Under the pieces are notes generated by a model that worked only from the letters and a program-made list of their open reading frames with translations, had not been told where the DNA came from and ran no database searches. Source: Methanomicrobiaceae archaeon (GTDB lineage: Archaea; Halobacteriota; Methanomicrobia; Methanomicrobiales; Methanomicrobiaceae). From it: DNA of 64,000 bases. The stretch spans positions 14,153-78,152 of the forward strand of contig JAFGNT010000016.1 of NCBI GenBank assembly GCA_016926855.1. Reading direction: 5' to 3'. Of this stretch, positions 1-64,000 are shown piece after piece (positions within the stretch are counted from its first letter, which is position 1; every line of letters begins with the position of its first letter). The position numbers and the translations under genes were made by a program.

Positions 1-848
1 AACCGGAGCATCATGTTCCGGTTTCCGCTCGCGAACCGGTACTGCCGTTCCCCGAACTTTGCCGCATGTTCGTTGATCGCACGGTCGGCAAGGTCATACA
101 TCACCGGGGTTTCGACCGGCATACCCCCATAGTCAAGCACGAGCGAAAGCACGTAATCCGACAGCAGATCGCGGACCAGCTTTCCCTTCGGCATCCAGCG
201 GTGGTGCCCGACGTCGCTTCTCGGCTCGTAGTCGACAAGCTCCTTTGCCCGCATCAGCTCCACGTGCAGCGGTTCGCCCCCTGCCGGTACGGAAAGGCCG
301 GTCTCCTTTGTGATCAGCAGACCGAGATCACCGGAATCGAGAAACTCCGTGGTCTCCTTTCGCTCGCCTTCCGGGGTAAGGACAAAGAATTCATGCTCGA
401 TAACCTTTATTTCGCCGGCGCTTCCCTCCCCGGGAACGATTGTCCGGGAGAGTTCGGAGAGAGGATGCCCCTTGCAGGCAAGCGAAAAGGACTTGTACCA
501 GCCGAACGGAGCCCGTTTTACCGTCAGTGCAGTGGTACTCTTCAGGCGCTCCTCGATTCCCCTGAGCACACGGACCGCGACGTCCGGACTCGAGAGATCG
601 CTTGAAAGATGAGCGTAGGGGTACACCATCACCCGGTCCGTATCCAGCTTCCCGGCTGTCGCGGCAATCTCGTCCGCAGTCCGGGTGATGATATCGTCCG
701 GGTTCTCCTCATCGCCCGCCTCCACCGCACAAAAAGCGGTGAGTGCGTCGTCGAGCGCGTCTGCGGGGGGGATCCCATCCTCCGCAACGGGGGTCTTTTT
801 CCGTGCCTCGTAGGATATATGGTCAGAATGGATTAACAGGATTCGCAT
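1..848 (-). CDS. thrS: threonyl-tRNA synthetase, 5' part only (gene continues beyond window start)
   Basis: Not in the ORF track because it has no stop inside the window. My translation of the minus strand from the ATG at 848-846 gives [25 protein letters not shown]...[17 protein letters not shown]...[19 protein letters not shown]...FGERQYRF. This is the archaeal-type ThrRS N-terminal editing domain followed by the start of the class II core. The frame stays open to position 1. Confidence 0.8.
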
Positions 849-890
849 GCATATTCTCCGGACAATTTCCTCAAATGTGGTGTGTAATGG

Positions 891-896
891 TATAAA
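891..896 (-). promoter_or_regulatory. candidate TATA box for thrS
   Basis: The minus strand reads TTTATA about 45 nt upstream of the thrS ATG, in a short AT-rich spacer. Confidence 0.3.
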
Positions 897-921
897 TGTA
901 CAGGGGGGCGGATTCCGCACC

Positions 922-1485
922 TCAGGGTGTTTCGGACCGCGGGTTCAGATCATACCGGGACAGGGTCGCCTGCCGCTGATCAAGATATTTCGCATCCCCT
1001 TTTAAAAAGTAGGGGCGTTCGGCCCGTTCTGTCGTGTAGAAAACCAGCTGGCCGATGGGCATGCCCGCGTAAAGACGCACCGGTCGCTGGTTCGCGTTTG
1101 AGATTTCAAGGGTGATTGTGCCGCGGAAACCGGCATCGATCCACCCGCCGGTCTGGTGCAGGGCGATTCCGAGGCGGGCGATGCTGCTCTTGCCCTCGAT
1201 ACTTGCCACGATGTTATCCGGAAGGCTTATGCACTCCAGTGTTTCGGCGAGCAGGAATTTGCCGGGCGTGATATCGATATGCGGAGCATGGTGTTCACCG
1301 GTTTCGGCACGGATCGACGCTGCATCGTAGGGATCGATCACGCCGTCACCGGGAGTGTACCATACAAAGTGATCGCCGAGCCGGATGTCGAGCGAGTTCG
1401 GTTGTACGAGGTTCGGGTCAAACGGGTCGATCCCGATAAAACCCCGGGCGATGCGATCCCGGATCTGCCAGTCAACAAGGATCAT
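922..1485 (-). CDS. dcd: dCTP deaminase (dUTPase-fold)
   Basis: 187-aa [40 protein letters not shown]...[15 protein letters not shown]. It has the typical dCTP deaminase length and motifs. Confidence 0.9.
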
Positions 1486-1510
1486 TGTATAGTACTCTCG
1501 TCTGTCGGGT

Positions 1511-2224
1511 TTACTTATTTTGGGTTTTATCTTCTCCGGAAAGGTGCCATTCCGTTCTCCGGAGCAGGCCGTGCAGCGTCGACACTTCCCGTGGAGTAAG
1601 CAGGGTTCTCGAAAAGATACGCCGCATCATCACCATTGTGTTATCCCGTTTGAAATCGGGATGGTCGATGGTATCGAGAAACCGGTCGATGTGATCATAG
1701 AACGCATCGAGCTCGACGCGCGAGGCGATCCGGTACGTGCCGCGGGGAAGGGCGGCAAGTTCGTAGCAGAGGATGCCCACGGCGTGCGAGATGTTGACGA
1801 TCGGATAGTCGGTCGAGGCGGGAATCGTGCACACGATGTCGCACTGTCGGATCTCATCGTTTGATAGTCCATAGTTCTCACGCCCGAAAAGGATCGATAC
1901 CCGTCCCTCCACATCGCGGATCATGGCACCCAGCTCGCGGGGAGTGTAAAAGGGCATGCGGAGCGACGTACAGATCGACTTGCCGAACTCTCCCGTCGTG
2001 GCAACAAGGAGACTGCTTTTTGCGATTACCTCCTCAAGCGTGCAGTGCCGGGCGCTCTCCAGCACGTCTCGGGCATGGGAGGCGCGGGCGATGGCCTCGT
2101 CCCCTATCGCCGGCGGATTGATCAGGACGAGCCGGTCAAACCCGAAATTTTTTATGACACGGGCTGCAAAACCGATGTTCCCCTCATACAGGGGCTCGAC
2201 CAGGACGAAATCAATCTCCGGCAC
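1511..2224 (-). CDS. SpoU/TrmH-family RNA 2'-O-methyltransferase (TrmJ-like)
   Basis: 237-aa [41 protein letters not shown]...[13 protein letters not shown]. This matches the SPOUT class TrmJ/TrmH group pattern. Confidence 0.8.
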
Positions 2225-2241
2225 GGACCAAAAACCTCCCG

Positions 2242-2940
2242 TCAGGAAACGGCACGCACCGTTTCCTTCAGGACTGCAGCACCCTCGTCGTATACCGCAT
2301 TGCCGACGACGATCGTATCGGCATACCGTGCCATTTCAGCAGCCCGCTCCGCAGAGTTGATGCCGCCCCCGTAATAGAGCACAGCGGTATCGAGTGCGGC
2401 GGCCGCCGCCTTAACGATCGCCGGATCACCATATGTCCCGCTGTATTCGATATACACGATCGGGAAATGGAAGTACTGTTCTGCAACGGTGGCGTACGCC
2501 GCCACATCCTCCGCCCGGAGCGTGCAGTCCGCACCGGTCACCCTGCCGACAGCGGACGCAGGATTGAGGACGATGTACGCCTCCGGTACGACGATATCCC
2601 AGCGTACCCTGCTGTGTTTCACCCACGCTTTGTGTTTTCCGACAATCCAGCGCACGTCTGAGGTATTGAGAACGCTCGGGACAAAGAGGGCGTCGATACC
2701 CTCGCAGAGAACCGCTTCGGGCCCTGCAGGCTCTACGACCAGCGGAAGCCCGTAGGCTGATACCTGTTCGAGCAGACAGGACAGGTTCTCCTGCGTCACG
2801 TTCAGCGTGCCGGAGAGCATGAGCGCATCGGTGCCGCTCGTGACGATGTCGGCAATCGATCCGGGATCGAGGTTTTTGTCGGGGTCGAGTTTTGTCACGT
2901 GGACCCAGTCTTTCCAGTTGAGCTGCATGGGAGTCACCAC
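2242..2940 (-). CDS. geranylgeranylglyceryl phosphate synthase (PcrB/GGGPS family)
   Basis: 232-aa ORF ...WVHVTKLDPDKNL...IVYIEYSGTYGDP...LYYGGGINS...IVVGNAVY, the characteristic GGGPS TIM-barrel motifs. An alternative start at 2928 (MQLNW) is possible. Confidence 0.85.
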   Translation of the reverse strand: MVTPMQLNWKDWVHVTKLDPDKNLDPGSIADIVTSGTDALMLSGTLNVTQENLSCLLEQVSAYGLPLVVEPAGPEAVLCEGIDALFVPSVLNTSDVRWIVGKHKAWVKHSRVRWDIVVPEAYIVLNPASAVGRVTGADCTLRAEDVAAYATVAEQYFHFPIVYIEYSGTYGDPAIVKAAAAALDTAVLYYGGGINSAERAAEMARYADTIVVGNAVYDEGAAVLKETVRAVS

Positions 2941-2949
2941 AGGGAGAAA

Positions 2950-5760
2950 TTATGTTTCAGTGCCGGCCGCCGCTTTCTGCATCGCCGTCACCTTCTCCTC
3001 AGGTATCGCGGCAATCCGTGCAATCCGTCCCGGATCGGCCTGTGCGAGTGCCAGAGCATCGGTGACGCCCGCACGATAGAGGCGCTCCAGTGTCGCCTCC
3101 CCGATACCGGGAATGGCAAGAAGCTCGGTTCTGCCTTTTTCAAGCGCCTTTTTACTCACTTTTTGCGGCGGGTTCACACCCATGCCCAAACAAACCTTCT
3201 CCACGTGCTTCTGCACTGTTTCGATGCCGATACCGGTCTTAATACTGAGGAAGGCAGACGGAATGTTACAGAAATCCTCCGGCCTCATAAAGCCGCCGTC
3301 GAGGTACTTTTTCAGGCTGACAGGGGGAATCCCCGTTTCGCGCAGCGTCTGTTCCTGGCATACCCTCTCCGCCGTTCTGATAAGCGAGACGGCCTCCGTG
3401 TCACCTACTTTCAGGGAGACGAGCACGGCAGGATCAATCACAGAAAGGTCATGGATGGTATTGACATCCGCCGCAAAAAGGCCCGAGGCGATCTTGCCGT
3501 GGCTTCGCCCCCGGCGCGGCGGGATATGCGCCCGCAGGAATTTCCGGAGCTCTGATCGTTTCCGGAGAAGCCCGAGGACTGATTCCGCCTCTTCAATCAG
3601 GCGCGCTGCAGCGGTTACATCGATCGACAACAACGATGCCAGTTTTCCCGGTTCCGCACCGGCGATCTCTCCGACAGTGTAGATATGATGCGAGTGAAGC
3701 CGGTTAACGAGGCTGTCGGTCATGGCAGGCATGAGCCGGAGCGTCTCACGATTTGTTGCGATATGGTTGCAGAAGGGGCATCCGATGTCCCACGGACGGG
3801 AGCCTTTCCGCACGAGGCGGACATGGGCGAGATCGTGGTGCGGGCAGATCTCTTCTGTCCGCACCGCCCGCCCCCACTGGGCGGAGGGCAGGCTGATATT
3901 GAATCCGCACTCGGGATACGCGGAGCAGCCGATGAACTGCGCCATCCCCTTTGACTGGCGGAGGCGAAGGTCCTCACCGCAGACGGGGCATTTGCCGAGG
4001 ATACGCTCCTCGTCGGTCCGCTCCATTATCTCCTCGCCGATCTCCTCCCGGTGTGCTTCGAGGTCGTCGAAGACCTGATGAAGCATCGAACGCGACTCGG
4101 CGACCACAATATCACGCTTCCGCTTCGCCTGCTTGATCTCCTCCATATGCCCTTCAAGAGTCCGCGTCATGTCGGGTTTCGTAATGAGCTCCACGTGGCT
4201 TTCCAGTGATTCTGTGACCGCCCGGCCGACAAGAGTGGGGCGCAGCGGCGTCCCGGCCACATACCGGCGCGAGACGAGCTTCCCGATCACGTCGTGCCGG
4301 GTGCTCTTCGTGCCGAGGCCAAGCTCTTCCATCCGCTGGATGAGCCGGCTCTGGGAGTATCGCGGCGGCGGCTGGGTCTCCTTCTCCTCAAGCATCACAT
4401 CGTATATCGGGAGCAGGTCACCCTCTGCAAGCGCCGGGAGAAGATATTCCTTCGCGTCACTGTACGTGTAGACAGTCAGGTACCCGGGTTCGGCCATCTG
4501 CTGCCCCGTTGCCGTATACTCCTGTCCCGAGGCGTCGAAGAGGTATTTCAGGGTTTTCCATGTCGCGTCAGGGCTTAATGTGGCAAGGAACCGCCTGACG
4601 ACAAGTTCGTAAATCTTCCATGCGTCATCGCTGATCTGTCCTCGTGCGAGCGCCCCTGTCGGGTGTATCGGCGGATGATCAGTGCTCGATTTTTTGCCGC
4701 GTGTGGGGGTCGCGCGACGGTGCGCCCGCACCCATGCCGCATCACGGGAAAATGCCGACTTTTCAAGCACCGTGAGAATTCCATTGAGATCGAGCGACGC
4801 AGGATAGACCGTATTGTCGGTGCGGGGGTAGGAGATGTGCCCGTTCATATAGAGGTCTTCTGCGACCCGCATCGAATTTGCCGCGGAAAAACCAAGGCGT
4901 GCCGCCGCGACGATAAAGGATGTCGTGTCGAACGGTGCGGGCGGACGGTCTGTCTTGGTCCCTTCCTTCACACTGGTAGCGATAAGAGGCTCTTTGCTCT
5001 TCGCAGCGGCATGCGCCGCCTCGTCACAGTCCCAGAATCTCCCGTGAGTGTGCCGTGCCTCGAAACGCCGGCCCTCTGCCTCGGTTTCCAGACCGAGCAC
5101 CCAGTACGCCTCAGGGGTGAATGCCTCGATCTCCTTTTCACGGTCCACGATCATGGCAAGGGTCGGGCTCTGGACGCGCCCGACACTCAGGATGTTTTTT
5201 CCGCCGCGCCGTGCGGCGATGCTGATGAACCGGGTAAGCGACGCCCCCCACATGAGATCGACGATCTGCCGTGCTTCTCCTGCCGCTGCAAGATCGAAGT
5301 CAATTGCAGACGGATGGGAGAAAGCTGCGGTGATCTCGCCCCGTGTAATGGCACTGAACCGTGCGCGCTGGACAGGGACCGACGGATTAACCACGCGGAC
5401 GAGTTCGTATGCCTCTTTGCCGATCAGCTCACCCTCCGTATCGAAATCGGTCGCGATTGTGACACGATCGGCTTTTTTTGCAAGTTTCTGGATCAGGGTG
5501 ACGATCCCTTTTTCCGTAGGGCGCTTGATGATGCCCGCGTTGATGAGTGTTCTCGGGGTGTGCGTCTCGCTCCGCCAGTTTGTATACCCCGGTTCGAAAT
5601 CTATCTCAACCACGTGCCCACGGAGCCCGACGGCGACCTGATCACCGAAGCGGTATGTCCGAACACCCCCTTCCTTTCGGGCATCGACGGTGTTCTTGTC
5701 AGCAAGAATCCCTGCAATGCGCTGTGCTGCGATATTTTTTTCGGCAATAATCAGGTGCAT
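2950..5760 (-). CDS. topA: DNA topoisomerase I (type IA) with C-terminal zinc ribbons and helix-hairpin-helix repeats
   Basis: The ORF 2950..5826 is trimmed to the internal ATG at 5760 (MHLIIAEKNIAAQRIAGIL, Toprim start), because gatB stops at 5765. A Topo IA core is present (ISYPRTDN active-site Tyr context). It carries CPVCG..GCSAYPEC and CPHH..CPFC zinc ribbons and a Gly-rich HhH tail (LLAIPGIGEATLERLYRAG). Confidence 0.9.
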   Translation of the reverse strand: MHLIIAEKNIAAQRIAGILADKNTVDARKEGGVRTYRFGDQVAVGLRGHVVEIDFEPGYTNWRSETHTPRTLINAGIIKRPTEKGIVTLIQKLAKKADRVTIATDFDTEGELIGKEAYELVRVVNPSVPVQRARFSAITRGEITAAFSHPSAIDFDLAAAGEARQIVDLMWGASLTRFISIAARRGGKNILSVGRVQSPTLAMIVDREKEIEAFTPEAYWVLGLETEAEGRRFEARHTHGRFWDCDEAAHAAAKSKEPLIATSVKEGTKTDRPPAPFDTTSFIVAAARLGFSAANSMRVAEDLYMNGHISYPRTDNTVYPASLDLNGILTVLEKSAFSRDAAWVRAHRRATPTRGKKSSTDHPPIHPTGALARGQISDDAWKIYELVVRRFLATLSPDATWKTLKYLFDASGQEYTATGQQMAEPGYLTVYTYSDAKEYLLPALAEGDLLPIYDVMLEEKETQPPPRYSQSRLIQRMEELGLGTKSTRHDVIGKLVSRRYVAGTPLRPTLVGRAVTESLESHVELITKPDMTRTLEGHMEEIKQAKRKRDIVVAESRSMLHQVFDDLEAHREEIGEEIMERTDEERILGKCPVCGEDLRLRQSKGMAQFIGCSAYPECGFNISLPSAQWGRAVRTEEICPHHDLAHVRLVRKGSRPWDIGCPFCNHIATNRETLRLMPAMTDSLVNRLHSHHIYTVGEIAGAEPGKLASLLSIDVTAAARLIEEAESVLGLLRKRSELRKFLRAHIPPRRGRSHGKIASGLFAADVNTIHDLSVIDPAVLVSLKVGDTEAVSLIRTAERVCQEQTLRETGIPPVSLKKYLDGGFMRPEDFCNIPSAFLSIKTGIGIETVQKHVEKVCLGMGVNPPQKVSKKALEKGRTELLAIPGIGEATLERLYRAGVTDALALAQADPGRIARIAAIPEEKVTAMQKAAAGTET

Positions 5761-5764
5761 GTGT

Positions 5765-7186
5765 TTACCCTCTCTCCTCTTCGATATGGGTGCGGATGCG
5801 CCGGTTGAGATCTTTCGGATCAGCACGCCCCCGGGTTTCCTTCATGGCCATGCCGACAAGGAAATTCAGGGCACCCTCTTTACCGCTCACATAATCAGCG
5901 ACTGCGTCCGGATTGGCCCGGACAACCGAGGCGACGATGTCTGCAAACTCGTCTCCTTCCGCCTTGCCGAGATTTTCGCGTGCGACGATATCGACCGGCA
6001 TCTCCGGCTCACGCCCTTCCCTGCAGGCATCAAGCAGGTGGCGAAGCACCTCGACACCCGCACGGTCAGTGATCCGCCCCTCTGTAAGAAGGGTGATCAG
6101 GTTTGCGAAATGGTCCGCAGGGATGCGGTCGATCTGCATGGACCGGTATGCGAGCTCTCCGAGGAGCGTGTCCGCAACCCAGGTGGCCGCCAGCTGTGCG
6201 CCCGCGAGAGCCACCGCCTCGTAAAACTCCGCAATCCGGATATCCCCCGTCAGTGTCCGGGCATGGTTCTCCGAGATGTCGTACTGCCGGAGGAAGCGTT
6301 CCCGCCGTGCATCCGGAAGTTCGGGAAGCACGATGCCCTCCACCCAGTCCGCGACCCGTAACGGCAGGAGATCGGGTTCAGGGAAGTATCGGTAATCGTT
6401 CTCCTCCTCCTTCGAGCGTGACGACGTCGTGATGCCGCGCCCTTCCTGGAAGTGCCGGGTCTCGCGCACGATGTGAACCCCGCGCCGTATCAGGTTTTTC
6501 TGCCGCGTTATCTCAAAGGTGAGGGCCTTTTCGACACCCTTGTAGGACGAGATGTTTTTGCACTCCACACGGTTGTGCCCTTCGAGCGAGATGTTTGCAT
6601 CGACCCTGATGGCTCCCTCACGCTCGCCGTCGAAGACGCTGAGGTACTCGAGTGTCGCCCGGAGTTTGTTGAGGAAACGCCGGGCCTCTTTCGGCGACCG
6701 GAGATCAGGATCCGTCACAATCTCGATGAGCGGGATGCCGCTCCGGTTGTAGTCGATGAGGGAGTATCCCGCACGGTCACGGCCCGTCTTGTGGACAAGA
6801 CGCCCCGGATCCTCTTCGAGATGGATGCGCGTGATGCCGATTCGTTTCGGGGTGCCGTCATCGGCCTCTATCTCAAGCCAGCCGCGTTCCGCAAGCGGCT
6901 TGTCGTACATCGTGATCTGGTATCCTTTCGGAAGATCGGGGTAGAAGTAGTTTTTACGGGAGAACACCGACTCGTCGAGCACGGTAAGGTTGAGCGCCTT
7001 GGCAACCCTGAGCGCATAGTCAACCGTTCCGCGGTTCAGGCGGGGCATGGCGCCGGGCAGCCCGAGACAGACCGGGCAGACGTGAGTGTTGGGCCCTTCG
7101 TCCCGGTAATCGGTCGAACAGCCGCAGAAAAGCTTCGTTTTCGTGCTGAGCTGGCAGTGGATTTCGAGCCCGATGATCACGTTCAT
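5765..7186 (-). CDS. gatB: Asp/Glu-tRNA amidotransferase subunit B
   Basis: 473 aa, MNVIIGLEIHCQLSTKTKLFCGCSTDY...CPVCLGLPGAMP. ATGA overlap with the gatA stop. Confidence 0.95.
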   Translation of the reverse strand: MNVIIGLEIHCQLSTKTKLFCGCSTDYRDEGPNTHVCPVCLGLPGAMPRLNRGTVDYALRVAKALNLTVLDESVFSRKNYFYPDLPKGYQITMYDKPLAERGWLEIEADDGTPKRIGITRIHLEEDPGRLVHKTGRDRAGYSLIDYNRSGIPLIEIVTDPDLRSPKEARRFLNKLRATLEYLSVFDGEREGAIRVDANISLEGHNRVECKNISSYKGVEKALTFEITRQKNLIRRGVHIVRETRHFQEGRGITTSSRSKEEENDYRYFPEPDLLPLRVADWVEGIVLPELPDARRERFLRQYDISENHARTLTGDIRIAEFYEAVALAGAQLAATWVADTLLGELAYRSMQIDRIPADHFANLITLLTEGRITDRAGVEVLRHLLDACREGREPEMPVDIVARENLGKAEGDEFADIVASVVRANPDAVADYVSGKEGALNFLVGMAMKETRGRADPKDLNRRIRTHIEEERG

Positions 7187-8484
7187 CGCAGCACCTCCTG
7201 TTCATAGGCATACGCCACGTCCACAACCTGTTCGTCCTCGAAGTGGCGCCCGATGATCTGCAGGCCTGCCGGAAGGCCGTTTATCGTGCCGCACGGAACT
7301 GATATCGCCGGCACTCCGGCGAGATTTGCGGGAACGGTGAGGATGTCGGAGAGGTACATCGAAAGGGGATCCGACTTCTCGCCAAGCCGCCATGCGGTCG
7401 TCGGCATCGTCGGGCCTGCAATTACGTCGACATCACTGAGCACACGGGTAAAGTCGTCCCTGACTGCTTTCCGCGCTACCTGCGCCTTCGCATAGTACTT
7501 GCCGTAATACCCTGCCGAGAGGGCGAAGGTGCCGAGCATGATGCGCCGCTGCACTTCCTTGCCGAACCGGTCTCCGCGGAGTTCCCGGAATGCTGCGTGC
7601 CATTGTTTCTTCGTATCGACAGCGGGACCGTAGCGGACACCGTCGAACCGCGCAAGATTAGAGGATGCTTCGCTTGTGCAGGTGACATAGTAGGCCGCAA
7701 GGGCGAAGGCCATCGACGGCATCGTGCACGGCACAATCTCCGCACCGAGATGCTCCAGCACGGCAATTGCATCGCGGACCCGCTCTCCGACCGCGTCGTC
7801 GACACCTTCGCCGAAGAACTCCGCAGGCACGCCGACACGGGTGCCGCGTATCTCTGCCGAGGGAGTGTGGGTGTACGGACGGTCGGCCGATGTCGAGTCG
7901 CGCCGGTCATGGCCCGCAATCACCGCCATCACGCGGGAGACGTCGCTGACCGTGGCAGCCAGCGGGCCGATCTGCTCAAGCGTATTTGAATAGGCAATGA
8001 GCCCGTACCGGGAAACACGGCTGTAGGTTGGTTTCAGCCCCACAATGCCGCAGAACGCAGCAGGGCAGCGTATTGAACCCCCCGTGTCGGACCCGAGCGC
8101 GGCAGGCACCAGGCCGCCGGCGACCGCAGCGGCACTACCGCCCGAAGAGCCGCCCGGGACCCTGCCCGGATCGGCGGGATTTGCCGTCGGTCCGTACGCA
8201 CTGTTTTCGGTGGTCGTGCCCATCCCGAACTCGTCCATATTGGTTTTTCCAACGATTCCGGCACCGGCAGCCTTCAGCAGGGTGACGACGTGGGCATCGT
8301 AGGGAGGAACATACCCCTCAAGGATACGCGAGCCGCAGGTGGTGGGGAGACCTGCCGTGGAGATATTATCCTTGATGGCCACCGGGAGTCCCTGAAGCGC
8401 ACCGTCACCATACCTGACTGTCTCCTGCCGGTACAGGAATGCATTCCAGCGGTCAGGCGCGTCGAAAGTGAACGTTCCCGCCAC
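7183..8484 (-). CDS. gatA: Asp/Glu-tRNA amidotransferase subunit A (amidase)
   Basis: 433 aa with the amidase signature GGSSGGSAAAVA and KDNISTAGLPTTCGS. The start is GTG at 8484-8482 and overlaps the gatC stop by 1 nt. Confidence 0.95.
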   Translation of the reverse strand: MAGTFTFDAPDRWNAFLYRQETVRYGDGALQGLPVAIKDNISTAGLPTTCGSRILEGYVPPYDAHVVTLLKAAGAGIVGKTNMDEFGMGTTTENSAYGPTANPADPGRVPGGSSGGSAAAVAGGLVPAALGSDTGGSIRCPAAFCGIVGLKPTYSRVSRYGLIAYSNTLEQIGPLAATVSDVSRVMAVIAGHDRRDSTSADRPYTHTPSAEIRGTRVGVPAEFFGEGVDDAVGERVRDAIAVLEHLGAEIVPCTMPSMAFALAAYYVTCTSEASSNLARFDGVRYGPAVDTKKQWHAAFRELRGDRFGKEVQRRIMLGTFALSAGYYGKYYAKAQVARKAVRDDFTRVLSDVDVIAGPTMPTTAWRLGEKSDPLSMYLSDILTVPANLAGVPAISVPCGTINGLPAGLQIIGRHFEDEQVVDVAYAYEQEVLR

Positions 8485-8771
8485 TACATCACCCTCGGCC
8501 CCTTGATAAATTCGTCCTCGGACGAACCGGGATTTGAGAGTACGGCGTCCTGATCGAGGGACGGCTCCACGATATCCTCGCGGAATATATTGTACCGGCC
8601 GGTATCCTCCGGAGACCCTGCTTCCACCGCGTCGAGCAGGTCAAAATATTCGAGAATTGAATTGAACTGTGCGGTAAATGTGCCCAGTTCTTCTTTTGGT
8701 ATGGATATATCCGCGAGGTTCGCGATATCGTTAATCTCAGTTTCAGATACCATTGTGTGCAGTCTCCCCAA
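8484..8771 (-). CDS. gatC: Asp/Glu-tRNA amidotransferase subunit C
   Basis: Small ORF ...MVSETEINDIANLADISIPKEELGTFTAQFNSILEYFDLLD, directly upstream of gatA. An alternative start at 8753 is possible. Confidence 0.85.
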   Translation of the reverse strand: MGRLHTMVSETEINDIANLADISIPKEELGTFTAQFNSILEYFDLLDAVEAGSPEDTGRYNIFREDIVEPSLDQDAVLSNPGSSEDEFIKGPRVM

Positions 8772-8796
8772 TCTGATTTAAGTACCCTTGTACCGC

Positions 8797-8806
8797 TTTT
8801 TTATAA
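8797..8806 (-). promoter_or_regulatory. candidate TATA box of the gatC-led operon
   Basis: The minus strand reads TTATAAAAAA about 26-35 nt upstream of the gatC ATG at 8771. This is compatible with a leaderless or short-leader archaeal transcript. Confidence 0.4.
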
Positions 8807-8916
8807 CCGTTTTGAGCAAGTTGACTGCGCCTTTTGTGTTTTGTAACCACAGAAAGAACGCCGGTTTTTACCACCAGTCAAGGCTTCTTGCCTTGAAGGT
8901 TTAATCGCTCCACCAT

Positions 8917-8923
8917 AAAAAAA
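8917..8923 (-). terminator. oligo-T terminator after ORF 8982..9416
   Basis: The minus strand reads T7 about 60 nt downstream of the stop at 8982. It is preceded by an imperfect GC hairpin (8951-8975). Confidence 0.4.
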
Positions 8924-8981
8924 CACCTCTCTTTTCACACCGGGGGAACGGGAAGGGCGTTTGTCGCCCCTTCACCTTTCC

Positions 8982-9416
8982 TCATCTCTTTTCAACCACA
9001 CGAACGCGGCCAATAACCGGAGTGATGCCATCCTGGCAATATTCACACCCGGGATCTTCCACATCTGCGTAGATTAGAATGTCCTCTTCAACCGCCAGAT
9101 CACCGAGTATTTCGTCTGGTTTTACGGCCCTCTTGTCTTCTGTGAACAGAAAAACATTCGGCCCGTAATACTCCGTTAAACGGGCATGCGCTTCTAATAG
9201 TGTCTGGAAGTTCTCTCTCCTAAACGGTGCTGCGCTTCCGTCAAGTTCTACCAGGACGTGATATTTTCCTATCTCTTCCTGCCGGACAACCATCACCGGG
9301 CTGTCACCCCATTCTTTCGGAAGATAGATGATCGAACTGCTCTGCCCTGCATATAAGCGAGGTGTCCGCCGGATCGCTTCAAACCCGCTTATTTCGAATT
9401 TGCTTTCTTTCTCCAT
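8982..9416 (-). CDS. hypothetical protein with N-terminal AbrB/SpoVT-like (DUF2080-like) motif
   Basis: 144 aa. The motif SSIIYLPKEWGDSPVMVV resembles the swapped-hairpin motif of the neighbouring DUF2080-like protein. The C-terminal half is acidic with a CxxC. Confidence 0.55.
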   Translation of the reverse strand: MEKESKFEISGFEAIRRTPRLYAGQSSSIIYLPKEWGDSPVMVVRQEEIGKYHVLVELDGSAAPFRRENFQTLLEAHARLTEYYGPNVFLFTEDKRAVKPDEILGDLAVEEDILIYADVEDPGCEYCQDGITPVIGRVRVVEKR

Positions 9417-9514
9417 GTGTGTCTCCTGTAATACACCATGTATTACATATGTATTATGTAGGTTTTAAACATATAAAAAGTCCTGTTTTTCTACGCACCG
9501 CCCCGGAAGTTTCT

Positions 9515-9541
9515 GGTAAGTGGTCATTGTGACCACTTACC
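9515..9541. repeat. perfect 27-nt palindrome (12-bp arms, 3-nt centre)
   Basis: GGTAAGTGGTCA-TTG-TGACCACTTACC, read directly. It lies in the AT-rich spacer between two element ORFs. A second inverted repeat, GTAATAC-N5-GTATTAC, lies at 9428-9446. Confidence 0.9.
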
Positions 9542-9567
9542 ACTTTGATGCGTTTGTCGCCCCTTTT

Positions 9568-9879
9568 TCACGCTTCGGTCACGGCGTCGGGAAACAGCTT
9601 CTCGAGCACGTCATACTGGTTCCGACGTTCAAGCCATCTGATGACCTCATCAGCACACATCGGGACGATCGACGACGAGCCGCTTATTGAGGTTCCGACC
9701 AGTTCCGTGTATGGCGACGCCGGGCCTCCCTCTCCGTGAAGGAACCAGTTCCCTTTTTTTGTCCGGTATAACGTCTCTTCGAAATACGCGAAATCTCCCC
9801 GATTGTGGCTGCTCGAGTATTCGGCGATCTGTTCTGCTGTTCTGGTGTCGTAGATTTTTCTGTCGATAATGACTCTCAT
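9568..9879 (-). CDS. hypothetical protein (element)
   Basis: 103-aa ORF MRVIIDRKIYDTRTAEQIAEY...KKGNWFLHGEGGPASPY. Codon usage looks coding. I recognise no domain. Confidence 0.55.
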   Translation of the reverse strand: MRVIIDRKIYDTRTAEQIAEYSSSHNRGDFAYFEETLYRTKKGNWFLHGEGGPASPYTELVGTSISGSSSIVPMCADEVIRWLERRNQYDVLEKLFPDAVTEA

Positions 9880-9894
9880 TTTTTCAGACTCCCA

Positions 9895-9908
9895 CCCCCA
9901 TATGGGGG
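9895..9908. repeat. perfect 14-nt palindrome CCCCCATATGGGGG followed by a 7-bp stem hairpin
   Basis: Read directly. The hairpin CGGGAGG-N7-CCTCCCG follows at about 9914-9934. Both lie in the 72-nt spacer between ORFs 9952.. and ..9879. Confidence 0.85.
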
Positions 9909-9951
9909 CATGCCGCCGGGAGGGTTTGCACCTCCCGCCCGCGTTGAACGG

Positions 9952-10152
9952 TCAGCGGCGACGGGGTTGTTCTTCGCCGTCCGGATCGCCGAATCGCAGC
10001 CGGGCGCATGCCGTACAGAACCCACCATGCCGCCGGTATTCTTCCAGGGTGAGCGGATACCCGCACTCCTTGCACGTGCAGGGCAGTGAAAAAACGATCA
10101 CGCCCTCACCCTCCAAAATTCCGGGGAAGTCCGGCCCGGAGCCCGGTATCAT
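9952..10152 (-). CDS. small zinc-ribbon protein (element)
   Basis: The C-terminal part reads VIVFSLPCTCKECGYPLTLEEYRRHGGFCTACARL (CxC..C...CxxC). The start is uncertain (10152, 10170 or 10200). It overlaps the 3' end of the upstream ORF in another frame. Confidence 0.45.
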   Translation of the reverse strand: MIPGSGPDFPGILEGEGVIVFSLPCTCKECGYPLTLEEYRRHGGFCTACARLRFGDPDGEEQPRRR

Positions 10153-10480
10153 GTAGGGGCCGGTGTGCATGGTCCGAGAGGGGAACGTCCAGGACAGCAC
10201 CCTCGAGCAGTTTTTTTATGCCCGCTGCCGGTGCGAAGTAACCCCCGCGATCGACAGAAAACAAGACCACACCGCCGGCGCCATACAACCGGCACTCTCC
10301 GCACCCTCGCACAATCTCACAGTCGCCTTCCGGGTGCGGTTCAATCCTCCTGAGGGGGACCTCTTCGCCTGCCAGCACCTTTTTGAGCATCCGGGTCGGC
10401 ATGAGGATCGGGGCGGTGCCGTCGATCAGGACGTGCACAGCCGATCCGAGTTTGATAATTTTCCCACAGTTTCCTAACAT
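10106..10480 (-). CDS. hypothetical protein (element)
   Basis: The ORF 10106..10711 is trimmed to the ATG at 10480 (MLGNCGKIIKLGSAVHVLIDG...), just downstream of a TATA-like box. The longer N-terminal extension would run through the divergent promoter. The last ~30 codons overlap the next ORF, so a frameshift cannot be excluded. Confidence 0.45.
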   Translation of the reverse strand: MLGNCGKIIKLGSAVHVLIDGTAPILMPTRMLKKVLAGEEVPLRRIEPHPEGDCEIVRGCGECRLYGAGGVVLFSVDRGGYFAPAAGIKKLLEGAVLDVPLSDHAHRPLHDTGLRAGLPRNFGG

Positions 10481-10503
10481 TTCTCTCTCTCCTGTTGCTA
10501 TAT

Positions 10504-10566
10504 TGTTGCTACAAAATAGCAATTGGAGTGAACCAATATATAGTTTGCTGCCACAATGTAGCAACA
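10504..10566. promoter_or_regulatory. divergent promoter/operator region with inverted repeats
   Basis: A 9-nt inverted repeat has arms TGTTGCTAC (10504-10512) and GTAGCAACA (10558-10566). An inner palindrome TTGCTA-N5-TAGCAA lies at 10506-10522. TATA-like AATATATA lies at 10535-10542 for the + gene, and CAATATAG reads on the minus strand near 10498-10505. Confidence 0.5.
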
Positions 10567-10724
10567 TGAAACCGTATACGGTGACAATCGAGGCATACGG
10601 GACGGCTGAGAAGGTGGTCGCAAACGGCGGGAACTCCGGACGGGTGTTCTTGCCGAAGGCATGGGTCGGCCGGCAGGTGAAGGTTCTCCTCCTGGAAGAC
10701 ATCGAACACAACCCCCACCTTTAA
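10566..10724 (+). CDS. AbrB/SpoVT-like small DNA-binding protein (DUF2080-like)
   Basis: 52 aa, MKPYTVTIEAYGTAEKVVANGGNSGRVFLPKAWVGRQVKVLLLEDIEHNPHL. The GNSGR-V/I-x-LPK-x-W-x-G-x-x-V-K-V motif is as I recall for archaeal DUF2080 proteins. It is the internal ATG of track ORF 10383..10724. Confidence 0.6.
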   Translation: MKPYTVTIEAYGTAEKVVANGGNSGRVFLPKAWVGRQVKVLLLEDIEHNPHL

Positions 10725-10860
10725 CCACCGCCGCCGTGCATGTTTTCCGGGCACTTCGGCAAACCGCCGGAATGATTCACCGGCCGGGCCGGAGACTCGC
10801 TTAAAACGCCGCTGTGTGGCTCTGAGAGGATTGTTTATATACTCCGTTCTTTTTCCACAC

Positions 10861-10867
10861 AAAAAAA
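10861..10867 (-). terminator. oligo-T terminator after ORF 10919..11416
   Basis: The minus strand reads T7 about 50 nt downstream of the stop at 10919. It marks the end of the long co-directional element operon. Confidence 0.4.
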
Positions 10868-10918
10868 GTGTTTTCCCAGGGAGTGGCTCACCCCATTCGG
10901 GGATCATTGCCCGCCTGC

Positions 10919-11416
10919 TCATTCGGTGAAGCGGGGATTACCGGATACAAAACACCGCACCGTGTGCACCCGTCCGCATGTGCAGGACACCCTCCCCGGT
11001 ATTTCACACGCCGTGAACGTGCCCGGCAACCCACCGATATACAACGGCTCGCCGGAAACGAGACGGGCCGCGGCCGCACTCACACGGACTGCCAGGCTGT
11101 CAACCGCCTTCGGTGAAAGTTCGCCGCCGTCTGGACATGTGAGCTGCTGCACCGGAACACCGTCCAGAAACACCACGGCCTGACCGTTTGCCTGTATCGC
11201 CGCCATGCGTTCCCGTGCAGCCAGCCGCGCCGCTTCCTCCTGTATCTCCCGTCGCCGTGCTTCGGCCGCTGCTTTTTCCTTTTCCTGCCGGGCCTGTTCA
11301 CGTGCTTCCTTCCTCAAAAGTTCGTCGGTGGATATGCCAAGTTCCTTATACAGAAGCTCAATCCGCTCGGATTCGCTTAATAAGCGACTGTCCCTAATTT
11401 TCAGTGTGGCTGTCAT
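10919..11416 (-). CDS. hypothetical protein with charged coiled-coil N-terminus (element)
   Basis: 165 aa. A Glu/Arg/Ala-rich helix (KEAREQARQEKEKAAAEARRREIQEEAARLAARE) is followed by a Cys-containing C-terminal domain. Confidence 0.55.
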   Translation of the reverse strand: MTATLKIRDSRLLSESERIELLYKELGISTDELLRKEAREQARQEKEKAAAEARRREIQEEAARLAARERMAAIQANGQAVVFLDGVPVQQLTCPDGGELSPKAVDSLAVRVSAAAARLVSGEPLYIGGLPGTFTACEIPGRVSCTCGRVHTVRCFVSGNPRFTE

Positions 11417-11422
11417 GTTTTT

Positions 11423-11740
11423 TCACTCCATGAAATGAATGCCGTATTTCCGTTCAAATGCCTTTTGCCGGGCGATTTTCGCCGTTTCGTCACTCTGCTG
11501 CTGCCGGGCGGATAAAACGCGGTCCGCCTCGATACCGGCGATCTGGGTTTTGAGAAGAGCGTGTTTTGTCCTCTCCTGCTGCAGCGTTGCTTCGAGGAGT
11601 CGCCGCCGGATGTCGCCGGAATCCACCGCCGGCCCGACGGGGGAAGTGTTTTCGAATTGCTTTATCTGGCATGCGCTCCGCGGGCCAACTGGCATTTCGG
11701 GCCCGACAAAGTGTGAAATTGTGGGTTTCGATGGTGTCAT
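11423..11740 (-). CDS. hypothetical protein (element)
   Basis: 105-aa ORF. Its ATG overlaps the stop of the upstream micro-ORF (ATGA). Confidence 0.5.
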   Translation of the reverse strand: MTPSKPTISHFVGPEMPVGPRSACQIKQFENTSPVGPAVDSGDIRRRLLEATLQQERTKHALLKTQIAGIEADRVLSARQQQSDETAKIARQKAFERKYGIHFME

Positions 11741-11877
11741 AAGTTTTTATCCTCCTCGTCAAACCGAATCCGGCCAGGGCCAGGTTCGAAATCTTCCGGC
11801 TTGCAGAAAAATACCTTTAATCCGCTGTCCTCTTTCCGTTCAAGCGCCTTTAAGCGCGTTTCAATAGTTCGTGTCAT
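11737..11877 (-). CDS. micro-ORF, 46 aa (element; not in ORF track)
   Basis: My translation is MTRTIETRLKALERKEDSGLKVFFCKPEDFEPGPGRIRFDEEDKNL. The ATG overlaps the upstream stop (ATGA) and the stop overlaps the downstream ATG (ATGA). It exactly fills the gap between two listed ORFs. Confidence 0.45.
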   Translation of the reverse strand: MTRTIETRLKALERKEDSGLKVFFCKPEDFEPGPGRIRFDEEDKNL

Positions 11878-12158
11878 TGTTTTTCCTCCAGGGCGGCGAT
11901 TCGCCGGCTTAACTCGTCAATCTGTTCGTCTTTCAGCGTCGTATTCAGGGCCTGCGCCGTCGCTGACATTGCGCGGACGGCTGCCAGCCAGCCGGGATCG
12001 GATTCTTTCGTCTTGAACCGGGCCGCCGTTATGCGCCCGTGTAATTTTTTCAATACGTCGCTAAGCATGCGGGTAATTTCGTCCCGTTTTAAAGCCTCTC
12101 CGGGTTCCCTTTCGGTTTTAAACGTCCCGGCGGGCGTTCTGGTGCGTGGTTCGGTCAT
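11874..12158 (-). CDS. hypothetical protein (element)
   Basis: 94-aa ORF with a helical C-terminus (DEQIDELSRRIAALEEKQ). Confidence 0.5.
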   Translation of the reverse strand: MTEPRTRTPAGTFKTEREPGEALKRDEITRMLSDVLKKLHGRITAARFKTKESDPGWLAAVRAMSATAQALNTTLKDEQIDELSRRIAALEEKQ

Positions 12159-12237
12159 GCTGCCTCCGTTTTGGTTGTTCTGTTCTCGCTGCAGGGGACC
12201 GGCCGCGGTCGTGGCCAGGGGGGGATACCGTGCGAGG

Positions 12238-12456
12238 TCATGGTGTTCTCCGTCGGATCTCCGGGGCCGGGCCTCGTACCGATTTCGGCCGGTGTGGGTG
12301 AGCCTGGCTGTCGAACCCGATCAGCGACACGCACCGGCATTTTCGGCACATGATGATTTCACCAGGCGCGCGGACCTGCTTCCATTGCGCACCGCATCGG
12401 CCACATGTAAACTCGATCCGCTGCTCGTCGTTGTCGATGTCGTTGTCGTCGCTCAT
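12238..12456 (-). CDS. small zinc-ribbon protein (element)
   Basis: Trimmed to the ATG at 12456, which forms an ATGA overlap with the upstream stop. The sequence reads MSDDNDIDNDEQRIEFTCGRCGAQWKQVRAPGEIIMCRKCRC, with CxxC...CxxC. Confidence 0.5.
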   Translation of the reverse strand: MSDDNDIDNDEQRIEFTCGRCGAQWKQVRAPGEIIMCRKCRCVSLIGFDSQAHPHRPKSVRGPAPEIRRRTP

Positions 12457-13058
12457 GTCCGCACCTCCGGGCCGATTGTCCACGTCACCCCGACGGCATC
12501 CAGTACAACCCGTGGTTTCACTGCTTCCGCCGGCCATCGGTCGGGGCCGTCATAGTCTTTGAGCCAATACACATCCGTCTCCCAGTGCGTGCCTCGCGGA
12601 CCGGGCCCCCGGTCCTCGCGCCGGTGGAAGACAACCGCGATGATTGACTTCTGGTTTGCGAACAGGTGCCGTTTCGGGTTGAATTGCCCGGGGCCGCCCG
12701 GTGAGTAGACTCCACGATGACGCCGGACGTAGGGGAGCTGCATGAGTTCGGCAGGGTTAATGAAGAGCTGTTTTTCTTTCGGGTGCCGTTTCGGTTTCCG
12801 CATGGCGTCCCGTGCCTGCCGGTAGAGTCCCGCCGATCGTGGGTGCCCGAGTGCATCGTGCAGGCGGGTGAGTCCTTGGAGTGCCTGCCGTCGGACGGTA
12901 TCGCCTCGGGCGCACTCGAGCGCGTGCTCGTAGAGTTTGAGTGACTTCTCCAGGTCACGGACGGCCATCCGGCCCCGCTCATGGAGCCGGGCAAAAAACA
13001 GGCACCCGTGAGGGTTGTCCTGCAGGTTCGCGGGGATTGTGCTGGTCATGCTGGTCAT
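12453..13058 (-). CDS. hypothetical protein (element)
   Basis: Trimmed to the ATG at 13058 (MTSMTSTIPANL...), 2 nt after the upstream stop at 13060. I recognise no domain. Confidence 0.5.
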   Translation of the reverse strand: MTSMTSTIPANLQDNPHGCLFFARLHERGRMAVRDLEKSLKLYEHALECARGDTVRRQALQGLTRLHDALGHPRSAGLYRQARDAMRKPKRHPKEKQLFINPAELMQLPYVRRHRGVYSPGGPGQFNPKRHLFANQKSIIAVVFHRREDRGPGPRGTHWETDVYWLKDYDGPDRWPAEAVKPRVVLDAVGVTWTIGPEVRT

Positions 13059-13059
13059 A

Positions 13060-14067
13060 TCACACCTCCTCCAGAGAGACGCCGCCGAATTTGGTACTAG
13101 TACCAAATTGGATTGCCATGTTGTCGAGCGTCTCCCGTTCCAACGCCTCGATTTGTTGTGTCCGCCGTAGAATGTCGGGGTCAATATGGCACTCGATGCA
13201 CATACTCACAAGTTCCCGGAGCACGGGAGGGGGGATGGCGTCAAGTTCCGTGCTCCCCCCCACCCAGGCTTTCGCCCGGTGGTCGTGTTTGTTCCGCTTC
13301 GTCGGCCGTTCCGGTAACCCGAGCCTCTCGATCTGCTCGCGGTTCACGGCCACAACGTCGAGGGTGAAACGCCGCGCTCCCATCTTCGTGAGTTCGTCGC
13401 TGATATGTCGCGGGATGTCCGCACCGGCGGGGTCGTGGTCTCCGAAATAATAGATATACGTCCATTTTTCACGGCTTTTGATTGACTCTGCAGCAGCGTG
13501 AATGAACGACATGGAAGGATACCCTTTACATGGAAAGATGCCGACATCGTACTCTTCCGTGATCGGATCGATGACGCCGATCAGCGCCTCCTTCTCGATC
13601 CAAATTTCCACTTCATCGCGCTGATCGTTCCACAAAGAGCGCCGGTATGTTCGTCTGGTTTCGTCGAGTGCCGCCTGCAGACCCGTATGTGTTTTGGGTT
13701 TCCGAATCCACCGCGTCAAGTCCGCGATGAAACTATAGGGGATAGCCTCCTCCTTTCGCATGTTCCCCAGGTGGTTTGCTGTTTGCCGATACCCCTGCTC
13801 CGTTTTTGGGACAATTCCCCGGGTTTCGAGCTGGTAGAACATTTGTCGGACGGTCATGGGAGTATCGCACTCATCAAAGGATCTGAGAATCCCGACCCAA
13901 ACCCGCGCTGTATCGTCTCGGAGCGGTTTCCGGCCTGCTGCGGCTTTTCCCCGGTTGAAAAAATCGATTATCCCATCATCCGAAATGCTACAGACCGGGA
14001 CGTCACCGATCTTTATATGCGATTCCGGCGTGCATGGGATGATCGGGCCGGCATCGTTTCCGTTCAT
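13060..14067 (-). CDS. Spo11/Topoisomerase VI subunit A-like protein (winged-helix 5Y-CAP + Toprim; Mini-A-type)
   Basis: 335 aa. TVRQMFYQL resembles the R-x-x-[FY]-Y catalytic-Tyr helix. IWIEKEALIGVI supplies the Toprim glutamate. YYFGDHDPAGADI supplies the Toprim DxD followed by P-x-G, as in Top6A/Spo11. No Top6B-like gene is present in the element. Confidence 0.65.
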   Translation of the reverse strand: MNGNDAGPIIPCTPESHIKIGDVPVCSISDDGIIDFFNRGKAAAGRKPLRDDTARVWVGILRSFDECDTPMTVRQMFYQLETRGIVPKTEQGYRQTANHLGNMRKEEAIPYSFIADLTRWIRKPKTHTGLQAALDETRRTYRRSLWNDQRDEVEIWIEKEALIGVIDPITEEYDVGIFPCKGYPSMSFIHAAAESIKSREKWTYIYYFGDHDPAGADIPRHISDELTKMGARRFTLDVVAVNREQIERLGLPERPTKRNKHDHRAKAWVGGSTELDAIPPPVLRELVSMCIECHIDPDILRRTQQIEALERETLDNMAIQFGTSTKFGGVSLEEV

Positions 14068-14122
14068 GCCAGCACCCCCCCGAAGTCGCCGCGGTTAATG
14101 CACAGTGATGATATTTCCCGCA

Positions 14123-17014
14123 TTATTTACCGCCTCCGTGTATACCGGGTGAGGGTGTAGAGGGTGGGGGGGTGCTTTCATCCACTCTAGGTAAATTTAC
14201 ACATTTGTGTTTCTCACACGGAGTAGAGTAATTTCCCTCACCACCCTCTACACCCTCACCACTTTCTGTTAGATCTGCCTGCCGGGTCTGTCGTCCCCCC
14301 TCTTTGATCAGCCATGCGACACTGCCGCCGTGTGCCCGCGTCATCGCTTTTTTGAGAAGGAGCCCGCAGGGGTAAACCACATCGCGAGCCTTTGCAAACG
14401 ATTTCCCGATCCTGGTCCGGAAAGCGTGCCCGGACTTCTCGCGGGCTTCGGCGAGTTCGTCGGGGAGCGAGTCTGTGAGAGGTCGCTCCCCACCGCTGAT
14501 GGTTTCGGCGTTGAGGTGGTCGATAAAGTCCGACACCGTGAACGAGCTCTTAAACTCACCGCGTAGTGCCTGCAGGAAAGCGCTCCACTGTTCGCCCGAT
14601 GCGTCGGCTGATGCGTATAGCCCCTGCTGGTTTGCCATGAACCCCTTGATGCCCGCGTAATCCAGCACACCACTCACAACGTCTATCCACTCTTCAAACC
14701 CCCCGAGTTTGGGTTTTGTCCGTGGTGCAGGCCTGCCGGCGATTATCCAGGCTCGCACCAGAACATACACCGAGGACAGGAGACGGGCCCGGTTATCAAT
14801 CACCCACGTCCGCAGCGGGTAGTGCAGGAACCCGTTTGTGTCACGTTCACCGGGCCGGGCCATCTTCGCGTCAATGCGTGAGTAGAAGCACCTTTGTGCC
14901 ATATCTGGTGAGAGCTGGACGTTGTTCCCGTTAATGAGCCAGAATATCCGGTTCTCAAAAACCACGCTCTTGTTTACTCCCATCCACCGGTCCTTCCACG
15001 CCGACGCCGTTATCACCGCCGCGAGGTTTGAGGTCTTCAGCCCCTGGTCGATGTTGTCCATCAAGATGATGGTTGTCCCCACCGCAAGCTCAGTTGTGAT
15101 GAATTTCCGGAACTCCTCATCACTCGCGGCCTTTGTTTTAATCGGCGGCGGCGACCCCGTGAGGACACGGTATATGACCTCCTGGAGGAGACTCGCCCCG
15201 GTCCGTGGCTGCGGTTTATCGCACAGGTAGGCCGGCACGTTCCCGGAAATAATCGGCCGGGCGACATGAGTAACCAGGGCCGCGATTGCATTGCCCCTGT
15301 CAGCGTGCCGGGCATCGCCGAACGTGTCGGGATCGCTCTCACCGAGGAAGGGGAAATCGTGCAGGAGTTCATCCAGCAGCCGGACGGCCTGATCCACATC
15401 CTCTTTCCCGATAACCTCCGGAACAGTGAACCCGTCGAGGTCCGGGGTAGGGTTGTAAATCAACTCCGTCGCCGCGTCGTAACCCGGATCGGTTACGATC
15501 GTGCCGTCATCCCGGACAATCGGGACATCCACCACACCGATTACCGCCGGCAACCTCCATGTGTGCGGACTCGAGCTGAGCACATCATCGAGAACATGTG
15601 CCGGCGGTGGACAAGGGATCTCTTCAACGCTCCCGTCCCGGAGTTCCCGGCTTTTTACCCATTCGCACGTTCGCATGAGAACGCCCCGGAGCATTTCACG
15701 GGTCACGGGAGCGAGGTTCACACGTCGGCGTTTCTCGTCGAAGTGCAAGGCGACCATTTCACCGGATCGGGCGAACACGTGCGGATCGGACTCGTTGGCC
15801 TTCCGGATCGATTCAAGGGCCTGTTCGGTAAGATCCGGTATCGAACCGCTCACGTAGATCGTCGGGTTTCCCGCACCACTCACATTATTTCCGGCTGTTG
15901 GTGGTGCGCTGCCACTCCTCGCCACGGGCGCAGCTGGTGCATGCTTTTCCCGGCCGGGGTCGTAAATCGCCCGGAGATCGCTCCACCCCATCCCCTGGCA
16001 GGAAGCGTGATGGCATCCCGCAGCAATCGCACCGTTTCCAAATTGAATGGCAAAAGCGCCGTCATTATGCGCCGACGAGAACGGACACCGTTCAAGCTTG
16101 AACAGCGTCCCGCCTTCGTATGGCCGGTCTGACTGCACACCGATACCATGATCGTGAAGCCATGCGCGAAGGTCGATTGACCCGCCGCCTGCCGCTCGAG
16201 TGGGTGCAGCGGGCGGTTTTGGCGCGAGTCCGGCGAGCCATTCCAGCCGCTCGACGGGCACCTGCTGCACCTCGTCCGGCACCCCAAGGATCTTCGCACG
16301 ACGGTGCGGGCGGTCCGGTACATCGTCGCCCTTGCGGGCCGTTGTGCCGTAAAGTTTCCATATCCGGGCGGCGTTGAAATTCGTGGTATCGACCGATACC
16401 GCTTCACCGGAGAAGATGACGTCGAGGGTCGTGAGGCAGCTCTTGATAAGCGCCGTTGCCGCTTCGTCGTTTGCGATGTCGATTGCGTAGAGCAGGTGCG
16501 CTCCGTTCCCGGAATCGGCCATTATAGGCAGCGGGAATCCGTTGTCGGTGAGCCATTCGCCGATTTGTGCGGCCTTCTCGATCGCGCCGGCGTGCTCCTC
16601 GTCACTCGAGGAGATACCGGACGGCCTGACTGCGTCAAGATCGATTGGTAGCCATCGCCGCTGGATAATATCAGCATCGCCGGTCAGGGAGTCTCTTCCG
16701 GCCGGGAGGATTCGTCCTTTCCGTCGGGCGAGAAGCGCCGGAATAACGGGATTTATCGTTACATAAACGCCCTTCGTTGAACCGAGACTGTCCGCAAGCA
16801 GGGCCTCACCGGCGATGTCGTCTTCACCACCGAAATATCCATAGTTTGTCGGGCCGTTTTGCGTAAGGACCCGCACTTCGACAACATCGCCCGGCCCAAA
16901 GAGCAGATTCCGGACCTTCTGGATCTCGTCACGCCGCGTCCCCTCAATCGGTGCGGGGGCGTGCGTGATCTTCCATCCGGCAGCCGTCGCCTCGTTTGTC
17001 ACGGTGTCGGTCAT
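14123..17014 (-). CDS. AEP-family primase-polymerase fused to a large C-terminal domain (replication protein of the element)
   Basis: Trimmed to the ATG at 17014 (ATGA overlap with the upstream stop). AEP motifs are present: LPIDLDAV (DxD), ADSGNGAHLLY (sGxGxH) and VDTTNFNAARIWKLYGT. A Zn motif CPFSSAH...CHHASC follows. The C-terminal ~550 aa has an SF3-helicase-like layout (IILMDNID, LINGNN), but I find no canonical GxxxxGK[ST]. Confidence 0.75.
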   Translation of the reverse strand: MTDTVTNEATAAGWKITHAPAPIEGTRRDEIQKVRNLLFGPGDVVEVRVLTQNGPTNYGYFGGEDDIAGEALLADSLGSTKGVYVTINPVIPALLARRKGRILPAGRDSLTGDADIIQRRWLPIDLDAVRPSGISSSDEEHAGAIEKAAQIGEWLTDNGFPLPIMADSGNGAHLLYAIDIANDEAATALIKSCLTTLDVIFSGEAVSVDTTNFNAARIWKLYGTTARKGDDVPDRPHRRAKILGVPDEVQQVPVERLEWLAGLAPKPPAAPTRAAGGGSIDLRAWLHDHGIGVQSDRPYEGGTLFKLERCPFSSAHNDGAFAIQFGNGAIAAGCHHASCQGMGWSDLRAIYDPGREKHAPAAPVARSGSAPPTAGNNVSGAGNPTIYVSGSIPDLTEQALESIRKANESDPHVFARSGEMVALHFDEKRRRVNLAPVTREMLRGVLMRTCEWVKSRELRDGSVEEIPCPPPAHVLDDVLSSSPHTWRLPAVIGVVDVPIVRDDGTIVTDPGYDAATELIYNPTPDLDGFTVPEVIGKEDVDQAVRLLDELLHDFPFLGESDPDTFGDARHADRGNAIAALVTHVARPIISGNVPAYLCDKPQPRTGASLLQEVIYRVLTGSPPPIKTKAASDEEFRKFITTELAVGTTIILMDNIDQGLKTSNLAAVITASAWKDRWMGVNKSVVFENRIFWLINGNNVQLSPDMAQRCFYSRIDAKMARPGERDTNGFLHYPLRTWVIDNRARLLSSVYVLVRAWIIAGRPAPRTKPKLGGFEEWIDVVSGVLDYAGIKGFMANQQGLYASADASGEQWSAFLQALRGEFKSSFTVSDFIDHLNAETISGGERPLTDSLPDELAEAREKSGHAFRTRIGKSFAKARDVVYPCGLLLKKAMTRAHGGSVAWLIKEGGRQTRQADLTESGEGVEGGEGNYSTPCEKHKCVNLPRVDESTPPPSTPSPGIHGGGK

Positions 17015-17136
17015 TCGGGGACCTCGTCGAGATATAACCTCCGGATTGCGGACCGCTGCTGATCGGTGAGTTTTCCAAGGTCCCAACCGTTCGCCTCGAG
17101 CACCATGATCGCGCCGCCTCGCGTCCGTGGAACCAT
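17011..17136 (-). CDS. micro-ORF upstream of primase (element)
   Basis: It ends ...MVLEANGWDLGKLTDQQRSAIRRLYLDEVPE, and its stop overlaps the primase ATG (ATGA). The start is uncertain: ATG at 17136, or GTG at 17175 overlapping the previous stop. Confidence 0.35.
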   Translation of the reverse strand: MVPRTRGGAIMVLEANGWDLGKLTDQQRSAIRRLYLDEVPE

Positions 17137-17167
17137 CGTCGCGCCACATGTACGGGTTTTCCCGGAA

Positions 17168-17332
17168 TCAGGCACTTTCCACACGCTCCGGAGGGTAATC
17201 TTCAATCGTCCAGATACCGGCCTCAACCATTATCTCACCGATCCCGATGAGGGCGGGCGTGGCCTTCTCGAACGCCTCAATCGCCTCAAGGGTGACAATG
17301 CGTGGGTTTTCGCACGTGGCGATCGGGGTCAT
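17168..17332 (-). CDS. micro-ORF, 54 aa (element; not in ORF track)
   Basis: My translation is MTPIATCENPRIVTLEAIEAFEKATPALIGIGEIMVEAGIWTIEDYPPERVESA. The ATG overlaps the RHH gene stop (ATGA). Confidence 0.4.
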   Translation of the reverse strand: MTPIATCENPRIVTLEAIEAFEKATPALIGIGEIMVEAGIWTIEDYPPERVESA

Positions 17333-17481
17333 CGCGGCCGCCTTCCTGCGCGGTCGTCGGATGCAAGGCTGTTTGACAAAATCTCGTTGATATACGTCGA
17401 GCGGGGAATGAGCCCCCGCCGCCGGTCGGTTTCGGCGACGAGCTCGTCATCGAGCGTCAATTGAACGGGACGTTTTACCAT
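17329..17481 (-). CDS. ribbon-helix-helix (CopG/Arc-like) DNA-binding protein
   Basis: This is the internal ATG of track ORF 17329..17754. The sequence MVKRPVQLTLDDELVAETDRRRGLIPRSTYINEILSNSL shows the typical RHH beta-strand plus two helices. It is the first gene of the element's long operon. Confidence 0.6.
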   Translation of the reverse strand: MVKRPVQLTLDDELVAETDRRRGLIPRSTYINEILSNSLASDDRAGRRPR

Positions 17482-17550
17482 GAAAAGTAATAGTTGTGTG
17501 AATAGGTATAAATATCGGAATGCTAAAAATAATATAGAGTGCGTGTAAAA
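17482..17550. promoter_or_regulatory. AT-rich divergent promoter region of the element
   Basis: Two TATA-like boxes, GGTATAAATAT and CTAAAAATAATATAG, lie between the RHH gene (minus) and ORF 17551.. (plus). The spacing is compatible with leaderless transcripts. Confidence 0.45.
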
Positions 17551-18186
17551 ATGAATAAAACCCGGAAAGAAAACGAATTTATCGATGAAGTGAAGGAAGA
17601 GCTTTTTTGGATCAACCAAAAAAAACCGATCGGGGTTCCGTCGGAAGAATGGGAGCGCGAAAAAAACCGGTTTTTTTTGTTTGTCGATCCGCCATTTTTT
17701 GCCGTCACGCGGGGGCTCGAGATTATAAAATTTGGCCAGACGAACAACGCGCATCTCGCGCTCATCGAGCAGACCGGAACGGTGAAAACCATCGATTTTT
17801 CAAAAGACAGGGAGTTTCGTGTATCGCTGACCGACGGCGGCGTGTCGTTTTCTGACAACGTCTGCGAATGGTGCGGTGCTCCGTTTCCGGAAGGACTCAC
17901 CCGGCGGCAGTCGGGAAAGCGCCGGTTTTGTGACGCTCTCTGCAAACAGCGGTTCGCGGCATTCGAAAAGCAGTTCAGCGCACTCTGTGAAAATGAGAGT
18001 GTAGCGGACGGGCTGCAGCTTCTGCACGACTTGGGATCCCCGGCCGCATACCTGCTGGGTATCCTCCAACGTGGGCGAACATGTCTTCACTGTGGCGGCG
18101 ACATACCACCCGAAAAACCTTTAAATAGCCGTTTCTGCTGCGATTTGTGCCGTTTCGCGCACCACAACGCGAAAAAAAAGCGATAA
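17551..18186 (+). CDS. hypothetical protein with two CxxC...FC-x3-C zinc motifs (element)
   Basis: The ATG at 17551 (MNKTRKENEF...) is preferred over the GTG at 17539. The two motifs are CEWCG..RRFCDALCKQRF and CLHCGG..SRFCCDLCRFAHH. Confidence 0.55.
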   Translation: MNKTRKENEFIDEVKEELFWINQKKPIGVPSEEWEREKNRFFLFVDPPFFAVTRGLEIIKFGQTNNAHLALIEQTGTVKTIDFSKDREFRVSLTDGGVSFSDNVCEWCGAPFPEGLTRRQSGKRRFCDALCKQRFAAFEKQFSALCENESVADGLQLLHDLGSPAAYLLGILQRGRTCLHCGGDIPPEKPLNSRFCCDLCRFAHHNAKKKR

Positions 18187-18199
18187 AAAAAGATTATTT

Positions 18200-19408
18200 T
18201 CACTGTTTTCCTTCAAGTGCCGCCTTCACCCGCCTGTCTATGAGCGCCTGCAGTGCCTCCGGGTGCGCTGCCACGTCCGCCTGCATACTCTGCACCGTGG
18301 CGATCTGCCTCTGAATCTTCGCGAGTTCGGCACGTAATGTATCGTTCTCCTCGCGGAGCTCGTCAAGGTGTCCGCCGACGATCGCGGCCGCCACATCATC
18401 CGCCACACCGACACAGACGGCACCCTCCGCCTGCAGGTAGTGCTGCCGGAGATCCTCCTCGGTATAGCGGACATATGCATCGGCGAGGTATCCGTTATGC
18501 CCGATCAGCAGCTCCACCACGTCGATCGGTATCCGCTGCGCCATGACCGTCCGGAAAAACTTCCGGCACTGGTGAAGGTGGACCCGTCGCCGGTTCGTCT
18601 TCGGGTCGATATCGTCGACGCCTGCCTTCTTCAGGGCGTTCGCAAAAGAATATTGGAGAGTCGCAGGATGCACCGGGAAGATACGATCGTCGCCGTCGAT
18701 AACCTTCACCAGGTCCTCCTTCCCGTGATACCGCAATAGTCCGTTATTACGCTGCACCGATGATGTGAGCCACTTGTCCCGCACCTCGAGCCAGGCACGA
18801 ACGGCGGCGGCTGCCTCCCGACTAATAAAGGTTGTGCGAGGATCCCCAGACTTTGTGATGTCGCCCGGGATCGCAATCCGGGCCGGCTCTTCGTCGAGGT
18901 GGATGTCCTCCATCCGGAGGAGGAGTGTCTCGCCGATACGCATCCCAGAACTAAGCATCGTCAAGAACACCGCCTTTGTCTGGACCGGCATATACGGCAC
19001 GATTTTCTGTATCAGGTCACGGGAGAACGTGGCCTCCCGGGTCCGTGCCAGCCGTCCCTTCGGTGCCTTCTTCTTCGTCGCCTTCCAGACATCATCAGCG
19101 ATCTCGATCCCGTTCGCCTTAGAGAACTCTTTCAGGACAGCCAGCCAGAACTGCGCGGACTTCGGCGGTGACTTCGAGGCGTTCAGGGATGCCGCATATC
19201 GCTGAAGGTCAAGCGCATAGTTCCGCGGTTCTGTGAAATAGGCATTGGCGAGGGCTTCATACTGCCGGGCCTCTTCCTGCGTGACGACCCGGCCCTTCCG
19301 CACCGGCTCATAAATGAAATCCAGATACCGGCGGCAGGCACTCGCATAACTGGATCGGGTGCCTTTGTTCCCCTGTAAAGATATAAAATCTGCGATCCTG
19401 TGACTCAT
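18200..19408 (-). CDS. tyrosine recombinase / phage-type integrase
   Basis: 402 aa. Catalytic-domain signatures are present: SSGMRIGETLLLRMEDI (Arg I), HLHQCRKFFRT (H-x-x-R) and LIGHNGYLADAYVRY (His/Tyr). Confidence 0.85.
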   Translation of the reverse strand: MSHRIADFISLQGNKGTRSSYASACRRYLDFIYEPVRKGRVVTQEEARQYEALANAYFTEPRNYALDLQRYAASLNASKSPPKSAQFWLAVLKEFSKANGIEIADDVWKATKKKAPKGRLARTREATFSRDLIQKIVPYMPVQTKAVFLTMLSSGMRIGETLLLRMEDIHLDEEPARIAIPGDITKSGDPRTTFISREAAAAVRAWLEVRDKWLTSSVQRNNGLLRYHGKEDLVKVIDGDDRIFPVHPATLQYSFANALKKAGVDDIDPKTNRRRVHLHQCRKFFRTVMAQRIPIDVVELLIGHNGYLADAYVRYTEEDLRQHYLQAEGAVCVGVADDVAAAIVGGHLDELREENDTLRAELAKIQRQIATVQSMQADVAAHPEALQALIDRRVKAALEGKQ

Positions 19409-19430
19409 ACAGAGTATATATGTTGCTTAG

Positions 19431-20417
19431 TTATAATAAACTTTTCACGTAGTCAGCAACACAACAATAACCGTTTTCACGTGCAAGGTTCCGGATCACT
19501 TTCCAGACACCGCTGCCGTACTGCATTGCCTTCTTCTCGTACCTGGCGATATCCGGCGGCATTTCCCGCTCCGCAACCCGCCTGAGGTCGCGTTTTCTCA
19601 CTCCACCCGCAACCATCCCTGCGGGCGGCAGCGCCTGAGCAGCGCGCACGACACGGATGTCAAGGTACGGCAGCGAAAAGGACGTGCCGTGAAGGCCTCC
19701 GACCGCCTGGTCACGCGCACTCTGGGCGGCAAGCCCGCGGAAATCCTTCTCGAGATCCCCGGCGAGGTCCGTACTTACGAGGTACCGGGCATATCCTCCA
19801 AAGAGTTCATCTGCGCCCTGGCCTGCAAGAATACGGGTATATCCGTGCTCCGCCGCCCATGCGGCAACACAGTACAGCGTTGTTGCGATAGAGGCGTCAA
19901 CGGGATTTTTGTCCGGGATGACCGGCACCACGGCATGCAATGCCGCGGAGATCATGGCAGGCGTCAGTTCGACAGTATGAAGCGACAGCCCGAGCTTCTC
20001 TGCGACATATGCCGCCCGCTCCAGATCGTGAGATCCGGGCAGGCCGACTGCCACGCAGGGAAGACCGGCAAGTACCGCGATGAGGCTTGAGTCCACGCCC
20101 CCGGAGAGTGCGGTGATACCCGCATCGCTCCGGAGCCGTACCGCCTCGACGATAGCGTCATGGAGATCGAGATCCGGCGGATCGGGTGAAACGGTGCCCG
20201 CTTCTCTTCCGTTGCAGAAAACAGTGCCGGCGGGACAGGGGCCGGGTATAATTCCGAAATGGTCCCGTGCCACGCAGCCGTCCCAGGAAAGCAGGAATTC
20301 GCCCCCGAAACGCCCGACGGCGGACGGCCCGGCCTCCAGCAGTGCCCCGACATCGTCGGCGGACAGGCGCTGCCCGTCCTCCTCGATCCACCCTTGCAGC
20401 ATTACGGTGTCAACCAT
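19431..20417 (-). CDS. asparagine synthase-family PP-loop ATPase lacking a canonical N-terminal glutaminase Cys
   Basis: 328 aa with the PP-loop LSGGVDSSLIA and QGADELFGGY. The N-terminus is MVDTVML (no Cys2) and the N-domain is only ~95 aa. Confidence 0.75.
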   Translation of the reverse strand: MVDTVMLQGWIEEDGQRLSADDVGALLEAGPSAVGRFGGEFLLSWDGCVARDHFGIIPGPCPAGTVFCNGREAGTVSPDPPDLDLHDAIVEAVRLRSDAGITALSGGVDSSLIAVLAGLPCVAVGLPGSHDLERAAYVAEKLGLSLHTVELTPAMISAALHAVVPVIPDKNPVDASIATTLYCVAAWAAEHGYTRILAGQGADELFGGYARYLVSTDLAGDLEKDFRGLAAQSARDQAVGGLHGTSFSLPYLDIRVVRAAQALPPAGMVAGGVRKRDLRRVAEREMPPDIARYEKKAMQYGSGVWKVIRNLARENGYCCVADYVKSLL

Positions 20418-20538
20418 GAAATTAGCCTGTTCCTGTATCGTTCTACCCCGTCATAGATGGATATTGCGGATATGCTCCGGCGCACTCGAAGGGTTAGCAC
20501 TATTTAATCGGGCATGGCGTACAGGAAACTGATTTGGA

Positions 20539-20934
20539 ATGATTATCAGTATTCAGACACGCGAGCAGGTCGAATCAATCCTCCGTGCATTGCAGGATGC
20601 ATACTCCGCACGGGACACCGACGGCGTGATGGCGCTCGTCGCACCCGGATTTGTCGGGTACGGGAGCGGTGAAAAGGTACCATCCGCGGAGGAGTACAGG
20701 GACCATCTTTCACGGGAATTTTCCCCCTGTGACACTCTGTCCCTCACTCTATCCGACCTGCATATCGGTGCGTCCGGCACCGTTGCATGGATTCTCGCAG
20801 ACGCAACCGTCACTGCCGGTACCGGAGGCGTTACGCACCGCTACGCCGGAAGGCTGACCATGGTGCTGGTGGGCACCGGGCATACGTGGAAATTCGTGCA
20901 GTCGCATTTCTCTCTTCCCGAACAGAAAGAATAA
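20539..20934 (+). CDS. SnoaL-like / NTF2-fold protein (DUF4440-like)
   Basis: 131 aa, ...ILRALQDAYSARDTDGVMALVAPGF...GTVAWILADATV...WKFVQSHFS. This is the typical NTF2-like pattern. Confidence 0.6.
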   Translation: MIISIQTREQVESILRALQDAYSARDTDGVMALVAPGFVGYGSGEKVPSAEEYRDHLSREFSPCDTLSLTLSDLHIGASGTVAWILADATVTAGTGGVTHRYAGRLTMVLVGTGHTWKFVQSHFSLPEQKE

Positions 20935-21126
20935 CGGCACGCCCTTTCCGTCTACCTGAGTCTGCGGCCGGGAGAGAGGAATAATGTCACGATGTTTCGA
21001 AGAAGATTCACCGCGACGGCCGCGCCTTCAGGCCGCCGTGCACCCTTTCCGGTCAATGTTAAACGCTCTTGAAATCAGTAATGCTAATCATTGATGAAAA
21101 TGATTTTATAGTTTAACAGTGATAGT

Positions 21127-21183
21127 GTGATTGGGGAGTTGCATTTGCCAACAGCGTTCACCCTCCCGGATGCAACCCTCGGG
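21127..21183. repeat. copy A of a diverged ~60-nt intergenic repeat
   Basis: GTGATTGGGGAGTTGCATTTGCC...CCTCCCGGATGCAACCCTCGGG aligns with copy B at 21579-21641. About 20 of the first 24 nt match, and there is a shared 10-mer ATGCAACCCT with a 6-nt spacing difference. Confidence 0.6.
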
Positions 21184-21419
21184 CCAAACACGCCATCAAT
21201 CCAAGCAACGACAGAGCGTTCATCGCCAGAGAGCCCGCCCTGCGGGCAAAGAACTGGTGATTCGAGTGACAGACACCAAAGCACAACCACCACACATAAG
21301 GCCGTCGGGCTGACACCACACCACTGTTGAAGGCATTGTCACGTTCACCAACGCCGCCCCTATCAACTCCCCGCCTTTTTCAGATCCTTTCCACCTTTTT
21401 TCTGCGCTATTCCCGACCC

Positions 21420-21474
21420 GATTCTGATCCTTGCCCGATCCGTTCCTGATCCATTCCCGATCCGATCCCGATCC
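21420..21474. repeat. degenerate tandem repeat with 11-bp phasing of GATCC
   Basis: GATCC occurs at 21426, 21437, 21448 and 21459 (exact 11-nt spacing), then at 21464 and 21470. The units are ATTCTGATCC / TTGCCCGATCC / GTTCCTGATCC / ATTCCCGATCC. Confidence 0.85.
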
Positions 21475-21578
21475 GACCCTGGCAGAGAATGTTTTGATTA
21501 GCACTATAATCAACCATTATCGTCTATCTATATTGATAATCAATAGTAAATAACTATAAATAGTAGTGCGTATAAGTA

Positions 21579-21641
21579 GTGATCAGGGAGTTGAATTATG
21601 CACCCTATGACTAACCTCCTGCATCACATGCAACCCTTGCA
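21579..21641. repeat. copy B of the ~60-nt intergenic repeat
   Basis: GTGATCAGGGAGTTGAATTATGC...CCTCCTGCATCACATGCAACCCTTGC; see copy A. Confidence 0.6.
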
Positions 21642-21863
21642 CTCTCCTGCAGTGCCCTCCTTTGCGGGTAAGGGACGGGCCGGTGCGGCGAGGAGTGCAC
21701 ACATAATTATACCAGGTCCTACCTCTCATGCAGCCGGACACATCCTCCGTTGCGGCTGCCCTCACGTCCCATAAAAATAAGAATAACAACTCCCACCCTC
21801 AAGATAATATTTTTCTCTCATCCTCCGAAAAAAGCGGGTTTTTCCGCATTCTAAAAAAAGTGG

Positions 21864-23210
21864 TTATTTCGTGAGCGGCGAGAGTTTTTCAATCACATTC
21901 GTCACCTGAGAGACCGCTGTGCCGATATACCGGTCCGCAACAAGCAGCGATTCAAGTTCCCCGCGGCTGCATAGTGCGACAACAGGTGCATTCCCGGACA
22001 GAATTTCTGCAAGCGGCTTTTCCTCGGCTAACGCCCGCATGCTTGCGACACGCACGATTTCATGCGCCGTCTGGCGGTCCATACCGCGTTTTGTAAGCTC
22101 TATCATCACCGATTCTGCCATATTAACGCCGTGAAGCAGATTTAAATTCCTCCGGATGTTCTCTTCCCTGATCACAAGGCCGTCTAAGACACGGATCATC
22201 ACCTGAAGAATATGATCGGTAAGGACCGATGCCTCGGGAAAGAGGACGCGTTCCGCGGATGAGTTCGTGAGATCGCGCTCGTCCCAGAGAAGATTGTTCT
22301 GGAGCGCGGGTTCGACGCATGCACGAACGATACGTGCAAGACCGCACACCTGCTCGGATTTGATGGGGTTTCGCTTGTGCGGCATCGTGCTCGATCCCAC
22401 CTGCCGTGCACCGAACGCCTCCTCGAGCTCTCCTATCTCAGAACGCTGCATCATGCGTATTTCAAGCCCGATCTTATCAAGCGTCGTCGCCACGTTTGCG
22501 CAGAACATAAAGTACTCTGCATAACGGTCGCGCTGGACAAGCTGATTGGAGACGTCCACGGAAGCGAGGCCGAGCCGCTCCATCATCGTCGCCATGACAC
22601 GGGGACCGCTCTCCCCCATCGCCGCCTGCGTGCCTACCGCTCCCGTCATCTGGCCGACGGCCGCCCGCGGGCGCAGCTGCCCGAGCCGTTCAAGATGCCG
22701 GCCGACTTCGGATGCCCATATGGCAAACCTGAGCCCGTAGGTTGTCGGGACTCCGATCTGGCCGTGTGTCCGGCCTGCGCAGACAAGCGCCTTCGTCTCT
22801 TCGCTCCTCCGGAGAAGGACCGCGAGCAGGAGTTTGAGTTTTCCTTCGAGGAGGTCGAGACTCTCACGGATCTGGAGGCCTGTCGCCGTGTCGAGAATGT
22901 CGTTCGACGTGGCGCCGTAGTGTACCCACCGCCCGGCATCTCCGCAGACTTCTGCAATTGCGCGGACGATCGCCATCATATCGTGGTGTATCTCATCCTC
23001 GATCACCTTCGCCCGCTCCAGCCGGGCGAGGCCTGCTTTTTCTCCGATCTCGCGTGCGGCATCGTCCGGGATAAGGCCGTGCACGCCTTCAGAGTACGCC
23101 AGCGCCGCCTCAGCCGTAACGATGCAGGCAAAGCGGTTTTCCTCGTCCCAGACGGCACGCATCTCCGGCGTCCCGTACCGGAAGTCAATGGGGTGAATCG
23201 CCATGGTCAT
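21864..23210 (-). CDS. purB: adenylosuccinate lyase
   Basis: The track ORF is trimmed to the ATG at 23210 (MTMAIHPIDFRYGTPEMRAVW...). The fumarate-lyase signature GSSTMPHKRNP is present. Confidence 0.9.
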   Translation of the reverse strand: MTMAIHPIDFRYGTPEMRAVWDEENRFACIVTAEAALAYSEGVHGLIPDDAAREIGEKAGLARLERAKVIEDEIHHDMMAIVRAIAEVCGDAGRWVHYGATSNDILDTATGLQIRESLDLLEGKLKLLLAVLLRRSEETKALVCAGRTHGQIGVPTTYGLRFAIWASEVGRHLERLGQLRPRAAVGQMTGAVGTQAAMGESGPRVMATMMERLGLASVDVSNQLVQRDRYAEYFMFCANVATTLDKIGLEIRMMQRSEIGELEEAFGARQVGSSTMPHKRNPIKSEQVCGLARIVRACVEPALQNNLLWDERDLTNSSAERVLFPEASVLTDHILQVMIRVLDGLVIREENIRRNLNLLHGVNMAESVMIELTKRGMDRQTAHEIVRVASMRALAEEKPLAEILSGNAPVVALCSRGELESLLVADRYIGTAVSQVTNVIEKLSPLTK

Positions 23211-23311
23211 AGATATGATCGCCCCGAAGAATAAATACCGGGGGCGGGAGGGCACCCGGCACACGTGCGGGAGGCAGGATCCGCAGGACAACGGGCGTGG
23301 CACCGTCCGCC

Positions 23312-24373
23312 TTAAATCCAGCGTCTCCGCCGGAAATACAGGATTTCAGACACGGCAATAATCACCATGATTACGAGGACAAGGGGGTACCCATAATCCC
23401 ACGAGAGTTCGGGCATGTTGTGGAAATTCATCCCGTACAGCCCCACGACAAAGGTGAGCGGGATGAAAATGGTTGCGATGATAGTGAGAACTTTCATGAC
23501 CTCGTTCATCCGGTTGCTGACACTCGAGAGGTAGATATCGAGCATGCCCGAGACCGTATCGCGGTAGGTTTCGAGGGTATCGGCAACCTGGATGACATGG
23601 TCGTAGACATCCCTGAGGTAGATGAGTGTCCCTTCCGGGATCAGGTTGGTTTCGCCCCGGTCCATCGCAGCAACAACCTCGCGCAGAGGCCAGATGGCCC
23701 GACGGAGGAAAATAAGATCGCGTTTCAGGGAATAAATGGTCTGGAGGGTTTCAGGGTCGGGATCGGTGACCAGTTCGTCCTCGATGTCCTCGATCCGCTC
23801 GCCCAGCTTCTCAAACACGCTGAAGTACCCGTCCACGATCGCGTCGAGCATCGTATACATGAGATAATCGGCACCGAGTTTCCTGATGCGCCCTTTGCCG
23901 GTCCGGATCCGGTTCCTGAGGCTCTCAAAGACATCCCCCGGCTGTTCCTGAAATGAGATGATAACATGGTCCCCGAGGATGAGGCTCACCTGCTCGGCAC
24001 AGATCTCCTCGTTCCCGTTGATAAAAAGCATCTTTATGACGATGTAGAGGTATTCGTCAAACTCCTCCAGTTTCGGGCGCTGGGTTGTGTTCAGAATATC
24101 CTCCTGCGTGAGGGGGTGCAGGGAAAAGCGATTGCCGAGAGCCTCGATGAGATGGGGGTTTGCGAGACCGTCAATGTTAATCCAGGTGACGGACGGGCCG
24201 GTGGCGCGGGTGGCCGCCTCCTCGACGGAGACGTTTTTCTCCTCTAAAAAATTGTTTTCATCGTAGTCAATTACCGTGATGACCGACGATTCGACCTTCG
24301 CCTCCCCGATATGGATCAGTGTCCCGGGTGGCAGCCCCGCCTTCGATGATGCCCTTCCGGCCTGATTCTTCAC
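23312..24373 (-). CDS. corA: magnesium/cobalt transporter CorA
   Basis: 353 aa with the YGMNF motif (GLYGMNFHNMPEL) and two C-terminal TM helices. The start is GTG, with GGAGG 10 nt upstream. Confidence 0.9.
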   Translation of the reverse strand: MKNQAGRASSKAGLPPGTLIHIGEAKVESSVITVIDYDENNFLEEKNVSVEEAATRATGPSVTWINIDGLANPHLIEALGNRFSLHPLTQEDILNTTQRPKLEEFDEYLYIVIKMLFINGNEEICAEQVSLILGDHVIISFQEQPGDVFESLRNRIRTGKGRIRKLGADYLMYTMLDAIVDGYFSVFEKLGERIEDIEDELVTDPDPETLQTIYSLKRDLIFLRRAIWPLREVVAAMDRGETNLIPEGTLIYLRDVYDHVIQVADTLETYRDTVSGMLDIYLSSVSNRMNEVMKVLTIIATIFIPLTFVVGLYGMNFHNMPELSWDYGYPLVLVIMVIIAVSEILYFRRRRWI

Positions 24374-24445
24374 TGATGGTATGCCTCCGTTTTTGGAGAG
24401 ATGGGACGACCAGATATAAAAACCGGAAGGGTTTTGAGGACAGGA

Positions 24446-25426
24446 TCAGGGGTTCTTCCCGTTCCCGGTGAGACCTGCGGCAGCTTTCCCGGTGAGACCT
24501 GCCGTATCTTTCCCGGTTACCTCAACGGTCGAACTTGCAATCCGGATATACTCAGACGACTCGACCGCCTCCAGAATGAGGCGGTTTATCCGGTCAGACG
24601 TTGATCGGCGGCTTTTTACATCGGTCACATACCTGAGCGCAATGCTGATCCAGTTGTCCGTTACGGTAAGAAAAACGGCGGGCTCCGTCACTTTCCGGGG
24701 GAGGTAATAAATCTCGCCGATCCGATCGATCTCCTGTTCTGCCTGTTTCGCGATCGCACCCGTCTCGTTTTGGATAATCGCGAGAAAGATCTCGATGGCG
24801 GCCTTCCAGTCACTATCGTAGCTGATCGGCACGACGATTTCGTCCCAGATGAAGCTGTGATCCTTGGTATAGTTGAAGACCTTGGTCGAGAGGGCCGCGT
24901 TGTTCGGCATCACCACGATGCGCCCGGTCGGCTGATCGCCGTGCACCCATCCCCTCATCTCCATGAGCGTGGTGTTGAGAAGGCCGATGTCCATGACATC
25001 GCCGAATACACCGTCCACCTCAATCCGGTCCCCGACACGGTACACCCCGGAAAAAGCAACGGCAATGCCGTTGACAAAACCCCGGAAATAGTCCTGGAGA
25101 GCAATCGCAATACCTGCTGCGATAATGCCGTAGGAGACGAGCAGGGACTGCGCGTCTTCCACCCACACCCGGATCAGGAGGGCAAACACCGTGGCGATGA
25201 AAAGGATGGATACCGCCTTTTTAAACGAATACCGGGTCTTTGCGTCCTTGATTGTCCGGTTCCCGATACGGGCGACGATGACTTCGAAAAACAGGTATGC
25301 GACCGAAATCCAGAGAAGCGAAGAGGCAATCAGCCCCAGATACGCGATCGAGAACTGGCGGTCGATAAAATACAGGGCGGCGGCAGAGATCAGCAGCACG
25401 AGGAAAATGCCAATCTCCCGTATCAT
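24446..25426 (-). CDS. small-conductance mechanosensitive channel (MscS family)
   Basis: 326 aa. N-terminal TM helices are followed by the MscS beta-domain pattern (GDRIEVDGVFGDVMDIGLLNTTL). Confidence 0.85.
   Translation of the reverse strand: MIREIGIFLVLLISAAALYFIDRQFSIAYLGLIASSLLWISVAYLFFEVIVARIGNRTIKDAKTRYSFKKAVSILFIATVFALLIRVWVEDAQSLLVSYGIIAAGIAIALQDYFRGFVNGIAVAFSGVYRVGDRIEVDGVFGDVMDIGLLNTTLMEMRGWVHGDQPTGRIVVMPNNAALSTKVFNYTKDHSFIWDEIVVPISYDSDWKAAIEIFLAIIQNETGAIAKQAEQEIDRIGEIYYLPRKVTEPAVFLTVTDNWISIALRYVTDVKSRRSTSDRINRLILEAVESSEYIRIASSTVEVTGKDTAGLTGKAAAGLTGNGKNP
24464..24517. repeat. 24-nt tandem duplication in the 3' end of the MscS gene
   Basis: CCCGGTGAGACCTGCGGCAGCTTT / CCCGGTGAGACCTGCCGTATCTTT / CCCGGT. 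It encodes the repeated TGK(D/A)(T/A)AGL tail. Confidence 0.85.
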
Positions 25427-25449
25427 ACGGCACCATTTGCCGGTGATGG

Positions 25450-25456
25450 TATATAA
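25450..25456. promoter_or_regulatory. shared palindromic TATA element between divergent mscS and XPD genes
   Basis: TATATAA sits about 28 nt from the mscS ATG (25426) and about 50-75 nt from the XPD start candidates. Confidence 0.3.
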
Positions 25457-25501
25457 GGAACAGGGAGACGGTACCGTTCACCCCGCACGGCGATACTACA
25501 A

Positions 25502-27535
25502 ATGCGGAGAAAGCACATATTGAGTGCAATGGATTCCCTCGACAGCTGGTTTCCGTACGACTCCTACCGCCCCGGCCAGCGCCGCATGCTGGATTTTGCC
25601 ATGGAATGCGTAAGCGAAGGCCGCACCACCATGATCGATGCCCCGACAGGGAGCGGCAAATCGAGTGTTGTTGCGGCATGCCTTGCTGCGGCAGAGGGGA
25701 GAAAGGTCGTCGTCGCCGTGCGTACGGTCAGCCAGCTTTCGACGTTTATCAGGGAGATCGACCTGATCCGGAAGAAAAGGGGAGGCCTGAAATGTGCATT
25801 TCTCATCGGGAAACGGACCCTGTGCCCCATGGCATGCGAGGGGGATGCGTACCGCGTCTGCGAGGGACTCAAGGCATTTTCAGGGGCATTGATGCGGGAG
25901 CGGGCGCAGAAAGGAGCCCTCGTGCCCGCACAGGACCCGTTCGTCCGGCAGCAGATGCAGAGGGTGTCTGCGGAAAAACCCCTCATCTGCCCGTATTTCA
26001 TCCGGAGCAGGGCGTTTTCCGACACAGCGGACGGGCTCAGGATGATCCCCTCGGCAACCCTTCGCGCCCGTGCCCAGCAGGCATCCACAAAACTGGTTGT
26101 TCCCGAGCGGCTCTGGGAAATTGCCGGCGATCTCTGCCCGTACGAGATGATGTTGCAGGCAGCCCGCGATGCGGATGTCGTGGTCCTGAACTTCCATCAT
26201 ATCTTCAACGATGCAATCAGGGAGCAGATGTACCAGTCGCTGGATATCGAGGCGGGAAATACCCTGCTTCTCGTTGATGAAGCACACAACTGCGGCGACA
26301 CGATACAGAGCATCCAGAGCGTCGTTATCGACGAAAGGACCCTCGAAACAGCGTCGCATGAACTTCATGCGATGAGAAACCGTGTCCGCGGCGCCGATGC
26401 CGTTCTCTCCCTGATCCCCCGCATCCTGCAGTTTCTGGATGCGCTCCACCGTTCCCGCAAGACCGAGGACTGGTTCGATCCGACAATGCTAAAACGAGGA
26501 GTGCTTGCCGGCTCGCTGTACGCGTCCCTCGGGGAAATCATCGACGATCTGCTGCGGATCGAGGAGACACTCCGCGAAAAGAACCTGAAAGCTGGCGATT
26601 TCCGCGAGACTGCCGTCGAACGACTTGCGGCATTTATCAGGCAGCTCTCGGAAGCAACCACGGACAGGGCGTTCCTGACACTCTACAGGATCGACGGGGA
26701 GGAGGTGGCTCTCGAGGTGCGGAATATCGATCCCTCGGGAACGATGACCGGGGTTGCGAACGCCCACGCCGCCTGTGTGCTCATCTCCGGCACACTCTCA
26801 CCGGTGGAGAGCTACCGCCGCCTCTATTTTGAATCGGCGGATGTCGCCACCCTCTCCCTCCCGAACAGTTTCCCGCGGGAAAACCGGCGTATTGTGTGCG
26901 CGACCGACATCACATCAGCATACAGGATGCGTGGCGATGCCGGGCATACCGCCCGCGTCCACGACTATATCACCACGTTTTCCCGGGTTCCCGGAAACCT
27001 TGCCGTCTACTTCCCGTCCTATGACATGCTCAACACCTACACTGCGGACATCCCCCCCGTGCTCAACGGAAAAGAGGTGTTTTGCGAACCCTCGTCGTCA
27101 TCCGATGCGCACGCAAGCCTTCAGACGTTCCTCTCCCTCCCTTCGCGGGGGCGGTGCGGGATCCTCTTCGGCGTGTGCGGCGGGAAATGGAGCGAAGGGC
27201 TCGATTACCGGGGAGAGATGCTGTCGGGGGCTCTGGTCATCGGGCTCCCGCTCGCGCCCTACAATGATGTCCGGCGGATCATCATCGGGTACTTCCGGCG
27301 GAAATTCGGGCCCGAGGGCGAGTTCATCTCCTATACGCTCCCCGCCATAAACCGGGCGCTGCAGGCGCTCGGCCGGGTTCTCAGGACACCGGAGGATACC
27401 GGAATGCTGGTTATCGGCGAGTGCCGGTTTCTCGAATCAGGTGTGCGCCGCGGCCTCCCCCCGTGGATGCAGGAGGAGATGGAGACCTGCACCATCGCAT
27501 CTTTTTCCCGGGAGGTAAAGGCGTGGCGCTCGTAG
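25502..27535 (+). CDS. XPD/Rad3-family 5'-3' DNA helicase (FeS-cluster helicase)
   Basis: 677 aa. Walker A is DAPTGSGKS, the DEAH box is LLVDEAHN, and Cys residues in the Arch/FeS region include CPMACEG..RVCEG..CPYF. An alternative start at 25529 (MDSLDSWFPY) is possible. Confidence 0.9.
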   Translation: MRRKHILSAMDSLDSWFPYDSYRPGQRRMLDFAMECVSEGRTTMIDAPTGSGKSSVVAACLAAAEGRKVVVAVRTVSQLSTFIREIDLIRKKRGGLKCAFLIGKRTLCPMACEGDAYRVCEGLKAFSGALMRERAQKGALVPAQDPFVRQQMQRVSAEKPLICPYFIRSRAFSDTADGLRMIPSATLRARAQQASTKLVVPERLWEIAGDLCPYEMMLQAARDADVVVLNFHHIFNDAIREQMYQSLDIEAGNTLLLVDEAHNCGDTIQSIQSVVIDERTLETASHELHAMRNRVRGADAVLSLIPRILQFLDALHRSRKTEDWFDPTMLKRGVLAGSLYASLGEIIDDLLRIEETLREKNLKAGDFRETAVERLAAFIRQLSEATTDRAFLTLYRIDGEEVALEVRNIDPSGTMTGVANAHAACVLISGTLSPVESYRRLYFESADVATLSLPNSFPRENRRIVCATDITSAYRMRGDAGHTARVHDYITTFSRVPGNLAVYFPSYDMLNTYTADIPPVLNGKEVFCEPSSSSDAHASLQTFLSLPSRGRCGILFGVCGGKWSEGLDYRGEMLSGALVIGLPLAPYNDVRRIIIGYFRRKFGPEGEFISYTLPAINRALQALGRVLRTPEDTGMLVIGECRFLESGVRRGLPPWMQEEMETCTIASFSREVKAWRS

Positions 27536-27954
27536 AGGGGGCATGCAGGTTCGGGCTCTGGTGGGTGCACGTATCATGGTCGGGCAGTGTCATCCACCAT
27601 GTGCGATTTGCCACATCAGGCAGCGAGGGGACGGTGCCGGATGCCCTGCGGAGGTATCTCCGGGGCAGGGAGACGGATCTCTCCGTGTTCTCGACACCCG
27701 CGACCGATGACGATGCCCCGTACGCGGCGATTTACCGGGTGGTGCGGGCGGTGCCGTACGGGAGCACGGCCACCTACGGGGAGATTGCCCGTGCAGCCGG
27801 CACTCATCCCCGTGTCGTCGGAATGGCGATGAAACGAAACCCCGTTCCTCTTATCATCCCCTGCCACCGGATCGTTGCTGCCGGAGGCATCGGAGGGTTC
27901 TCCTACGGGATTGCACTGAAAGAAGCACTGCTTGCAATGGAACGGAAAAAATGA
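27523..27954 (+). CDS. ogt: methylated-DNA-protein-cysteine methyltransferase
   Basis: The C-terminal domain reads YGEIARAAGTHPRVVGMAMKRNPVPLIIPCHRIV (PCHR active site). No in-frame ATG lies near the N-terminus. GTG at 27523 is my best guess for the start; it overlaps the XPD stop by 13 nt. Confidence 0.8.
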   Translation: MALVEGACRFGLWWVHVSWSGSVIHHVRFATSGSEGTVPDALRRYLRGRETDLSVFSTPATDDDAPYAAIYRVVRAVPYGSTATYGEIARAAGTHPRVVGMAMKRNPVPLIIPCHRIVAAGGIGGFSYGIALKEALLAMERKK

Positions 27955-28004
27955 ATTATTTAAGCCTGAACGTCCGTATACTGTATTCACGGTGAGTGAG
28001 AACA

Positions 28005-28931
28005 ATGAGGATCGCGGTAATGGGCGCCGGCGCCGTGGGGCTTTCGGTGGCGGCACGGCTTTCATTGGTCTGTGATGTCTATGCAGTCTCGCGGAAGCGG
28101 CATGCGGAGGCGATCCGCAGCAAGGGATTCCGGATGACCGGCATCTGGGGCGAGGGGACATATCATTTCCCCTGCGGCGAGTCCCTGCCGGAGGATTCAG
28201 GCTTTGACTATGTGATCCTGACGGCAAAATCACAGGATACACGGGCCGTCTGCACGCAGTTTGCCGCTGCAGTTGCGGACACCGAGGTCGTGAGCCTCCA
28301 GAACGGCATCGGAAACGAGGAGGTCATCGCTGAGTATACCGGCCGGGTGATAGGCGGAACAATCATCACCGGGTTTGAATGGCAGGGCGACGGGGAGGTC
28401 CGCGTCTCTGTTGAAGCGGGCCCCATACGCCTCGGACGGTTTCCCTCCGGGACGGACAGCGCCGTTTCGGCCCTCGTGGAGATATTCCGGGCCGCCGGCA
28501 TGAACGCGGAGGAAAGCAGGGATATCCGGGTGGATCTCTGGGGCAAGACGCTGTACAATGCCGCCCTCAATCCCCTCGGTGCGATCATGGGCGTGCCGTA
28601 CGGCGACCTTGCCCATCCGGCGGCGTGGCACATTATCGAACAGGTCGTCCACGAGGCGTTTGCCGTCGCGGCTGCGGACGGGGTCCGGCCCGCGTGGGCA
28701 ACACCGGACGAGTACCTGGCATATCTCCGGGACGTGCAGCTGCCTGCGACAGCTCTCCACCATTCCTCGATGCTGCAGGATCTCGAACGGGGGCGGCCGA
28801 CGGAGATTGCATCCTTAAACGGGGCGATTGTGGCGAAGGGGCGGCGGCACGGCATACCCGTTCCGGTCAATGCCACTCTCTCCGACCTCATCGCGTTTCG
28901 TGAGCACCAGATATCCGGAAAGCCCGGGTGA
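28005..28931 (+). CDS. panE: 2-dehydropantoate 2-reductase (ketopantoate reductase family)
   Basis: MRIAVMGAGAVGLSVAARL forms the Rossmann N-terminus, and the ApbA/PanE C-terminal pattern (SSMLQDLERGRPTEI) is present. The ATG at 28005 has GGTGA 9 nt upstream. Confidence 0.85.
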   Translation: MRIAVMGAGAVGLSVAARLSLVCDVYAVSRKRHAEAIRSKGFRMTGIWGEGTYHFPCGESLPEDSGFDYVILTAKSQDTRAVCTQFAAAVADTEVVSLQNGIGNEEVIAEYTGRVIGGTIITGFEWQGDGEVRVSVEAGPIRLGRFPSGTDSAVSALVEIFRAAGMNAEESRDIRVDLWGKTLYNAALNPLGAIMGVPYGDLAHPAAWHIIEQVVHEAFAVAAADGVRPAWATPDEYLAYLRDVQLPATALHHSSMLQDLERGRPTEIASLNGAIVAKGRRHGIPVPVNATLSDLIAFREHQISGKPG

Positions 28932-28937
28932 TTTCCC

Positions 28938-29543
28938 ATGTCCGGGCGTACAGCAATCATTCTCGTCGGTGGAGAGGCGCGTCGTGCCGGAGGACAGGAA
29001 AAATATTTCTTCAGCTACCAGGGCGAGACGTTCATCGACCGGCTCGTATCGACGCTGCGCTCGGTGACCGACGAGATTGTCGTCGTCGCAAAAAACCCAA
29101 AACAGTGCCGGCGGTTCCTCCATATCGACGGCGTGGCCATCATCCCGGACGAGAGAACCGGGATCGGGCCCATCGGAGGCCTGCACGCGGGCGTGTTGCA
29201 GGCACACGGAGATCTCATATTTGTGGCGGCCTGTGACATGCCGTGCATCAACCCCGCTGTCGTCGAGCTGCTTTTTACCCTCATCGACGACTATGACGCC
29301 GTGATCCCCACGTGGAACCTCTCGATGCTCGAACCGCTCCATGCCGTGTACCGGAAAAGCGCCCTCCTCACGTACCTGGAGGACCATACCTCGCTCTCTC
29401 TCCGGGACATGGTGCGGTCGCTGTCGCCCCGGTACGTCCATGTCGACCTGCTGCGTCCCATCGATCCCGGCCTGAAAACCTTCACCAATATCAATGACCT
29501 CGAATCCCTCCGCCGGATCAATGGTGGCGGGGAGGAGGAGTGA
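28938..29543 (+). CDS. mobA: molybdenum cofactor guanylyltransferase
   Basis: 201 aa, AIILVGGEARRAGGQEKYF...PIGGLHAG...ACDMPCI. This is the MobA pattern. Confidence 0.85.
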   Translation: MSGRTAIILVGGEARRAGGQEKYFFSYQGETFIDRLVSTLRSVTDEIVVVAKNPKQCRRFLHIDGVAIIPDERTGIGPIGGLHAGVLQAHGDLIFVAACDMPCINPAVVELLFTLIDDYDAVIPTWNLSMLEPLHAVYRKSALLTYLEDHTSLSLRDMVRSLSPRYVHVDLLRPIDPGLKTFTNINDLESLRRINGGGEEE

Positions 29544-29547
29544 CGGC

Positions 29548-30033
29548 ATGGCGGTGCGCATCCGCGTGCTCGCGATCGGAAAGATCAAAGAGAAATATCT
29601 CCGGGACGCAATTGCCGAGTATATAAAGCGCCTTTCCGGGTATGCGGGCGTCACCGTCAGGGAATATCCGGATGAGCCAATCCCGGGAACACTCACCGCG
29701 GGGGAGCGCACCCGGATCCTTTCAAAAGAAGGCGACCCTGTCCTTTCGGAGCTCTCGCCCTCCGACGTGGTCGTCCTGCTCGATTGTGCGGGCACGCAGT
29801 GGTCATCCGAAGACCTTGCGGAAACGCTCCGGAAACTGACGGTTTCCGGGAAGAGCCGGTTCGCGTTCGTCATCGGAGGAACATTGGGCGTCTCCCCCGC
29901 CCTCAGGGAGCGGGCTGACTTCCGGTGGAGCCTCTCGCCCGCAACCTTCCCGCACCAGATAGTCCGCCTTCTTGTGCTCGAACAGTGCTACCGGGCGATG
30001 CGCATCAACCGCGGCGAGACATATCACAGGTAA
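29548..30033 (+). CDS. rlmH: rRNA pseudouridine N3-methyltransferase RlmH (SPOUT, DUF163)
   Basis: Trimmed to the ATG at 29548. The sequence reads MAVRIRVLAIGKIKEKYLRDAIAEYIKRL...FVIGGTLG...ATFPHQIVRLLVLEQCYRA. Confidence 0.85.
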   Translation: MAVRIRVLAIGKIKEKYLRDAIAEYIKRLSGYAGVTVREYPDEPIPGTLTAGERTRILSKEGDPVLSELSPSDVVVLLDCAGTQWSSEDLAETLRKLTVSGKSRFAFVIGGTLGVSPALRERADFRWSLSPATFPHQIVRLLVLEQCYRAMRINRGETYHR

Positions 30034-30064
30034 GCCAAAAAAGTCCGGATAATAAAAAGAAGAG

Positions 30065-30829
30065 TCAGAACCGCTTTTTCCGGCCGCTTGCATCACGGGC
30101 ATACGCACCGAACTCGCTCTCCAGCAGGAGATCCCCGGTAAAAACCGGGCCGTCGCGGCAGACACGGAGCCCGGTGGGATCGATGCAGCACGAACCGCAG
30201 ATGCCCACGCCGCACTTCATGTACCGGTGCAGGGAGAACTGCCCGCGGCCGGCCACGCCGGCGGCATCAAGCGCCTGTAACACCGCGGCCATCATTCCCT
30301 CCGGCCCGCAGACGCAGATGGCGTCGTACACGGCGGGATCGAGCTCTGCAAGGAGGCCGGTGACAAACCCATGATACCCGGCGGTACCGTCGTCGGTCGC
30401 GATCCGCACGTCCGTAAGAGCGGGAAGTATATCCCGGAACACGAGCTCGTCCGCTGTCCGGGCCCCGAGCAGAAACGTCTCCGCATGCCCCTCGCGTGCA
30501 AGCGGCAGGAGCGGTGCGGCCCCGATGCCGCCCGCAACAGCAAGGGTGCGGCCAAAGGCCGAATACCCGTTCCCGAGCGGCCCCCTGATACCCAGCATAT
30601 CGCCTTCCCGGAGGTTAAACAGCGCCTCCGTCGCGTCTCCCACTTTCTGGACTGTTATGCTGTTCTGCGAAGAGAGCGCCATCGGAACCTCGTCCACGCC
30701 CGGCACCCAGACCATCGCAAACTGCCCGGGCCGTGCATCAAACGCCTCCCCGAAGAAGAATGTGCGGACCGTGAGGGTCTCCTCGACGATACGGGTGACG
30801 GTCACCGGCACGGAGGGGATGTCATGCAT
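30065..30829 (-). CDS. pyrK: dihydroorotate dehydrogenase electron-transfer subunit
   Basis: Trimmed to the ATG at 30829 (8-nt overlap with the pyrD stop). It has the FAD/NAD-binding pattern and a C-terminal 2Fe-2S Cys cluster, CGVGICGSCC. Confidence 0.85.
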   Translation of the reverse strand: MHDIPSVPVTVTRIVEETLTVRTFFFGEAFDARPGQFAMVWVPGVDEVPMALSSQNSITVQKVGDATEALFNLREGDMLGIRGPLGNGYSAFGRTLAVAGGIGAAPLLPLAREGHAETFLLGARTADELVFRDILPALTDVRIATDDGTAGYHGFVTGLLAELDPAVYDAICVCGPEGMMAAVLQALDAAGVAGRGQFSLHRYMKCGVGICGSCCIDPTGLRVCRDGPVFTGDLLLESEFGAYARDASGRKKRF

Positions 30830-31712
30830 GATGGGCACACCCCACAATCTCCCCTGCCGGGATGCCGTCGTCCGCATAGAGTTCGGTAGCGATCTCTGCA
30901 AAGATCCCTGTCCCGTCAAGGACGGCGCTCCCGATCTGCACGGCACTCGCGCCTGCCATCATCATCTCCACCACGTTGTCAGCCGTCGCCACGCCCCCGC
31001 ACCCGATGACGGGGATGCGGCATGCTTCATAGAGCTCGTAGACGCACCGGACGGCAACCGGGAAGATTGCCGGCCCGGAAAGCCCTCCGAAACCGTGGCC
31101 GAGCACCGGGCGCCGGAGTGCGGTCGAGATCCGCATCGCTTTCACCGTGTTCACCGCAACGACCGCCGAGGCGCCGCCACGCTCCGCAGCCCTGCCGCAT
31201 GCGGTGATATCAGTCACGTTCGGGGTGAGTTTGACCCAGCAGGGAACGCCGGATGCGGCCACGGCACGGGTGCACGCCTCGACACACGCAGGATCCGCCC
31301 CGAGCGCCGCCCCGTACCCCTCGGCATGCGGGCAGCTGAGGTTGAGCTCGAACCCGGCCGCCTGCCCCGCAAACCATGATGCCACCTCCGCAAACTCAGC
31401 CGGAGTCCCGCCGAAGATGCTCACCACCACCGGTTCTCCCGTAAGTCCCCCCAGTTCGTTCGTAAAATCGCGGGACGGGTTCGGGAGCCCCATGGCGTTC
31501 ATGACCGCACCCTCGTATACCGCCACGCAGGGGCCGGGATGCCCGTCTTTCGGATACGGGCCGATGGATTTCGTTACCACCCCGCCTGCGCCTTCGCGAA
31601 GCATCCGGGCAAGCGACGCCCCCGTCGTCCCGAGCACGCCTGCGGCAAGCACGAGGTGATTGCGAAGCGCTACTCCGCCGACATCCACCGGACCGGATTG
31701 AAGCCGCACCAT
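30822..31712 (-). CDS. pyrD: dihydroorotate dehydrogenase 1B catalytic subunit
   Basis: 296 aa, ...LRNHLVLAAGVLGTTG...NLSCPHAEG...AVNT...GGLSGPAIFP... Confidence 0.9.
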   Translation of the reverse strand: MVRLQSGPVDVGGVALRNHLVLAAGVLGTTGASLARMLREGAGGVVTKSIGPYPKDGHPGPCVAVYEGAVMNAMGLPNPSRDFTNELGGLTGEPVVVSIFGGTPAEFAEVASWFAGQAAGFELNLSCPHAEGYGAALGADPACVEACTRAVAASGVPCWVKLTPNVTDITACGRAAERGGASAVVAVNTVKAMRISTALRRPVLGHGFGGLSGPAIFPVAVRCVYELYEACRIPVIGCGGVATADNVVEMMMAGASAVQIGSAVLDGTGIFAEIATELYADDGIPAGEIVGCAHHA

Positions 31713-31762
31713 TCTGATAAAAATTGTAGTTATTTATTATTAGCATACCCATAGTTATCCGC
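31713..31762. promoter_or_regulatory. AT-rich divergent promoter region (pyrD / mdh)
   Basis: The 50-nt spacer TCTGATAAAAATTGTAGTTATTTATTATTAGCATACCC carries TATA-like boxes in both orientations. Confidence 0.4.
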
Positions 31763-32632
31763 ATGACAAGCCTCTCCGTGATGGGCGTGGGACGCGTCGG
31801 CGGCGAAGTCGCATTTCTCGCAGCCGCCACCGGCCTCGTCGACAAGCTCACTCTTCTCGATATGTATACTCCCCTCCTCGAAGCGCAGGTGCTCGACCTC
31901 CGCCACACCGGCCTCGACATCACCATCACGAGCGACCCGGAGACTATCCGGGACACGGACATCTTCGTCTTTGCCGCGGGCACCCCCCGGAATCCGAATA
32001 TTCGCACCCGGGCAGACCTGCTCGGGGCGAACCTTCCGGTCGCTGACATGTGCGGCAGGTACCTGGAAGGATTCGGTGGCGTTGTCATCTCCGTCACGAA
32101 CCCGATGGACGCAAATACCTGCTACCTGCAGCAGAAATCCGGGCTCGACCGCAGCCGCGTGATCGGGTTCGGGGGGCAGCTCGACAGCGCACGGTTCAGG
32201 GGATTCCTTGCCGACAGGGGCTACGATACGGACGAGGCATGGGTGCTCGGGGAGCACGGGGAGCACCAGGTACCCCTCTTTTCCCGGCTTCCCTTCACGG
32301 TCCCCGCCGCGGAGCAGGACGAGATACTGAGCGAAATGCGGGCAGCGAGCATGCCGGTCATCCGGGGAAAAGGCGGGACGGTTTTCGGCCCCGCATTCGG
32401 CATTGTGCGCCTCATACAGGCAATCATCGACAATGAACGGGTGGTCCTGCCCGTTTGTTGCGTTCTCGAGGGGGAATACGGCGAGAGAGGTGTTGCCATG
32501 GGAGTCCCCGCGGAGATAGGGAGCCGCGGGATTGAATCCATCATCGAATGGGATCTCTCCGCACGCGAAACGGATCAGCTCCATACCGCCGCGGAAAACG
32601 TACGGGCGCTCTGCAGGAAGGCGGGCCTGTGA
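31763..32632 (+). CDS. mdh: malate dehydrogenase (LDH-like, NAD(P)-dependent)
   Basis: 289 aa, SVMGVGRVGGEVAF...ITSD...VISVTNPMD...GFGGQLDSARF...GEHGEHQVP. Confidence 0.85.
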   Translation: MTSLSVMGVGRVGGEVAFLAAATGLVDKLTLLDMYTPLLEAQVLDLRHTGLDITITSDPETIRDTDIFVFAAGTPRNPNIRTRADLLGANLPVADMCGRYLEGFGGVVISVTNPMDANTCYLQQKSGLDRSRVIGFGGQLDSARFRGFLADRGYDTDEAWVLGEHGEHQVPLFSRLPFTVPAAEQDEILSEMRAASMPVIRGKGGTVFGPAFGIVRLIQAIIDNERVVLPVCCVLEGEYGERGVAMGVPAEIGSRGIESIIEWDLSARETDQLHTAAENVRALCRKAGL

Positions 32633-35061
32633 CCACCGATGCGGAACAGCGCACCGAGGAGCCGCTGCGGATCGCCGTCAACCAGGTGGAATACAGCACC
32701 ACTCCCGGAGGGCCGCTGATCCATCTCTTCGGCCGCCGGGAGAGTGGCGAGGCGGTGCACGTGGAAGTCAGCGGATTTAAGCCGTATTTTTATGCCCCCG
32801 TCGATCAGGCCAGGGATTTCCCGCTCCCGGCGGGTGCGGAAGCAGACCTCTCGCGGCAGTACCGGTCCATCCGCGGGGAGGACCTCAGGCGGATTTATAC
32901 GCAGCGGCCGACGGATGTGCGCGATGTGCGGGAGAGGTACATCCATTTCGAGGCGGATATTCCGTTTGCCACACGATTCATGATCGACAAGGGGATCACC
33001 GGCGGCGCGATCGTGCCGGGCACGGACGTGGACGAAGGGGAGGTCATACCCGCGGTGGTCACGGCACCCGCACGCCTCTGCATGATCGACATCGAATGCG
33101 AGGACGAGAGGGGATTTCCCGATCCGGACAGGGACAAAATCATCTGTATTACCGGACACGACTCCTTTGAGGATACCTACACGACGTTTTACTTAAACGC
33201 GCCGGGAAATGACCCGGATACGATGGAGCTCCATCACCGGGGAGATCCCGCGAACCCGTGCTTCCGGGAGGGTGCACATGCCGTCTGCATCTTCGGGGAC
33301 GAAAAGGAGATGCTGTCCGCATTCACGAACTATATCACCGAAACGGACCCCGATATCCTGAGCGGCTGGAATTTCACCGAGTTCGATATTCCGTACCTCG
33401 TCCGCAGGATGGACGTTTTAGGCCTGCGACCGGACAGAATGGCCCGCCTTCCCGGACAATCGGGACGAAACGCCGTGCGGGGACGGTCGGTCTTCGACCT
33501 GCTTTCCGCATACCGGAAGATGCAGGGGAGCCAGAAAGAGTCGTACCGTCTCGACGCGATCGCGGAAGACGAGCTCGGCATCCGCAAACTCCGGTACGCG
33601 GGCACGATCAGCGACCTCTGGAGGCATGATCCCACACGGCTCATCGAGTACAACCTCCGCGATGTCGAGTTGTGTGTGGCGATCAACGCGAAGAACAGCA
33701 TCATCGATTTCTACCGCGAGATCGCCCGGTACGTCGGGTGCCCCCTCGACCGCACTCTCAACTCCTCGAACGTCATCGACATCTACATCCTCAGGAAAGC
33801 GTTCGGCAATTTTGTGCTGCCCTCGAAGGGTTTTGCCGATGCCGAGGAGTTCGAGGGTGCAACGGTCTTCGAGCCCACGCGTGGCGTGCGGGAGAACGTC
33901 ATAGTCCTTGACCTCAAATCCCTCTACCCGATGGCGATGATGACCATCAATGCCTCGCCTGAGACGAAGGACCAGAACGGCGAGCTGCGTGCCCCGAACG
34001 GCATCCGGTTCCGGAAGTCCCCGGACGGGCTCACGCGGAGCATCATCGCCGAGCTTCTCTCCGAACGCGACGATAAAAAGGCACTCCGGAATACCTTCCC
34101 GTACGGGTCGCCCGAGTACCGGCTCTATGATCTCCAGCAGAATGTGCTCAAGGTGATCATGAACACCTACTACGGCGTCTCCGGCTATGCGAGGTTCCGG
34201 CTGTACGACCGAGAGATCGGTTCGGCGGTCACCTCGGTCGGGAGGGCGATCATCGAACACACGAGAACGGTGATACAGGATATGGGACACACCGTCCTCT
34301 ATGGTGATACGGACTCGTGCATGGTGCAGCTGCCCCCCACCGATCTTGACGCGACAATCCGGGCCGCCCGGTCAATCGAAGAGCGGCTCAACGCGAGTTA
34401 CTCCGGTTTCGCCCGCGAAGTGCTGGGTGCGGAGTGCCATTACTTCTCCATCAAGTTCGAAAAGGTGTACAGGCGCTTCTTCCAGGCGGGAAAGAAGAAA
34501 CGCTACGCAGGCCACCTGATCTGGAAGGAGGGAAAGGAGGTCGACACGATCGACATCGTCGGGTTCGAGATGCGGCGGAGCGACTCCCCGCAGGTCACCC
34601 GTGAAGTGCAGGAGCGTGTGATGGGGCTCATACTCAGGGGCGAGGATTTCGCCGGTGTGAAGGCGTACCTCTCCGGGGTCATCCGGCGGTACCGGCGTGG
34701 CGAGTACCCTCTCGACGAGGTGGGAATCCCCGGCGGGATCGGCAAACATCTCGACGCCTACGAGACGAAGGATGCCCACATCCGGGGAGCCTTCTATTCG
34801 AACGAATATCTCGGCACCGATTTCAAGCGGGGAAGCAAGCCGAAACGGCTCTATATCAAAACCGTAACGGCACGATACCCGAAAACCGATGTCATCTGCT
34901 TTGAATACCCGGACCAGGTTCCCAAAGAGTTTGTGGTCGACTGGGAAACGATGCTCGACAAAACCCTGAAACAGCCGATCGCCCGGATCATCGAGGCGAT
35001 CGGGTGGCAGTGGGCAGACGTGGATCCGACCCGTACCACGCTCTTCGATTTCGGGATGTAA
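32629..35061 (+). CDS. polB: family B DNA polymerase
   Basis: Exo I is MIDIECE and Pol motif C is VLYGDTDS. After the upstream in-frame region, the only in-frame start is GTG at 32629, which forms a GTGA overlap with the mdh stop. Confidence 0.9.
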   Translation: MTTDAEQRTEEPLRIAVNQVEYSTTPGGPLIHLFGRRESGEAVHVEVSGFKPYFYAPVDQARDFPLPAGAEADLSRQYRSIRGEDLRRIYTQRPTDVRDVRERYIHFEADIPFATRFMIDKGITGGAIVPGTDVDEGEVIPAVVTAPARLCMIDIECEDERGFPDPDRDKIICITGHDSFEDTYTTFYLNAPGNDPDTMELHHRGDPANPCFREGAHAVCIFGDEKEMLSAFTNYITETDPDILSGWNFTEFDIPYLVRRMDVLGLRPDRMARLPGQSGRNAVRGRSVFDLLSAYRKMQGSQKESYRLDAIAEDELGIRKLRYAGTISDLWRHDPTRLIEYNLRDVELCVAINAKNSIIDFYREIARYVGCPLDRTLNSSNVIDIYILRKAFGNFVLPSKGFADAEEFEGATVFEPTRGVRENVIVLDLKSLYPMAMMTINASPETKDQNGELRAPNGIRFRKSPDGLTRSIIAELLSERDDKKALRNTFPYGSPEYRLYDLQQNVLKVIMNTYYGVSGYARFRLYDREIGSAVTSVGRAIIEHTRTVIQDMGHTVLYGDTDSCMVQLPPTDLDATIRAARSIEERLNASYSGFAREVLGAECHYFSIKFEKVYRRFFQAGKKKRYAGHLIWKEGKEVDTIDIVGFEMRRSDSPQVTREVQERVMGLILRGEDFAGVKAYLSGVIRRYRRGEYPLDEVGIPGGIGKHLDAYETKDAHIRGAFYSNEYLGTDFKRGSKPKRLYIKTVTARYPKTDVICFEYPDQVPKEFVVDWETMLDKTLKQPIARIIEAIGWQWADVDPTRTTLFDFGM

Positions 35062-35085
35062 GGGGGGGAGACCCGGGGCGCCCGG

Positions 35086-35541
35086 GTGCCCTCTTTTATT
35101 ATGCCGGGAAACCACACCTGTTTTTTTGAGGCGCAGACCGGCATGCTGATCGCGTTTATGGAAGGGAAGGGTGTCGAACCGATCGGCAGAAAAGAGAACA
35201 GCGTGCCGGTAGAGGGGCCGTTTGCATGTGACCATCTGTCATTGGCCGTCGGTTCGGACGATGAACTCCGTGCGCTGAAGGACCGCCTCTCCGCTGCCGG
35301 CTTTGCTGCCCCTGAGATCACCGGCCACGGCATTATCCATTCCCTCTCCCCGTTCGATCCGAACACCATCGCACGGGAATGTACATCCGCTTGCAGCGAA
35401 TCACGATCCCACGCCGGTCGCCGCGGAAGGGCCGGAACCGCAGCCGGGCCGCTGACCTCCGGTCACGGCACGGACACCCGCGGAAGAAGCGCCGGATGGT
35501 GCCGGGGTCCGGCCAAAGGCCGTTTCCCGGCAGGGATTTAG
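35086..35541 (+). pseudogene. remnant of a glyoxalase/VOC-family gene
   Basis: Only the second beta-alpha-beta-beta-beta module is recognisable (DHLSLAVGSDDELRALKDRLSAAGF...GHGIIHSLSPFDPN). The N-terminal module is missing, since polB ends 25 nt upstream. The last ~55 codons are Arg/Gly-rich low complexity. Confidence 0.35.
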
Positions 35542-35552
35542 AGGGGGGGTTT

Positions 35553-36065
35553 TCAGGCGGGCGGCTCGAGGATCGCGGTGAGCTCTCCCGCCCACGCGGC
35601 GATCTCGTCCCAGTCCCGGAAGTCTGCCGATGCCGCCCCGGAGAGGGAGATTATCTGTCGGTCGGCTTCGGAAAGCTCCGCGAGATCAATCTTTCCTGCA
35701 AATATCCCCACGTCGAGGGGGTGGACATACGGCCGGATCGCATGGATCGCGGCATGGGCTTTCTGGCGGTTATCCTCGGTCGGCTCCCGCATGGAGAACC
35801 CGACGGTAAAGACGGCAACCGGCATCTTCCTGAGGTCCTCCTGAAAGAGCTTCACGAAATCCACCGCCTCGACAAGCCATTTTCCCATGTAGATCGGGCT
35901 TCCGATAACGATACCGTCGTAGCCGGTGATGTTCGTTATCTCCATCACGCCTTTCACGTCGCTGTCAAGGCCCTGCTCCCGCAGAACTTCCGCAATCGAC
36001 TCCGCAATCTCCCGGGTAGAGCCGTACCGGGACGCGTATGCAATAAGAACTTTCTGGACTGCCAT
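35553..36065 (-). CDS. flavodoxin-domain protein
   Basis: Trimmed to the ATG at 36065. The sequence reads MAVQKVLIAYASRYGSTREIAESIAE...VIGSPIYMGKW. Confidence 0.8.
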   Translation of the reverse strand: MAVQKVLIAYASRYGSTREIAESIAEVLREQGLDSDVKGVMEITNITGYDGIVIGSPIYMGKWLVEAVDFVKLFQEDLRKMPVAVFTVGFSMREPTEDNRQKAHAAIHAIRPYVHPLDVGIFAGKIDLAELSEADRQIISLSGAASADFRDWDEIAAWAGELTAILEPPA

Positions 36066-36195
36066 TCGGATCAAACACCTCTGCTCCGGAAAAACTCTAT
36101 CCGGTTTTCCGTCAGATGCATTTTCTCCCCCTAAAGCAATATGTCTTCTCCAAAAAACGGAGGCGTCCATATCTTTATCTTGGTTTTTGCGGCAT

Positions 36196-36993
36196 ATGAG
36201 ATATATGCGAGATCCACAGAACCCCGCCGTCATACGGAGGATTGCCGTCATCTGCCTGCTGGGCATATTCCTTGCCGGCGCGACACTTCCGGGCGCCTCC
36301 GGTGCGAAAACCGTCACCGCCACCATCGGGAGTGAGGTGCGCCTCTCCGGGGCGGCCGCAGGGAGTAATACGATCTACCTCTTTCTCACGGGCCCCAACC
36401 TTGCGTCAAACGGAGTGCGGCTCGACAATATCAGGTCACCGGTTGTCACCGGCAATCCCGGCAGTTTTACCCGTGTCGAGGTGATGGGCAGCACATGGAG
36501 TTACCGGTGGAATACCCGCACATCCGGCGGCACTCCTGACGCCGGGGCATACACGGTCTACGCCGTACGCCTCCCGAACGGCAGGCAGGACCTGGCCGGT
36601 GTCGATTACGAAACGATCACGGTCATCCTCGCCGCAGGCGGCGTGGAGACAGTGACAACCGGCTCGATTCTCGTTACCTCCATCCCGGCGGGCGCCCGTG
36701 TCCTGCTGGACGGAAACGAGAAGGGCACGACACCCGTCACTATCAGAAATCTCGACCCTAAAACGTACTCCCTCGTCCTGCAGGCAGACAATTTCACCAC
36801 GATCGAGGAGATGGTGCAGGTCGAGACCGGCAGGACAACCAATATCACCCGGAGACTGAAGCAGCCCACACCGGTGCCGACAGAGCTCCCGACACCCTCA
36901 TCGACGGAATCACCCCGACCGACACAATCCGCAGGAGCGGAATGGGTGGTGGCAGGAGGCGTGCTCGGGGCGTGGCTGCTGCGGCGCCGGTAA
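36196..36993 (+). CDS. secreted PEGA-domain protein with Thr/Pro-rich linker and C-terminal TM anchor
   Basis: Trimmed to the ATG at 36196 (MRYMRDPQNPAVIRRIAVICLLGIFLAGATLPGASG, a signal peptide). The PEGA-like segment is ILVTSIPAGARVLLDGNEKGTTPVTIRNL. The C-terminus is PTPVPTELPTPSSTESPRPT...WVVAGGVLGAWLLRRR. Confidence 0.65.
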   Translation: MRYMRDPQNPAVIRRIAVICLLGIFLAGATLPGASGAKTVTATIGSEVRLSGAAAGSNTIYLFLTGPNLASNGVRLDNIRSPVVTGNPGSFTRVEVMGSTWSYRWNTRTSGGTPDAGAYTVYAVRLPNGRQDLAGVDYETITVILAAGGVETVTTGSILVTSIPAGARVLLDGNEKGTTPVTIRNLDPKTYSLVLQADNFTTIEEMVQVETGRTTNITRRLKQPTPVPTELPTPSSTESPRPTQSAGAEWVVAGGVLGAWLLRRR

Positions 36994-37008
36994 GGGAGGT
37001 GCAGTCAG

Positions 37009-37356
37009 GTGCCGCGTGACCTCACCCCTGCGGATATCGCCATCCTTCAGAAACTGGCCCCGGAACGGGAGGGGATCGGCTGTCCCGGCTCAGGACACGA
37101 TTTCCACTCCATCCTCCCTCCTCTCTCGAACCATATCGCCGTGGACACCGCAGACTTCAGGCGGCGTATCAGACTCTTATCCGCAGACGAATGGAAATAT
37201 CTCACCGATCTCATCCTCTCCGGCGAAGAGAGCCTCGGGTGCCTGCCCGAAGAGGAGATGGACGACATCACGGAGTGCATTGCACGCCATGTCTCCGGGG
37301 CATCCGCACAACAGGTCCGGAATCTGTATTACCTTTCTGTGTGCGGCGTGCTCTGA
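37009..37356 (+). CDS. hypothetical protein
   Basis: 115-aa ORF with a GTG start 15 nt after the PEGA gene stop. I recognise no domain. Confidence 0.45.
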   Translation: MPRDLTPADIAILQKLAPEREGIGCPGSGHDFHSILPPLSNHIAVDTADFRRRIRLLSADEWKYLTDLILSGEESLGCLPEEEMDDITECIARHVSGASAQQVRNLYYLSVCGVL

Positions 37357-37412
37357 TGCACCCCTCAAAGCATTGATACGGTCAGGGCACCAACAGAAGG
37401 GATGGTTATACC

Positions 37413-37601
37413 ATGCCAATCGTTACGCTCGAAATTTCCAAAGGACGGACACGCGAACAGAAAAAACAGCTCGTCGAAGGGATTACCGACCTTATCGTCA
37501 CCACTCTCCACGTGCCCCCTGACTGGGTGACAATCCTGATCCATGAAATGGACAGGGACTCCATCGGAAAAGCAGGGAAACTGCTCGACGAAGAAGACTG
37601 A
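37413..37601 (+). CDS. 4-oxalocrotonate tautomerase family protein
   Basis: 62 aa, MPIVTLEISKGRTREQKKQLVEGITDLIVTTLHVPPDWVTILIHEM. Pro at position 2 is the catalytic Pro1 after Met removal. Confidence 0.85.
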   Translation: MPIVTLEISKGRTREQKKQLVEGITDLIVTTLHVPPDWVTILIHEMDRDSIGKAGKLLDEED

Positions 37602-37602
37602 T

Positions 37603-38082
37603 ATGATTGACAGGTCAATGGTAAAGCAACTCAGGCTCGCTCCATGGGGGTCGCGGTTCTGGGCCTGGCTCATCGACATCATCCTTGTCGGTATCATCGC
37701 GTCGGTGATTGTCGAACCGGCAGCCACCCTCGTCCGGCTCGGAACCTCCTATCATTTTTCGGATATAGAGCAGATTGCTACGCACGGCGTCCTGCAGTGG
37801 GTCTACTGGACAGCGTGTGAAGGGAGAACGGGGCAGTCGGCCGGGAAAATGGTCATGCACATCCGCCTGACCGCCGCTGACGGAACCCCGGCCGGGTACA
37901 CAAGCGCAGCCATCGAAAGCTTTGGCAAGGCATTTCTGATCGTCATCGACTGCCTGATCGGGTGGCTGGCAATGGGGGGCCAGCGGCTGCGGCTCTTCAA
38001 CCGCATTTCCGCGACTATCGTCATCACCGATGACATCCCGGAAACGCCGGAAGGAATAGAGTACGTAAAAGACGGTGAGTGA
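37603..38082 (+). CDS. RDD-family membrane protein
   Basis: Trimmed to the ATG at 37603, 1 nt after the upstream stop. The sequence contains APWGSRFWAWLIDIILVGI...GRTGQSAGKMVMHIRL. Confidence 0.7.
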   Translation: MIDRSMVKQLRLAPWGSRFWAWLIDIILVGIIASVIVEPAATLVRLGTSYHFSDIEQIATHGVLQWVYWTACEGRTGQSAGKMVMHIRLTAADGTPAGYTSAAIESFGKAFLIVIDCLIGWLAMGGQRLRLFNRISATIVITDDIPETPEGIEYVKDGE

Positions 38083-38106
38083 TATAAAAAAAGTGTGTGA
38101 GAGAAC

Positions 38107-38553
38107 TCAGCTTTCCGGAGTCACCACGGGATACCCCGCCGTTTTCCATGCACTCATACCGCCTTCCATATCGTAAACCTTCAGAAAGCCCATCTCCGCT
38201 AAGAGTGACATCGTAGAAGCACTCCGGATCCCCGTGGCACATTACAGGAAATACTCCCGGTTCAGGTCGAGCTCGCCGAGACGGTCGGTAAAAGCAGGAT
38301 CCCGTGTGTCGATGGTGACCGATCCGGCAATGAATCCCTGTGAATACTCCTCCGGTGTCCTGACATCGATGATGATGAATTCAGTAGTGCCGATATTTTT
38401 TTCGATGAGAAATGCCGCTTCATGGACGGTTACGTCACGCACGACGACGGCCGGACTCGTGTCGACCGCACCCGACGGTTGTCCGATGCATCCCGCCACA
38501 CTAAAACAGGGAGACAGGACCACGATGATCGCACATATCCCCGCCCGATTCAC
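38107..38553 (-). pseudogene. lipoprotein-type rhodanese (sulfurtransferase) interrupted by an in-frame TAA
   Basis: A GTG start at 38553 gives (M)NRAGICAIIVVLSPCFSVAGC, a lipobox-like signal. The rhodanese domain reads IIIDVRTPEEYSQGFIAGS...REYFL, then TAA at 38244-38242. The same frame continues CATGIRSASTMSLLAEMGFLKVYDMEGGMSAWKTAGYPVVTPES to a TGA at 38107. Confidence 0.7.
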
Positions 38554-38665
38554 ATCCTTCCAAACAGCAGTGCCGTCGTCTGTAACCACGGGGGGGGTGT
38601 ACTCCGGAAAATTTCGTGCTCTATTAACTCTTGCAGAGAGGAAATGAACCCTTTGGTGCGCCGCA

Positions 38666-39622
38666 TCAGACGACGCCCAGCGCCAGCAGGCAGAGATATG
38701 CATCGGCGACACAGTAGAAGATAATGACGGCGGCGACATTCAGACCGGCAAGGCGGATGCTGCACGATCGGGCCCGGCACCGGCGGAACAGCGCGTATAT
38801 GGCGACGGCGGGGAGAAGCAGGGAAGCTGCGAAGAGGACCGTGAAGTCGACAGTGGCCGGGGACGGGGTGACGACCTGCAGGAGAGCATAGCAGGCGGGA
38901 ACCAGACAGGCGGGTACGATTAGGGCCTGCCACCCGGCTTCCCTCCCGAACAGGGCAATAAACGTCCTTTTTCCGCTCATCCGGTCGGATTCCATATCAG
39001 GGACCGCGACTGCCAGAGAAAAGACCAGCCCCAGGCACAGGAGCGGCAACAGAAAGAGGGCAAGGGTTCTGTCCATCGTTCCTGCGACGACGGCATATCC
39101 CATGCCGGGAACAAGGAACCCCACCGTAAACGCCGTTGCCGCTTCTCCGAATCCCCGTGAAGACAGGCGGACAGGCGGCGCGGAATACCACCACCCGACG
39201 GCGTTTCCCACGAGCACGAACGGCAGGAACCACCAGGGCATATGGTAGACCATGGCAAAGGCGACTGCGCACGCAATAGAGAGCAGAATGAGGGTACAGG
39301 CAACATGCAGGGCAGGTTTTGCAAGAGAGGGGTGGTGCCTGAGTACGCCGCTTCCTCCCGAAATCGGGGTGGGGTCTCCGGAAAGGTCCCCGAAACGGTC
39401 GAAGTATTCGTTGCTGTACGAGACAGAGAGATGGGCGCAGCCGAGGATGAGATACCCGAAACAGATCCTGACCGCATCTGCCGGCGACCCCAGGACCACG
39501 GCATACAGCCCGCCAAGAAGGAAGGCAATCACACCCGCACCGAGAAAAGGAAGGCGCCCGAGACGGATCCAGAGGGCGGCTGCCTGAAGCCACGAAATAG
39601 CATACCGATCGCGGATTACCAT
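38666..39622 (-). CDS. UbiA-family (MenA-like) aromatic prenyltransferase
   Basis: Trimmed to the ATG at 39622. It is a multi-TM protein with the Asp-rich motif SNEYFDRFGD. Confidence 0.75.
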   Translation of the reverse strand: MVIRDRYAISWLQAAALWIRLGRLPFLGAGVIAFLLGGLYAVVLGSPADAVRICFGYLILGCAHLSVSYSNEYFDRFGDLSGDPTPISGGSGVLRHHPSLAKPALHVACTLILLSIACAVAFAMVYHMPWWFLPFVLVGNAVGWWYSAPPVRLSSRGFGEAATAFTVGFLVPGMGYAVVAGTMDRTLALFLLPLLCLGLVFSLAVAVPDMESDRMSGKRTFIALFGREAGWQALIVPACLVPACYALLQVVTPSPATVDFTVLFAASLLLPAVAIYALFRRCRARSCSIRLAGLNVAAVIIFYCVADAYLCLLALGVV

Positions 39623-39769
39623 GAGGTGGTGGTGTTTCGGGCTGGCGATAAATGTTTCCGATGGGGCGGGGGGGAGAGAGAGAACAGGACCGGTGATGAT
39701 CCGACCCAACGATACTTATACCCCCTCTCCGCTAATCCATAGCCAGAAAGAAATGAAGAAGGGACGCGG

Positions 39770-40366
39770 ATGATTCCATTCGATCTCATCGTAAACGACA
39801 CCGTGGCAGCGTTGGCCATTCCCGTCCTGATATTTCTTGCACGCGTGGCGGACGTCACATTCGGGACGATGCGCATCATTTTCGTCTCCCGCGGACTCAA
39901 GATGGTCGCACCCGTGCTCGCGTTCTTCGAGATCCTCATCTGGCTCCTTGCCATCGGCCAGGTCTTTTCAAACCTCACAAACATCGCAAATTACCTTGCC
40001 TATGCAGGGGGGTTCGCTCTGGGCAACTACGTGGGCATACTTGTCGAGGAAAAAGTAGCGATGGGGCTTGCACTTGTCCGGATTATCACGCAGCATGATG
40101 CCTCGGAGCTGCTCGGGAAGCTGAAATCCGGCGGTTTCGGCATGACCGTCATCGATGCCGAGGGAAAGCACGGGCAGGTGAAACTCATCTTTGCGGTCGT
40201 CAAGCGGAAAGAGATTCCTGCCGTTCTTACTCTGGTGAATGACTATAATCCGCACTCGTTTTATACCATAGAGGATGTGCGCTCCGCTTCCGGAGGCATA
40301 TTCCCCGGGCCGGTGACGAAACGCCCGCGGCGGGGTGTGTTCCGGTTCTCACGAAAAGGAAAATAG
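39770..40366 (+). CDS. DUF2179/UPF0316 membrane protein
   Basis: 198 aa, ...ARVADVTFGTMRIIFVSRG...GFGMTVIDAEGKHG...YTIEDVRSA. Confidence 0.7.
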   Translation: MIPFDLIVNDTVAALAIPVLIFLARVADVTFGTMRIIFVSRGLKMVAPVLAFFEILIWLLAIGQVFSNLTNIANYLAYAGGFALGNYVGILVEEKVAMGLALVRIITQHDASELLGKLKSGGFGMTVIDAEGKHGQVKLIFAVVKRKEIPAVLTLVNDYNPHSFYTIEDVRSASGGIFPGPVTKRPRRGVFRFSRKGK

Positions 40367-40386
40367 AGCGGGGCTGTCTTACCCGC

Positions 40387-40833
40387 TTATTCCTGCGCCT
40401 TTTTTCGGGAAAAACCGTTGATTTCGCAGGTCGGCCCGCATTCCGGGGAGTTTTTGTCAACAACGCGGTAGGCGCTTGCGAGAACGGAGGAGTTTGCAAG
40501 CATCCCGGCAATCAGCACCACTTCAAGTATCTCATCCCGGGTCGCTCCCTTGCTCATCGCAGACTTCATGTGGTACTCCACGCAGTGGGTGCACCCGAGT
40601 GCGGCCCCGACGGCGAGGCTGATCAGTTCGACGTATTTGGGATCGATGGTGCTCGTATGCGTAACCGAATCCTTATAGAGCAGGTGCGAGACAAGCACTT
40701 CCGGCCGCTGCGCCATTCGCTGAAAGATGAGCGGCACCGCACCGTATTCATCCTCGATCTCGCGAAGCCACCTGCTCGCGGTCGGGTCCGCACCGCGGGT
40801 GATTATTTCCTTTAAAATATCTTCAAACTCCAC
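40387..40833 (-). CDS. carboxymuconolactone decarboxylase / AhpD-like family protein
   Basis: 148 aa with the CxxC-H motif GCTHCVEYH. Confidence 0.8.
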   Translation of the reverse strand: MEFEDILKEIITRGADPTASRWLREIEDEYGAVPLIFQRMAQRPEVLVSHLLYKDSVTHTSTIDPKYVELISLAVGAALGCTHCVEYHMKSAMSKGATRDEILEVVLIAGMLANSSVLASAYRVVDKNSPECGPTCEINGFSRKKAQE

Positions 40834-40894
40834 AGATCCACCACACTGATTTCCGAAGACGTATCTGTCACTGGTAGGGTATGGTCTGCCGGGT

Positions 40895-40900
40895 AAAAAA
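40895..40900 (-). terminator. oligo-T terminator at end of methanogenesis-marker operon
   Basis: The minus strand reads T6 beginning 5 nt after the mmp7 stop (40906). Confidence 0.45.
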
Positions 40901-40905
40901 CGGCA

Positions 40906-41847
40906 CTATACCATGATGTTGGTTTCTGAAAAAGGTCGTATCTTGATCCATATGTACGTGCGCATTCGTGACGGCAGCACATCCGCCACATCCCCGAGGG
41001 TGATGCCCTCCTCAATGTTTAGCGTACGGAGTGTCTCCGCGTAGGTTTCGTACGGAATCTTCACCCGGAGTCCGGCAATCTGCACGGTAATGGGAGTGGG
41101 ATGGGTCGAGGCTTCCGTGATCTGCATCGCCTCGTCGATGACGGTCATCAGCCGGGCCGGAGAGGCGGAGAGCGGATCCTTGGCGATCTCATTGCGCCGC
41201 GTATCCAGCACCCGCGCAACTTCGTCGACAAGCGTGTCAAGGTGCTCAATCTCACCCTCCTGCTTCTTCATCCGGTGCGCAAGCCTTCCGATGCCCCCTA
41301 CGTACCCCTCCACCGGCGGATCGATGATCGCCCTGAGACGGTCGGTGGCAGGCGCTCCGGTAACAATGATGGGGACCGTTATACCGCGCCGGAGAGCCGG
41401 AAACTTGTGGCGGATGCACTCCTCGAAGTTGCCGAGCAGGAAGACGGCGCAGTCGTGTTCGTTGATCACATCCCGCTCCTCGATATTTAAGTTTGCAATC
41501 CGTTTCCCGAATCCCCGGGCAAGTCCCACCATGTTGGTCTTGGCGCCGACACTCCGGAAATACTCTGCGACATCGCAGGAGGAATGCGGAAGATGATGGA
41601 TTTCGAGACTCGGGCTGACGACGGCAATCTCCGCCCCGACGAGCGGGGCCTCGGTAACCTCGCCCATGAGCGGACGGGCGATCTGCCGGATCAGGTCGAT
41701 ATCCTCCCGGGGCACAAGCGACTGGAGAATAACGTCCTGGGCAATCGTGTGCTTCTGCACGACATATCCGCCGAGATCCTCGATCAGGTCGACGATTTCA
41801 TCATGGCGATAAATGCCCCCCTTGTAGGTTACCGGCACCAGCGTCAT
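40906..41847 (-). CDS. methanogenesis marker protein 7
   Basis: 313 aa. The assignment rests on its position and size in the conserved marker cluster (7-17-15-5-6-3-A2) and on its recalled N-terminal pattern. Confidence 0.7.
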   Translation of the reverse strand: MTLVPVTYKGGIYRHDEIVDLIEDLGGYVVQKHTIAQDVILQSLVPREDIDLIRQIARPLMGEVTEAPLVGAEIAVVSPSLEIHHLPHSSCDVAEYFRSVGAKTNMVGLARGFGKRIANLNIEERDVINEHDCAVFLLGNFEECIRHKFPALRRGITVPIIVTGAPATDRLRAIIDPPVEGYVGGIGRLAHRMKKQEGEIEHLDTLVDEVARVLDTRRNEIAKDPLSASPARLMTVIDEAMQITEASTHPTPITVQIAGLRVKIPYETYAETLRTLNIEEGITLGDVADVLPSRMRTYIWIKIRPFSETNIMV

Positions 41848-42428
41848 ACGGTCACCCCGATCAGCCGGAACTTCTCCGCCACAATCGTCTGCAGCACGTC
41901 CTCATCCAGCGTGTTTTCACTGGCGATGTAGAAGAACTGCTCCTCCTTTACCCACTCCCTGCGCACCTTGAATCCCTCGGGCGCAATATACTGGAGGGCA
42001 TAGATGATGTCCTTATAGAGGGACTCACTCGGGTCGAAGACAACAAGATTCTCAATCTCCGCGGCCTCTGTCCCTGCTGCGGAAATAACGACGGTGAAAC
42101 GGTCAGGCTGGTCTATCCGGTCGCGACCGTACAGGTCCCAGAGCAGCGTGAGCATCTCCGAGAGATGCGTCTCGTCGGCGATGTCGAGGACAATGCGATC
42201 CCCGTCCGCCAGGACATTCGCAATGTCACCGAGGCGCACGAGCCGGGGCAGTTTGCGGGTCAGCCCCACGGCAAGAAACAGGGGGATTTCCGGATCGATG
42301 AAAATATGCAGCCGCCCGATCACTTTCAGGAGATCGAGATCCTGCAGGATATGCTCCGCTATCGCACGGTATGCCTCGCCGCCTACGGGTTCGGGGCTTT
42401 CGACCTCGAAATACTCAAGCGCCTTCAC
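41844..42428 (-). CDS. methanogenesis marker protein 17
   Basis: A ~195-aa ORF between markers 15 and 7. The start is uncertain (GTG at 42428 or ATG at 42473). Its stop overlaps the mmp7 ATG. Confidence 0.65.
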
Positions 42429-43668
42429 CGATATCGCCCCTGATAAAACCTGATGCCAGCAGTGCCGAGCCAACCGATCCGATGTACTGGGAGTGCGGTG
42501 GGACGACGATCTTTGTCTGGAGAAGTTTTCCCATCTCGTGAACGAGCCCTTCGATAAGGGACGTCCCCCCCACCATAATCACCGGCTCCTTGATGTCAAT
42601 CTCCTGCAGCTGCTGCTCGAATACCTGTTCCGCAACGCTGTGGCAGGCGGCTGCGGCGACGTCCTCGGCTGAACTGCCGGCGGCAAGGGCGTTGACGAGG
42701 CTCTGGGTGCCGAAGACGATGCAGTAGCTGTTCATCGGCACCTCCGCCGACAGCCCCTTCATGGCAAGCGGCCCGAGCTCGGTGATATCGACACCAAGCC
42801 GCTTTGCCGTCATTTCGAGAAAACGTCCGCTTGCCCCCGCACAGATGCCGCCCATGGTAAATGTACCGGGAATGCCGTCCTGGACGGATATCGCCTTGTT
42901 GTCCATACCGCCGATATCAATGACCGTCGCCTCGCCATGCTGCCGGTCGGCGAGGAAGACCGCACCCTTGGAGTTGACGGTCAGCTCCTCCTGGATGAGA
43001 TCGGCTCCGATCTTATTCCCGATGAGGAAACGCCCGTATCCTGTGGTGCCTGTTGCTTCGAGATCGGTACGCTTCACCCCCGCCTCCTCAAGCGCGGTTG
43101 TGATGACCTCTTCAGCGCTCCCGAGGACGTTCGTGGTGGGGACCCAGCCAAAGCCGATGATCTCGTTGTCCTGCATGACAATCGCCTTCGTCGTCGAAGA
43201 GCCGGAATCAACACCCATCGTGAGCCCTTCCTGCACTTCCCGGGCAAGCAGGGCACGGCGGCGGGCAATCGTGGTGAGCGCCTCCATCCGTGTGAGAAGC
43301 GTGCCCGACGTGGTGCGTTCCGTAAACGAATAGGATACGACCGGGAGATCGGAGTTTTCATGAATATACCGCCGGAGCTCGTTTCTGACAATCGCCGCCT
43401 CGGCACAGCGGAAGCAGGTGGCGATGAACACCGCGTCCGCATCCACCCGTCCCTCGACAAGGGCTTTTGCCCGGGCGATGGCGAGCCGGAGATCGGCACT
43501 CCTCGCCTCCAGGCCGAACGCACCGTATGATTCCCGTATGTCGTTGAGCGTGACGTCGGGGAAGAACATCTCCGCATTCACCGCGGCCGCAGCGTCGTAG
43601 ATCTCCTTCTGCACTCCCGAATGCTCCGGCCCGCAGGAGAGCTGGGCGACCCGAACCGGCTGGCTCAT
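42415..43668 (-). CDS. methanogenesis marker protein 15 (BadF/BcrAD-type ASKHA ATPase fold)
   Basis: 417 aa with the ASKHA phosphate motif [13 protein letters not shown] and a later [11 protein letters not shown]. Confidence 0.75.
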
Positions 43669-44114
43669 GGAACGCCCCCGGGAAGGTCCGAAAGAAACGC
43701 CTTAATCGCGGCTACGAACGCCACACCGTCCTCATCACAGGCCGGGTATACGAGATCGAGAATGGGGATCCCCCGTTTCCGGATCAGGTATTTGACGAGC
43801 TCGTTTGTTCGCGCGCATCCCATGCACCCGAACGCGAGATCGGCATCATTGACGATGATCGCCGCATCCGCCTCTTCGATGAGCGGGCCGAAGAGGGACA
43901 TGCGGCCCCGGACTCCCGAGGGCACTTCCACCGCTGCGTATTTCAGCCCGCGTTTCGGATCGTCGGGAGTCATCTGGAGGGGCGGCGAGTCAAGACCGGG
44001 GGTCTGGATATGTTCCCGGACGGCGACTGCCGCACCGAGGGGCGAATGGCCCCATCGCTCGACCATATCGGAAAGAATGAGGCTTGTTGCGGGATAAATA
44101 AAGACTTTTGCCAT
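43665..44114 (-). CDS. methanogenesis marker protein 5
   Basis: 149 aa. The size and cluster position fit, and its stop overlaps the mmp15 ATG. Confidence 0.65.
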
Positions 44115-44117
44115 TGT

Positions 44118-44588
44118 TTACGGCTCCTCTGCATCGATGATCTTTTTCAGGCGTTTCACATCCAGGCGTGTGGCGGCAGGGGGTTTTTTTGGAGACGTTT
44201 CGGGGACCGGGATCCCGTCCCTTTCACAGGCTGCGAGCCGGTCGAGGCCGCGGGAGATGTAGCGGAGAAGCCGGACTTCGAACTCATGCCCGTAATACCC
44301 CGGGCGGGCACCTCCCAGGTTCGCCCTGCACCGCCGCGGATCGCCGGGAGGGAACCCGCGGTCCTTGACAAAGATATGGGAAGGGTCCAGCGTCCGCAGC
44401 TCACCGATAACCCTCCCGACCTCGTCCGGTGTTCCGGTGATTTGCAGCCCGAAACAGGTCTCTTTAATCATAATACCCTGTGAAATTTCATACGCACGGA
44501 TTGACAGGTTCTGGGGAGTGATATCCGGCGAATCAATGAATACGTATTTCGTGACCGTGCCGACGTGGGTTGGTATGTATTCGGTCAT
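44118..44588 (-). CDS. methanogenesis marker protein 6
   Basis: 156 aa. The size and cluster position fit. Confidence 0.65.
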   Translation of the reverse strand: MTEYIPTHVGTVTKYVFIDSPDITPQNLSIRAYEISQGIMIKETCFGLQITGTPDEVGRVIGELRTLDPSHIFVKDRGFPPGDPRRCRANLGGARPGYYGHEFEVRLLRYISRGLDRLAACERDGIPVPETSPKKPPAATRLDVKRLKKIIDAEEP

Positions 44589-46135
44589 GATTTTACCTCC
44601 CTGATGAAAACGACTTTTCCTTCCCCCAGGACCTGCAGCTTCTCCGGTTCCAGCACCGTGCCGATGATGTTCGTGCCTTCAAACGGTTCGCTGGTCGGCC
44701 CGAATTCCCGGTTTGCCGTCGTGCGCACACCCACGATACCGGTGCCCTTCCGGGAATCATTGGTCATGGCAAGGGCATTCGCCGGAATTTCCCCCGATGG
44801 CAGATTTTCAAGGATGATCTTCGTGCCCGTGGCCATATCCGGCTTAAAGAGATACACGTCCTCAAACGTATAGAGAATCGGGAGCATGCCGACGTTGTGC
44901 AGTTTGAGCCCGCTGACTGTCCGGAAGATATTGCAGGTCGCGGGTGCGTTCTCGTCGTCAAGCCGGATGGCAATAACATCGGTAAGAGGCACTGTCATCA
45001 GGCGTGCGGAACCGGCTGCGAGCACTTCAAGCGTGGTGGCGGGGTCCTGCCCGACGACGACCCGCTCTCCCGACGTCTCGTCAACGGACAGCGTTATCCC
45101 ACGCTCCGCTGCACGCGCTTCCGCGTCGTTCAGCGCCATTCCGAGGAATTCCAGCCGGGGAGGCTCCGACCTGATGCAGAGCTGCTCTCCTTCCCCGGCG
45201 AACCTGACAAGCTCGATGCCGTGTGCGACACGCCCGACGACGGTGTGCGCGGCACTGCCGGGCGTGTCGGTGGTAGAGATATAGACGCATCCCCGGCAGG
45301 CGCCGCGGGTGCGAACGGTAACCGTGCCCTCCAGGCGCGACGCCCGCTTCTGAAACGGCGTATCAGTTCCGCCCAGCCGGTCGTCACGGACATGCGTGCT
45401 CGCGGATCTCCCGATATGGAACCGTCCGTCTTCAAGAGCGAGGAGAAGATGCTCAACACTCTCCGCCACCGTCGTGTCCGTCCCGGAGGGTGAAATCCCC
45501 TCGGCAATCACACGGACATGGCTGATGACCTGCATCCCGTCCTCAAGGGGCAACGAGCGGTCGGTCGTCGAAATTGCCCGGCTCCGGTCCTCGCGGCTCA
45601 GGATCCGCTCGACGCACTTTATCCGGTCCCCGGCGGACCACCGCGCCAGCACGCTCTTCCCGCTTACGACCCTGCCGATAACACCTCCGCCCGGAGCGGC
45701 GCCGTGGTCGGCGTTGTGCCTCATCCGGGAGAAAATAAAATACGAACGCCGTGGGTCATATCCGCCGCAGCCGAGAATAACGTCACCCTCTGCGTACCGC
45801 TCCGGCACCCTCGCCGGCCGGATATCCGAGGGAAACGGGCCGAACGATACCGAGTACCGGTCGGCCCAGCCGAGCGGGAGCCCGAAGCTCTCATCCGCGC
45901 TATCGCAGGCGGGGAGGGTAACGAGCGCACCGGACTCTTCGGCACCGGTTCCCGGGAGTTCTATCACCACCTCTCCGGCAGTCGTGGATACCCGGAGCGA
46001 ACGGGTTTCAGCCGCTGCCTCCTCTCCGGGACGGATAACGACGACCGAACATGCAGTGTCGAGGTCGGAAACGATCTCCTGCAGGGTCGTCCCCTCCGGC
46101 ATCTCCAACCTCGTCCCATCGAGGCGGATGATCAA
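44585..46135 (-). CDS. methanogenesis marker protein 3
   Basis: 516 aa. The size and cluster position fit, and its stop overlaps the mmp6 ATG. Confidence 0.7.
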   Translation of the reverse strand: MIIRLDGTRLEMPEGTTLQEIVSDLDTACSVVVIRPGEEAAAETRSLRVSTTAGEVVIELPGTGAEESGALVTLPACDSADESFGLPLGWADRYSVSFGPFPSDIRPARVPERYAEGDVILGCGGYDPRRSYFIFSRMRHNADHGAAPGGGVIGRVVSGKSVLARWSAGDRIKCVERILSREDRSRAISTTDRSLPLEDGMQVISHVRVIAEGISPSGTDTTVAESVEHLLLALEDGRFHIGRSASTHVRDDRLGGTDTPFQKRASRLEGTVTVRTRGACRGCVYISTTDTPGSAAHTVVGRVAHGIELVRFAGEGEQLCIRSEPPRLEFLGMALNDAEARAAERGITLSVDETSGERVVVGQDPATTLEVLAAGSARLMTVPLTDVIAIRLDDENAPATCNIFRTVSGLKLHNVGMLPILYTFEDVYLFKPDMATGTKIILENLPSGEIPANALAMTNDSRKGTGIVGVRTTANREFGPTSEPFEGTNIIGTVLEPEKLQVLGEGKVVFIREVKS

Positions 46136-46150
46136 AACGCCTTCACCTCG

Positions 46151-47776
46151 CTACTCCGCCGCTTTCGCCATTATCTGGCGCTCCTCGGCGGAAAGAAGTG
46201 ACAATACCTCTTCGGTCGGTCCGATTTTTATGATTTTGCCCCCGCGCATGAGAGCGAGACGGTCACAGATATCCTTGACAAATTCCATATCGTGGGAGAC
46301 CACGATGAACGTCTCGTCCATCTCCTCACGGGCATGCATGATGGAGTGTTTTACATCGATCTTCGTGATGGGGTCCATGGTACCGGTCGGTTCGTCAAGC
46401 AGGATGAAACGCGGCTCCCGGATCAGCACCTGCGCAAGCGCCACCCGGTGCTTCTCCCCCTCGGAAAGCTGGGAGGGGTACCTATCGAGCACCGCCCCGC
46501 TCTTGTCTTCCGCGAATCCGGCCATTCGAAGCGTAATCCGGGCCTTCCGAATTGCAAGCTCCTTCGGGAATTCGAGCCCGATTGCGTCGGTAAGATTGTC
46601 AAGCACCGTGCGATGCGGGTAGAGATCGTATTCCTGGTGCAGGAGACCGATATACCCTTTCGCCCTTCCGCGGTTATTGATGCCGGGTTTGGTCATGTCG
46701 ACCCACTCTTCACCGATGCGGATGTTCATCTCGCCGCTCGTGGGTTCGATGATGCCCGCGATAATACGCGACAGTGTGGTTTTCCCTGCGCCCGACGTGC
46801 CGATGATGCCGAAAATTTCCCGCTCGGCTACCTCGAAGGAAACGCCGTTCACGGCCTTGACGACACCACGATCGACAGAGATAAACCGTTTCGTCACGTC
46901 CCGGGCGATCAGGACTTTCTCCCCGAGTTCCGCTGACTCGAATGTCTCCGTATCGTCGGCCTTCTCCATGAATGTCCGGATGATCTCGGCGGGGCTTCCG
47001 ATTTTCACGATGTTCCCTTCGTCGAGCAGGATGGCACGGTCACAGATATCTTCGACAACCTGTGAAAAGTGCGATGTGACGAGCATGCCCATCCGCTTCG
47101 ATTCCGCCGCGGCATTCAGCATTTCATGCACAATCGTGGCGGTTCTCGGATCAAGGGTCCCCGTGGGCTCGTCCGCACACAACAGGAACGGTTCCTTGGC
47201 AAGTTGCCGGGCAAGGACAACGCGTTGCTTTTCGCCTCCCGACAGGTCGCGGGCGATATGCATCATCCGGTGGGACAGGCGCACTTCGTCGAGAAGATCC
47301 GCCGCCCGGTTTACCGCATTCTGGTTTGGATAGCCGATATCATCCAGAGCATGCAGCACGTTTTCGATAACCCGGTCATCGCCATAGAGTGCGAAGGTGC
47401 GCTGAAACATGATTGCAGTCCGGCGCATAATCCGGCGTTTGAGTTTCTCGTTCTCTTCCGACCACAAATCGACATCAGTTGCCGTGAGCACTCCGCCGCA
47501 TTTCGGGCAGGCGGACCCTGCTGTGCTCGGGACATCCAGATATGAGCACCCGTCACAGATCGCCACATGATAACGGACAACACCGCTTGTCGGGGGCTGA
47601 TCCACACCGCGGATAAGGTGCATCAGGACGGTTTTCCCGGCACCGCTTCTCCCGATGATGCCGAGTATCTCACCCTCCTCCATCTGAAAAGAAACGTTGT
47701 TGAGAACTCTGTTGCCGTTAAATTCCATGCAAAGGTTTTCAACCGTGAGTAAAGGAGCCATGCATTTCCTCTTCAC
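46151..47776 (-). CDS. atwA: methyl-coenzyme M reductase system component A2 (double ABC ATPase)
   Basis: 541 aa with two ABC cassettes (GRSGAGKT, LSGGEKQR; GTSGAGKTT, LSEGEKHR) and a Cys-rich insert in cassette 1. An alternative start at 47761 is possible. Confidence 0.85.
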   Translation of the reverse strand: MKRKCMAPLLTVENLCMEFNGNRVLNNVSFQMEEGEILGIIGRSGAGKTVLMHLIRGVDQPPTSGVVRYHVAICDGCSYLDVPSTAGSACPKCGGVLTATDVDLWSEENEKLKRRIMRRTAIMFQRTFALYGDDRVIENVLHALDDIGYPNQNAVNRAADLLDEVRLSHRMMHIARDLSGGEKQRVVLARQLAKEPFLLCADEPTGTLDPRTATIVHEMLNAAAESKRMGMLVTSHFSQVVEDICDRAILLDEGNIVKIGSPAEIIRTFMEKADDTETFESAELGEKVLIARDVTKRFISVDRGVVKAVNGVSFEVAEREIFGIIGTSGAGKTTLSRIIAGIIEPTSGEMNIRIGEEWVDMTKPGINNRGRAKGYIGLLHQEYDLYPHRTVLDNLTDAIGLEFPKELAIRKARITLRMAGFAEDKSGAVLDRYPSQLSEGEKHRVALAQVLIREPRFILLDEPTGTMDPITKIDVKHSIMHAREEMDETFIVVSHDMEFVKDICDRLALMRGGKIIKIGPTEEVLSLLSAEERQIMAKAAE

Positions 47777-47804
47777 TGTATTGTTGTGGTCGTATCATAT
47801 TATT

Positions 47805-47812
47805 CTTTATAT
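47805..47812 (-). promoter_or_regulatory. candidate TATA box for atwA operon
   Basis: The minus strand reads ATATAAAG about 30-45 nt upstream of the atwA start candidates. It overlaps the stop of the upstream HAD gene. Confidence 0.35.
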
Positions 47813-48643
47813 CGGTACATCGGGTGCCCGGCTGTTATTTTCCAGCGATGCGACAATATCCGCGACCTCCGTCACTTTCGTGATCACATGGTCGGCGGCA
47901 TCATAGAGCGGGGCGGGTTTTTTGCGCGACTGCTCTTCCGAGAGAATGGCGATATCGGCGGTGTGCATCGCGGTGAGATCGTTGATCCCGTCCCCGACCA
48001 TCACGACCAGATCGTACTGCGTCTTGAGATCCTCGACAACCTGCGCCTTGATCGCCGGGGTCGCGACGCCATGGACGTTGTCGTGCGGAATCCCGAGATA
48101 GTCCGCTATCCGCACGAGTTTGTCGGTGCGGTCGCCGGAGGCGATATAGGTCGCCACTCCCATCTCCTGCAGCCTCCGGACGGTGGATCTCGCACCGGGA
48201 AACGGGCGCCCTCCCGAGGTGATGGCAAACTCGATTCCGCCGAGGGTGAGGTTGATCATGACACCACTTGCCATGGCGACAACGGCTTCCTTCCGGCAGC
48301 TCTTCCAGACCATCCGGATGCACTCCTGCAGGTCGCTGATGTGCGCCCTCCGATCCCCGGAGAGTGCCGCCCACACCTGATCCGCGGTAATGACCTGGCA
48401 CGAGCATGCGATGCCGAAATGCGTGTTGTGCTCTCTGATATACGAGGAGAGCAGCATTCCGGGATCGGCATCGATAATATCCCGGGAATGGACGTAGAGC
48501 GTTATAAGAGCACGATCATCACAGGTGTATGTCATCGTCGTCGTCTCGATATCCACCATGATCGAGTCATTGATGATGTCTTTTGCCACACGAAACGTGT
48601 GGAGAAGGGTGCCTGCACTGTCAAACACTACTGCAACCGACAT
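47807..48643 (-). CDS. HAD-superfamily hydrolase (soluble P-type ATPase-like)
   Basis: Trimmed to the ATG at 48643. MSVAVVFDSAGTL is HAD motif I (DxxGT), and ...VMVGDGINDLTAM is motif IV. Confidence 0.75.
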   Translation of the reverse strand: MSVAVVFDSAGTLLHTFRVAKDIINDSIMVDIETTTMTYTCDDRALITLYVHSRDIIDADPGMLLSSYIREHNTHFGIACSCQVITADQVWAALSGDRRAHISDLQECIRMVWKSCRKEAVVAMASGVMINLTLGGIEFAITSGGRPFPGARSTVRRLQEMGVATYIASGDRTDKLVRIADYLGIPHDNVHGVATPAIKAQVVEDLKTQYDLVVMVGDGINDLTAMHTADIAILSEEQSRKKPAPLYDAADHVITKVTEVADIVASLENNSRAPDVPI

Positions 48644-48699
48644 GGTCTCTCCCTGCCTGTAATTGCTATATACCACTGCCACCTTATCATTGGATCGCA

Positions 48700-49641
48700 A
48701 TGACGCTTGCCGATACTGCTGAAAAAATCGCCGGTATGGAAATTCGCGGTGCAGGGCGGATTGCCCGGGCCGGAGCGCTGGCACTAAAAGACCATGCCGC
48801 CACCGTGCATACGAAAAAACGTGACGCCTTTGTCGCCGAGATGCAGCGGGCGGCGAACATCCTGCTGGCCACGCGGCCGACCGCGGTTTCGCTCCCGAAC
48901 GCAGTTCACTTCGTGTTAAAAGACGTGGCCGGGGCTGCCACGGTTGGGGAAGCACGCGATCTCATCTCCCGGCAGGCTGACACCTTCGTCGCCAACTCAG
49001 AAGCGGCGCTCGATCGCATCGCCGCGTTCGGTTCACGCCACATCAGGGACGGAGACACTCTTTTGACGCACTGCAACTCGGAGGCGGCTCTCGCCTGCAT
49101 CCTTGCGGCACACGAGGCGGGCAAGGAGATCGAGGTCTTCGCAACGGAAGTCAGGCCCCGGAACCAGGGTCTCCTGACAATTAAAACCCTCAACGGTGCC
49201 GGCATCACAACGCAGTACATCGTGGATTCTGCCGCCCGCTTCTTCATGAACTCCATCGATCTCGTGATCGTGGGAGCAGACGCCATCACGACGAACGGCG
49301 CTGTCGTGAATAAGATCGGCACGGCACAGATTGCCCTTGCCGCCCACGAGGCACGGACGAATGTAATGGTCGCCGCCGAGACGTACAAGTTCGCACCCAG
49401 GACACTCCTCGGGGAACTGATTACGATCGAGGAGCGCGACACCGCCGAGGTGCTCGGCGATGATATAACAAGATCACTCCCCCATGTTCGGGTGCGAAAT
49501 CCCGCCTTTGATGTCACTCCGCCTGCGTACATCGATCTGATCGTCACCGAAAAGGGTGCGATTCCGCCCGGCCTTGCATACAGCGTGATCCGGGAATACC
49601 TTGGCTGGTCGATTGAGGAGTTCCACAAAGCATTTGAGTAA
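48700..49641 (+). CDS. ribose-1,5-bisphosphate isomerase (eIF-2B alpha/beta/delta family)
   Basis: Trimmed to the ATG at 48700. It closely resembles, as I recall it, the Thermococcus R15P isomerase (MEIRGAGRIAR...TRPTAVSLPNA...THCNS...VVNKIGT...AAETYKF). It lies next to RuBisCO. Confidence 0.8.
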   Translation: MTLADTAEKIAGMEIRGAGRIARAGALALKDHAATVHTKKRDAFVAEMQRAANILLATRPTAVSLPNAVHFVLKDVAGAATVGEARDLISRQADTFVANSEAALDRIAAFGSRHIRDGDTLLTHCNSEAALACILAAHEAGKEIEVFATEVRPRNQGLLTIKTLNGAGITTQYIVDSAARFFMNSIDLVIVGADAITTNGAVVNKIGTAQIALAAHEARTNVMVAAETYKFAPRTLLGELITIEERDTAEVLGDDITRSLPHVRVRNPAFDVTPPAYIDLIVTEKGAIPPGLAYSVIREYLGWSIEEFHKAFE

Positions 49642-49669
49642 CACAGGGCAACAAAAGGACTGAAGTGCT

Positions 49670-50869
49670 ATGCCAGATGTGATTGCCACTTACTTCTTCA
49701 TTCCCGATGCACAGACGACACCGGATGAGGCGGCGAAGGCCATTTGCGAAGAGGAAACAACGGGGACATGGACGGAGATCACGACCCGCCTCTCTTATGT
49801 GCAGCGGCTCGACGGCACGGTGGAATCCGTCGAACCCTCGGGAGAGGGGTATATCACGCGGATTCACTTTCCGGCAGAGATATTCGAGGCCGGCAATATC
49901 CCCCAGTATCTCTCTGTCGTTGCCGGCAACCTGTTCGGCCTCGGGAGGCTCCAGGCGGTCAGGCTGCTCGATGTCGAGTTTCCCGACGTACTTGTCCCGT
50001 TTCGGGGGCCGAAATTCGGGATCCAGGGGGTACGCCGTCTTATCGGAACGAAACGGCGCCCGCACGTCGGGACGATCATCAAGCCGAAGGTCGGGCTTAC
50101 ACCGGAGGACACGGCACGGGTGGCGTATCAGGCGGCAATCGGCGGTGTTGACTTTATCAAGGACGATGAGACCCTTACGAACCAGCCGTTCTGCCCGATT
50201 GCAGAGCGGGTGCCTGCCGTCATGAAAGCGCTCGACGAGGCGCGAAGCGAGACGGGCCGGCAGGTGCTGTATGCGGTCAATGTCTCCGCCCGTGCCGATG
50301 AGATTGCCGGGCGCGCCCTCGAAGCAATCGAACTCGGGGCGAACGCCGTCATGGTGGATGTGATTACGGCAGGATTTTCCGCACTTCAGGCACTCGCTGA
50401 AGAACCCGCGATCAAGGTCCCGATTCATGTACACCGCACCATGCATGCGGCAATGACGAGAAATCCGCATCACGGCATCGCCATGCGCCCGATTGCCCGC
50501 CTCGTCAGGATGCTCGGCGGCGACCAGCTTCATACCGGCACGGTCGGGGGTAAGATGGGGCACGACACGGAGGCGCTTCTCGAGGACAACCGTGCGCTCA
50601 CATGCGCATGTTTCGGGATGAAACCCTCGTTTCCCGTTGCCAGCGGAGGGCTTCACCCCGGCAAGGTGTACGGCGAGCTGCATGCACTCGGCACCGATAT
50701 CGTACTCCAGGCGGGAGGCGGCATCCACGGGCACCCTGACGGCACGGCAGCCGGTGCACGGGCGATGCGGCAGGCCGTCGATAGTTATATGGCCGGAGTA
50801 CATGCGGAGGAGTATGCCCGCGACCATTACGAACTGGAGCGCGCCCTCACACTCTGGGGTACCGGGTAG
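49670..50869 (+). CDS. rbcL: ribulose bisphosphate carboxylase, archaeal type III large subunit
   Basis: 399 aa, ...GTWTE...IKPKVGL...GGVDFIKDDE...HVHRTMHA...GGGIHGHP. Confidence 0.9.
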   Translation: MPDVIATYFFIPDAQTTPDEAAKAICEEETTGTWTEITTRLSYVQRLDGTVESVEPSGEGYITRIHFPAEIFEAGNIPQYLSVVAGNLFGLGRLQAVRLLDVEFPDVLVPFRGPKFGIQGVRRLIGTKRRPHVGTIIKPKVGLTPEDTARVAYQAAIGGVDFIKDDETLTNQPFCPIAERVPAVMKALDEARSETGRQVLYAVNVSARADEIAGRALEAIELGANAVMVDVITAGFSALQALAEEPAIKVPIHVHRTMHAAMTRNPHHGIAMRPIARLVRMLGGDQLHTGTVGGKMGHDTEALLEDNRALTCACFGMKPSFPVASGGLHPGKVYGELHALGTDIVLQAGGGIHGHPDGTAAGARAMRQAVDSYMAGVHAEEYARDHYELERALTLWGTG

Positions 50870-50967
50870 CCGGGTGCGTCTGTCCGGAACATCACGCCAC
50901 AATGGTTTTTGCATCATAAAAAGAACAGGTTAGTCAACCACGAAATGAACAAGGAGAACGGGGAGAG

Positions 50968-51810
50968 ATGGAGATACCTTTTGTAAAAATGCATGGCAAC
51001 GGAAACGATTTCGTACTTATCGACGAATACGGGGGGGGTGTCATCCCCGATGAGATGAAACCCGCGTTCGCACGTCTGTACAGTGAGAGGCGGTTCGGGA
51101 TCGGTGCGGACGGCGTCCTGTTCCTGTCCCGGTCAGACACCAGCGATATAAAAATGCGCCTTTTTCAGCCTGACGAGAGCGAAGCGGAGATGTGCGGGAA
51201 CGGCATCCGCTGCCTCGTCAAATACGCGTTCGATGCGGGATATGTCGAGGAGCGGTGCACCGTCGAGACTCGTGCGGGAGAGATTCCGGTCACCCTCGGG
51301 TACCGGGAGGATATATTCCAGGCCTCGATAACCATGCCCACACCGGCGTTCGGGCGGGAGGATATCCCCGCCACCGGCAAAGGCGAATACTACGAGCAGA
51401 TCAGCGGGTACGATGTGTATGCGGTGAACACGGGCGTGCCCCATGCGGTCATCTTCGTCGAAGAGCTTGCCGACGTGGACATCAGGAAAGTAGCACCGGT
51501 CATCCGCAATCACCCGACGTTCCCGGAAGGAGCGAATGTGAACTTCGTCGAAGTCGTCAACGAAAACGAGATCCGTATCCGCACGTTTGAACGCGGCATC
51601 GAAGGGGAGACGTATTCCTGCGGCACCGGCGCCACCGCGTCCGCGGCTGTCGCCCATCACCTCGGGTATGCGGGAGAACCCGATAAAAAATATGTGGGCA
51701 CAAAAGTGCTTGTCGCCACACAGGGCGGACTCCTCACCATATACTTAAACGAGGAGACGCTCATGGAGGGGCCGGCAGCAACGGTCTTTGAGGGATCTAT
51801 ACTCTTTTAA
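50968..51810 (+). CDS. dapF: diaminopimelate epimerase
   Basis: 280 aa, FVKMHGNGNDFVLIDE...EMCGNGIRC...ETYSCGTGATA. Both catalytic Cys are present. Confidence 0.9.
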   Translation: MEIPFVKMHGNGNDFVLIDEYGGGVIPDEMKPAFARLYSERRFGIGADGVLFLSRSDTSDIKMRLFQPDESEAEMCGNGIRCLVKYAFDAGYVEERCTVETRAGEIPVTLGYREDIFQASITMPTPAFGREDIPATGKGEYYEQISGYDVYAVNTGVPHAVIFVEELADVDIRKVAPVIRNHPTFPEGANVNFVEVVNENEIRIRTFERGIEGETYSCGTGATASAAVAHHLGYAGEPDKKYVGTKVLVATQGGLLTIYLNEETLMEGPAATVFEGSILF

Positions 51811-52465
51811 TTCCCTTTTCCACGATTTCAAAGATAAATGAACGGTTCTCAGGGAGGGAGCGGTGTTTTTCGAGCACTGCCTCGCGGGTGCCGTCACGTT
51901 TGCTGACCCGCACGATTGCCTTTGATATGTGGTGCAGCCCCGTTCCCCCGAGGCCCCGGAGCGTGTCGGTCTCCACATCCATATAGACCTGGTTTGTGAG
52001 GAGGACCGGAAAACCGAACCGCTTTGCATACCCGAGCAGCCTGATTACCTGGTTTCCGAGCCGGCGCTGGGCATCGCCGCCGGCCCCCCCTTCGGTGCGA
52101 TAGAGGGCGGTGACCGAATCCACCACAATCAGCCCCACGTCCCGGATTTTTGAAATCACCTCGCATTCACCGATCATTATCGCCTGCTGCTCGAAATCGA
52201 CCGGCTCGAAAATGAGGAGATGTTCGGCAAGCTCCTCTGTCGCATCGCCTGCGATCTGGCGGAACCGGTCGGCGGAAAAACCCTCTGTGTCGATATAGAG
52301 CACTGACTTTCCGGTTGCAAGGACCGACACGGCGCACATGAGGCAGAGAGTGCTCTTTCCGCTTCCCGCCTCACCGTAGATCTGGGAGATCGTCCGCCGT
52401 TCCAGCCCTCCCCCGAGGAGATCGTCGAGATCGGGCGATCCGGTGGGTACCCGCCCCTTTTCCAT
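51797..52465 (-). CDS. radB: DNA repair and recombination protein RadB
   Basis: Trimmed to the ATG at 52465 (1 nt after the larC stop). The sequence reads MEKGRVPTGSPDLDDLLGGGLERRTISQIYGEAGSGKST. Its short ~220-aa RecA core is typical of RadB. Confidence 0.8.
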   Translation of the reverse strand: MEKGRVPTGSPDLDDLLGGGLERRTISQIYGEAGSGKSTLCLMCAVSVLATGKSVLYIDTEGFSADRFRQIAGDATEELAEHLLIFEPVDFEQQAIMIGECEVISKIRDVGLIVVDSVTALYRTEGGAGGDAQRRLGNQVIRLLGYAKRFGFPVLLTNQVYMDVETDTLRGLGGTGLHHISKAIVRVSKRDGTREAVLEKHRSLPENRSFIFEIVEKGIKRV

Positions 52466-52466
52466 A

Positions 52467-53654
52467 TCAGGCCCTCCGCCGCGCAAGAAGTTCCCACCCG
52501 GCCGCTTCGGCACGCCGGGATGCATCCCGGAGCGTCGTACCCGTCTCACGGGCAATGGCCTTCACCTGTTCGTATTCGGGCTTGAGGGAAACGGGGCGCT
52601 CCCCGTCCCACCCGACCTTTACAGACACGTCATAGTCCCGGTCGCCGAACCGAACCGTCACCGTCTCCACCGTACGGGGAATGACGAGCCGGTGAACCGA
52701 GGAGAGGCACCGCACACCGAGCGTCCCGAGTTCTGCGGCAAGCAGAGTGGCAAGAGCACGGGAATCGGCGGGAGGGCAGATGACCCGGACGAGATAGCCG
52801 GGGCGGCCTTTCTTCATCACAACCGGGATCGCCGACACGTCCCGGGCGCCGGCCTCCATCAGCCGCTCGATCGTACAGGCCACCACCTCTCCGGTCACGT
52901 CGTCCACATTCGTTTCAAGCACCGCGACGGTATCGTCGCGTGCAGTGCCCGTCCCGGCGTCGAGCAACGATACCCGCAAAACGTTCGGCATCGATTCGGG
53001 ATTCCGTGTGCCGGCGCCGTACCCTGTCGAACGGATACGTGATGTGCCGATGGCATCCGGATCACACGATGAGAACTCGGAGAGGAGCGCCGCACCGGTC
53101 GGCGTGCAGAGTTCATGCCCGGTGTCCGAGAAGGTCACGGGTATTTTCCCCTCCCGGAGAATGGCGAGTGTTGCCGGTCCGGGAGCGGGATACGTACCGT
53201 GAGCACCCCTGATGAGTCCCCTGCCAAGGCGGACCGGCAGCACCGCAACGCCATCAACACCGAGAGATTCGAGTGCGGTGCAGGCACCGATGACGTCGGC
53301 AATCGCATCGTCCGCACCGACTTCGTGAAAATGCGCCTGCTCGCCATGCACGGAGGATTCTGCACGCCACATCCGCTCAAATACCCTTTCAGACATTTTT
53401 CGGACGCTGTCGGGCAGCCCGGCTCCGGAAAGCCGCTCAATAACCTCGCCAAACGTCCGCGATGTGGCACGGGCATGTGTTTTCACGTGCAGGGCAGAGA
53501 TGCCGCACCGGTCCACGCGCTCCAGAGACGGTTCTTCAACGACCGTTGCCATCGCCGCCGTGACCCGCTCCACATCAGCCCCGGCATCGAGGAGTGCACC
53601 CAGAATCATGTCTCCCGCAGCCCCGCTGAACGGATCGAAGAGCAGAATTTGCAT
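52467..53654 (-). CDS. larC: LarC-family nickel insertion protein (DUF111)
   Basis: Trimmed to the ATG at 53654. The sequence reads MQILLFDPFSGAAGDMILGALLDAG...FHEVGADDAIADV. Confidence 0.85.
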   Translation of the reverse strand: MQILLFDPFSGAAGDMILGALLDAGADVERVTAAMATVVEEPSLERVDRCGISALHVKTHARATSRTFGEVIERLSGAGLPDSVRKMSERVFERMWRAESSVHGEQAHFHEVGADDAIADVIGACTALESLGVDGVAVLPVRLGRGLIRGAHGTYPAPGPATLAILREGKIPVTFSDTGHELCTPTGAALLSEFSSCDPDAIGTSRIRSTGYGAGTRNPESMPNVLRVSLLDAGTGTARDDTVAVLETNVDDVTGEVVACTIERLMEAGARDVSAIPVVMKKGRPGYLVRVICPPADSRALATLLAAELGTLGVRCLSSVHRLVIPRTVETVTVRFGDRDYDVSVKVGWDGERPVSLKPEYEQVKAIARETGTTLRDASRRAEAAGWELLARRRA

Positions 53655-53706
53655 CGTACCAGTACTTATAAACCATGGCATATATGAAATGTAGGTGATT
53701 CGTGAT

Positions 53707-56394
53707 ATGTTTCTCAAAGTTGACAGTGCATATCCGGAAGACCAGGGCGGAGGGAAAGCCCGTCTTGATCCGGACACGATGCTGCAGCTTCGCCTGTCGC
53801 CGGGGGACCTGGCGTATATCGAGGGAAAACGCCGGACGGTGGCCAAAGTCTGGCGAATGATGGTCAGCGACTGGCACCAGGGAAAGATACGCATAGACAA
53901 CTTCACCCGGTCAAATGCCGGAGTCAGTATCGGTGACCGGGTGCGGATAATCCCGGTGGAGGAGACACGGGAGGCGTCCCGGGTGGTGCTCGCTCCCCCG
54001 GAGGACCTGCCCCGGCACCTTCCCATCAACTATAACCATGTCATAAGCCGTCTCATCGATTTTCCCGCAATGAAAAACGATACCGTCCCTATTCAGGCGG
54101 GACTGCCGTTCATGCAGCCGCAACTTGTCGCGTTTAAGGTGGTATCTACTGACCCCGACGATGCGGTCATCATTACAAAAAAGACCAAAATCGAGATCTC
54201 GGAGAAGCCGGAAGCCGGATTCGAAGGGCTCAGGCACATCTCCTATGAGGATATCGGCGGGCTGAAAGACGAGTTGCAGCGGGTGCGTGAAACGATCGAG
54301 CTTCCCATGCGCCACCCTGAACTCTTCAGAAAACTCGGCATCGATCCCCCGAAGGGCGTCCTGCTCTACGGCCCTCCGGGGACCGGAAAGACACTGATCG
54401 CAAAAGCGGTCGCAAACGAAAGTGGCGCGCACTTCATCCCCATCGCGGGACCCGAGGTTATCTCGAAATACTACGGGGAGAGCGAGCAGCGGCTGCGCGA
54501 GATCTTTGAGGAAGCGCAGGAAAACGCGCCTTCGATTATCTTTATCGACGAACTCGACTCGATAGCGCCCCGCCGCGAGGACGTCACCGGCGAGGTTGAA
54601 CGGCGTGTCGTCGCGCAGCTGCTGACGATGATGGACGGGCTCGAGGAACGGGGGCAGGTGGTCGTCATCGGCGCGACAAACAGGCTTGACGCCATCGATC
54701 CGGCGTTGCGGCGGCCGGGACGGTTCGACCGGGAGATTGATATCGGGGTCCCGACTGAGATCGACCGGCGCGAAGTGCTCAGGATCCACACCCGCGGCAT
54801 GCCGCTGGAGGGCGAGGCAAAACTCACGCTGAAGAAAAAAGAGCTGGCTGTAAAAGAGCAGGCCCTGAGACTGCAGACCGATGCACTTGGCGATCTCGAG
54901 GCTGCCATACGGAAAACGGGGAAGAAACTTCCGTCCACGGAAGACGCGGACCGCAGATCCGATCTCGAAGGCACACTCGCACATGACACGGCGCGGCGTG
55001 AACTGCTGGTGCGGGAGGTGGAAGATCTCCGGGCTGACATCGCCGCCGCCGAGGAGGATGTACACCTGCACGAAGAGGAGAATAAACGGAGCCGCGAGAA
55101 GTTCCTCGACGAGTTCGCAGCAAAGACAACCGGTTTCGTGGGCGCCGATCTCGCCGCACTCGCCCGGGAAGGAGCAATGCGGGCGCTTCGCCGGTACCTC
55201 CCGCATCTTGATCTCGATACCGACCAGATACCCGACGAGATCATCGAGTCGATGGAAGTGACAATCAGCGACTTCCGCGAAGCCCTCCGTGAGGTGAACC
55301 CGAGTGCCATGCGGGAAGTATTCCTCGAAGTCAGCCATATCACATGGGAAGAAGTGGGCGGGCTTTCACGCGAAAAGGAGGATGTCCGTGAGGCGGTTGA
55401 ATATCCCCTCACGAGGGCGGACCGGTTTGACAGCCTCGGTATAGAACCGCCGAAAGGTGTGCTCCTGTACGGGCCGCCGGGGACCGGCAAGACGCTGATC
55501 GCAAAGGCGGTCGCGAACGAAAGCGGGGCGAACTTTATTCCGGTGCGTGGCCCCCAGCTCCTCTCGAAGTGGGTGGGGGAAAGCGAGCGTGCGGTGCGCG
55601 AAATATTCCGGAAAGCACGGCAGGTGGCTCCGGCGATCATCTTCTTCGATGAACTCGATTCCCTCGCACCCTCCCGCGGAAGTGCCGGGGACTCCCACGT
55701 GATCGAGAGTGTGGTCAACCAGATCCTTACGGAAATGGACGGAATTCTCGAAATGCGTGGTGTCGTCGTCATGGGCGCCTCCAACAGGCCCGACATCATC
55801 GACCCGGCGCTCCTGCGGGCGGGAAGGTTTGATCGTCTGGTGTACATCCGTGAACCCGATACGGCCGGACGGCGGCATATCCTCGATATCCACACGCGGT
55901 TAATCCCCCTCGAAGGATCGTCGCTCGAAGCGCTGGTGATGCGCCTGGAGGGTGTCGAGGAAAGCAGGATCGAAGAGTGCCTCGGAACGCTGGGAACGGA
56001 CAGGACTGTCGGCCTTGACGAGATTGTGGCGTGCATCGGACCGGCGGGCGACACTGCCGAGGCCCTTTCACGGGGTGCACGCCGCCGCTCTGTTGTTGCG
56101 CTGCTCCGGGAGAGAGGGATCCGCCTTGCCGATCCGGGCCGGGATGCTCTCCTTGACACGATCACCTCCCGGACAGAAGGGTATGTGGGTTCGGATCTTG
56201 CGCTCGTTGCACGCGAGGCCGCGATGTTTGCCATGCGGGAAGGGGCCGAGGTGGTCGGACCCGCCCACTTCGACCATGCGCTCGGAAAGGTCAGGCCCAT
56301 GATGAACGAACGGCTCCGGGAACAGTACAGCAGAATCGAGCAGTATTTCAAGGGTGGCCTGCCCGCACAGGTGCAGCCTCCCGAATACCAGTAA
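53707..56394 (+). CDS. CDC48/VCP-type double-AAA ATPase with insertions in both AAA lid regions
   Basis: A double-psi barrel N-domain is followed by two AAA modules (GPPGTGKT twice; IIFIDELD / IIFFDELD). The ATG at 53707 has AGGTGA upstream. The protein is ~895 aa, against the ~730-760 aa I recall as typical for archaeal CDC48. Confidence 0.9.
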
Positions 56395-56500
56395 CACTCT
56401 TTTTTCCCGGCCGGGCACAGGTGGAATAGTATATCCTTCGATGAACACAATAGTACATCACCGAGGCCTGAGGGTCCCGTCCCGTGTCAGGGGAGCCACC

Positions 56501-58051
56501 ATGTCGAACTGCACTACATTTCTCGATGTGAACCGACGGTTCGGTGATAAGACAGCGATAGTACAGCCGACGACCGGCCATTCCTACAGTTACCTTGAGT
56601 TGTATGAAACGGTGAACCGGGTGGGAAACGGCCTTCGGGGAATCGGGATTGTCCCGGGGGAGCGGATCTGCATCCATCTCGACAGCTCACCCGAATACGT
56701 GATCTGCTACCTTGCCGTCTGGCGTATCGGGGCAGTTGCCGTTCCCGTCAATATCGCTCTCACCGAAGAAGAAGTCCGCTATGCGGTGACAAACGCCGCG
56801 GCTGCGGCGATTATAACCGATGCCCGCGGATGCGCGGCGGCAGAACGGATCCGGGCCCGTACACCCTCGCTCAGGCAGATCGTCTGCATGGACACGGGAG
56901 GGTCGACGGAGGCGGTGCCGTGGGATGACCTCCTCGCCGCCCCGCCTGAGCTTCGTGCGAAGTACTGCAGCGGCGATACGGTATGCCAGTTACAGTACAC
57001 GTCGGGGACCACGGGAGACCCGAAAGGGGCGATGCTTACTCATACGAACTGGATGGCGGCACTGGATGCCGAGGGCGACGTCCTGGCCCTGTGCCCGGAC
57101 GACGTGTACCTCGGCATCTACCCGATGGCCCATGTCGGCGTGAGCTGGGGTTTTGCCGCCCTGAAGGCGGGCGCCACGTGGGTTGTCATGGCACGGTTCG
57201 ATCCCGAGGCATACATCCGGCTCGTTCGCGAGAATCATGCGACGGTGGTTGCGTCCATGCCTCCGGTGATCCATTCCCTCTCTCTCTCCCCCCCGGGAAC
57301 GGAGAAGGCATTCGCCGGCACCCGCATCATGATCAGCGGTGGCGGCCCCCTGCACCCGAGCATCTGGAAGACGTTTCACGAGAGGTTCGGAATTCCTGTT
57401 GCAAACGCATACGGGCTCTCCGAGACGATCGTCGTCGGCACCGGGACGGCGATCCGGCCTGAGGATTACGCCACCGCCGAAGATTTCCGGAGTGTGGGGC
57501 ACCCTGTCGGGTACTCGGAAGTGAAGATCGTCGATACGGACGATCCCTCCGTCGAACTCCCGGGCGGAGAGACCGGCGAGATTGCACTCCGGGGGCCGTC
57601 CGTCGCCTCGGGCTACTGGCGGATGCCCGATGAAACGGATGCCGTCTTCCTCCCTGAAGGGTGGTTCCTGACCGGTGATATCGGGTACCTGGATTCACGA
57701 GGGATGCTCGCGATTACCGACCGGAAGAAAGATATGATTGTGATGTCGGGGTGGAAGATCTACCCGACGGAGGTGGAGAAGGTTCTCCTGGAACATCCGA
57801 AAATCCGGGATATTGCAGTCTTCGGCATCCCGGACGAGCACCGCGGCGAAATTCCCGTTGCTGCGGTCGTGCCCGCTGCCGGGGCGGACCTTCTTCACGA
57901 TGAGCTCGTGGAGTACGCCCGCAAACGGCTGGCCGGGTACAAGATCCCCCGAAAAACCGTGATTCTCTGCGACCTGCCCCGGGTCGGTGGCTGGAAACTC
58001 CTGCGGCGTGAGCTCAGGGAGCGGTTCGGGGAGAATGCCCCCCGGAAATAA
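56501..58051 (+). CDS. AMP-dependent synthetase/ligase (acyl-CoA synthetase family)
   Basis: Trimmed to the ATG at 56501, with GGGGAG upstream. The AMP-binding motif is LQYTSGTTGDPKGAMLTH, and later motifs are TGD..Y.D..G and the C-terminal K.PR. Confidence 0.85.
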   Translation: MSNCTTFLDVNRRFGDKTAIVQPTTGHSYSYLELYETVNRVGNGLRGIGIVPGERICIHLDSSPEYVICYLAVWRIGAVAVPVNIALTEEEVRYAVTNAAAAAIITDARGCAAAERIRARTPSLRQIVCMDTGGSTEAVPWDDLLAAPPELRAKYCSGDTVCQLQYTSGTTGDPKGAMLTHTNWMAALDAEGDVLALCPDDVYLGIYPMAHVGVSWGFAALKAGATWVVMARFDPEAYIRLVRENHATVVASMPPVIHSLSLSPPGTEKAFAGTRIMISGGGPLHPSIWKTFHERFGIPVANAYGLSETIVVGTGTAIRPEDYATAEDFRSVGHPVGYSEVKIVDTDDPSVELPGGETGEIALRGPSVASGYWRMPDETDAVFLPEGWFLTGDIGYLDSRGMLAITDRKKDMIVMSGWKIYPTEVEKVLLEHPKIRDIAVFGIPDEHRGEIPVAAVVPAAGADLLHDELVEYARKRLAGYKIPRKTVILCDLPRVGGWKLLRRELRERFGENAPRK

Positions 58052-58121
58052 CGGCTGCCGGTGACCCGGGGACGGCCCTGCAGGCATACCTATTTACGCC
58101 GTCTCGCCAATTTTTTCTCAC

Positions 58122-58730
58122 ATGCCTGAAAACAGGGATAACCAGAGTGAAATACGGGCAAAGCGCTCGACAGGGATTTCGGGGCTCGATTTTCAGCTGG
58201 GCGGGGGCTATCCCGAAGGCACCTCCATTGTCGTCTACGGTTCTCCACTTACCGGCATGGACAGGATGGCGGTTCAGTTCTGGAAGGCCGAGGAAGCCGA
58301 GGGAACGTACCTGATGCTGGATTCAGCGCCTGCTGTGGGGATGATACAACCTTCCGGCTCGGATCCGGGCACCCTCGTCCCGCTCATGCATGGCGACCGC
58401 GTCGTTGTCGATTCTCTCTCGTCAGTCCTTATGGATCACGGCCTCGATGCAGCCCTCCACTGCCTCACGGACGGGGTCGATACGGTCCGGCAGCAGGGCG
58501 GCAACGTCATGTTCCTCCTCTATTCGGGCATCCACACCCCGATGGAAGAGATTCGCATCATCCGTGCCGCGGACATCTTCATGACCCTCACCGAGACGAC
58601 TCACGGCAATGAGATCGAGCGGCGGCTTGCGATCAATAAAATACCGCACATGGACGTCCCGCAGCGGGTATATCCCTATAATGTCATGGAAGAAGGGCTC
58701 GAATTTTCCACGACAGCACGGGTCATATAG
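58122..58730 (+). CDS. KaiC/RecA-like domain protein with degenerate Walker A
   Basis: 202 aa. STGISGLDFQLGGGYPEGTSIVVYGSPLTGMDRMAVQF matches the KaiC-like N-terminal pattern, but GxxGxGK[ST] is replaced by GSPLTGMD. Confidence 0.65.
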   Translation: MPENRDNQSEIRAKRSTGISGLDFQLGGGYPEGTSIVVYGSPLTGMDRMAVQFWKAEEAEGTYLMLDSAPAVGMIQPSGSDPGTLVPLMHGDRVVVDSLSSVLMDHGLDAALHCLTDGVDTVRQQGGNVMFLLYSGIHTPMEEIRIIRAADIFMTLTETTHGNEIERRLAINKIPHMDVPQRVYPYNVMEEGLEFSTTARVI

Positions 58731-58753
58731 AACCATGTGCTTCGCGAGAAAAG

Positions 58754-59878
58754 ATGCTCTACGAAACGGCGACCACCGATAGACTCCTCGATGCGATCGA
58801 TGCCCGTCCTCTCCCGGCGGATCACGTAGCTGTCATTCTGCTCGGCGAAAAGGCTCCCGCCGACATCCCCGCATTGATTTCGGCCCTGAACTCGCGTGAT
58901 ATCCCGTTCATCGGCGGGATATTCCCTGCCGTTATATCGGGGGAGTCGTGTTCCGAAACAGGAGCGATCATCATGCAGCTCCCCTCCCACAGACGCCCGT
59001 TTCTGCTGACTGAAGCAGAAGAGTGTGCGGATGCAGTTCCCGGTGCCCTATCGGAAGAGGGAGGGGGCGGAACCGCTCTTGTCTTTGTTGACGGCCTCTC
59101 AGAAGCAGTTCCTTCTCTCCTCACCCAATGCCTGAACCGTTTCGGTGCCACCTTCAGTTTTATCGGGGCCGGGGCAGGATCGCTCAGCCGGAAAAGGGGG
59201 CCAGCCGTCTTTTGCGGGGAAGGATTTTTCAGGGACGCTGCTGTTGTGGCGCTGATCGATCTCGAATGCCGTCTTAGTATCAGGCACGGGTGGAAACGGA
59301 TAGGTACTCCCCTGGTTGCGACACGCACCGTCGGGAACACTATCCTGGAACTGAACTGGGAGCCGGCACTTGAGGTATACCGTGAGGTTGTCAGAAAACA
59401 TTCGGGAAAAACAATCACTGCCGACAATTTTTTCGCTATCGCCAGAGGGCATCCCTTTGGTATCTATTCCGAGGGGGGCGAGGATATTGTCCGTGACCCG
59501 ATAGCTCTCACGAACGAAGGAGGGCTTGTCTGCGTCGGAAACATTCCGGAAAATGCCGTGCTGCATATTCTTACGGGGTCACCCGAAGCACTTACGGAGG
59601 CGGCAGGCGAAGCGGCATCGGCGGCACTCAGGTATGATGGGGACGCGATCCGCACCGTGCTGGTGATCGACTGCATATCACGCATGCTCTACCTCGGGGA
59701 CGCCTTTGCCGACGAGCTTGCCGCTGTGGGACACAATGTCGAAAAACGGGATCCTGCGCTTATTATGGAGGGTATCCTCTCAATCGGGGAAATCTCCTCT
59801 GGTAACGCCGGGATTTTACATTTTTTCAATAAAACGATTGTAGTGGGTGCGTTGCTTGACAGAAGAAACAAAGACTGA
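58754..59878 (+). CDS. FIST-domain sensory protein
   Basis: 374 aa. The architecture resembles FIST_N/FIST_C (…IPFIGGIFPAVI…, …GIYSEGGEDIVRDP…, …GEISSGN…). The call rests on recalled pattern only. Confidence 0.55.
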   Translation: MLYETATTDRLLDAIDARPLPADHVAVILLGEKAPADIPALISALNSRDIPFIGGIFPAVISGESCSETGAIIMQLPSHRRPFLLTEAEECADAVPGALSEEGGGGTALVFVDGLSEAVPSLLTQCLNRFGATFSFIGAGAGSLSRKRGPAVFCGEGFFRDAAVVALIDLECRLSIRHGWKRIGTPLVATRTVGNTILELNWEPALEVYREVVRKHSGKTITADNFFAIARGHPFGIYSEGGEDIVRDPIALTNEGGLVCVGNIPENAVLHILTGSPEALTEAAGEAASAALRYDGDAIRTVLVIDCISRMLYLGDAFADELAAVGHNVEKRDPALIMEGILSIGEISSGNAGILHFFNKTIVVGALLDRRNKD

Positions 59879-61802
59879 TATTATCAACGATATTTCCGTC
59901 CTGTACGAACTGGCACTCTCAATCGGAAATTCGATCGACCCGAAACAGAACTCCGGGGCCTTTATCAGAACCCTGCTGGAACGGAAAAACTACTCGTTCG
60001 CAGCAGTCTGGATCTCGGACGATATGCTTGGAATATCCGATAAAGGCGGATACTCGCTCTTTTACGCATACCCCGGCTTCCGGGTACACACAAAACACCT
60101 CCCGACGGGCCACCCGTTCTGCTCCCCGGACCGGGATCCGGACCGGCCTGTCATACTATCCTCCGGAACTCCGGGATATTCGGACATCATGCCGGAGGAC
60201 GGCAGTGAAGGGACATGCTTAGTTTACTTTCTCGGCACTTTCGGATTCCTCGTACTTCATCGGCGGACATCCTCGGCCCTGCAAACCCATCGCGATATAA
60301 ACCAGCTCAGAGGCGTCATGGGCAAATTCGCCGTATCGCTCGAAGGCGGCCTTGCTCACAGCCACCTTCTTAAGGAGGAGCAGAAGGAACGGAAACAGGC
60401 GGAAAAGGAGAGGGCTGCCACCGAAACCCTGTACAAAACAATCATGTCCTCGACCGGCACGGCAATGGTCCTCCTCGCCAAGGACACGACCATCACCGGG
60501 ATAAACAAAGAGATGGAACGGTTGTTCGGGTATTCGGAGGAGGAATTAGTCGGGATACGAAAAGGCACAGATTTCATCCACCCGGACGATATTGCCCGGG
60601 TTCTTGAAAACCGGGAAAAACGCCGTACAGAACCGGATTCGGTCAGTAAACAGTATGAAGTGCGGTTCATTCCCCGCTCGGGCAGAGTGAAATACGGCCT
60701 TATGACGATTGGATCAATTCCCGGAACACCGAATACCATCGTCTCCATCATCGATACAACCCAGCGTAAAAAAGCAATAGACTTGCTCGTGAAAAGCGAA
60801 CAAAAATACCGCGATTTTGCCAATTCACTCCCAGAGTTGGTTTTTGAGTGCGATGATACCGGACTGCTTACCTTCATCAATCGTGCCGGATCGGAAATCC
60901 TGGGCTTCCACGACACTGCATGCTTTCATAACATCCTCGACCCCCTCACATTCGCCAGCGAGCAGGATCGAATCCGGGCAATCGAATACTTCCAGCACGT
61001 GATAGAGGGAAGGGAACCCAGGGCAGTCGAATTATCGATCAGGAAAACTGACGGGACCGCCCTCCCGGTCATCGTTCATGCCTCTCCCGTTATCCGTGAG
61101 GGAGGCATTACAGGAGTCCGCGCAGTTGCAACCGATATCTCCACGATCAAACAGATCCAGGAGCGCCTGGAGCATTCTCTTTCTGAGAAGGATGTACTGA
61201 TGAAGGAGCTGCACCACCGCGTCAAGAACAACCTGCAGGTAATATCCGCCCTTATCGCCCTGCAGTCGGACACGATCGATAATGGAGCGGCGAAAACCGC
61301 CCTTTCCAATGCACAGGAACGTATCATGAGCATAGCGATCCTGCACGAAAACCTCTACAAGTCGAAAGATTTTCTCCATATCGACTTCTCTGCCTATATC
61401 GATAATCTCGTCAGCCACCTCTCCTCCGTCTTCGGTACGGAACAGAGAAATGTCAGTATTACCACCCATGTCGGTATCAGGGACCTGACTATCGACACCG
61501 CCATTCCCTGCGGTTTAATCGTGAGTGAAATCGTCTCCAACTCAATGAAGTATGCCTTCCCGGACAACCGGGCGGGGATTATTACCATTAACATCACACG
61601 CGATCCGGAGGGGGTCTGTACGATGATTGTTGCCGATGACGGAGTGGGCTTTACACCGGGTGAACGGGAGGACCACGCACCCTCACTCGGCCTGCACTTG
61701 ATCAGGCTCCTTGCCACGGGCCAGCTTGACGGAACGCTGGATATCGACACCGGGAACGGAGTGACATTTAAAATACAATTTAAAATGAATCATAATTACT
61801 GA
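59847..61802 (+). CDS. multi-PAS sensor histidine kinase (HisKA_2/HWE-like + HATPase_c)
   Basis: Two PAS modules are followed by the H-box ELHHRVKNNLQVISALIALQ and an ATPase domain (DDGVGF...GLGLHLI). The start is non-ATG (GTG at 59847 or TTG at 59856) and overlaps the FIST gene end. Confidence 0.85.
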   Translation: MRCLTEETKTDIINDISVLYELALSIGNSIDPKQNSGAFIRTLLERKNYSFAAVWISDDMLGISDKGGYSLFYAYPGFRVHTKHLPTGHPFCSPDRDPDRPVILSSGTPGYSDIMPEDGSEGTCLVYFLGTFGFLVLHRRTSSALQTHRDINQLRGVMGKFAVSLEGGLAHSHLLKEEQKERKQAEKERAATETLYKTIMSSTGTAMVLLAKDTTITGINKEMERLFGYSEEELVGIRKGTDFIHPDDIARVLENREKRRTEPDSVSKQYEVRFIPRSGRVKYGLMTIGSIPGTPNTIVSIIDTTQRKKAIDLLVKSEQKYRDFANSLPELVFECDDTGLLTFINRAGSEILGFHDTACFHNILDPLTFASEQDRIRAIEYFQHVIEGREPRAVELSIRKTDGTALPVIVHASPVIREGGITGVRAVATDISTIKQIQERLEHSLSEKDVLMKELHHRVKNNLQVISALIALQSDTIDNGAAKTALSNAQERIMSIAILHENLYKSKDFLHIDFSAYIDNLVSHLSSVFGTEQRNVSITTHVGIRDLTIDTAIPCGLIVSEIVSNSMKYAFPDNRAGIITINITRDPEGVCTMIVADDGVGFTPGEREDHAPSLGLHLIRLLATGQLDGTLDIDTGNGVTFKIQFKMNHNY

Positions 61803-61807
61803 TATTC

Positions 61808-62191
61808 ATGACACACGCCACAATTCTCATCGTTGAAGATGATATTATCATCGCAACATTGCTTCAGAGCAGGTTGACAAAACTCGGATTTTCAGTGGCT
61901 CATATCTCTTCAACAGGCGAAGACGCGATAAAGAAGGCGACAGAACTCAAGCCCGATCTGGTTCTGATGGATATCCGCTTAAAAGGAGAGATCGACGGCA
62001 TCCAGGCTACAGAAGCCATCCATGAAAACGAGGATGTTCCGGTGGTCTATATCACATCGCACTCGGATGAAAATACCCTTGAACGGGCAAAAAAGACAAA
62101 ACCCGCGGGATATATCATAAAACCGTTCACTGACGACAACCTGAGGACCACAATCGAAATCGCCATCTATTCGTCCGGAAATACAGAATAA
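61808..62191 (+). CDS. single-domain response regulator (CheY-like receiver)
   Basis: 127 aa, ILIVEDD...DLVLMDIRL...VVYITSH...KP. Confidence 0.9.
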   Translation: MTHATILIVEDDIIIATLLQSRLTKLGFSVAHISSTGEDAIKKATELKPDLVLMDIRLKGEIDGIQATEAIHENEDVPVVYITSHSDENTLERAKKTKPAGYIIKPFTDDNLRTTIEIAIYSSGNTE

Positions 62192-62246
62192 TACACTACT
62201 CCACGGATAGTGCGGACGGGCGTCGGCACCGGGAGTCAGTCACCCC

Positions 62247-64000
62247 ATGAAATTAACAAGCAAGACCCTTATCATTATACTCGCAACTCTTGTTTTCCTG
62301 TTTACCGGACTGTATATCTCGGCAAACATGCTTCTTATCGAAAGCTACAGCACACTCGAGACAAACGATGTCACGGATCACATGGAGCGGGTGATCAATG
62401 CATACAAAGCCGATGTCGATGGCATGCATGCTCATACGACCGACTATGCCTTCTGGGACGACTCTTCCGTGTATATCACGGATCATAATGACGACTATAT
62501 CCAGTCCAACATGGTGCCTTCTATCTTTGATAATCTCGACATCCAGCTGATCCTTTACATCGATACGAAGGGAGACCTCGTCTACGGACGGATGCTGCCG
62601 CCCGGCGGGGATCGCCTGGAACCCATCACTCCGGAAATCAAAGAAAGAATTATGGCCGACCCCCTGCTCTCCTCCCATCCTTCACCCGAATCGTCGGCAC
62701 AGGGTATCGTCCTTGTGCCCGGCCAAGATCCCATCATCGTCGCATCGCGTCCCATTTTAACCTCAAATTGCGAAGGGCCGGTGCTGGGTGCCCTGATCAT
62801 GGGCAAATTCCTCACAACAGCGCAGATCGAGCGGCTGGCAGGCACTACCAACCTCCCGGTTGCAGCTATTTCCCTGGAGAGTGCGGATATCAGTGACGTC
62901 ACGCACACTGCACTTCTTAAGCACAGTATCGCTGTTTTACCCGTGAACCAGACAATAATTACAGGGTATGCCCTCCTCAGCGACATACACAATCAGCCCG
63001 CCCTTGCACTCAAAGTGGATCTCCCCCGGACAATCATGCAACAGGCATATTCGACAATTTCCTACCTCCTCATATCGCTGATCACTATCGGGGGAGTATT
63101 CGGGTTGCTTGCGCTATTCATACTGCGCCAACTGATTCTTGAGCCCATCGGCGAGTTGAACTGGAAGGTCACCTCCATCACCTCGTCCCGTGATTTCAGC
63201 AGGAGAATCGCCGTAAAGGGCAACGACGAGATTGCAGCGTTTGCGGGAAACATCGACAGCATGCTTGCCGAGATCGAGCAGTCGCAAAAAATCCTGCGGG
63301 AAAGCGAGGAGAAATTCCATACACTCGCCGACTCTCTGCCCCAGATTGTTGTTGAAGCGGACAGGGAAGGACGAATCACCTTTATTAATCAGGCGAGCAC
63401 GGATGTTTTCGAAACGCTCAGCGAAGAGGAGAGGAACATCTTCAATCCCGTTTTATATGCCGATGAGACGGAGAGAGAGAAGGTGATCGCATATGCACGA
63501 CAGGTGCTGAACGGTGAAACAACCCGTGCGGCGGAGTTCTCCATGCGAGGGAAAGAAAACCAGCTGATTCCCATGATCGTGCATGCCACACCGGTTGTGC
63601 AGGAAGGGAATGTTGTCGGCCTCCGTGCCATTGCAAGCGACATTTCATCCGTCAAATCGATCCAGAGCGAACTGGAACGCTCCGTCGCCGAGAAAGACAC
63701 GCTGATGAAGGAGTTGCACCACCGTGTCAAGAACAATCTGCAGGTGATCTCCGCGTTGATCTCACTTCAGGAAGAGTATGTCACGGATACGACCGTTCTC
63801 ACCGCGTTGAAGGATGCCCAGAAACGCATTATGAGCATGGCGCTTCTGCACGAGAAGCTCTATCGTTCAGAGGACATGTTCCACCTGGATGTTGCCGGGT
63901 ACATCTCACATCTCGCCGGGCACCTCAGCATGATCTATGAAGCGGAAGCACGGAATGTGGAGATTACCACCGATGTGCACGTCACGGATCTGGATATCGA
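62247..64000 (+). CDS. CHASE4-like/HAMP/PAS sensor histidine kinase, 5' part (continues beyond window end)
   Basis: Not in the ORF track because it has no stop inside the window. My translation from the ATG at 62247 starts MKLTSKTLIIILATLVFLFTGLYI (TM1). An extracytoplasmic domain follows with DYAFWDDSSVYI (CHASE4-like as I recall). Then come TM2, HAMP, a PAS module and the H-box ELHHRVKNNLQVISALISLQ. Confidence 0.8.
   Translation, partial: MKLTSKTLIIILATLVFLFTGLYISANMLLIESYSTLETNDVTDHMERVINAYKADVDGMHAHTTDYAFWDDSSVYITDHNDDYIQSNMVPSIFDNLDIQLILYIDTKGDLVYGRMLPPGGDRLEPITPEIKERIMADPLLSSHPSPESSAQGIVLVPGQDPIIVASRPILTSNCEGPVLGALIMGKFLTTAQIERLAGTTNLPVAAISLESADISDVTHTALLKHSIAVLPVNQTIITGYALLSDIHNQPALALKVDLPRTIMQQAYSTISYLLISLITIGGVFGLLALFILRQLILEPIGELNWKVTSITSSRDFSRRIAVKGNDEIAAFAGNIDSMLAEIEQSQKILRESEEKFHTLADSLPQIVVEADREGRITFINQASTDVFETLSEEERNIFNPVLYADETEREKVIAYARQVLNGETTRAAEFSMRGKENQLIPMIVHATPVVQEGNVVGLRAIASDISSVKSIQSELERSVAEKDTLMKELHHRVKNNLQVISALISLQEEYVTDTTVLTALKDAQKRIMSMALLHEKLYRSEDMFHLDVAGYISHLAGHLSMIYEAEARNVEITTDVHVTDLDI

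Follow-up and report, generated by a model that had tools for sequence, protein, structure and literature searches.

In the genome of a Methanomicrobiaceae archaeon, a block of mostly small ORFs separates an asnB-like gene from gatCAB, and the question arises as to what kind of DNA this block is and how it came to lie there. From the window analysed herein, a stretch of 64,000 nucleotides, we conclude that the block is an element that integrates at a specific site, and most probably a cryptic integrative plasmid of this archaeon capable of its own replication (a probability of roughly 0.6). This conclusion supports the core of the preliminary description, which suggested a plasmid- or virus-like element in integrated form, with an integrase at its boundary and closer to a plasmid than to a provirus. 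The element represents a further instance of a known element type and carries an integrase, a replication enzyme and a putative origin of its own.

Insertion into the 3' end of the asnB-like gene

The element is inserted in the 3' end of the asnB-like gene, and an 11-bp core is duplicated at its edges. It forms a 10,664-bp block (8803-19477, about 10.7 kb) with an exact direct repeat at both ends, and the junctions comprise the following features.

8743-8802, minus strand: original 3' end of the asnB-like gene, now stranded (KKAVQGYLNQIGETAHNGI and a stop codon), overlapping the gatC start
8803-8813: attL core ATAACCGTTTT, an exact direct repeat of 19467-19477
18200-19408, minus strand: intact tyrosine integrase (PF00589, E 2.6e-14; phrog_1, E 4e-23)
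19409-19466, minus strand: element-derived att arm, an AT-rich stretch upstream of int plus the substitute asnB tail
19467-19477: attR core ATAACCGTTTT, equal to the E-N-G-Y codons of the asnB-like gene

First, the asnB-like/gatCAB pair split by the element is adjacent in all 45 Methanomicrobiales genomes in which both genes were found, with a gap of a few tens of bases between the asnB-like gene and gatC. Integrase, primase and Mini-A genes were sought at these loci, with no match at any of the 45. The empty site that had been proposed as a check is therefore present at the family level, the closest examples being genomes in which the asnB-like protein shares only about 55-63% identity, and the block is nowhere conserved in synteny among these relatives. 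Second, the att duplication, also named previously as a test, is present as the exact 11-bp repeat; when the two boundary zones were shuffled 2000 times, a match that long arose 23 times. Because one repeat copy sits at 19467-19477, the right end is placed at 19477 instead of 19493, and the left end at 8803 is retained. Third, joining positions 8802 and 19467 in silico restores a native-type asnB tail, which matches relatives at the protein and DNA levels (e.g. ...NGYKKSVQGYLNHISRAEYGIGD and a stop codon in L010).

The insertion point falls inside the last codons (E-N-G-Y) of the asnB-like gene, and not simply at the gatC promoter. The site carries a GGTTATA(AA) motif whose DNA sequence is kept in 45/45 relatives, about 50 nt upstream of the start codon (ATG) of gatC. 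Judging from its sequence and position, this motif may well serve as the TATA box of gatC, so that the earlier promoter wording is still plausible; the stranded asnB-like tail starts with the A-rich half of this putative box. Within the att arm, 19431-19466 encode the substitute tail CCVADYVKSLL and a stop codon, and the asnB-like gene and its neighbours are apparently undamaged by the insertion.

An intact tyrosine integrase adjoins the duplicated core, and the PF00589 and phrog_1 matches confirm the earlier assignment of 18200-19408. Its residues R157, K186, H279, R282, H304 and Y312 are invariant across 14 homologues. Orthologous integrases are found at the same junction in other genomes: in three metagenome contigs (L090, L091 and L092), an integrase of 68-72% identity directly follows an asnB-like gene, the junction follows NGY as in the element, and the conserved att arm encodes similar tails (YYVTDYVKKLL, YRPTDWIKSLKKLL and YHVTDWLKAMKK, each with a stop codon). 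The cargo differs in each contig, and the host synteny purB-SnoaL-asnB is common to L091 and the element locus. The gene set, previously not recognised as a described family, is not unique and belongs to a loose family with a common integrase and target site; in the literature searched, neither a description of an asnB-targeting family nor a described element family of this kind in Methanomicrobiales was found.

The element has a GC content of 57.1% compared with 59% in the flanks, making composition alone a weak signal. The AT-rich islands noted previously are seen as local dips (GC 0.47-0.50, at about 8500-9750 and 17250-18000), although the overall contrast with the host genes is small. The window holds no tRNA gene, and 16-17 genes were counted in the element, fewer than the approximately 18 ORFs reported at first.

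Replication protein, putative origin and Mini-A

The centre of the element is occupied by two large genes, one of which contains the putative origin.

13060-14067, minus strand: Mini-A-type topoisomerase VI-A-like protein, 335 aa (phrog_6247, E 2.4e-57)
14123-17014, minus strand: AEP primase/SF3 helicase, 963 aa (AF2 model, pLDDT 87)
14148-14260, within the 3' end of the primase-helicase ORF: putative replication origin with a perfect 20-bp inverted repeat

The replication protein, for which an alternative start at 17149 would give a possible 1008-aa form, is composed of an AEP primase, a zinc-binding module, a D5-like SF3 helicase and a C-terminal end that is folded in the AF2 model as helix-helix-helix-strand-strand and looks like a winged helix. 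Foldseek matches include poxvirus D5/E5, the SaPI5 primase-helicase, NrS-1 and ASFV PrimPol (E 2e-8 to 1e-5), and relatives are found on plasmids and in phages. In other words, the AEP primase of the formerly proposed primase-polymerase fusion is retained, and its partner is, according to the model and Foldseek, an SF3 helicase initiator. Across 87 homologues, the AEP motifs DxD, SGNGxH and D do not vary. The helicase P-loop is without the canonical Walker A lysine (G606-A607-S608), so that ATPase activity is not assured; this change is family-wide, with a reciprocal pattern, and not a private defect.

Judging from its layout, the 14148-14260 region is likely the replication origin. The repeat arms (14148-14167 and 14241-14260) each consist of tandem 9-mers with the core GAGGGTG, and enclose a spacer of 73 nt with 42% GC; the DNA fold gives z = -6.4 (0/200 shuffles). 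The layout recurs with different iteron sequences in the relatives L082, L084 and L086, inverted iterons around an AT-rich spacer occupy the same position in four diverged relatives, and in L082 the 9-mer has 8 copies within 13 kb, all of them in the origin region.

The 335-aa protein is a member of the Mini-A subfamily or a very close relative, consistent with the earlier Topo VI-A-like call. It contains 5Y-CAP and Toprim domains with RQMFY, E158, D210-x-D212-x-x-G215 and STELDAI, which include invariant residues, and the top fold matches of its AF2 model (pLDDT 91) are Topo VI A 1d3y and 9o8p. Mini-A was reported only in viruses and proviruses by Takahashi et al. 2019 (PMC7671362). The present protein resembles that subfamily in being stand-alone, about 300 aa long and without a B subunit nearby. 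It also shares the RxxFY motif holding the catalytic tyrosine, the metal site formed by E and DxDxxG, and a C-terminal box of the ELDA type. However, the sequence of this box is S-[VT]-ELDAI, in which the tryptophan of xWELDAL is missing, and here, as in L093 and L094, the gene lies in integrase-bearing blocks of 5-12 kb in which no structural genes were called by Pfam.

Regulators and small ORFs

The remaining features are as follows.

8982-9416, minus strand: orf144, N-terminal IIYLPKEWG like a DUF2080/AbrB-type motif by eye
9417-9567: AT-rich intergenic region with the perfect palindrome GGTAAGTGGTCA-TTG-TGACCACTTACC
9568-9879, minus strand: orf103, no profile match
9952-10101, minus strand: possible zinc-ribbon ORF, 49 aa (CxC..C...CxxC), not called on the Logan contig
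10106-10480, minus strand: orf124, Cys-rich, called on the Logan contig, no profile match
10566-10724, plus strand: DUF2080 (AbrB/SpoVT-like) protein, 52 aa (PF09853, E 9.7e-6, above the curated cut-off)
10919-11416, minus strand: orf165, with an N-terminal coiled coil and a C-terminus rich in Cys; the long operon ends with this gene
11423-11740, minus strand: orf105
11737-11877, minus strand: orf46
11874-12158, minus strand: orf94, DUF8136 (PF26457 on the identical Logan gene)
12238-12456, minus strand: orf72, zinc-ribbon (CxxC...CxxC; weak Zn_Ribbon_TF and RPAB4 matches only)
12453-13058, minus strand: orf201, basic (pI 10.2), start overlapping the end of the Mini-A gene
17168-17332, minus strand: orf54a, small and acidic, 45-53% identical copies in L086, L090, L091 and L092
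17329-17481, minus strand: RHH-like repressor, 50 aa (phrog_4738 'transcriptional repressor', E 3.9e-4), first operon gene
17482-17550: AT-rich putative divergent promoter or switch region, suggested by the sequence and a GC dip
17551-18186, plus strand: protein of 211 aa whose C-terminus bears two zinc fingers (phrog_54 DksA-like zinc finger, E 8e-6)

The minus-strand operon from the RHH gene down to 10919 is co-directional, RHH-led and tightly packed, as described before, with 10 genes and not 11. The RHH-like protein shows a strand-helix-helix pattern by eye, the zinc-finger protein has weak Pfam matches to DUF2116 and zf-dskA_traR, and their divergent arrangement suggests that the pair might constitute a regulatory switch. 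The AbrB-like and zinc-ribbon proteins previously proposed for the left arm were recovered as the DUF2080 (PF09853) and zinc-ribbon ORFs. The DUF2080 gene is divergent from orf124 and has homologues in L082, L091 and L093; homologues of orf94 occur in L090 and L093. The small ORFs, about ten in number, are mostly without a match: no phage homologue was found for orf201, no Pfam, PHROG, NCBIfam or PADLOC match for orf144, and only sub-threshold matches for orf165. A 16-nt exact repeat, GCGTTTGTCGCCCCTT, is also observed at 9550-9565 and 8957-8972, each copy just 3' of a stop codon.

Nature of the element

In agreement with the earlier statement that capsid, portal and terminase genes are absent, no capsid, terminase, portal, packaging, conjugation or membrane protein was found by Pfam, PHROGs, NCBIfam or a hydropathy scan; since nine or ten ORFs are without annotation, a structural or transfer module may be among them. 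A virus satellite similar to the phage-inducible chromosomal islands, which stays integrated until induced by a helper virus, uses its own PriRep and origin and borrows helper capsids, is an unlikely explanation. The size and layout fit the satellite template described in PMC13376191: an integrase, divergent regulators, a primase-helicase and an iteron origin with an AT-rich middle, and no structural genes. As in the SaPI/PICI replication module, the integrase and divergent regulators lie upstream, and the primase is joined to an initiator of the hexameric-helicase fold that ends in a winged-helix-like C-terminus. The origin, on the 3' side of rep, has an AT-rich centre bordered on either side by two or more iterons in opposite orientations, matching the published SaPI origin layout. 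Moreover, structural comparison places the SaPI5 primase-helicase among the best matches, and Mini-A is described as virus-associated. However, the host is archaeal, the origin lies within the rep ORF and not just downstream of it, the iterons are 9-mers and not penta- or hexamers, the P-loop is without lysine at the canonical position, and Mini-A is present. Neither a small terminase, a capsid-size redirection gene nor another packaging gene was detected in the Pfam and PHROG searches, and a helper virus is neither known nor visible in the window. An architecture of integrase, regulators, primase-helicase and iterons is also equally typical of archaeal integrative plasmids.

The reading as a small temperate virus of archaea, of a type not yet recognised and with structural proteins among the unannotated ORFs, appears improbable. 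Capsid proteins of archaeal viruses are often missed by profile searches, every library was without a match for nine or ten ORFs, and viral relatives of Mini-A and of the helicase are numerous. Nevertheless, no hydrophobic segment as in the capsids of spindle-shaped or pleomorphic archaeal viruses is present (19-residue hydropathy maximum <1.6), no ORF outside the replication genes exceeds 215 aa, and a packaging ATPase was not found. Furthermore, what the sister elements integrated at this att site have in common is the integrase and the replication genes; the ORFs that would be candidates for structural proteins are not shared. A remnant that is fixed and has lost its mobility, with decaying or domesticated genes, is more doubtful still: neither an excised circle nor an empty site in the same population was seen in the records (one genome and one Logan contig, both integrated) and the Walker A lysine is absent, but this change is family-wide and reciprocal, all ORFs are complete and closely packed, attL and attR carry identical cores, the integrase retains its catalytic residues, and the origin repeat is perfect over 20 bp.

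Herein, we propose a cycle for the element as an integrative plasmid. First, the integrase would recombine attP, just upstream of the int gene, with the conserved host sequence AAAACGGTTAT; the attP arm would supply a surrogate 11-residue C-terminus and stop codon, so that the asnB-like gene stays whole, and the core duplication would leave a TATA-like GGTTATAAAAAA stretch in front of gatCAB, so that expression is kept. Second, the divergent zinc-finger/RHH pair might act as an on/off switch. Third, upon excision, the winged-helix-like end of the primase-helicase would bind the inverted iterons in the 3' end of its own gene, and the enzyme would then open the AT-rich spacer, self-load and prime synthesis, like the SaPI PriRep proteins, with Mini-A possibly cleaving or untangling DNA in replication or resolution.

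In pNOB8-type archaeal integrative plasmids and 'cryptic integrated elements' (see also PMC6563490), the integrase gene stays intact on integration. The present element is similar in its tyrosine integrase beside attP, intact after integration, its primase-helicase replicase, its many small ORFs and its lack of structural genes. It differs from these elements in that the target is the 3' end of an asnB-like protein gene and not a tRNA gene, a replacement protein tail is brought in, and the host order is Methanomicrobiales. With the pT26-2/SSV-type elements of Thermococcales and Methanococcales (PMC6972569, PMC7253208), it shares a small size, an archaeal host and a tyrosine integrase. SSV-type integrases, according to PMC7253208, carry the recombination site inside their own gene, which is split on integration, whereas the integrase ORF here is whole and the recombination site lies 58 nt upstream.

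Insertion site and its cost to the host

The reading that we favour for the block at 8803-19477 (10,664 bp), at a probability of about 0.6, is a cryptic integrative plasmid whose replicon resembles that of SaPIs. On the minus strand, the order of the locus is gatB, gatA, gatC, the inserted block, an asnB-like gene, a SnoaL-like gene and purB, and the host genes next to the block are as follows.

5765-7186 (-), gatB
7183-8484 (-), gatA
8484-8771 (-), gatC, likely ATG at 8753
19431-20417 (-), asnB-like gene, 328 aa, Asn_synthase domain (E 2.9e-33)

A scan for the asnB-like protein, using one genome per species, yielded 45 Methanomicrobiales loci with both an asnB-like gene and gatC (Methanoregula, Methanoculleus, Methanogenium and related MAGs); these relatives are distant, their asnB-like proteins being 54-63% identical to that of the window. 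In all 45 loci, gatC-gatA-gatB follow directly within a few tens of bases after the asnB-like gene, and matches to the integrase, the primase or Mini-A (the Topo VI A-like protein of the element) were observed in none. In the window, an exact 11-bp direct repeat, ATAACCGTTTT, bounds the block at 8803-8813 and 19467-19477; a repeat this long between the two boundary zones was obtained in 23 of 2000 shuffles, and the minus-strand reading of this core is E-N-G-Y of the asnB-like protein. Reconstruction of the gene tail is stronger evidence for insertion than the core repeat. When the block and one repeat copy are deleted in silico, the asnB-like protein ends in ARENGYKKAVQGYLNQIGETAHNGI before the stop, matching the relatives in protein (RKNGYKKSVQGYLNHISRAEYGIGD before the stop in L010, one of the 45 loci) and almost base for base in DNA. 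Thus, the original 3' end of the asnB-like gene is now stranded at 8743-8802, beside gatC, and the current gene finishes with the element-encoded tail CCVADYVKSLL. The adjacency of asnB and gatC in the relatives, the duplicated core and the matching reconstructed junction confirm the proposal of the preliminary description that an integrated element separates the two genes; the comparison with empty sites is the one that it had suggested. The element copies on record are in the integrated form only; the reconstructed junctions are predicted to read CAGCAACACAACA-ATAACCGTTTT-GAGCAAGTTGACTG for attP and GTACCGCTTTTTT-ATAACCGTTTT-CACGTGCAAGG for the empty attB.

The target itself is conserved at the DNA level (8795-8813 in the window and the same position in the relatives), with GGTTATA in 45/45 and GGTTATAAA in 41/45. 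The median distance from the start of this stretch to the gatC ATG downstream is 50 nt, within otherwise GC-rich genomes, and GGTTATA(AA) probably also serves as TATA box for a gatCAB promoter lying inside the asnB-like ORF. The earlier wording, which placed the insertion at the promoter of the gatC operon, is plausible on this reading, although the target that can be demonstrated is the asnB-like 3' end. Because the core is duplicated, attL, the gatC-side copy, keeps AAAACGGTTAT joined to host AAAAAAGCGG, and attR, on the asnB-like side, keeps the reading frame with a surrogate tail. With the TATA-like stretch retained at attL and the frame at attR, the insertion therefore looks neutral for the asnB-like gene and gatCAB alike: the tail of one host gene is replaced, and the putative promoter stretch is kept before the essential gatCAB operon.

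Other features of the host locus were also noted. The asnB-like protein (328 aa, asparagine-synthase domain only) is tightly linked to gatCAB across Methanomicrobiales and its gene often overlaps the gatC start, which points to a possible functional link with the tRNA-dependent formation of asparagine or glutamine. The SnoaL-like gene between purB and the asnB-like gene (20539-20934) recurs in L091, the locus of a sister element (8419-8850), and had no match in the other Methanoculleus-like loci. No tRNA gene lies anywhere in the 64-kb window, and therefore this is not a tRNA-targeting element. Rfam gave 0 matches at gathering score across the 64 kb, a look-up for an exact match to GatA yielded no record, and counts from a bacterial promoter and terminator scan, whose consensus does not apply to archaea, were not above those of shuffles.

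An integrase family at one protein-coding site

The integrase (18200-19408, minus strand) matches PF00589 (E 2.6e-14) and phrog_1, and its catalytic set, R157, K186, H279, R282, H304 and Y312, is invariant across 14 homologues, in agreement with the tyrosine integrase named earlier. Its gene is whole, with the core 58 nt upstream of its start, in contrast to the SSV-type integrases as described in PMC7253208, which are split on integration. Twenty related proteins at 59-74% identity were found, three of which, those on longer contigs (L090, L091 and L092), lie directly downstream of asnB-like genes; in L091, the host order purB-SnoaL-asnB is that of the window. In all three, the asnB-like protein changes right after N-G-Y into a window-like tail (YYVTDYVKKLL, YRPTDWIKSLKKLL and YHVTDWLKAMKK, respectively, each before the stop), and the DNA arm from the core to the integrase start is conserved. 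The cargo of these sister elements differs.

L090, DUF5906 helicase
L091, D5_N/DUF5906 primase-helicase
L092, 173-11396, replication protein with the PF27228 'MTBMA_p00010_2nd' domain, EVE-domain protein and type I restriction-modification genes

With its sisters the window shares the integrase and an acidic protein of 54 aa, the AEP domain at 45-57% identity (L091 and L092), DUF8136 (L090) and DUF2080 (L091). What defines the asnB-site elements as a modular family is their integrase and target, and since L092 carries EVE and restriction-modification genes, this integrase family moves defence-type cargo too. The locus presents an element with base-pair boundaries, one of a set whose shared integrase targets a single conserved site within a protein-coding gene. 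Few mobile elements have been described for Methanomicrobiales, important methane producers in digesters and wetlands.

Replication protein and putative origin

The 963-aa replication protein (14123-17014, minus strand) is identical to the hypothetical protein JXA08_05085 of a 'Methanomicrobiaceae archaeon' MAG. It had no Pfam, NCBIfam or PDB sequence match, even with a 25-sequence profile, so that its AEP assignment rests on motifs and fold. No variation was seen among 87 sequences in AEP motifs I-III (D125-x-D127, S168-G-N-G-x-H173 and D209) or in a C/H zinc cluster. The AlphaFold model built on 87 homologues (mean pLDDT 87) resembles MPXV E5, vaccinia D5, SaPI5 PriRep, NrS-1 CTR and ASFV PrimPol by Foldseek (E 2e-8 to 1e-5, probability 1.0); the match to the poxvirus primase-helicases D5/E5 spans both domains, and many phage primase-helicases also match. 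On the predicted structure, the protein is an initiator that joins an AEP primase to an SF3 (D5-like) helicase. The AEP primase-polymerase fusion recognised earlier thus holds for its AEP part, with the D5-like helicase as the fusion partner. In our own reading of the modelled secondary structure, the final structured region of the protein (helices 827-876, strands 885-905) would have winged-helix order.

The helicase also shows an unusual nucleotide-binding loop.

15193-15216, helicase P-loop, codons 600-607 of the 963-aa protein

A canonical Walker A GK[ST] is absent from the window helicase, which reads K600-P-Q-P-R-T-G606-A607-S608, with alanine at the lysine position. Among the 87 homologues (alignment A2), K600 and A607 occur together in 42 and A600 and K607 in 32, the remainder being mostly a group that shares the AEP domain only. 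This reciprocal pattern suggests a relocated lysine, and not a dead ATPase, in roughly half of the family, including the window protein; such an exchange between two helicase positions is testable biochemistry.

Inverted arrays of 9-mers were observed within the gene, and the same layout, with unrelated iteron sequences, occupies the same place in three diverged relatives of the replication protein (L082, L086 and L084).

Window, 14148-14260, putative replication origin, perfect 20-bp inverted repeat, arms made of tandem 9-mers with core GAGGGTG
L082, 12751-13068, candidate origin array, AGTGTATCC, 4 forward and 4 reverse copies flanking a 100-nt spacer (40% GC, gene 65%)
L086, 12714-13020, candidate origin array, 3 forward and 4 reverse copies
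L084, 12584-12774, candidate origin array, GCGGGTAGT, 3 forward and 3 reverse copies around a 65-nt spacer of 34% GC

In the window, the spacer between the arms is 73 nt long with 42% GC, compared with 57% for the element, and the DNA fold has z = -6.4, with 0/200 shuffles as stable. The arrays are located in the 3' part of the primase-helicase ORF, where they encode a disordered tail, and the L082 iteron has no further copy in 13 kb. A layout that is kept while its sequence changes would be expected of an origin co-evolving with its initiator, and the arrays are likely a replication origin embedded in coding sequence. In SaPI origins, iterons of opposite orientation enclose an AT-rich centre and serve as binding sites for the winged-helix domain of Rep (PMC9371898); the putative origin of the window has the same arrangement.

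Phages, among them a Methanosarcinales tailed virus, and small plasmids, among them one from Methanothrix soehngenii, encode relatives of the replication protein, and full-length relatives, 37-40% identical, belong to elements that carry an integrase and occupy other chromosomal sites (in Methanoculleus sp. 7T and a Methanotrichaceae MAG, among others). Of the two proteins that the preliminary description would have searched against virus collections, the integrase had no match in the phage collection, and the primase scan of IMG/VR returned no close relative of the element; in a large protein collection, the best primase homologue has 49% identity and lies on a contig of 3.8 kb.

Mini-A, the remaining genes and the nature of the element

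The Topo VI-A-like protein seen earlier (335 aa, 13060-14067, minus strand), a stand-alone protein with 5Y-CAP and Toprim domains, is a member or a very close relative of the Mini-A subfamily and is called Mini-A here. It matches phrog_6247 'DNA topoisomerase' (E 2.4e-57), and the structures closest to its AF2 model (pLDDT 91) are those of Topo VI A (1d3y and 9o8p; E about 1e-3, probability 1.0), with small Toprim proteins ranking next. Published Mini-A signatures are an RxxY/FY catalytic motif, a metal site of E and DxDxxG, and a C-terminal xWELDAL box that separates Mini-A from Topo VI and Topo VIII (Takahashi et al. 2019, PMC7671362). The window protein shares RxxFY, E and DxDxxG, and R74-Q-M-F-Y78, E158 and D210-H-D212-P-A-G215 are invariant in 52 homologues; its ELDA-type box lacks the tryptophan (STELDAI, with SVELDAI as the consensus of close homologues). 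No GHKL or Bergerat-fold match to a B subunit was found among the ORFs of the element, and orf201, considered as a missing 'Mini-B' partner, was rejected, having no phage homologue and no ATPase domain. Mini-A has been reported only from viruses and proviruses (PMC7671362), whereas here it lies in an element in which no structural gene was detected. It also occurs in small integrase-bearing blocks on two other methanogen contigs: in L093 (10001-12684), it is directly followed by a helicase-only homologue without the AEP domain, and in L094 (7963-12617), the block of about 4.7 kb has no primase. The three blocks, in which no structural gene was detected, widen the published 'viruses only' picture. 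Mini-A and helicase are adjacent in the window, L093 and L095; a helicase homologue was present on only 2 of 80 Mini-A-bearing IMG/VR contigs, so that this adjacency is not general, and obligate coupling of Mini-A to the helicase family was rejected.

The element has 16-17 ORFs, close to the 18 or so counted before. An RHH-like protein (50 aa, phrog_4738 repressor, E 3.9e-4) heads an operon whose genes overlap or nearly abut, as described earlier, with 10 genes instead of 11, and a 211-aa two-zinc-finger protein is transcribed divergently from it out of an AT-rich 70-bp region. The left arm holds the expected DUF2080/AbrB-like protein together with four small unmatched ORFs, to which a 49-aa zinc-ribbon ORF may be added as a fifth. 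No element ORF has a transmembrane-grade hydrophobic segment, and PADLOC found no defence cargo in the element apart from Mini-A, whose Toprim similarity to JetD is weak.

Capsid, portal, terminase and conjugation proteins were not detected among the element ORFs with Pfam, PHROGs and NCBIfam, an absence of detection only, since unannotated ORFs remain. In this respect, the preliminary description was borne out, including its preference for a plasmid-like over a proviral element. Three other explanations were weighed. First, the element and its asnB-site sisters might be archaeal virus satellites on the bacterial PICI plan, mobilised by some Methanomicrobiales virus. The integrase, a switch of divergent regulators, a self-loading primase-helicase and an inverted-iteron origin are all shared with bacterial PICIs; however, terS, cpm and capsid genes had no matches among the element ORFs, and we consider this reading unlikely. 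If true, PICI-like satellites would be seen in methanogens for the first time. Second, a small virus of unrecognised type, for which the unannotated ORFs leave room and in which Mini-A would be at home, appears slightly less probable again, no virion gene having been found. Third, a fixed remnant is the least probable, the integrase gene being whole and its catalytic residues intact. A cryptic integrative plasmid remains our preferred reading. The kind of element is well known, and to this extent the earlier impression of an unrecognised gene set needs qualification; in the literature searched, no description was found of the asnB-targeting family, of a protein-coding target whose tail is replaced, or of Mini-A beyond recognisable viruses, all of which appear undescribed. 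The compact candidate replicon (rep with its embedded origin) and the integrase/att pair are possible genetic tools for methanogens.

Tandem repeats in the element are trivial short ones only. An exact 16-nt repeat, GCGTTTGTCGCCCCTT, occurs at 8957-8972 and 9550-9565, immediately behind the stop codon of each of two neighbouring genes of the element, and its second copy is adjoined by a perfect 12+12 palindrome (GGTAAGTGGTCA/TGACCACTTACC) at about 9515-9545; they might serve as shared terminators or as sites where proteins bind.

Follow-up and report, generated by a model that had tools for sequence, protein, structure and literature searches.

The gene at positions 13060–14067 is a Topo mini-A gene, and its product is a stand-alone, distant homologue of the DNA-cleaving subunit Top6A/Spo11, as established by its fold match and its family. 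It lies within an integrated mobile element, directly downstream of a gene for a predicted AEP primase-polymerase. The explanation that we favour as a whole, and consider probable, is that Topo mini-A works in the replication operon of the element as a homodimeric, tyrosine-linked, ATP-independent cutter of element DNA. The window is the whole stretch of DNA analysed, 64,000 nucleotides from a Methanomicrobiaceae archaeon. The gene and its motifs are located as follows.

13060–14067, minus strand: Topo mini-A gene, an ATG-start ORF of 335 aa with a 5Y-CAP-like winged helix and a Toprim domain, without an ATPase domain.
13828–13854, minus strand: catalytic-tyrosine motif T72-V-R74-Q-M-F-Y78-Q-L, placed by the alignment of 269 relatives and by hhalign with T-K-R-D-I-Y-Y of SPO11.
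13288–13620, minus strand: Toprim domain, residues ~150–260, with Glu158 (IWIEKEAL) and Asp210/Asp212 (GDHDPAG), placed by the alignment and hhalign.
13234–13254, minus strand: T2BI-box S272-T-E274-L-D276-A-I278, a variant of the Mini-A signature xWELDAL.

A purine-rich, Shine-Dalgarno-like run, GGGGGGTG, is located just 5′ of the ATG. An identical protein is recorded for a Methanomicrobiaceae archaeon MAG as a hypothetical protein (P0001). An earlier note on this DNA described a 335-aa ORF with the motifs TVRQMFYQL, IWIEKEAL and FGDHDPAGADI. All of them are present in the translation (residues 72–80, 155–162 and 208–218, respectively), and the coordinates and motifs of that description stand, with the minus strand, which it left unstated, added here.

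The residues expected to be catalytic are nearly invariant among 269 relatives. Arg74 is retained in 268, Tyr78 in 267 and Glu158 in 268 of them; in the Toprim domain, Asp210 and Gly215 are present in all 269 and Asp212 in 267, and 267 sequences have F or Y at position 77. The putative catalytic tyrosine, whose lack of conservation the earlier note had named as evidence against its own proposal, is therefore well conserved. For the T2BI-box, the published signature xWELDAL was set from only 23 sequences (PMC7671362). The consensus of the 269 relatives is S-V-E-[LV]-D-A-I, with Glu274 and Ala277 each found in 250/269. The second position is V in 232 sequences and T in 7, as in the window protein, while W is outside the five commonest residues, and the E-L-D-A core is kept; in the same column, the window protein has STELDAI and gp51 of phage PaMx25 has SWELDAL. 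Two further features, an extra N-terminal segment (residues ~19–67), which is modelled confidently, and a C-terminal ‘GTSTxF’ tail, are common only to the closest archaeal relatives.

This alignment establishes selection on the predicted catalytic residues R74, Y78, E158, D210 and D212, and it bears on the suggestion that the protein is a catalytically inert DNA-binding or scaffold component of a replisome. Such a role would agree with the state of the accessible literature (PMC7671362 included), where no activity has been demonstrated for any Mini-A, just as the earlier note had remarked. However, the near-invariance of the tyrosine, the arginine, the glutamate and the DxD motif over 269 diverged sequences means that catalysis is under selection, which an inert protein is hard to square with, and we regard an inert role as very improbable.

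The family was identified by several independent matches. The profile phrog_6247 of the PHROG library, labelled ‘DNA topoisomerase’, matches residues 68–323 with E = 2.4e-57. Gp51 of phage PaMx25 (genus Nipunavirus; tblastn E = 4e-27) aligns with the window protein from end to end, with the motifs in the same columns. The genus is named after phage NP1, and we take PaMx25 to be an NP1-type phage. Pseudomonas phage NP1 is the example phage of the paper describing the Mini-A family (Takahashi et al. 2019, NAR Genom Bioinform, PMC7671362). GenBank records LC711082 and LC711084, annotated as ‘Topo mini-A’, also match (E = 5e-16), and the earlier proposal of a Mini-A-type protein is borne out by these records together with the alignment to gp51. 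Overall, similarity to named Mini-A members falls at E values of about 1e-16 to 1e-32. In a plasmid collection, three ‘uncultured archaeon’ records annotated as ‘Topo mini-A’ (best E = 5e-16) and many Streptomyces plasmids were matched. A tblastn search matched 83 phage genomes, and the annotation ‘DNA topoisomerase’ occurs in 13 of the 30 matches listed, which include Nipunavirus Pseudomonas phages, Salmonella phage SPN19, Xylella phages and the archaeal virus HCIV-1.

Mini-A proteins were defined as proteins of ~300 aa that consist of 5Y-CAP and Toprim only, carry the motifs RxxF/YY, E with DxDxxG, and xWELDAL, originate from mobile elements and have no B subunit; their 5Y-CAP is without the N-terminal portion to which Top6B binds (PMC7671362). 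Homologues from viruses and mobile elements of Asgard archaea were described by Medvedeva et al. (bioRxiv 10.1101/2021.07.29.453957). The window protein agrees with this definition in its architecture (335 aa, winged helix first and alpha/beta Toprim second, no GHKL match), in its catalytic motifs (R74-Q-M-F-Y78, E158 and D210-H-D212-P-A-G215) and in its setting in an integrase-bearing element between host genes, with no ‘Mini-B’ nearby. It shares with the family the ~300-aa size class, the 5Y-CAP without the Top6B-binding N-terminal part, the Toprim domain and a T2BI-box of the ELDA type. It differs in having the box STELDAI (S-V-E-L-D-A-I in most close relatives) instead of xWELDAL, in the extra N-terminal segment and ‘GTSTxF’ tail and in residing in an element without recognisable virus genes, whereas (pro)viruses were stressed in PMC7671362.

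The family is very large. A word-indexed protein search returned 1,103 relatives, and an exhaustive profile search of the library used returned 12,650 clusters (50% identity) at E ≤ 1e-3, 8,203 of them with E ≤ 1e-10. When one genome was scanned for each GTDB species, at least 422 mini-A loci were confirmed, mostly in Planctomycetota, Acidobacteriota, Chloroflexota and Proteobacteria, with a few in Methanosarcinales and Methanoregula. The motif pattern is far beyond chance, because it is invariant or nearly so in the 269 relatives and the family extends to 12,650 clusters. Searches of Pfam, NCBIfam and PDB sequences with the single protein, and of PDB with a profile of 32 mini-A sequences, gave no informative match.

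The relation to Top6A/Spo11 was studied using structure prediction and profile comparison. The AF2 model has a mean pLDDT of 89.7 and a pTM of 0.83. In the model, Tyr78 sits on helix 73–82, ahead of the long helix 90–105 of the winged-helix unit, and the alpha/beta Toprim unit comes next. The five best PDB fold matches obtained with Foldseek are all Top6A (1d3y_B, 9o8p_A, 9o0g_A, 9o7o_A and 1d3y_A), with probabilities of 0.99–1.0 and E values of 4e-4 to 1e-3 (3.8e-4 for 1d3y_B). The alignments span 181–340 columns, and four of the five (261–340) cover both domains. Entry 1d3y is Top6A of M. jannaschii, and the other top matches are 2026 cryo-EM structures of M. mazei Topo VI with DNA. The Foldseek TM-scores to Top6A are low, about 0.3, which we ascribe to a domain orientation in the predicted model that differs from that in Top6A. 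RecR and small Toprim proteins follow Top6A in the list, and JetD structures are absent from the top 50 PDB matches; comparison of a predicted structure with Top6A/Spo11 and JetD, a check proposed earlier, hence gave Top6A as the best fold. A search of BFVD retrieved only generic Toprim matches and nothing useful.

The profile comparison with hhalign is collinear, with E = 0.03. It pairs TVRQMFY with TKRDIYY, VEIWIEKEAL with LIVEKDAT, KGYP with KGVP and GDHDPAG with DADPHG, and places mini-A residues 151–257 onto residues 127–239 of the SPO11 Toprim domain. The SPO11 profile was built from real SPO11 proteins, fetched with a bait sequence and verified by their names and by the presence of PF04406 and PF21180. 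At E ≤ 1, mini-A matches neither TP6A_N (PF04406) nor TOP6A-Spo11_Toprim (PF21180), both of which the SPO11 controls carry. The profile link to Top6A/Spo11 is thus weak on its own, supportive and not decisive; it is consistent with the fold match and with PSI-BLAST and phylogenetic analyses in the literature. The earlier reading of the winged helix and Toprim as the domain pair of Top6A/Spo11 is upheld by the five Top6A folds, with the collinear alignment beside them.

Mini-A resembles Top6A/Spo11 in the two-domain fold, which is its best match, in the tyrosine within R-x-x-aromatic-Y, in the collinear glutamate and DxD of the Toprim domain and in the glutamate of the T2BI-box. It differs in being shorter, in lacking the B-subunit-binding region, a GHKL partner and a Pfam match, and in an identity of only 10–14% in the structural alignments. 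An orthologous Top6A was rejected, as Pfam gave no match and neither the element nor the scanned part of the window contains a Top6B/GHKL partner. No GHKL/HATPase_c match was found with Pfam in any ORF of the element of ~10.6 kb, in accordance with the earlier statement that no GHKL ATPase (Top6B) gene is nearby. The sole HATPase_c among the 33 window ORFs scanned with Pfam, a subset of all ORFs, belongs to a PAS/HisKA_2 sensor kinase at 59847–61802, 46 kb off.

Homology to Top6A also invites the reading that mini-A is an alternative A subunit, which would borrow the host's Top6B ATPase and form a hybrid type IIB topoisomerase. A methanogen host is expected to encode Topo VI, and none was seen in the scanned part of the window. 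Most close relatives, however, are bacterial (Planctomycetota, Acidobacteriota and Chloroflexota), and Topo VI is generally absent from bacteria. The part of 5Y-CAP through which Top6B is bound is also missing from Mini-A (PMC7671362), and borrowing of this kind appears the least credible of the roles considered here, with hardly any likelihood.

Another group of Top6A-like Toprim proteins without an ATPase domain, JetD/MksG, is similar to mini-A in sequence around the DxD motif. MksG is an ATP-independent, cation-dependent nuclease (PMC10123090), and PF09664/DUF2399 is annotated in a few mini-A homologues (precomputed Pfam annotations). These likenesses suggest a hydrolytic Toprim nuclease of the JetD/MksG type, which would serve competitor exclusion, host DNA degradation or defence. 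However, the match of the PADLOC JetD models is confined to residues 190–229, that is, 40 residues around the DxD motif, with E = 8e-5, and the top 50 folds include no JetD structure. The CAP-equivalent domain of MksG has no catalytic tyrosine (PMC10123090), whereas Tyr78 and Arg74 are nearly invariant in mini-A. JetD/MksG works with SMC-like JetABC, and a Pfam scan revealed no SMC/JetABC-like genes among the ORFs of the element. The neighbours of mini-A genes are, moreover, replication genes and not defence genes. A hydrolytic nuclease is accordingly improbable, and membership in JetD/MksG/DUF2399 was rejected on the grounds of the local 40-residue match, the retention of Tyr78 and the absence of SMC genes. 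The same short match means that the protein was not drawn into an unrelated Toprim family, an outcome that the earlier note had set against its proposal.

Topo VIII is likewise encoded by mobile elements, and its A half likewise lacks the N-terminal part of 5Y-CAP and has a T2BI-box with V-E-L. It is a plasmid-borne fusion of B and A, with a Bergerat ATPase, H2TH, a transducer and the box RVELNAM, none of which is found in mini-A. This assignment was rejected too, given 335 aa, no ATPase half and the box STELDAI in place of RVELNAM.

The mini-A gene belongs to an integrated element, the limits and relevant genes of which are given below.

8772–19430, mostly minus-strand ORFs: integrated element of ~10.6 kb, its limits approximate, flanked by host gatC and by an asparagine-synthase-like gene.
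18200–19408, minus strand: tyrosine integrase at one end of the element (PF00589, E = 2.6e-14).
14123–17149, minus strand: 1008-aa ORF for a predicted AEP primase-polymerase, which also has a Zn-binding module and, at its C-terminal end, a large domain; in the NCBI gene model, translation begins at Met46 (17014).
12453–13058, minus strand: 201-aa ORFan, with its ATG 1 nt past the mini-A stop codon and preceded by GGAGGAGGTG.

Host genes border the element: topA, gatB, gatA and gatC at one end, and Asn_synthase, purB and corA at the opposite end. The element carries about a dozen ORFs besides the integrase, which alone has a Pfam family. No direct repeat of 14 nt or more was found at the borders of the element as an att site (only an 11-nt match, at chance level), and no tRNA is present at the element; for want of both, the borders are approximate.

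The start of the mini-A gene is located 55 nt downstream of the stop codon of the 1008-aa ORF, on the same strand. The product of this ORF has no match in Pfam, NCBIfam or PDB sequences, and its family comprises 1,989 relatives, which conserve a DxD motif, SGNGxH, D209 and a C..H..CH..C zinc module (numbering from Met46). The N-terminal part was modelled by AF2 with a pLDDT of 86.8, and its best 18 PDB fold matches are all AEP enzymes (LigD-Pol, CAPP Prim-Pol, PrimPolC and PriS). The C-terminal part matches only PHROG 10537/29234/19930, whose function is given as ‘polymerase/primase’ or not given; it is not labelled a helicase here. Identification as an AEP primase-polymerase is supported by the motifs and the predicted fold. 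It was these, with sequence searches blank, that substantiated the earlier placement of a primase-polymerase gene directly upstream of mini-A.

On the downstream side, the 201-aa ORF has only a weak TPR_12 match. No homologue of it was found beside mini-A in 88 other loci, and the downstream neighbours of mini-A elsewhere are heterogeneous. The idea that this translationally coupled ORF represents a general ‘Mini-B’ was rejected, since it is not kept beside other mini-A genes.

The gene neighbourhoods of mini-A were compared across other loci. The closest relatives on long contigs lie in integrase-bearing islands. In two loci (L003 and L004), a gene for a 1075-aa Prim-Pol protein overlaps the mini-A start, with synteny as in the window; no BLAST similarity was detected between the 1008-aa protein of the window and the Prim-Pol of L003, so the shared synteny involves non-orthologous replicases. 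In a third locus (L006), mini-A is accompanied by a Prim-Pol gene, terminase genes and a serine recombinase. Two more loci (L048 and L073) have an AEP domain of the window type fused to VapE directly downstream of mini-A. In PaMx25, mini-A lies between the DNA ligase and Sak4 genes, with Cas4-exonuclease, helicase and primase genes near.

Immediate same-strand neighbours of at least 150 aa were collected from the GTDB loci, 47 downstream and 46 upstream. The downstream set includes Prim-Pol (5), AAA_25 (5), DnaB (3), VapE (2), D5_N (2) and DUF5906 (2), and the upstream set includes DUF5906 (4), Prim-Pol (3), D5_N (3), DUF3987 (2), Rep_1 (2) and one each of DnaG zinc ribbon, IstB and DnaB. When the large same-strand neighbours (at least 600 aa) in genome loci were scanned singly, 18 of 20 proved to be primase/helicase proteins, in a survey that is small and has no formal background control, and genes of small elements have a fair chance of adjoining a replicase anyway. 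Seventeen of them have primase/helicase domains, and one (L066) is homologous to the C-terminal domain of the 1008-aa protein of the window; the remaining two are an unrelated kinase and a protein of no recognised kind. The architectures comprise Prim-Pol, D5_N with DUF5906, VapE, AAA_25, DUF3987, DnaG zinc ribbon, AEP-TOTE and the NrS-1 type, and at least five non-orthologous kinds are represented among the large primase/helicase neighbours. In many loci, no replication gene could be recognised next to mini-A. Genes of replication and recombination accompany mini-A although the replicase changes between loci, a pattern usual for functional linkage, and this association links mini-A to replication modules. 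The primase/helicase neighbours go unmentioned in the Mini-A paper (PMC7671362), and the earlier view that a replication-module context is informative gains from this survey, within its size.

A role in replication initiation was proposed for the mini-A of skuldviruses of Asgard archaea (bioRxiv 10.1101/2021.07.29.453957), that is, for viruses that have mini-A and no other recognisable replication gene. Mini-A would nick or cut the origin, remain covalently attached via Tyr78 and supply a 3′-OH, like a rolling-circle Rep. The conserved tyrosine and the metal site suit a covalent nickase, and the location in replication modules fits as well. However, mini-A is accompanied by a primase or primase-helicase in the window and in many other loci, and with primers made de novo, nick-priming is unneeded. 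Two of the upstream neighbours of mini-A are already Rep_1 initiators, and WyrdV4 encodes an HUH Rep as well as mini-A. We consider the initiator role rather unlikely for the window element.

The ATP-independent cutter of element DNA that we prefer may operate in the following way. Two copies of mini-A would dimerise, with the tyrosine of one protomer facing the Mg2+ site of the other and Glu274 of the T2BI-box at the dimer interface. The dimer would cut DNA by transesterification, leaving the 5′ ends linked via Tyr78, and could reseal the break without ATP in a Mg2+-dependent, reversible reaction. In Top6A/Spo11, cutting proceeds through hybrid active sites across the dimer, according to the literature. 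Mouse SPO11 alone makes covalent, 5′-linked double-strand breaks once dimerised and can reseal nicks (PMC11922746), and by analogy, a stand-alone A subunit is a credible enzyme. The later steps are suggested more tentatively. Mini-A and the AEP primase-polymerase might work jointly on the DNA of the element, where mini-A might serve as a swivel or decatenase that relieves or removes topological links between circles in replication. Alternatively, and again with less assurance, it might process the origin or replication intermediates.

The Mini-A family, the missing B subunit and the mobile-element context were already known, and the window gene adds no new kind of system. The novelty claimed in the earlier note is reduced accordingly: the protein is indeed a Mini-A, while Mini-A proteins in archaeal mobile elements and the missing ‘Mini-B’ had already been published. 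The additions are modest and consist of a variant of the ELDA box without Trp, dominant in a large branch; the great extent of the family (12,650 clusters); the verification, from predicted fold and motifs, of a probable AEP primase next door that is invisible to Pfam; and the recurrent pairing with non-orthologous primase/helicase genes.

A broader reading joins these observations, and we put it forward as a speculative possibility, more doubtful than not. Mini-A would be a Spo11-like enzyme dedicated to small-element replisomes, one that breaks and rejoins DNA without ATP. If this is true, it would travel with primase-helicase replisomes, bacterial and archaeal, whatever the type of replicase, and would provide either a private swivel/decatenase or protein-capped breaks from which recombination-dependent replication starts. 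Mini-A would also retain the stand-alone state ancestral to Topo VI and Spo11. No natural form of the cutting module of Top6A/Spo11 is simpler than Mini-A, whose family is very large, and the locus, with the small neighbour survey, offers a partner protein and a substrate, DNA of the element itself, for biochemical work.

Outside its catalytic motifs, the 335-aa Topo mini-A protein, a small Top6A/Spo11 relative, contains two further stretches of note. The basic motif LP-x-RPTK-x(2-4)-D-x-RAK (residues 251–267; window 13267–13317, minus strand) is strongly conserved, and is represented in the window protein by R254, P255, T256, K257, D262 and R264. It is located after the Toprim domain and before the T2BI box, and phage Mini-A proteins retain it only in part. 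This motif is not discussed in the available part of the paper defining the family (PMC7671362). The second stretch is the C-terminus (residues 322–335; 13060–13101, minus strand), which ends in a 'GTST[QK]F' tail common to the window protein and its closest archaeal homologues and absent from bacterial and phage members. The tail is predicted with low confidence (pLDDT about 55) and could be a docking motif.

The mini-A gene lies within an integrated element of about 10.6 kb. The genes of the element and its surroundings considered here are as follows.

2950–5826 (−): host type IA topoisomerase (Topoisom_bac, Toprim, zinc ribbon, HhH)
9568–9879 (−): orf103, small element ORF
11874–12158 (−): orf94, small element ORF
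12453–13058 (−): 201-aa ORFan, starting 1 nt past the mini-A stop codon
14123–17149 (−): AEP primase-polymerase, of a family with 1,989 relatives

A GGAGGAGGTG run within the mini-A 3′ end precedes the ORFan start; the ORFan and mini-A are probably translationally coupled. The sole match of the ORFan is a weak one to TPR_12, and no homologues were found beside mini-A genes in 88 other loci. The AEP primase-polymerase matched nothing in NCBIfam or the local Pfam copy, from which PF27228 is absent; some of its relatives bear PF27228 or D5_N. A C..H..CH..C zinc module, following the AEP core in order, is conserved in the family. In locus L002, the C-terminal domain of this protein is encoded on its own, by the gene immediately downstream of mini-A.

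Because homologues of orf94 (in L002, as a DUF8136 protein, and in L011) and orf103 (in L066) occur in other mini-A-bearing loci, sequence comparison suggests a loosely conserved element backbone. The type IA topoisomerase, which adjoins gatCAB 3 kb from the element border, bears no relation to the element.

Two perfect copies of a 16-nt direct repeat, GCGTTTGTCGCCCCTT, lie at 8957–8972 and 9550–9565. Each is located immediately 3′ of an element ORF on the minus strand (8982–9416 and 9568–9879), and the repeat may be a terminator or regulatory motif common to both. The exact 11-nt repeat ATAACCGTTTT is found just outside gatC (8803–8813) and just beyond the integrase start (19467–19477), the latter copy falling within the asparagine-synthase-like gene, at its 3′ end. 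This repeat is the sole att core candidate, at chance level (E ~1).

The Methanoregula sp. mini-A (L001, 10001–10954, and L013) matches the window protein only over residues 11–250, with unrelated sequence beyond, and sits in a very short integrase island; it is probably a decaying copy. A further homologue is ORF35 of the haloarchaeal sphaerolipovirus HCIV-1 (L008, 5935–6966; box NVELNAL), whose genome is recorded as linear. Terminal proteins are a feature of viruses in this group, and a putative Tyr-linked 5′ adduct would be an obvious candidate for one here.
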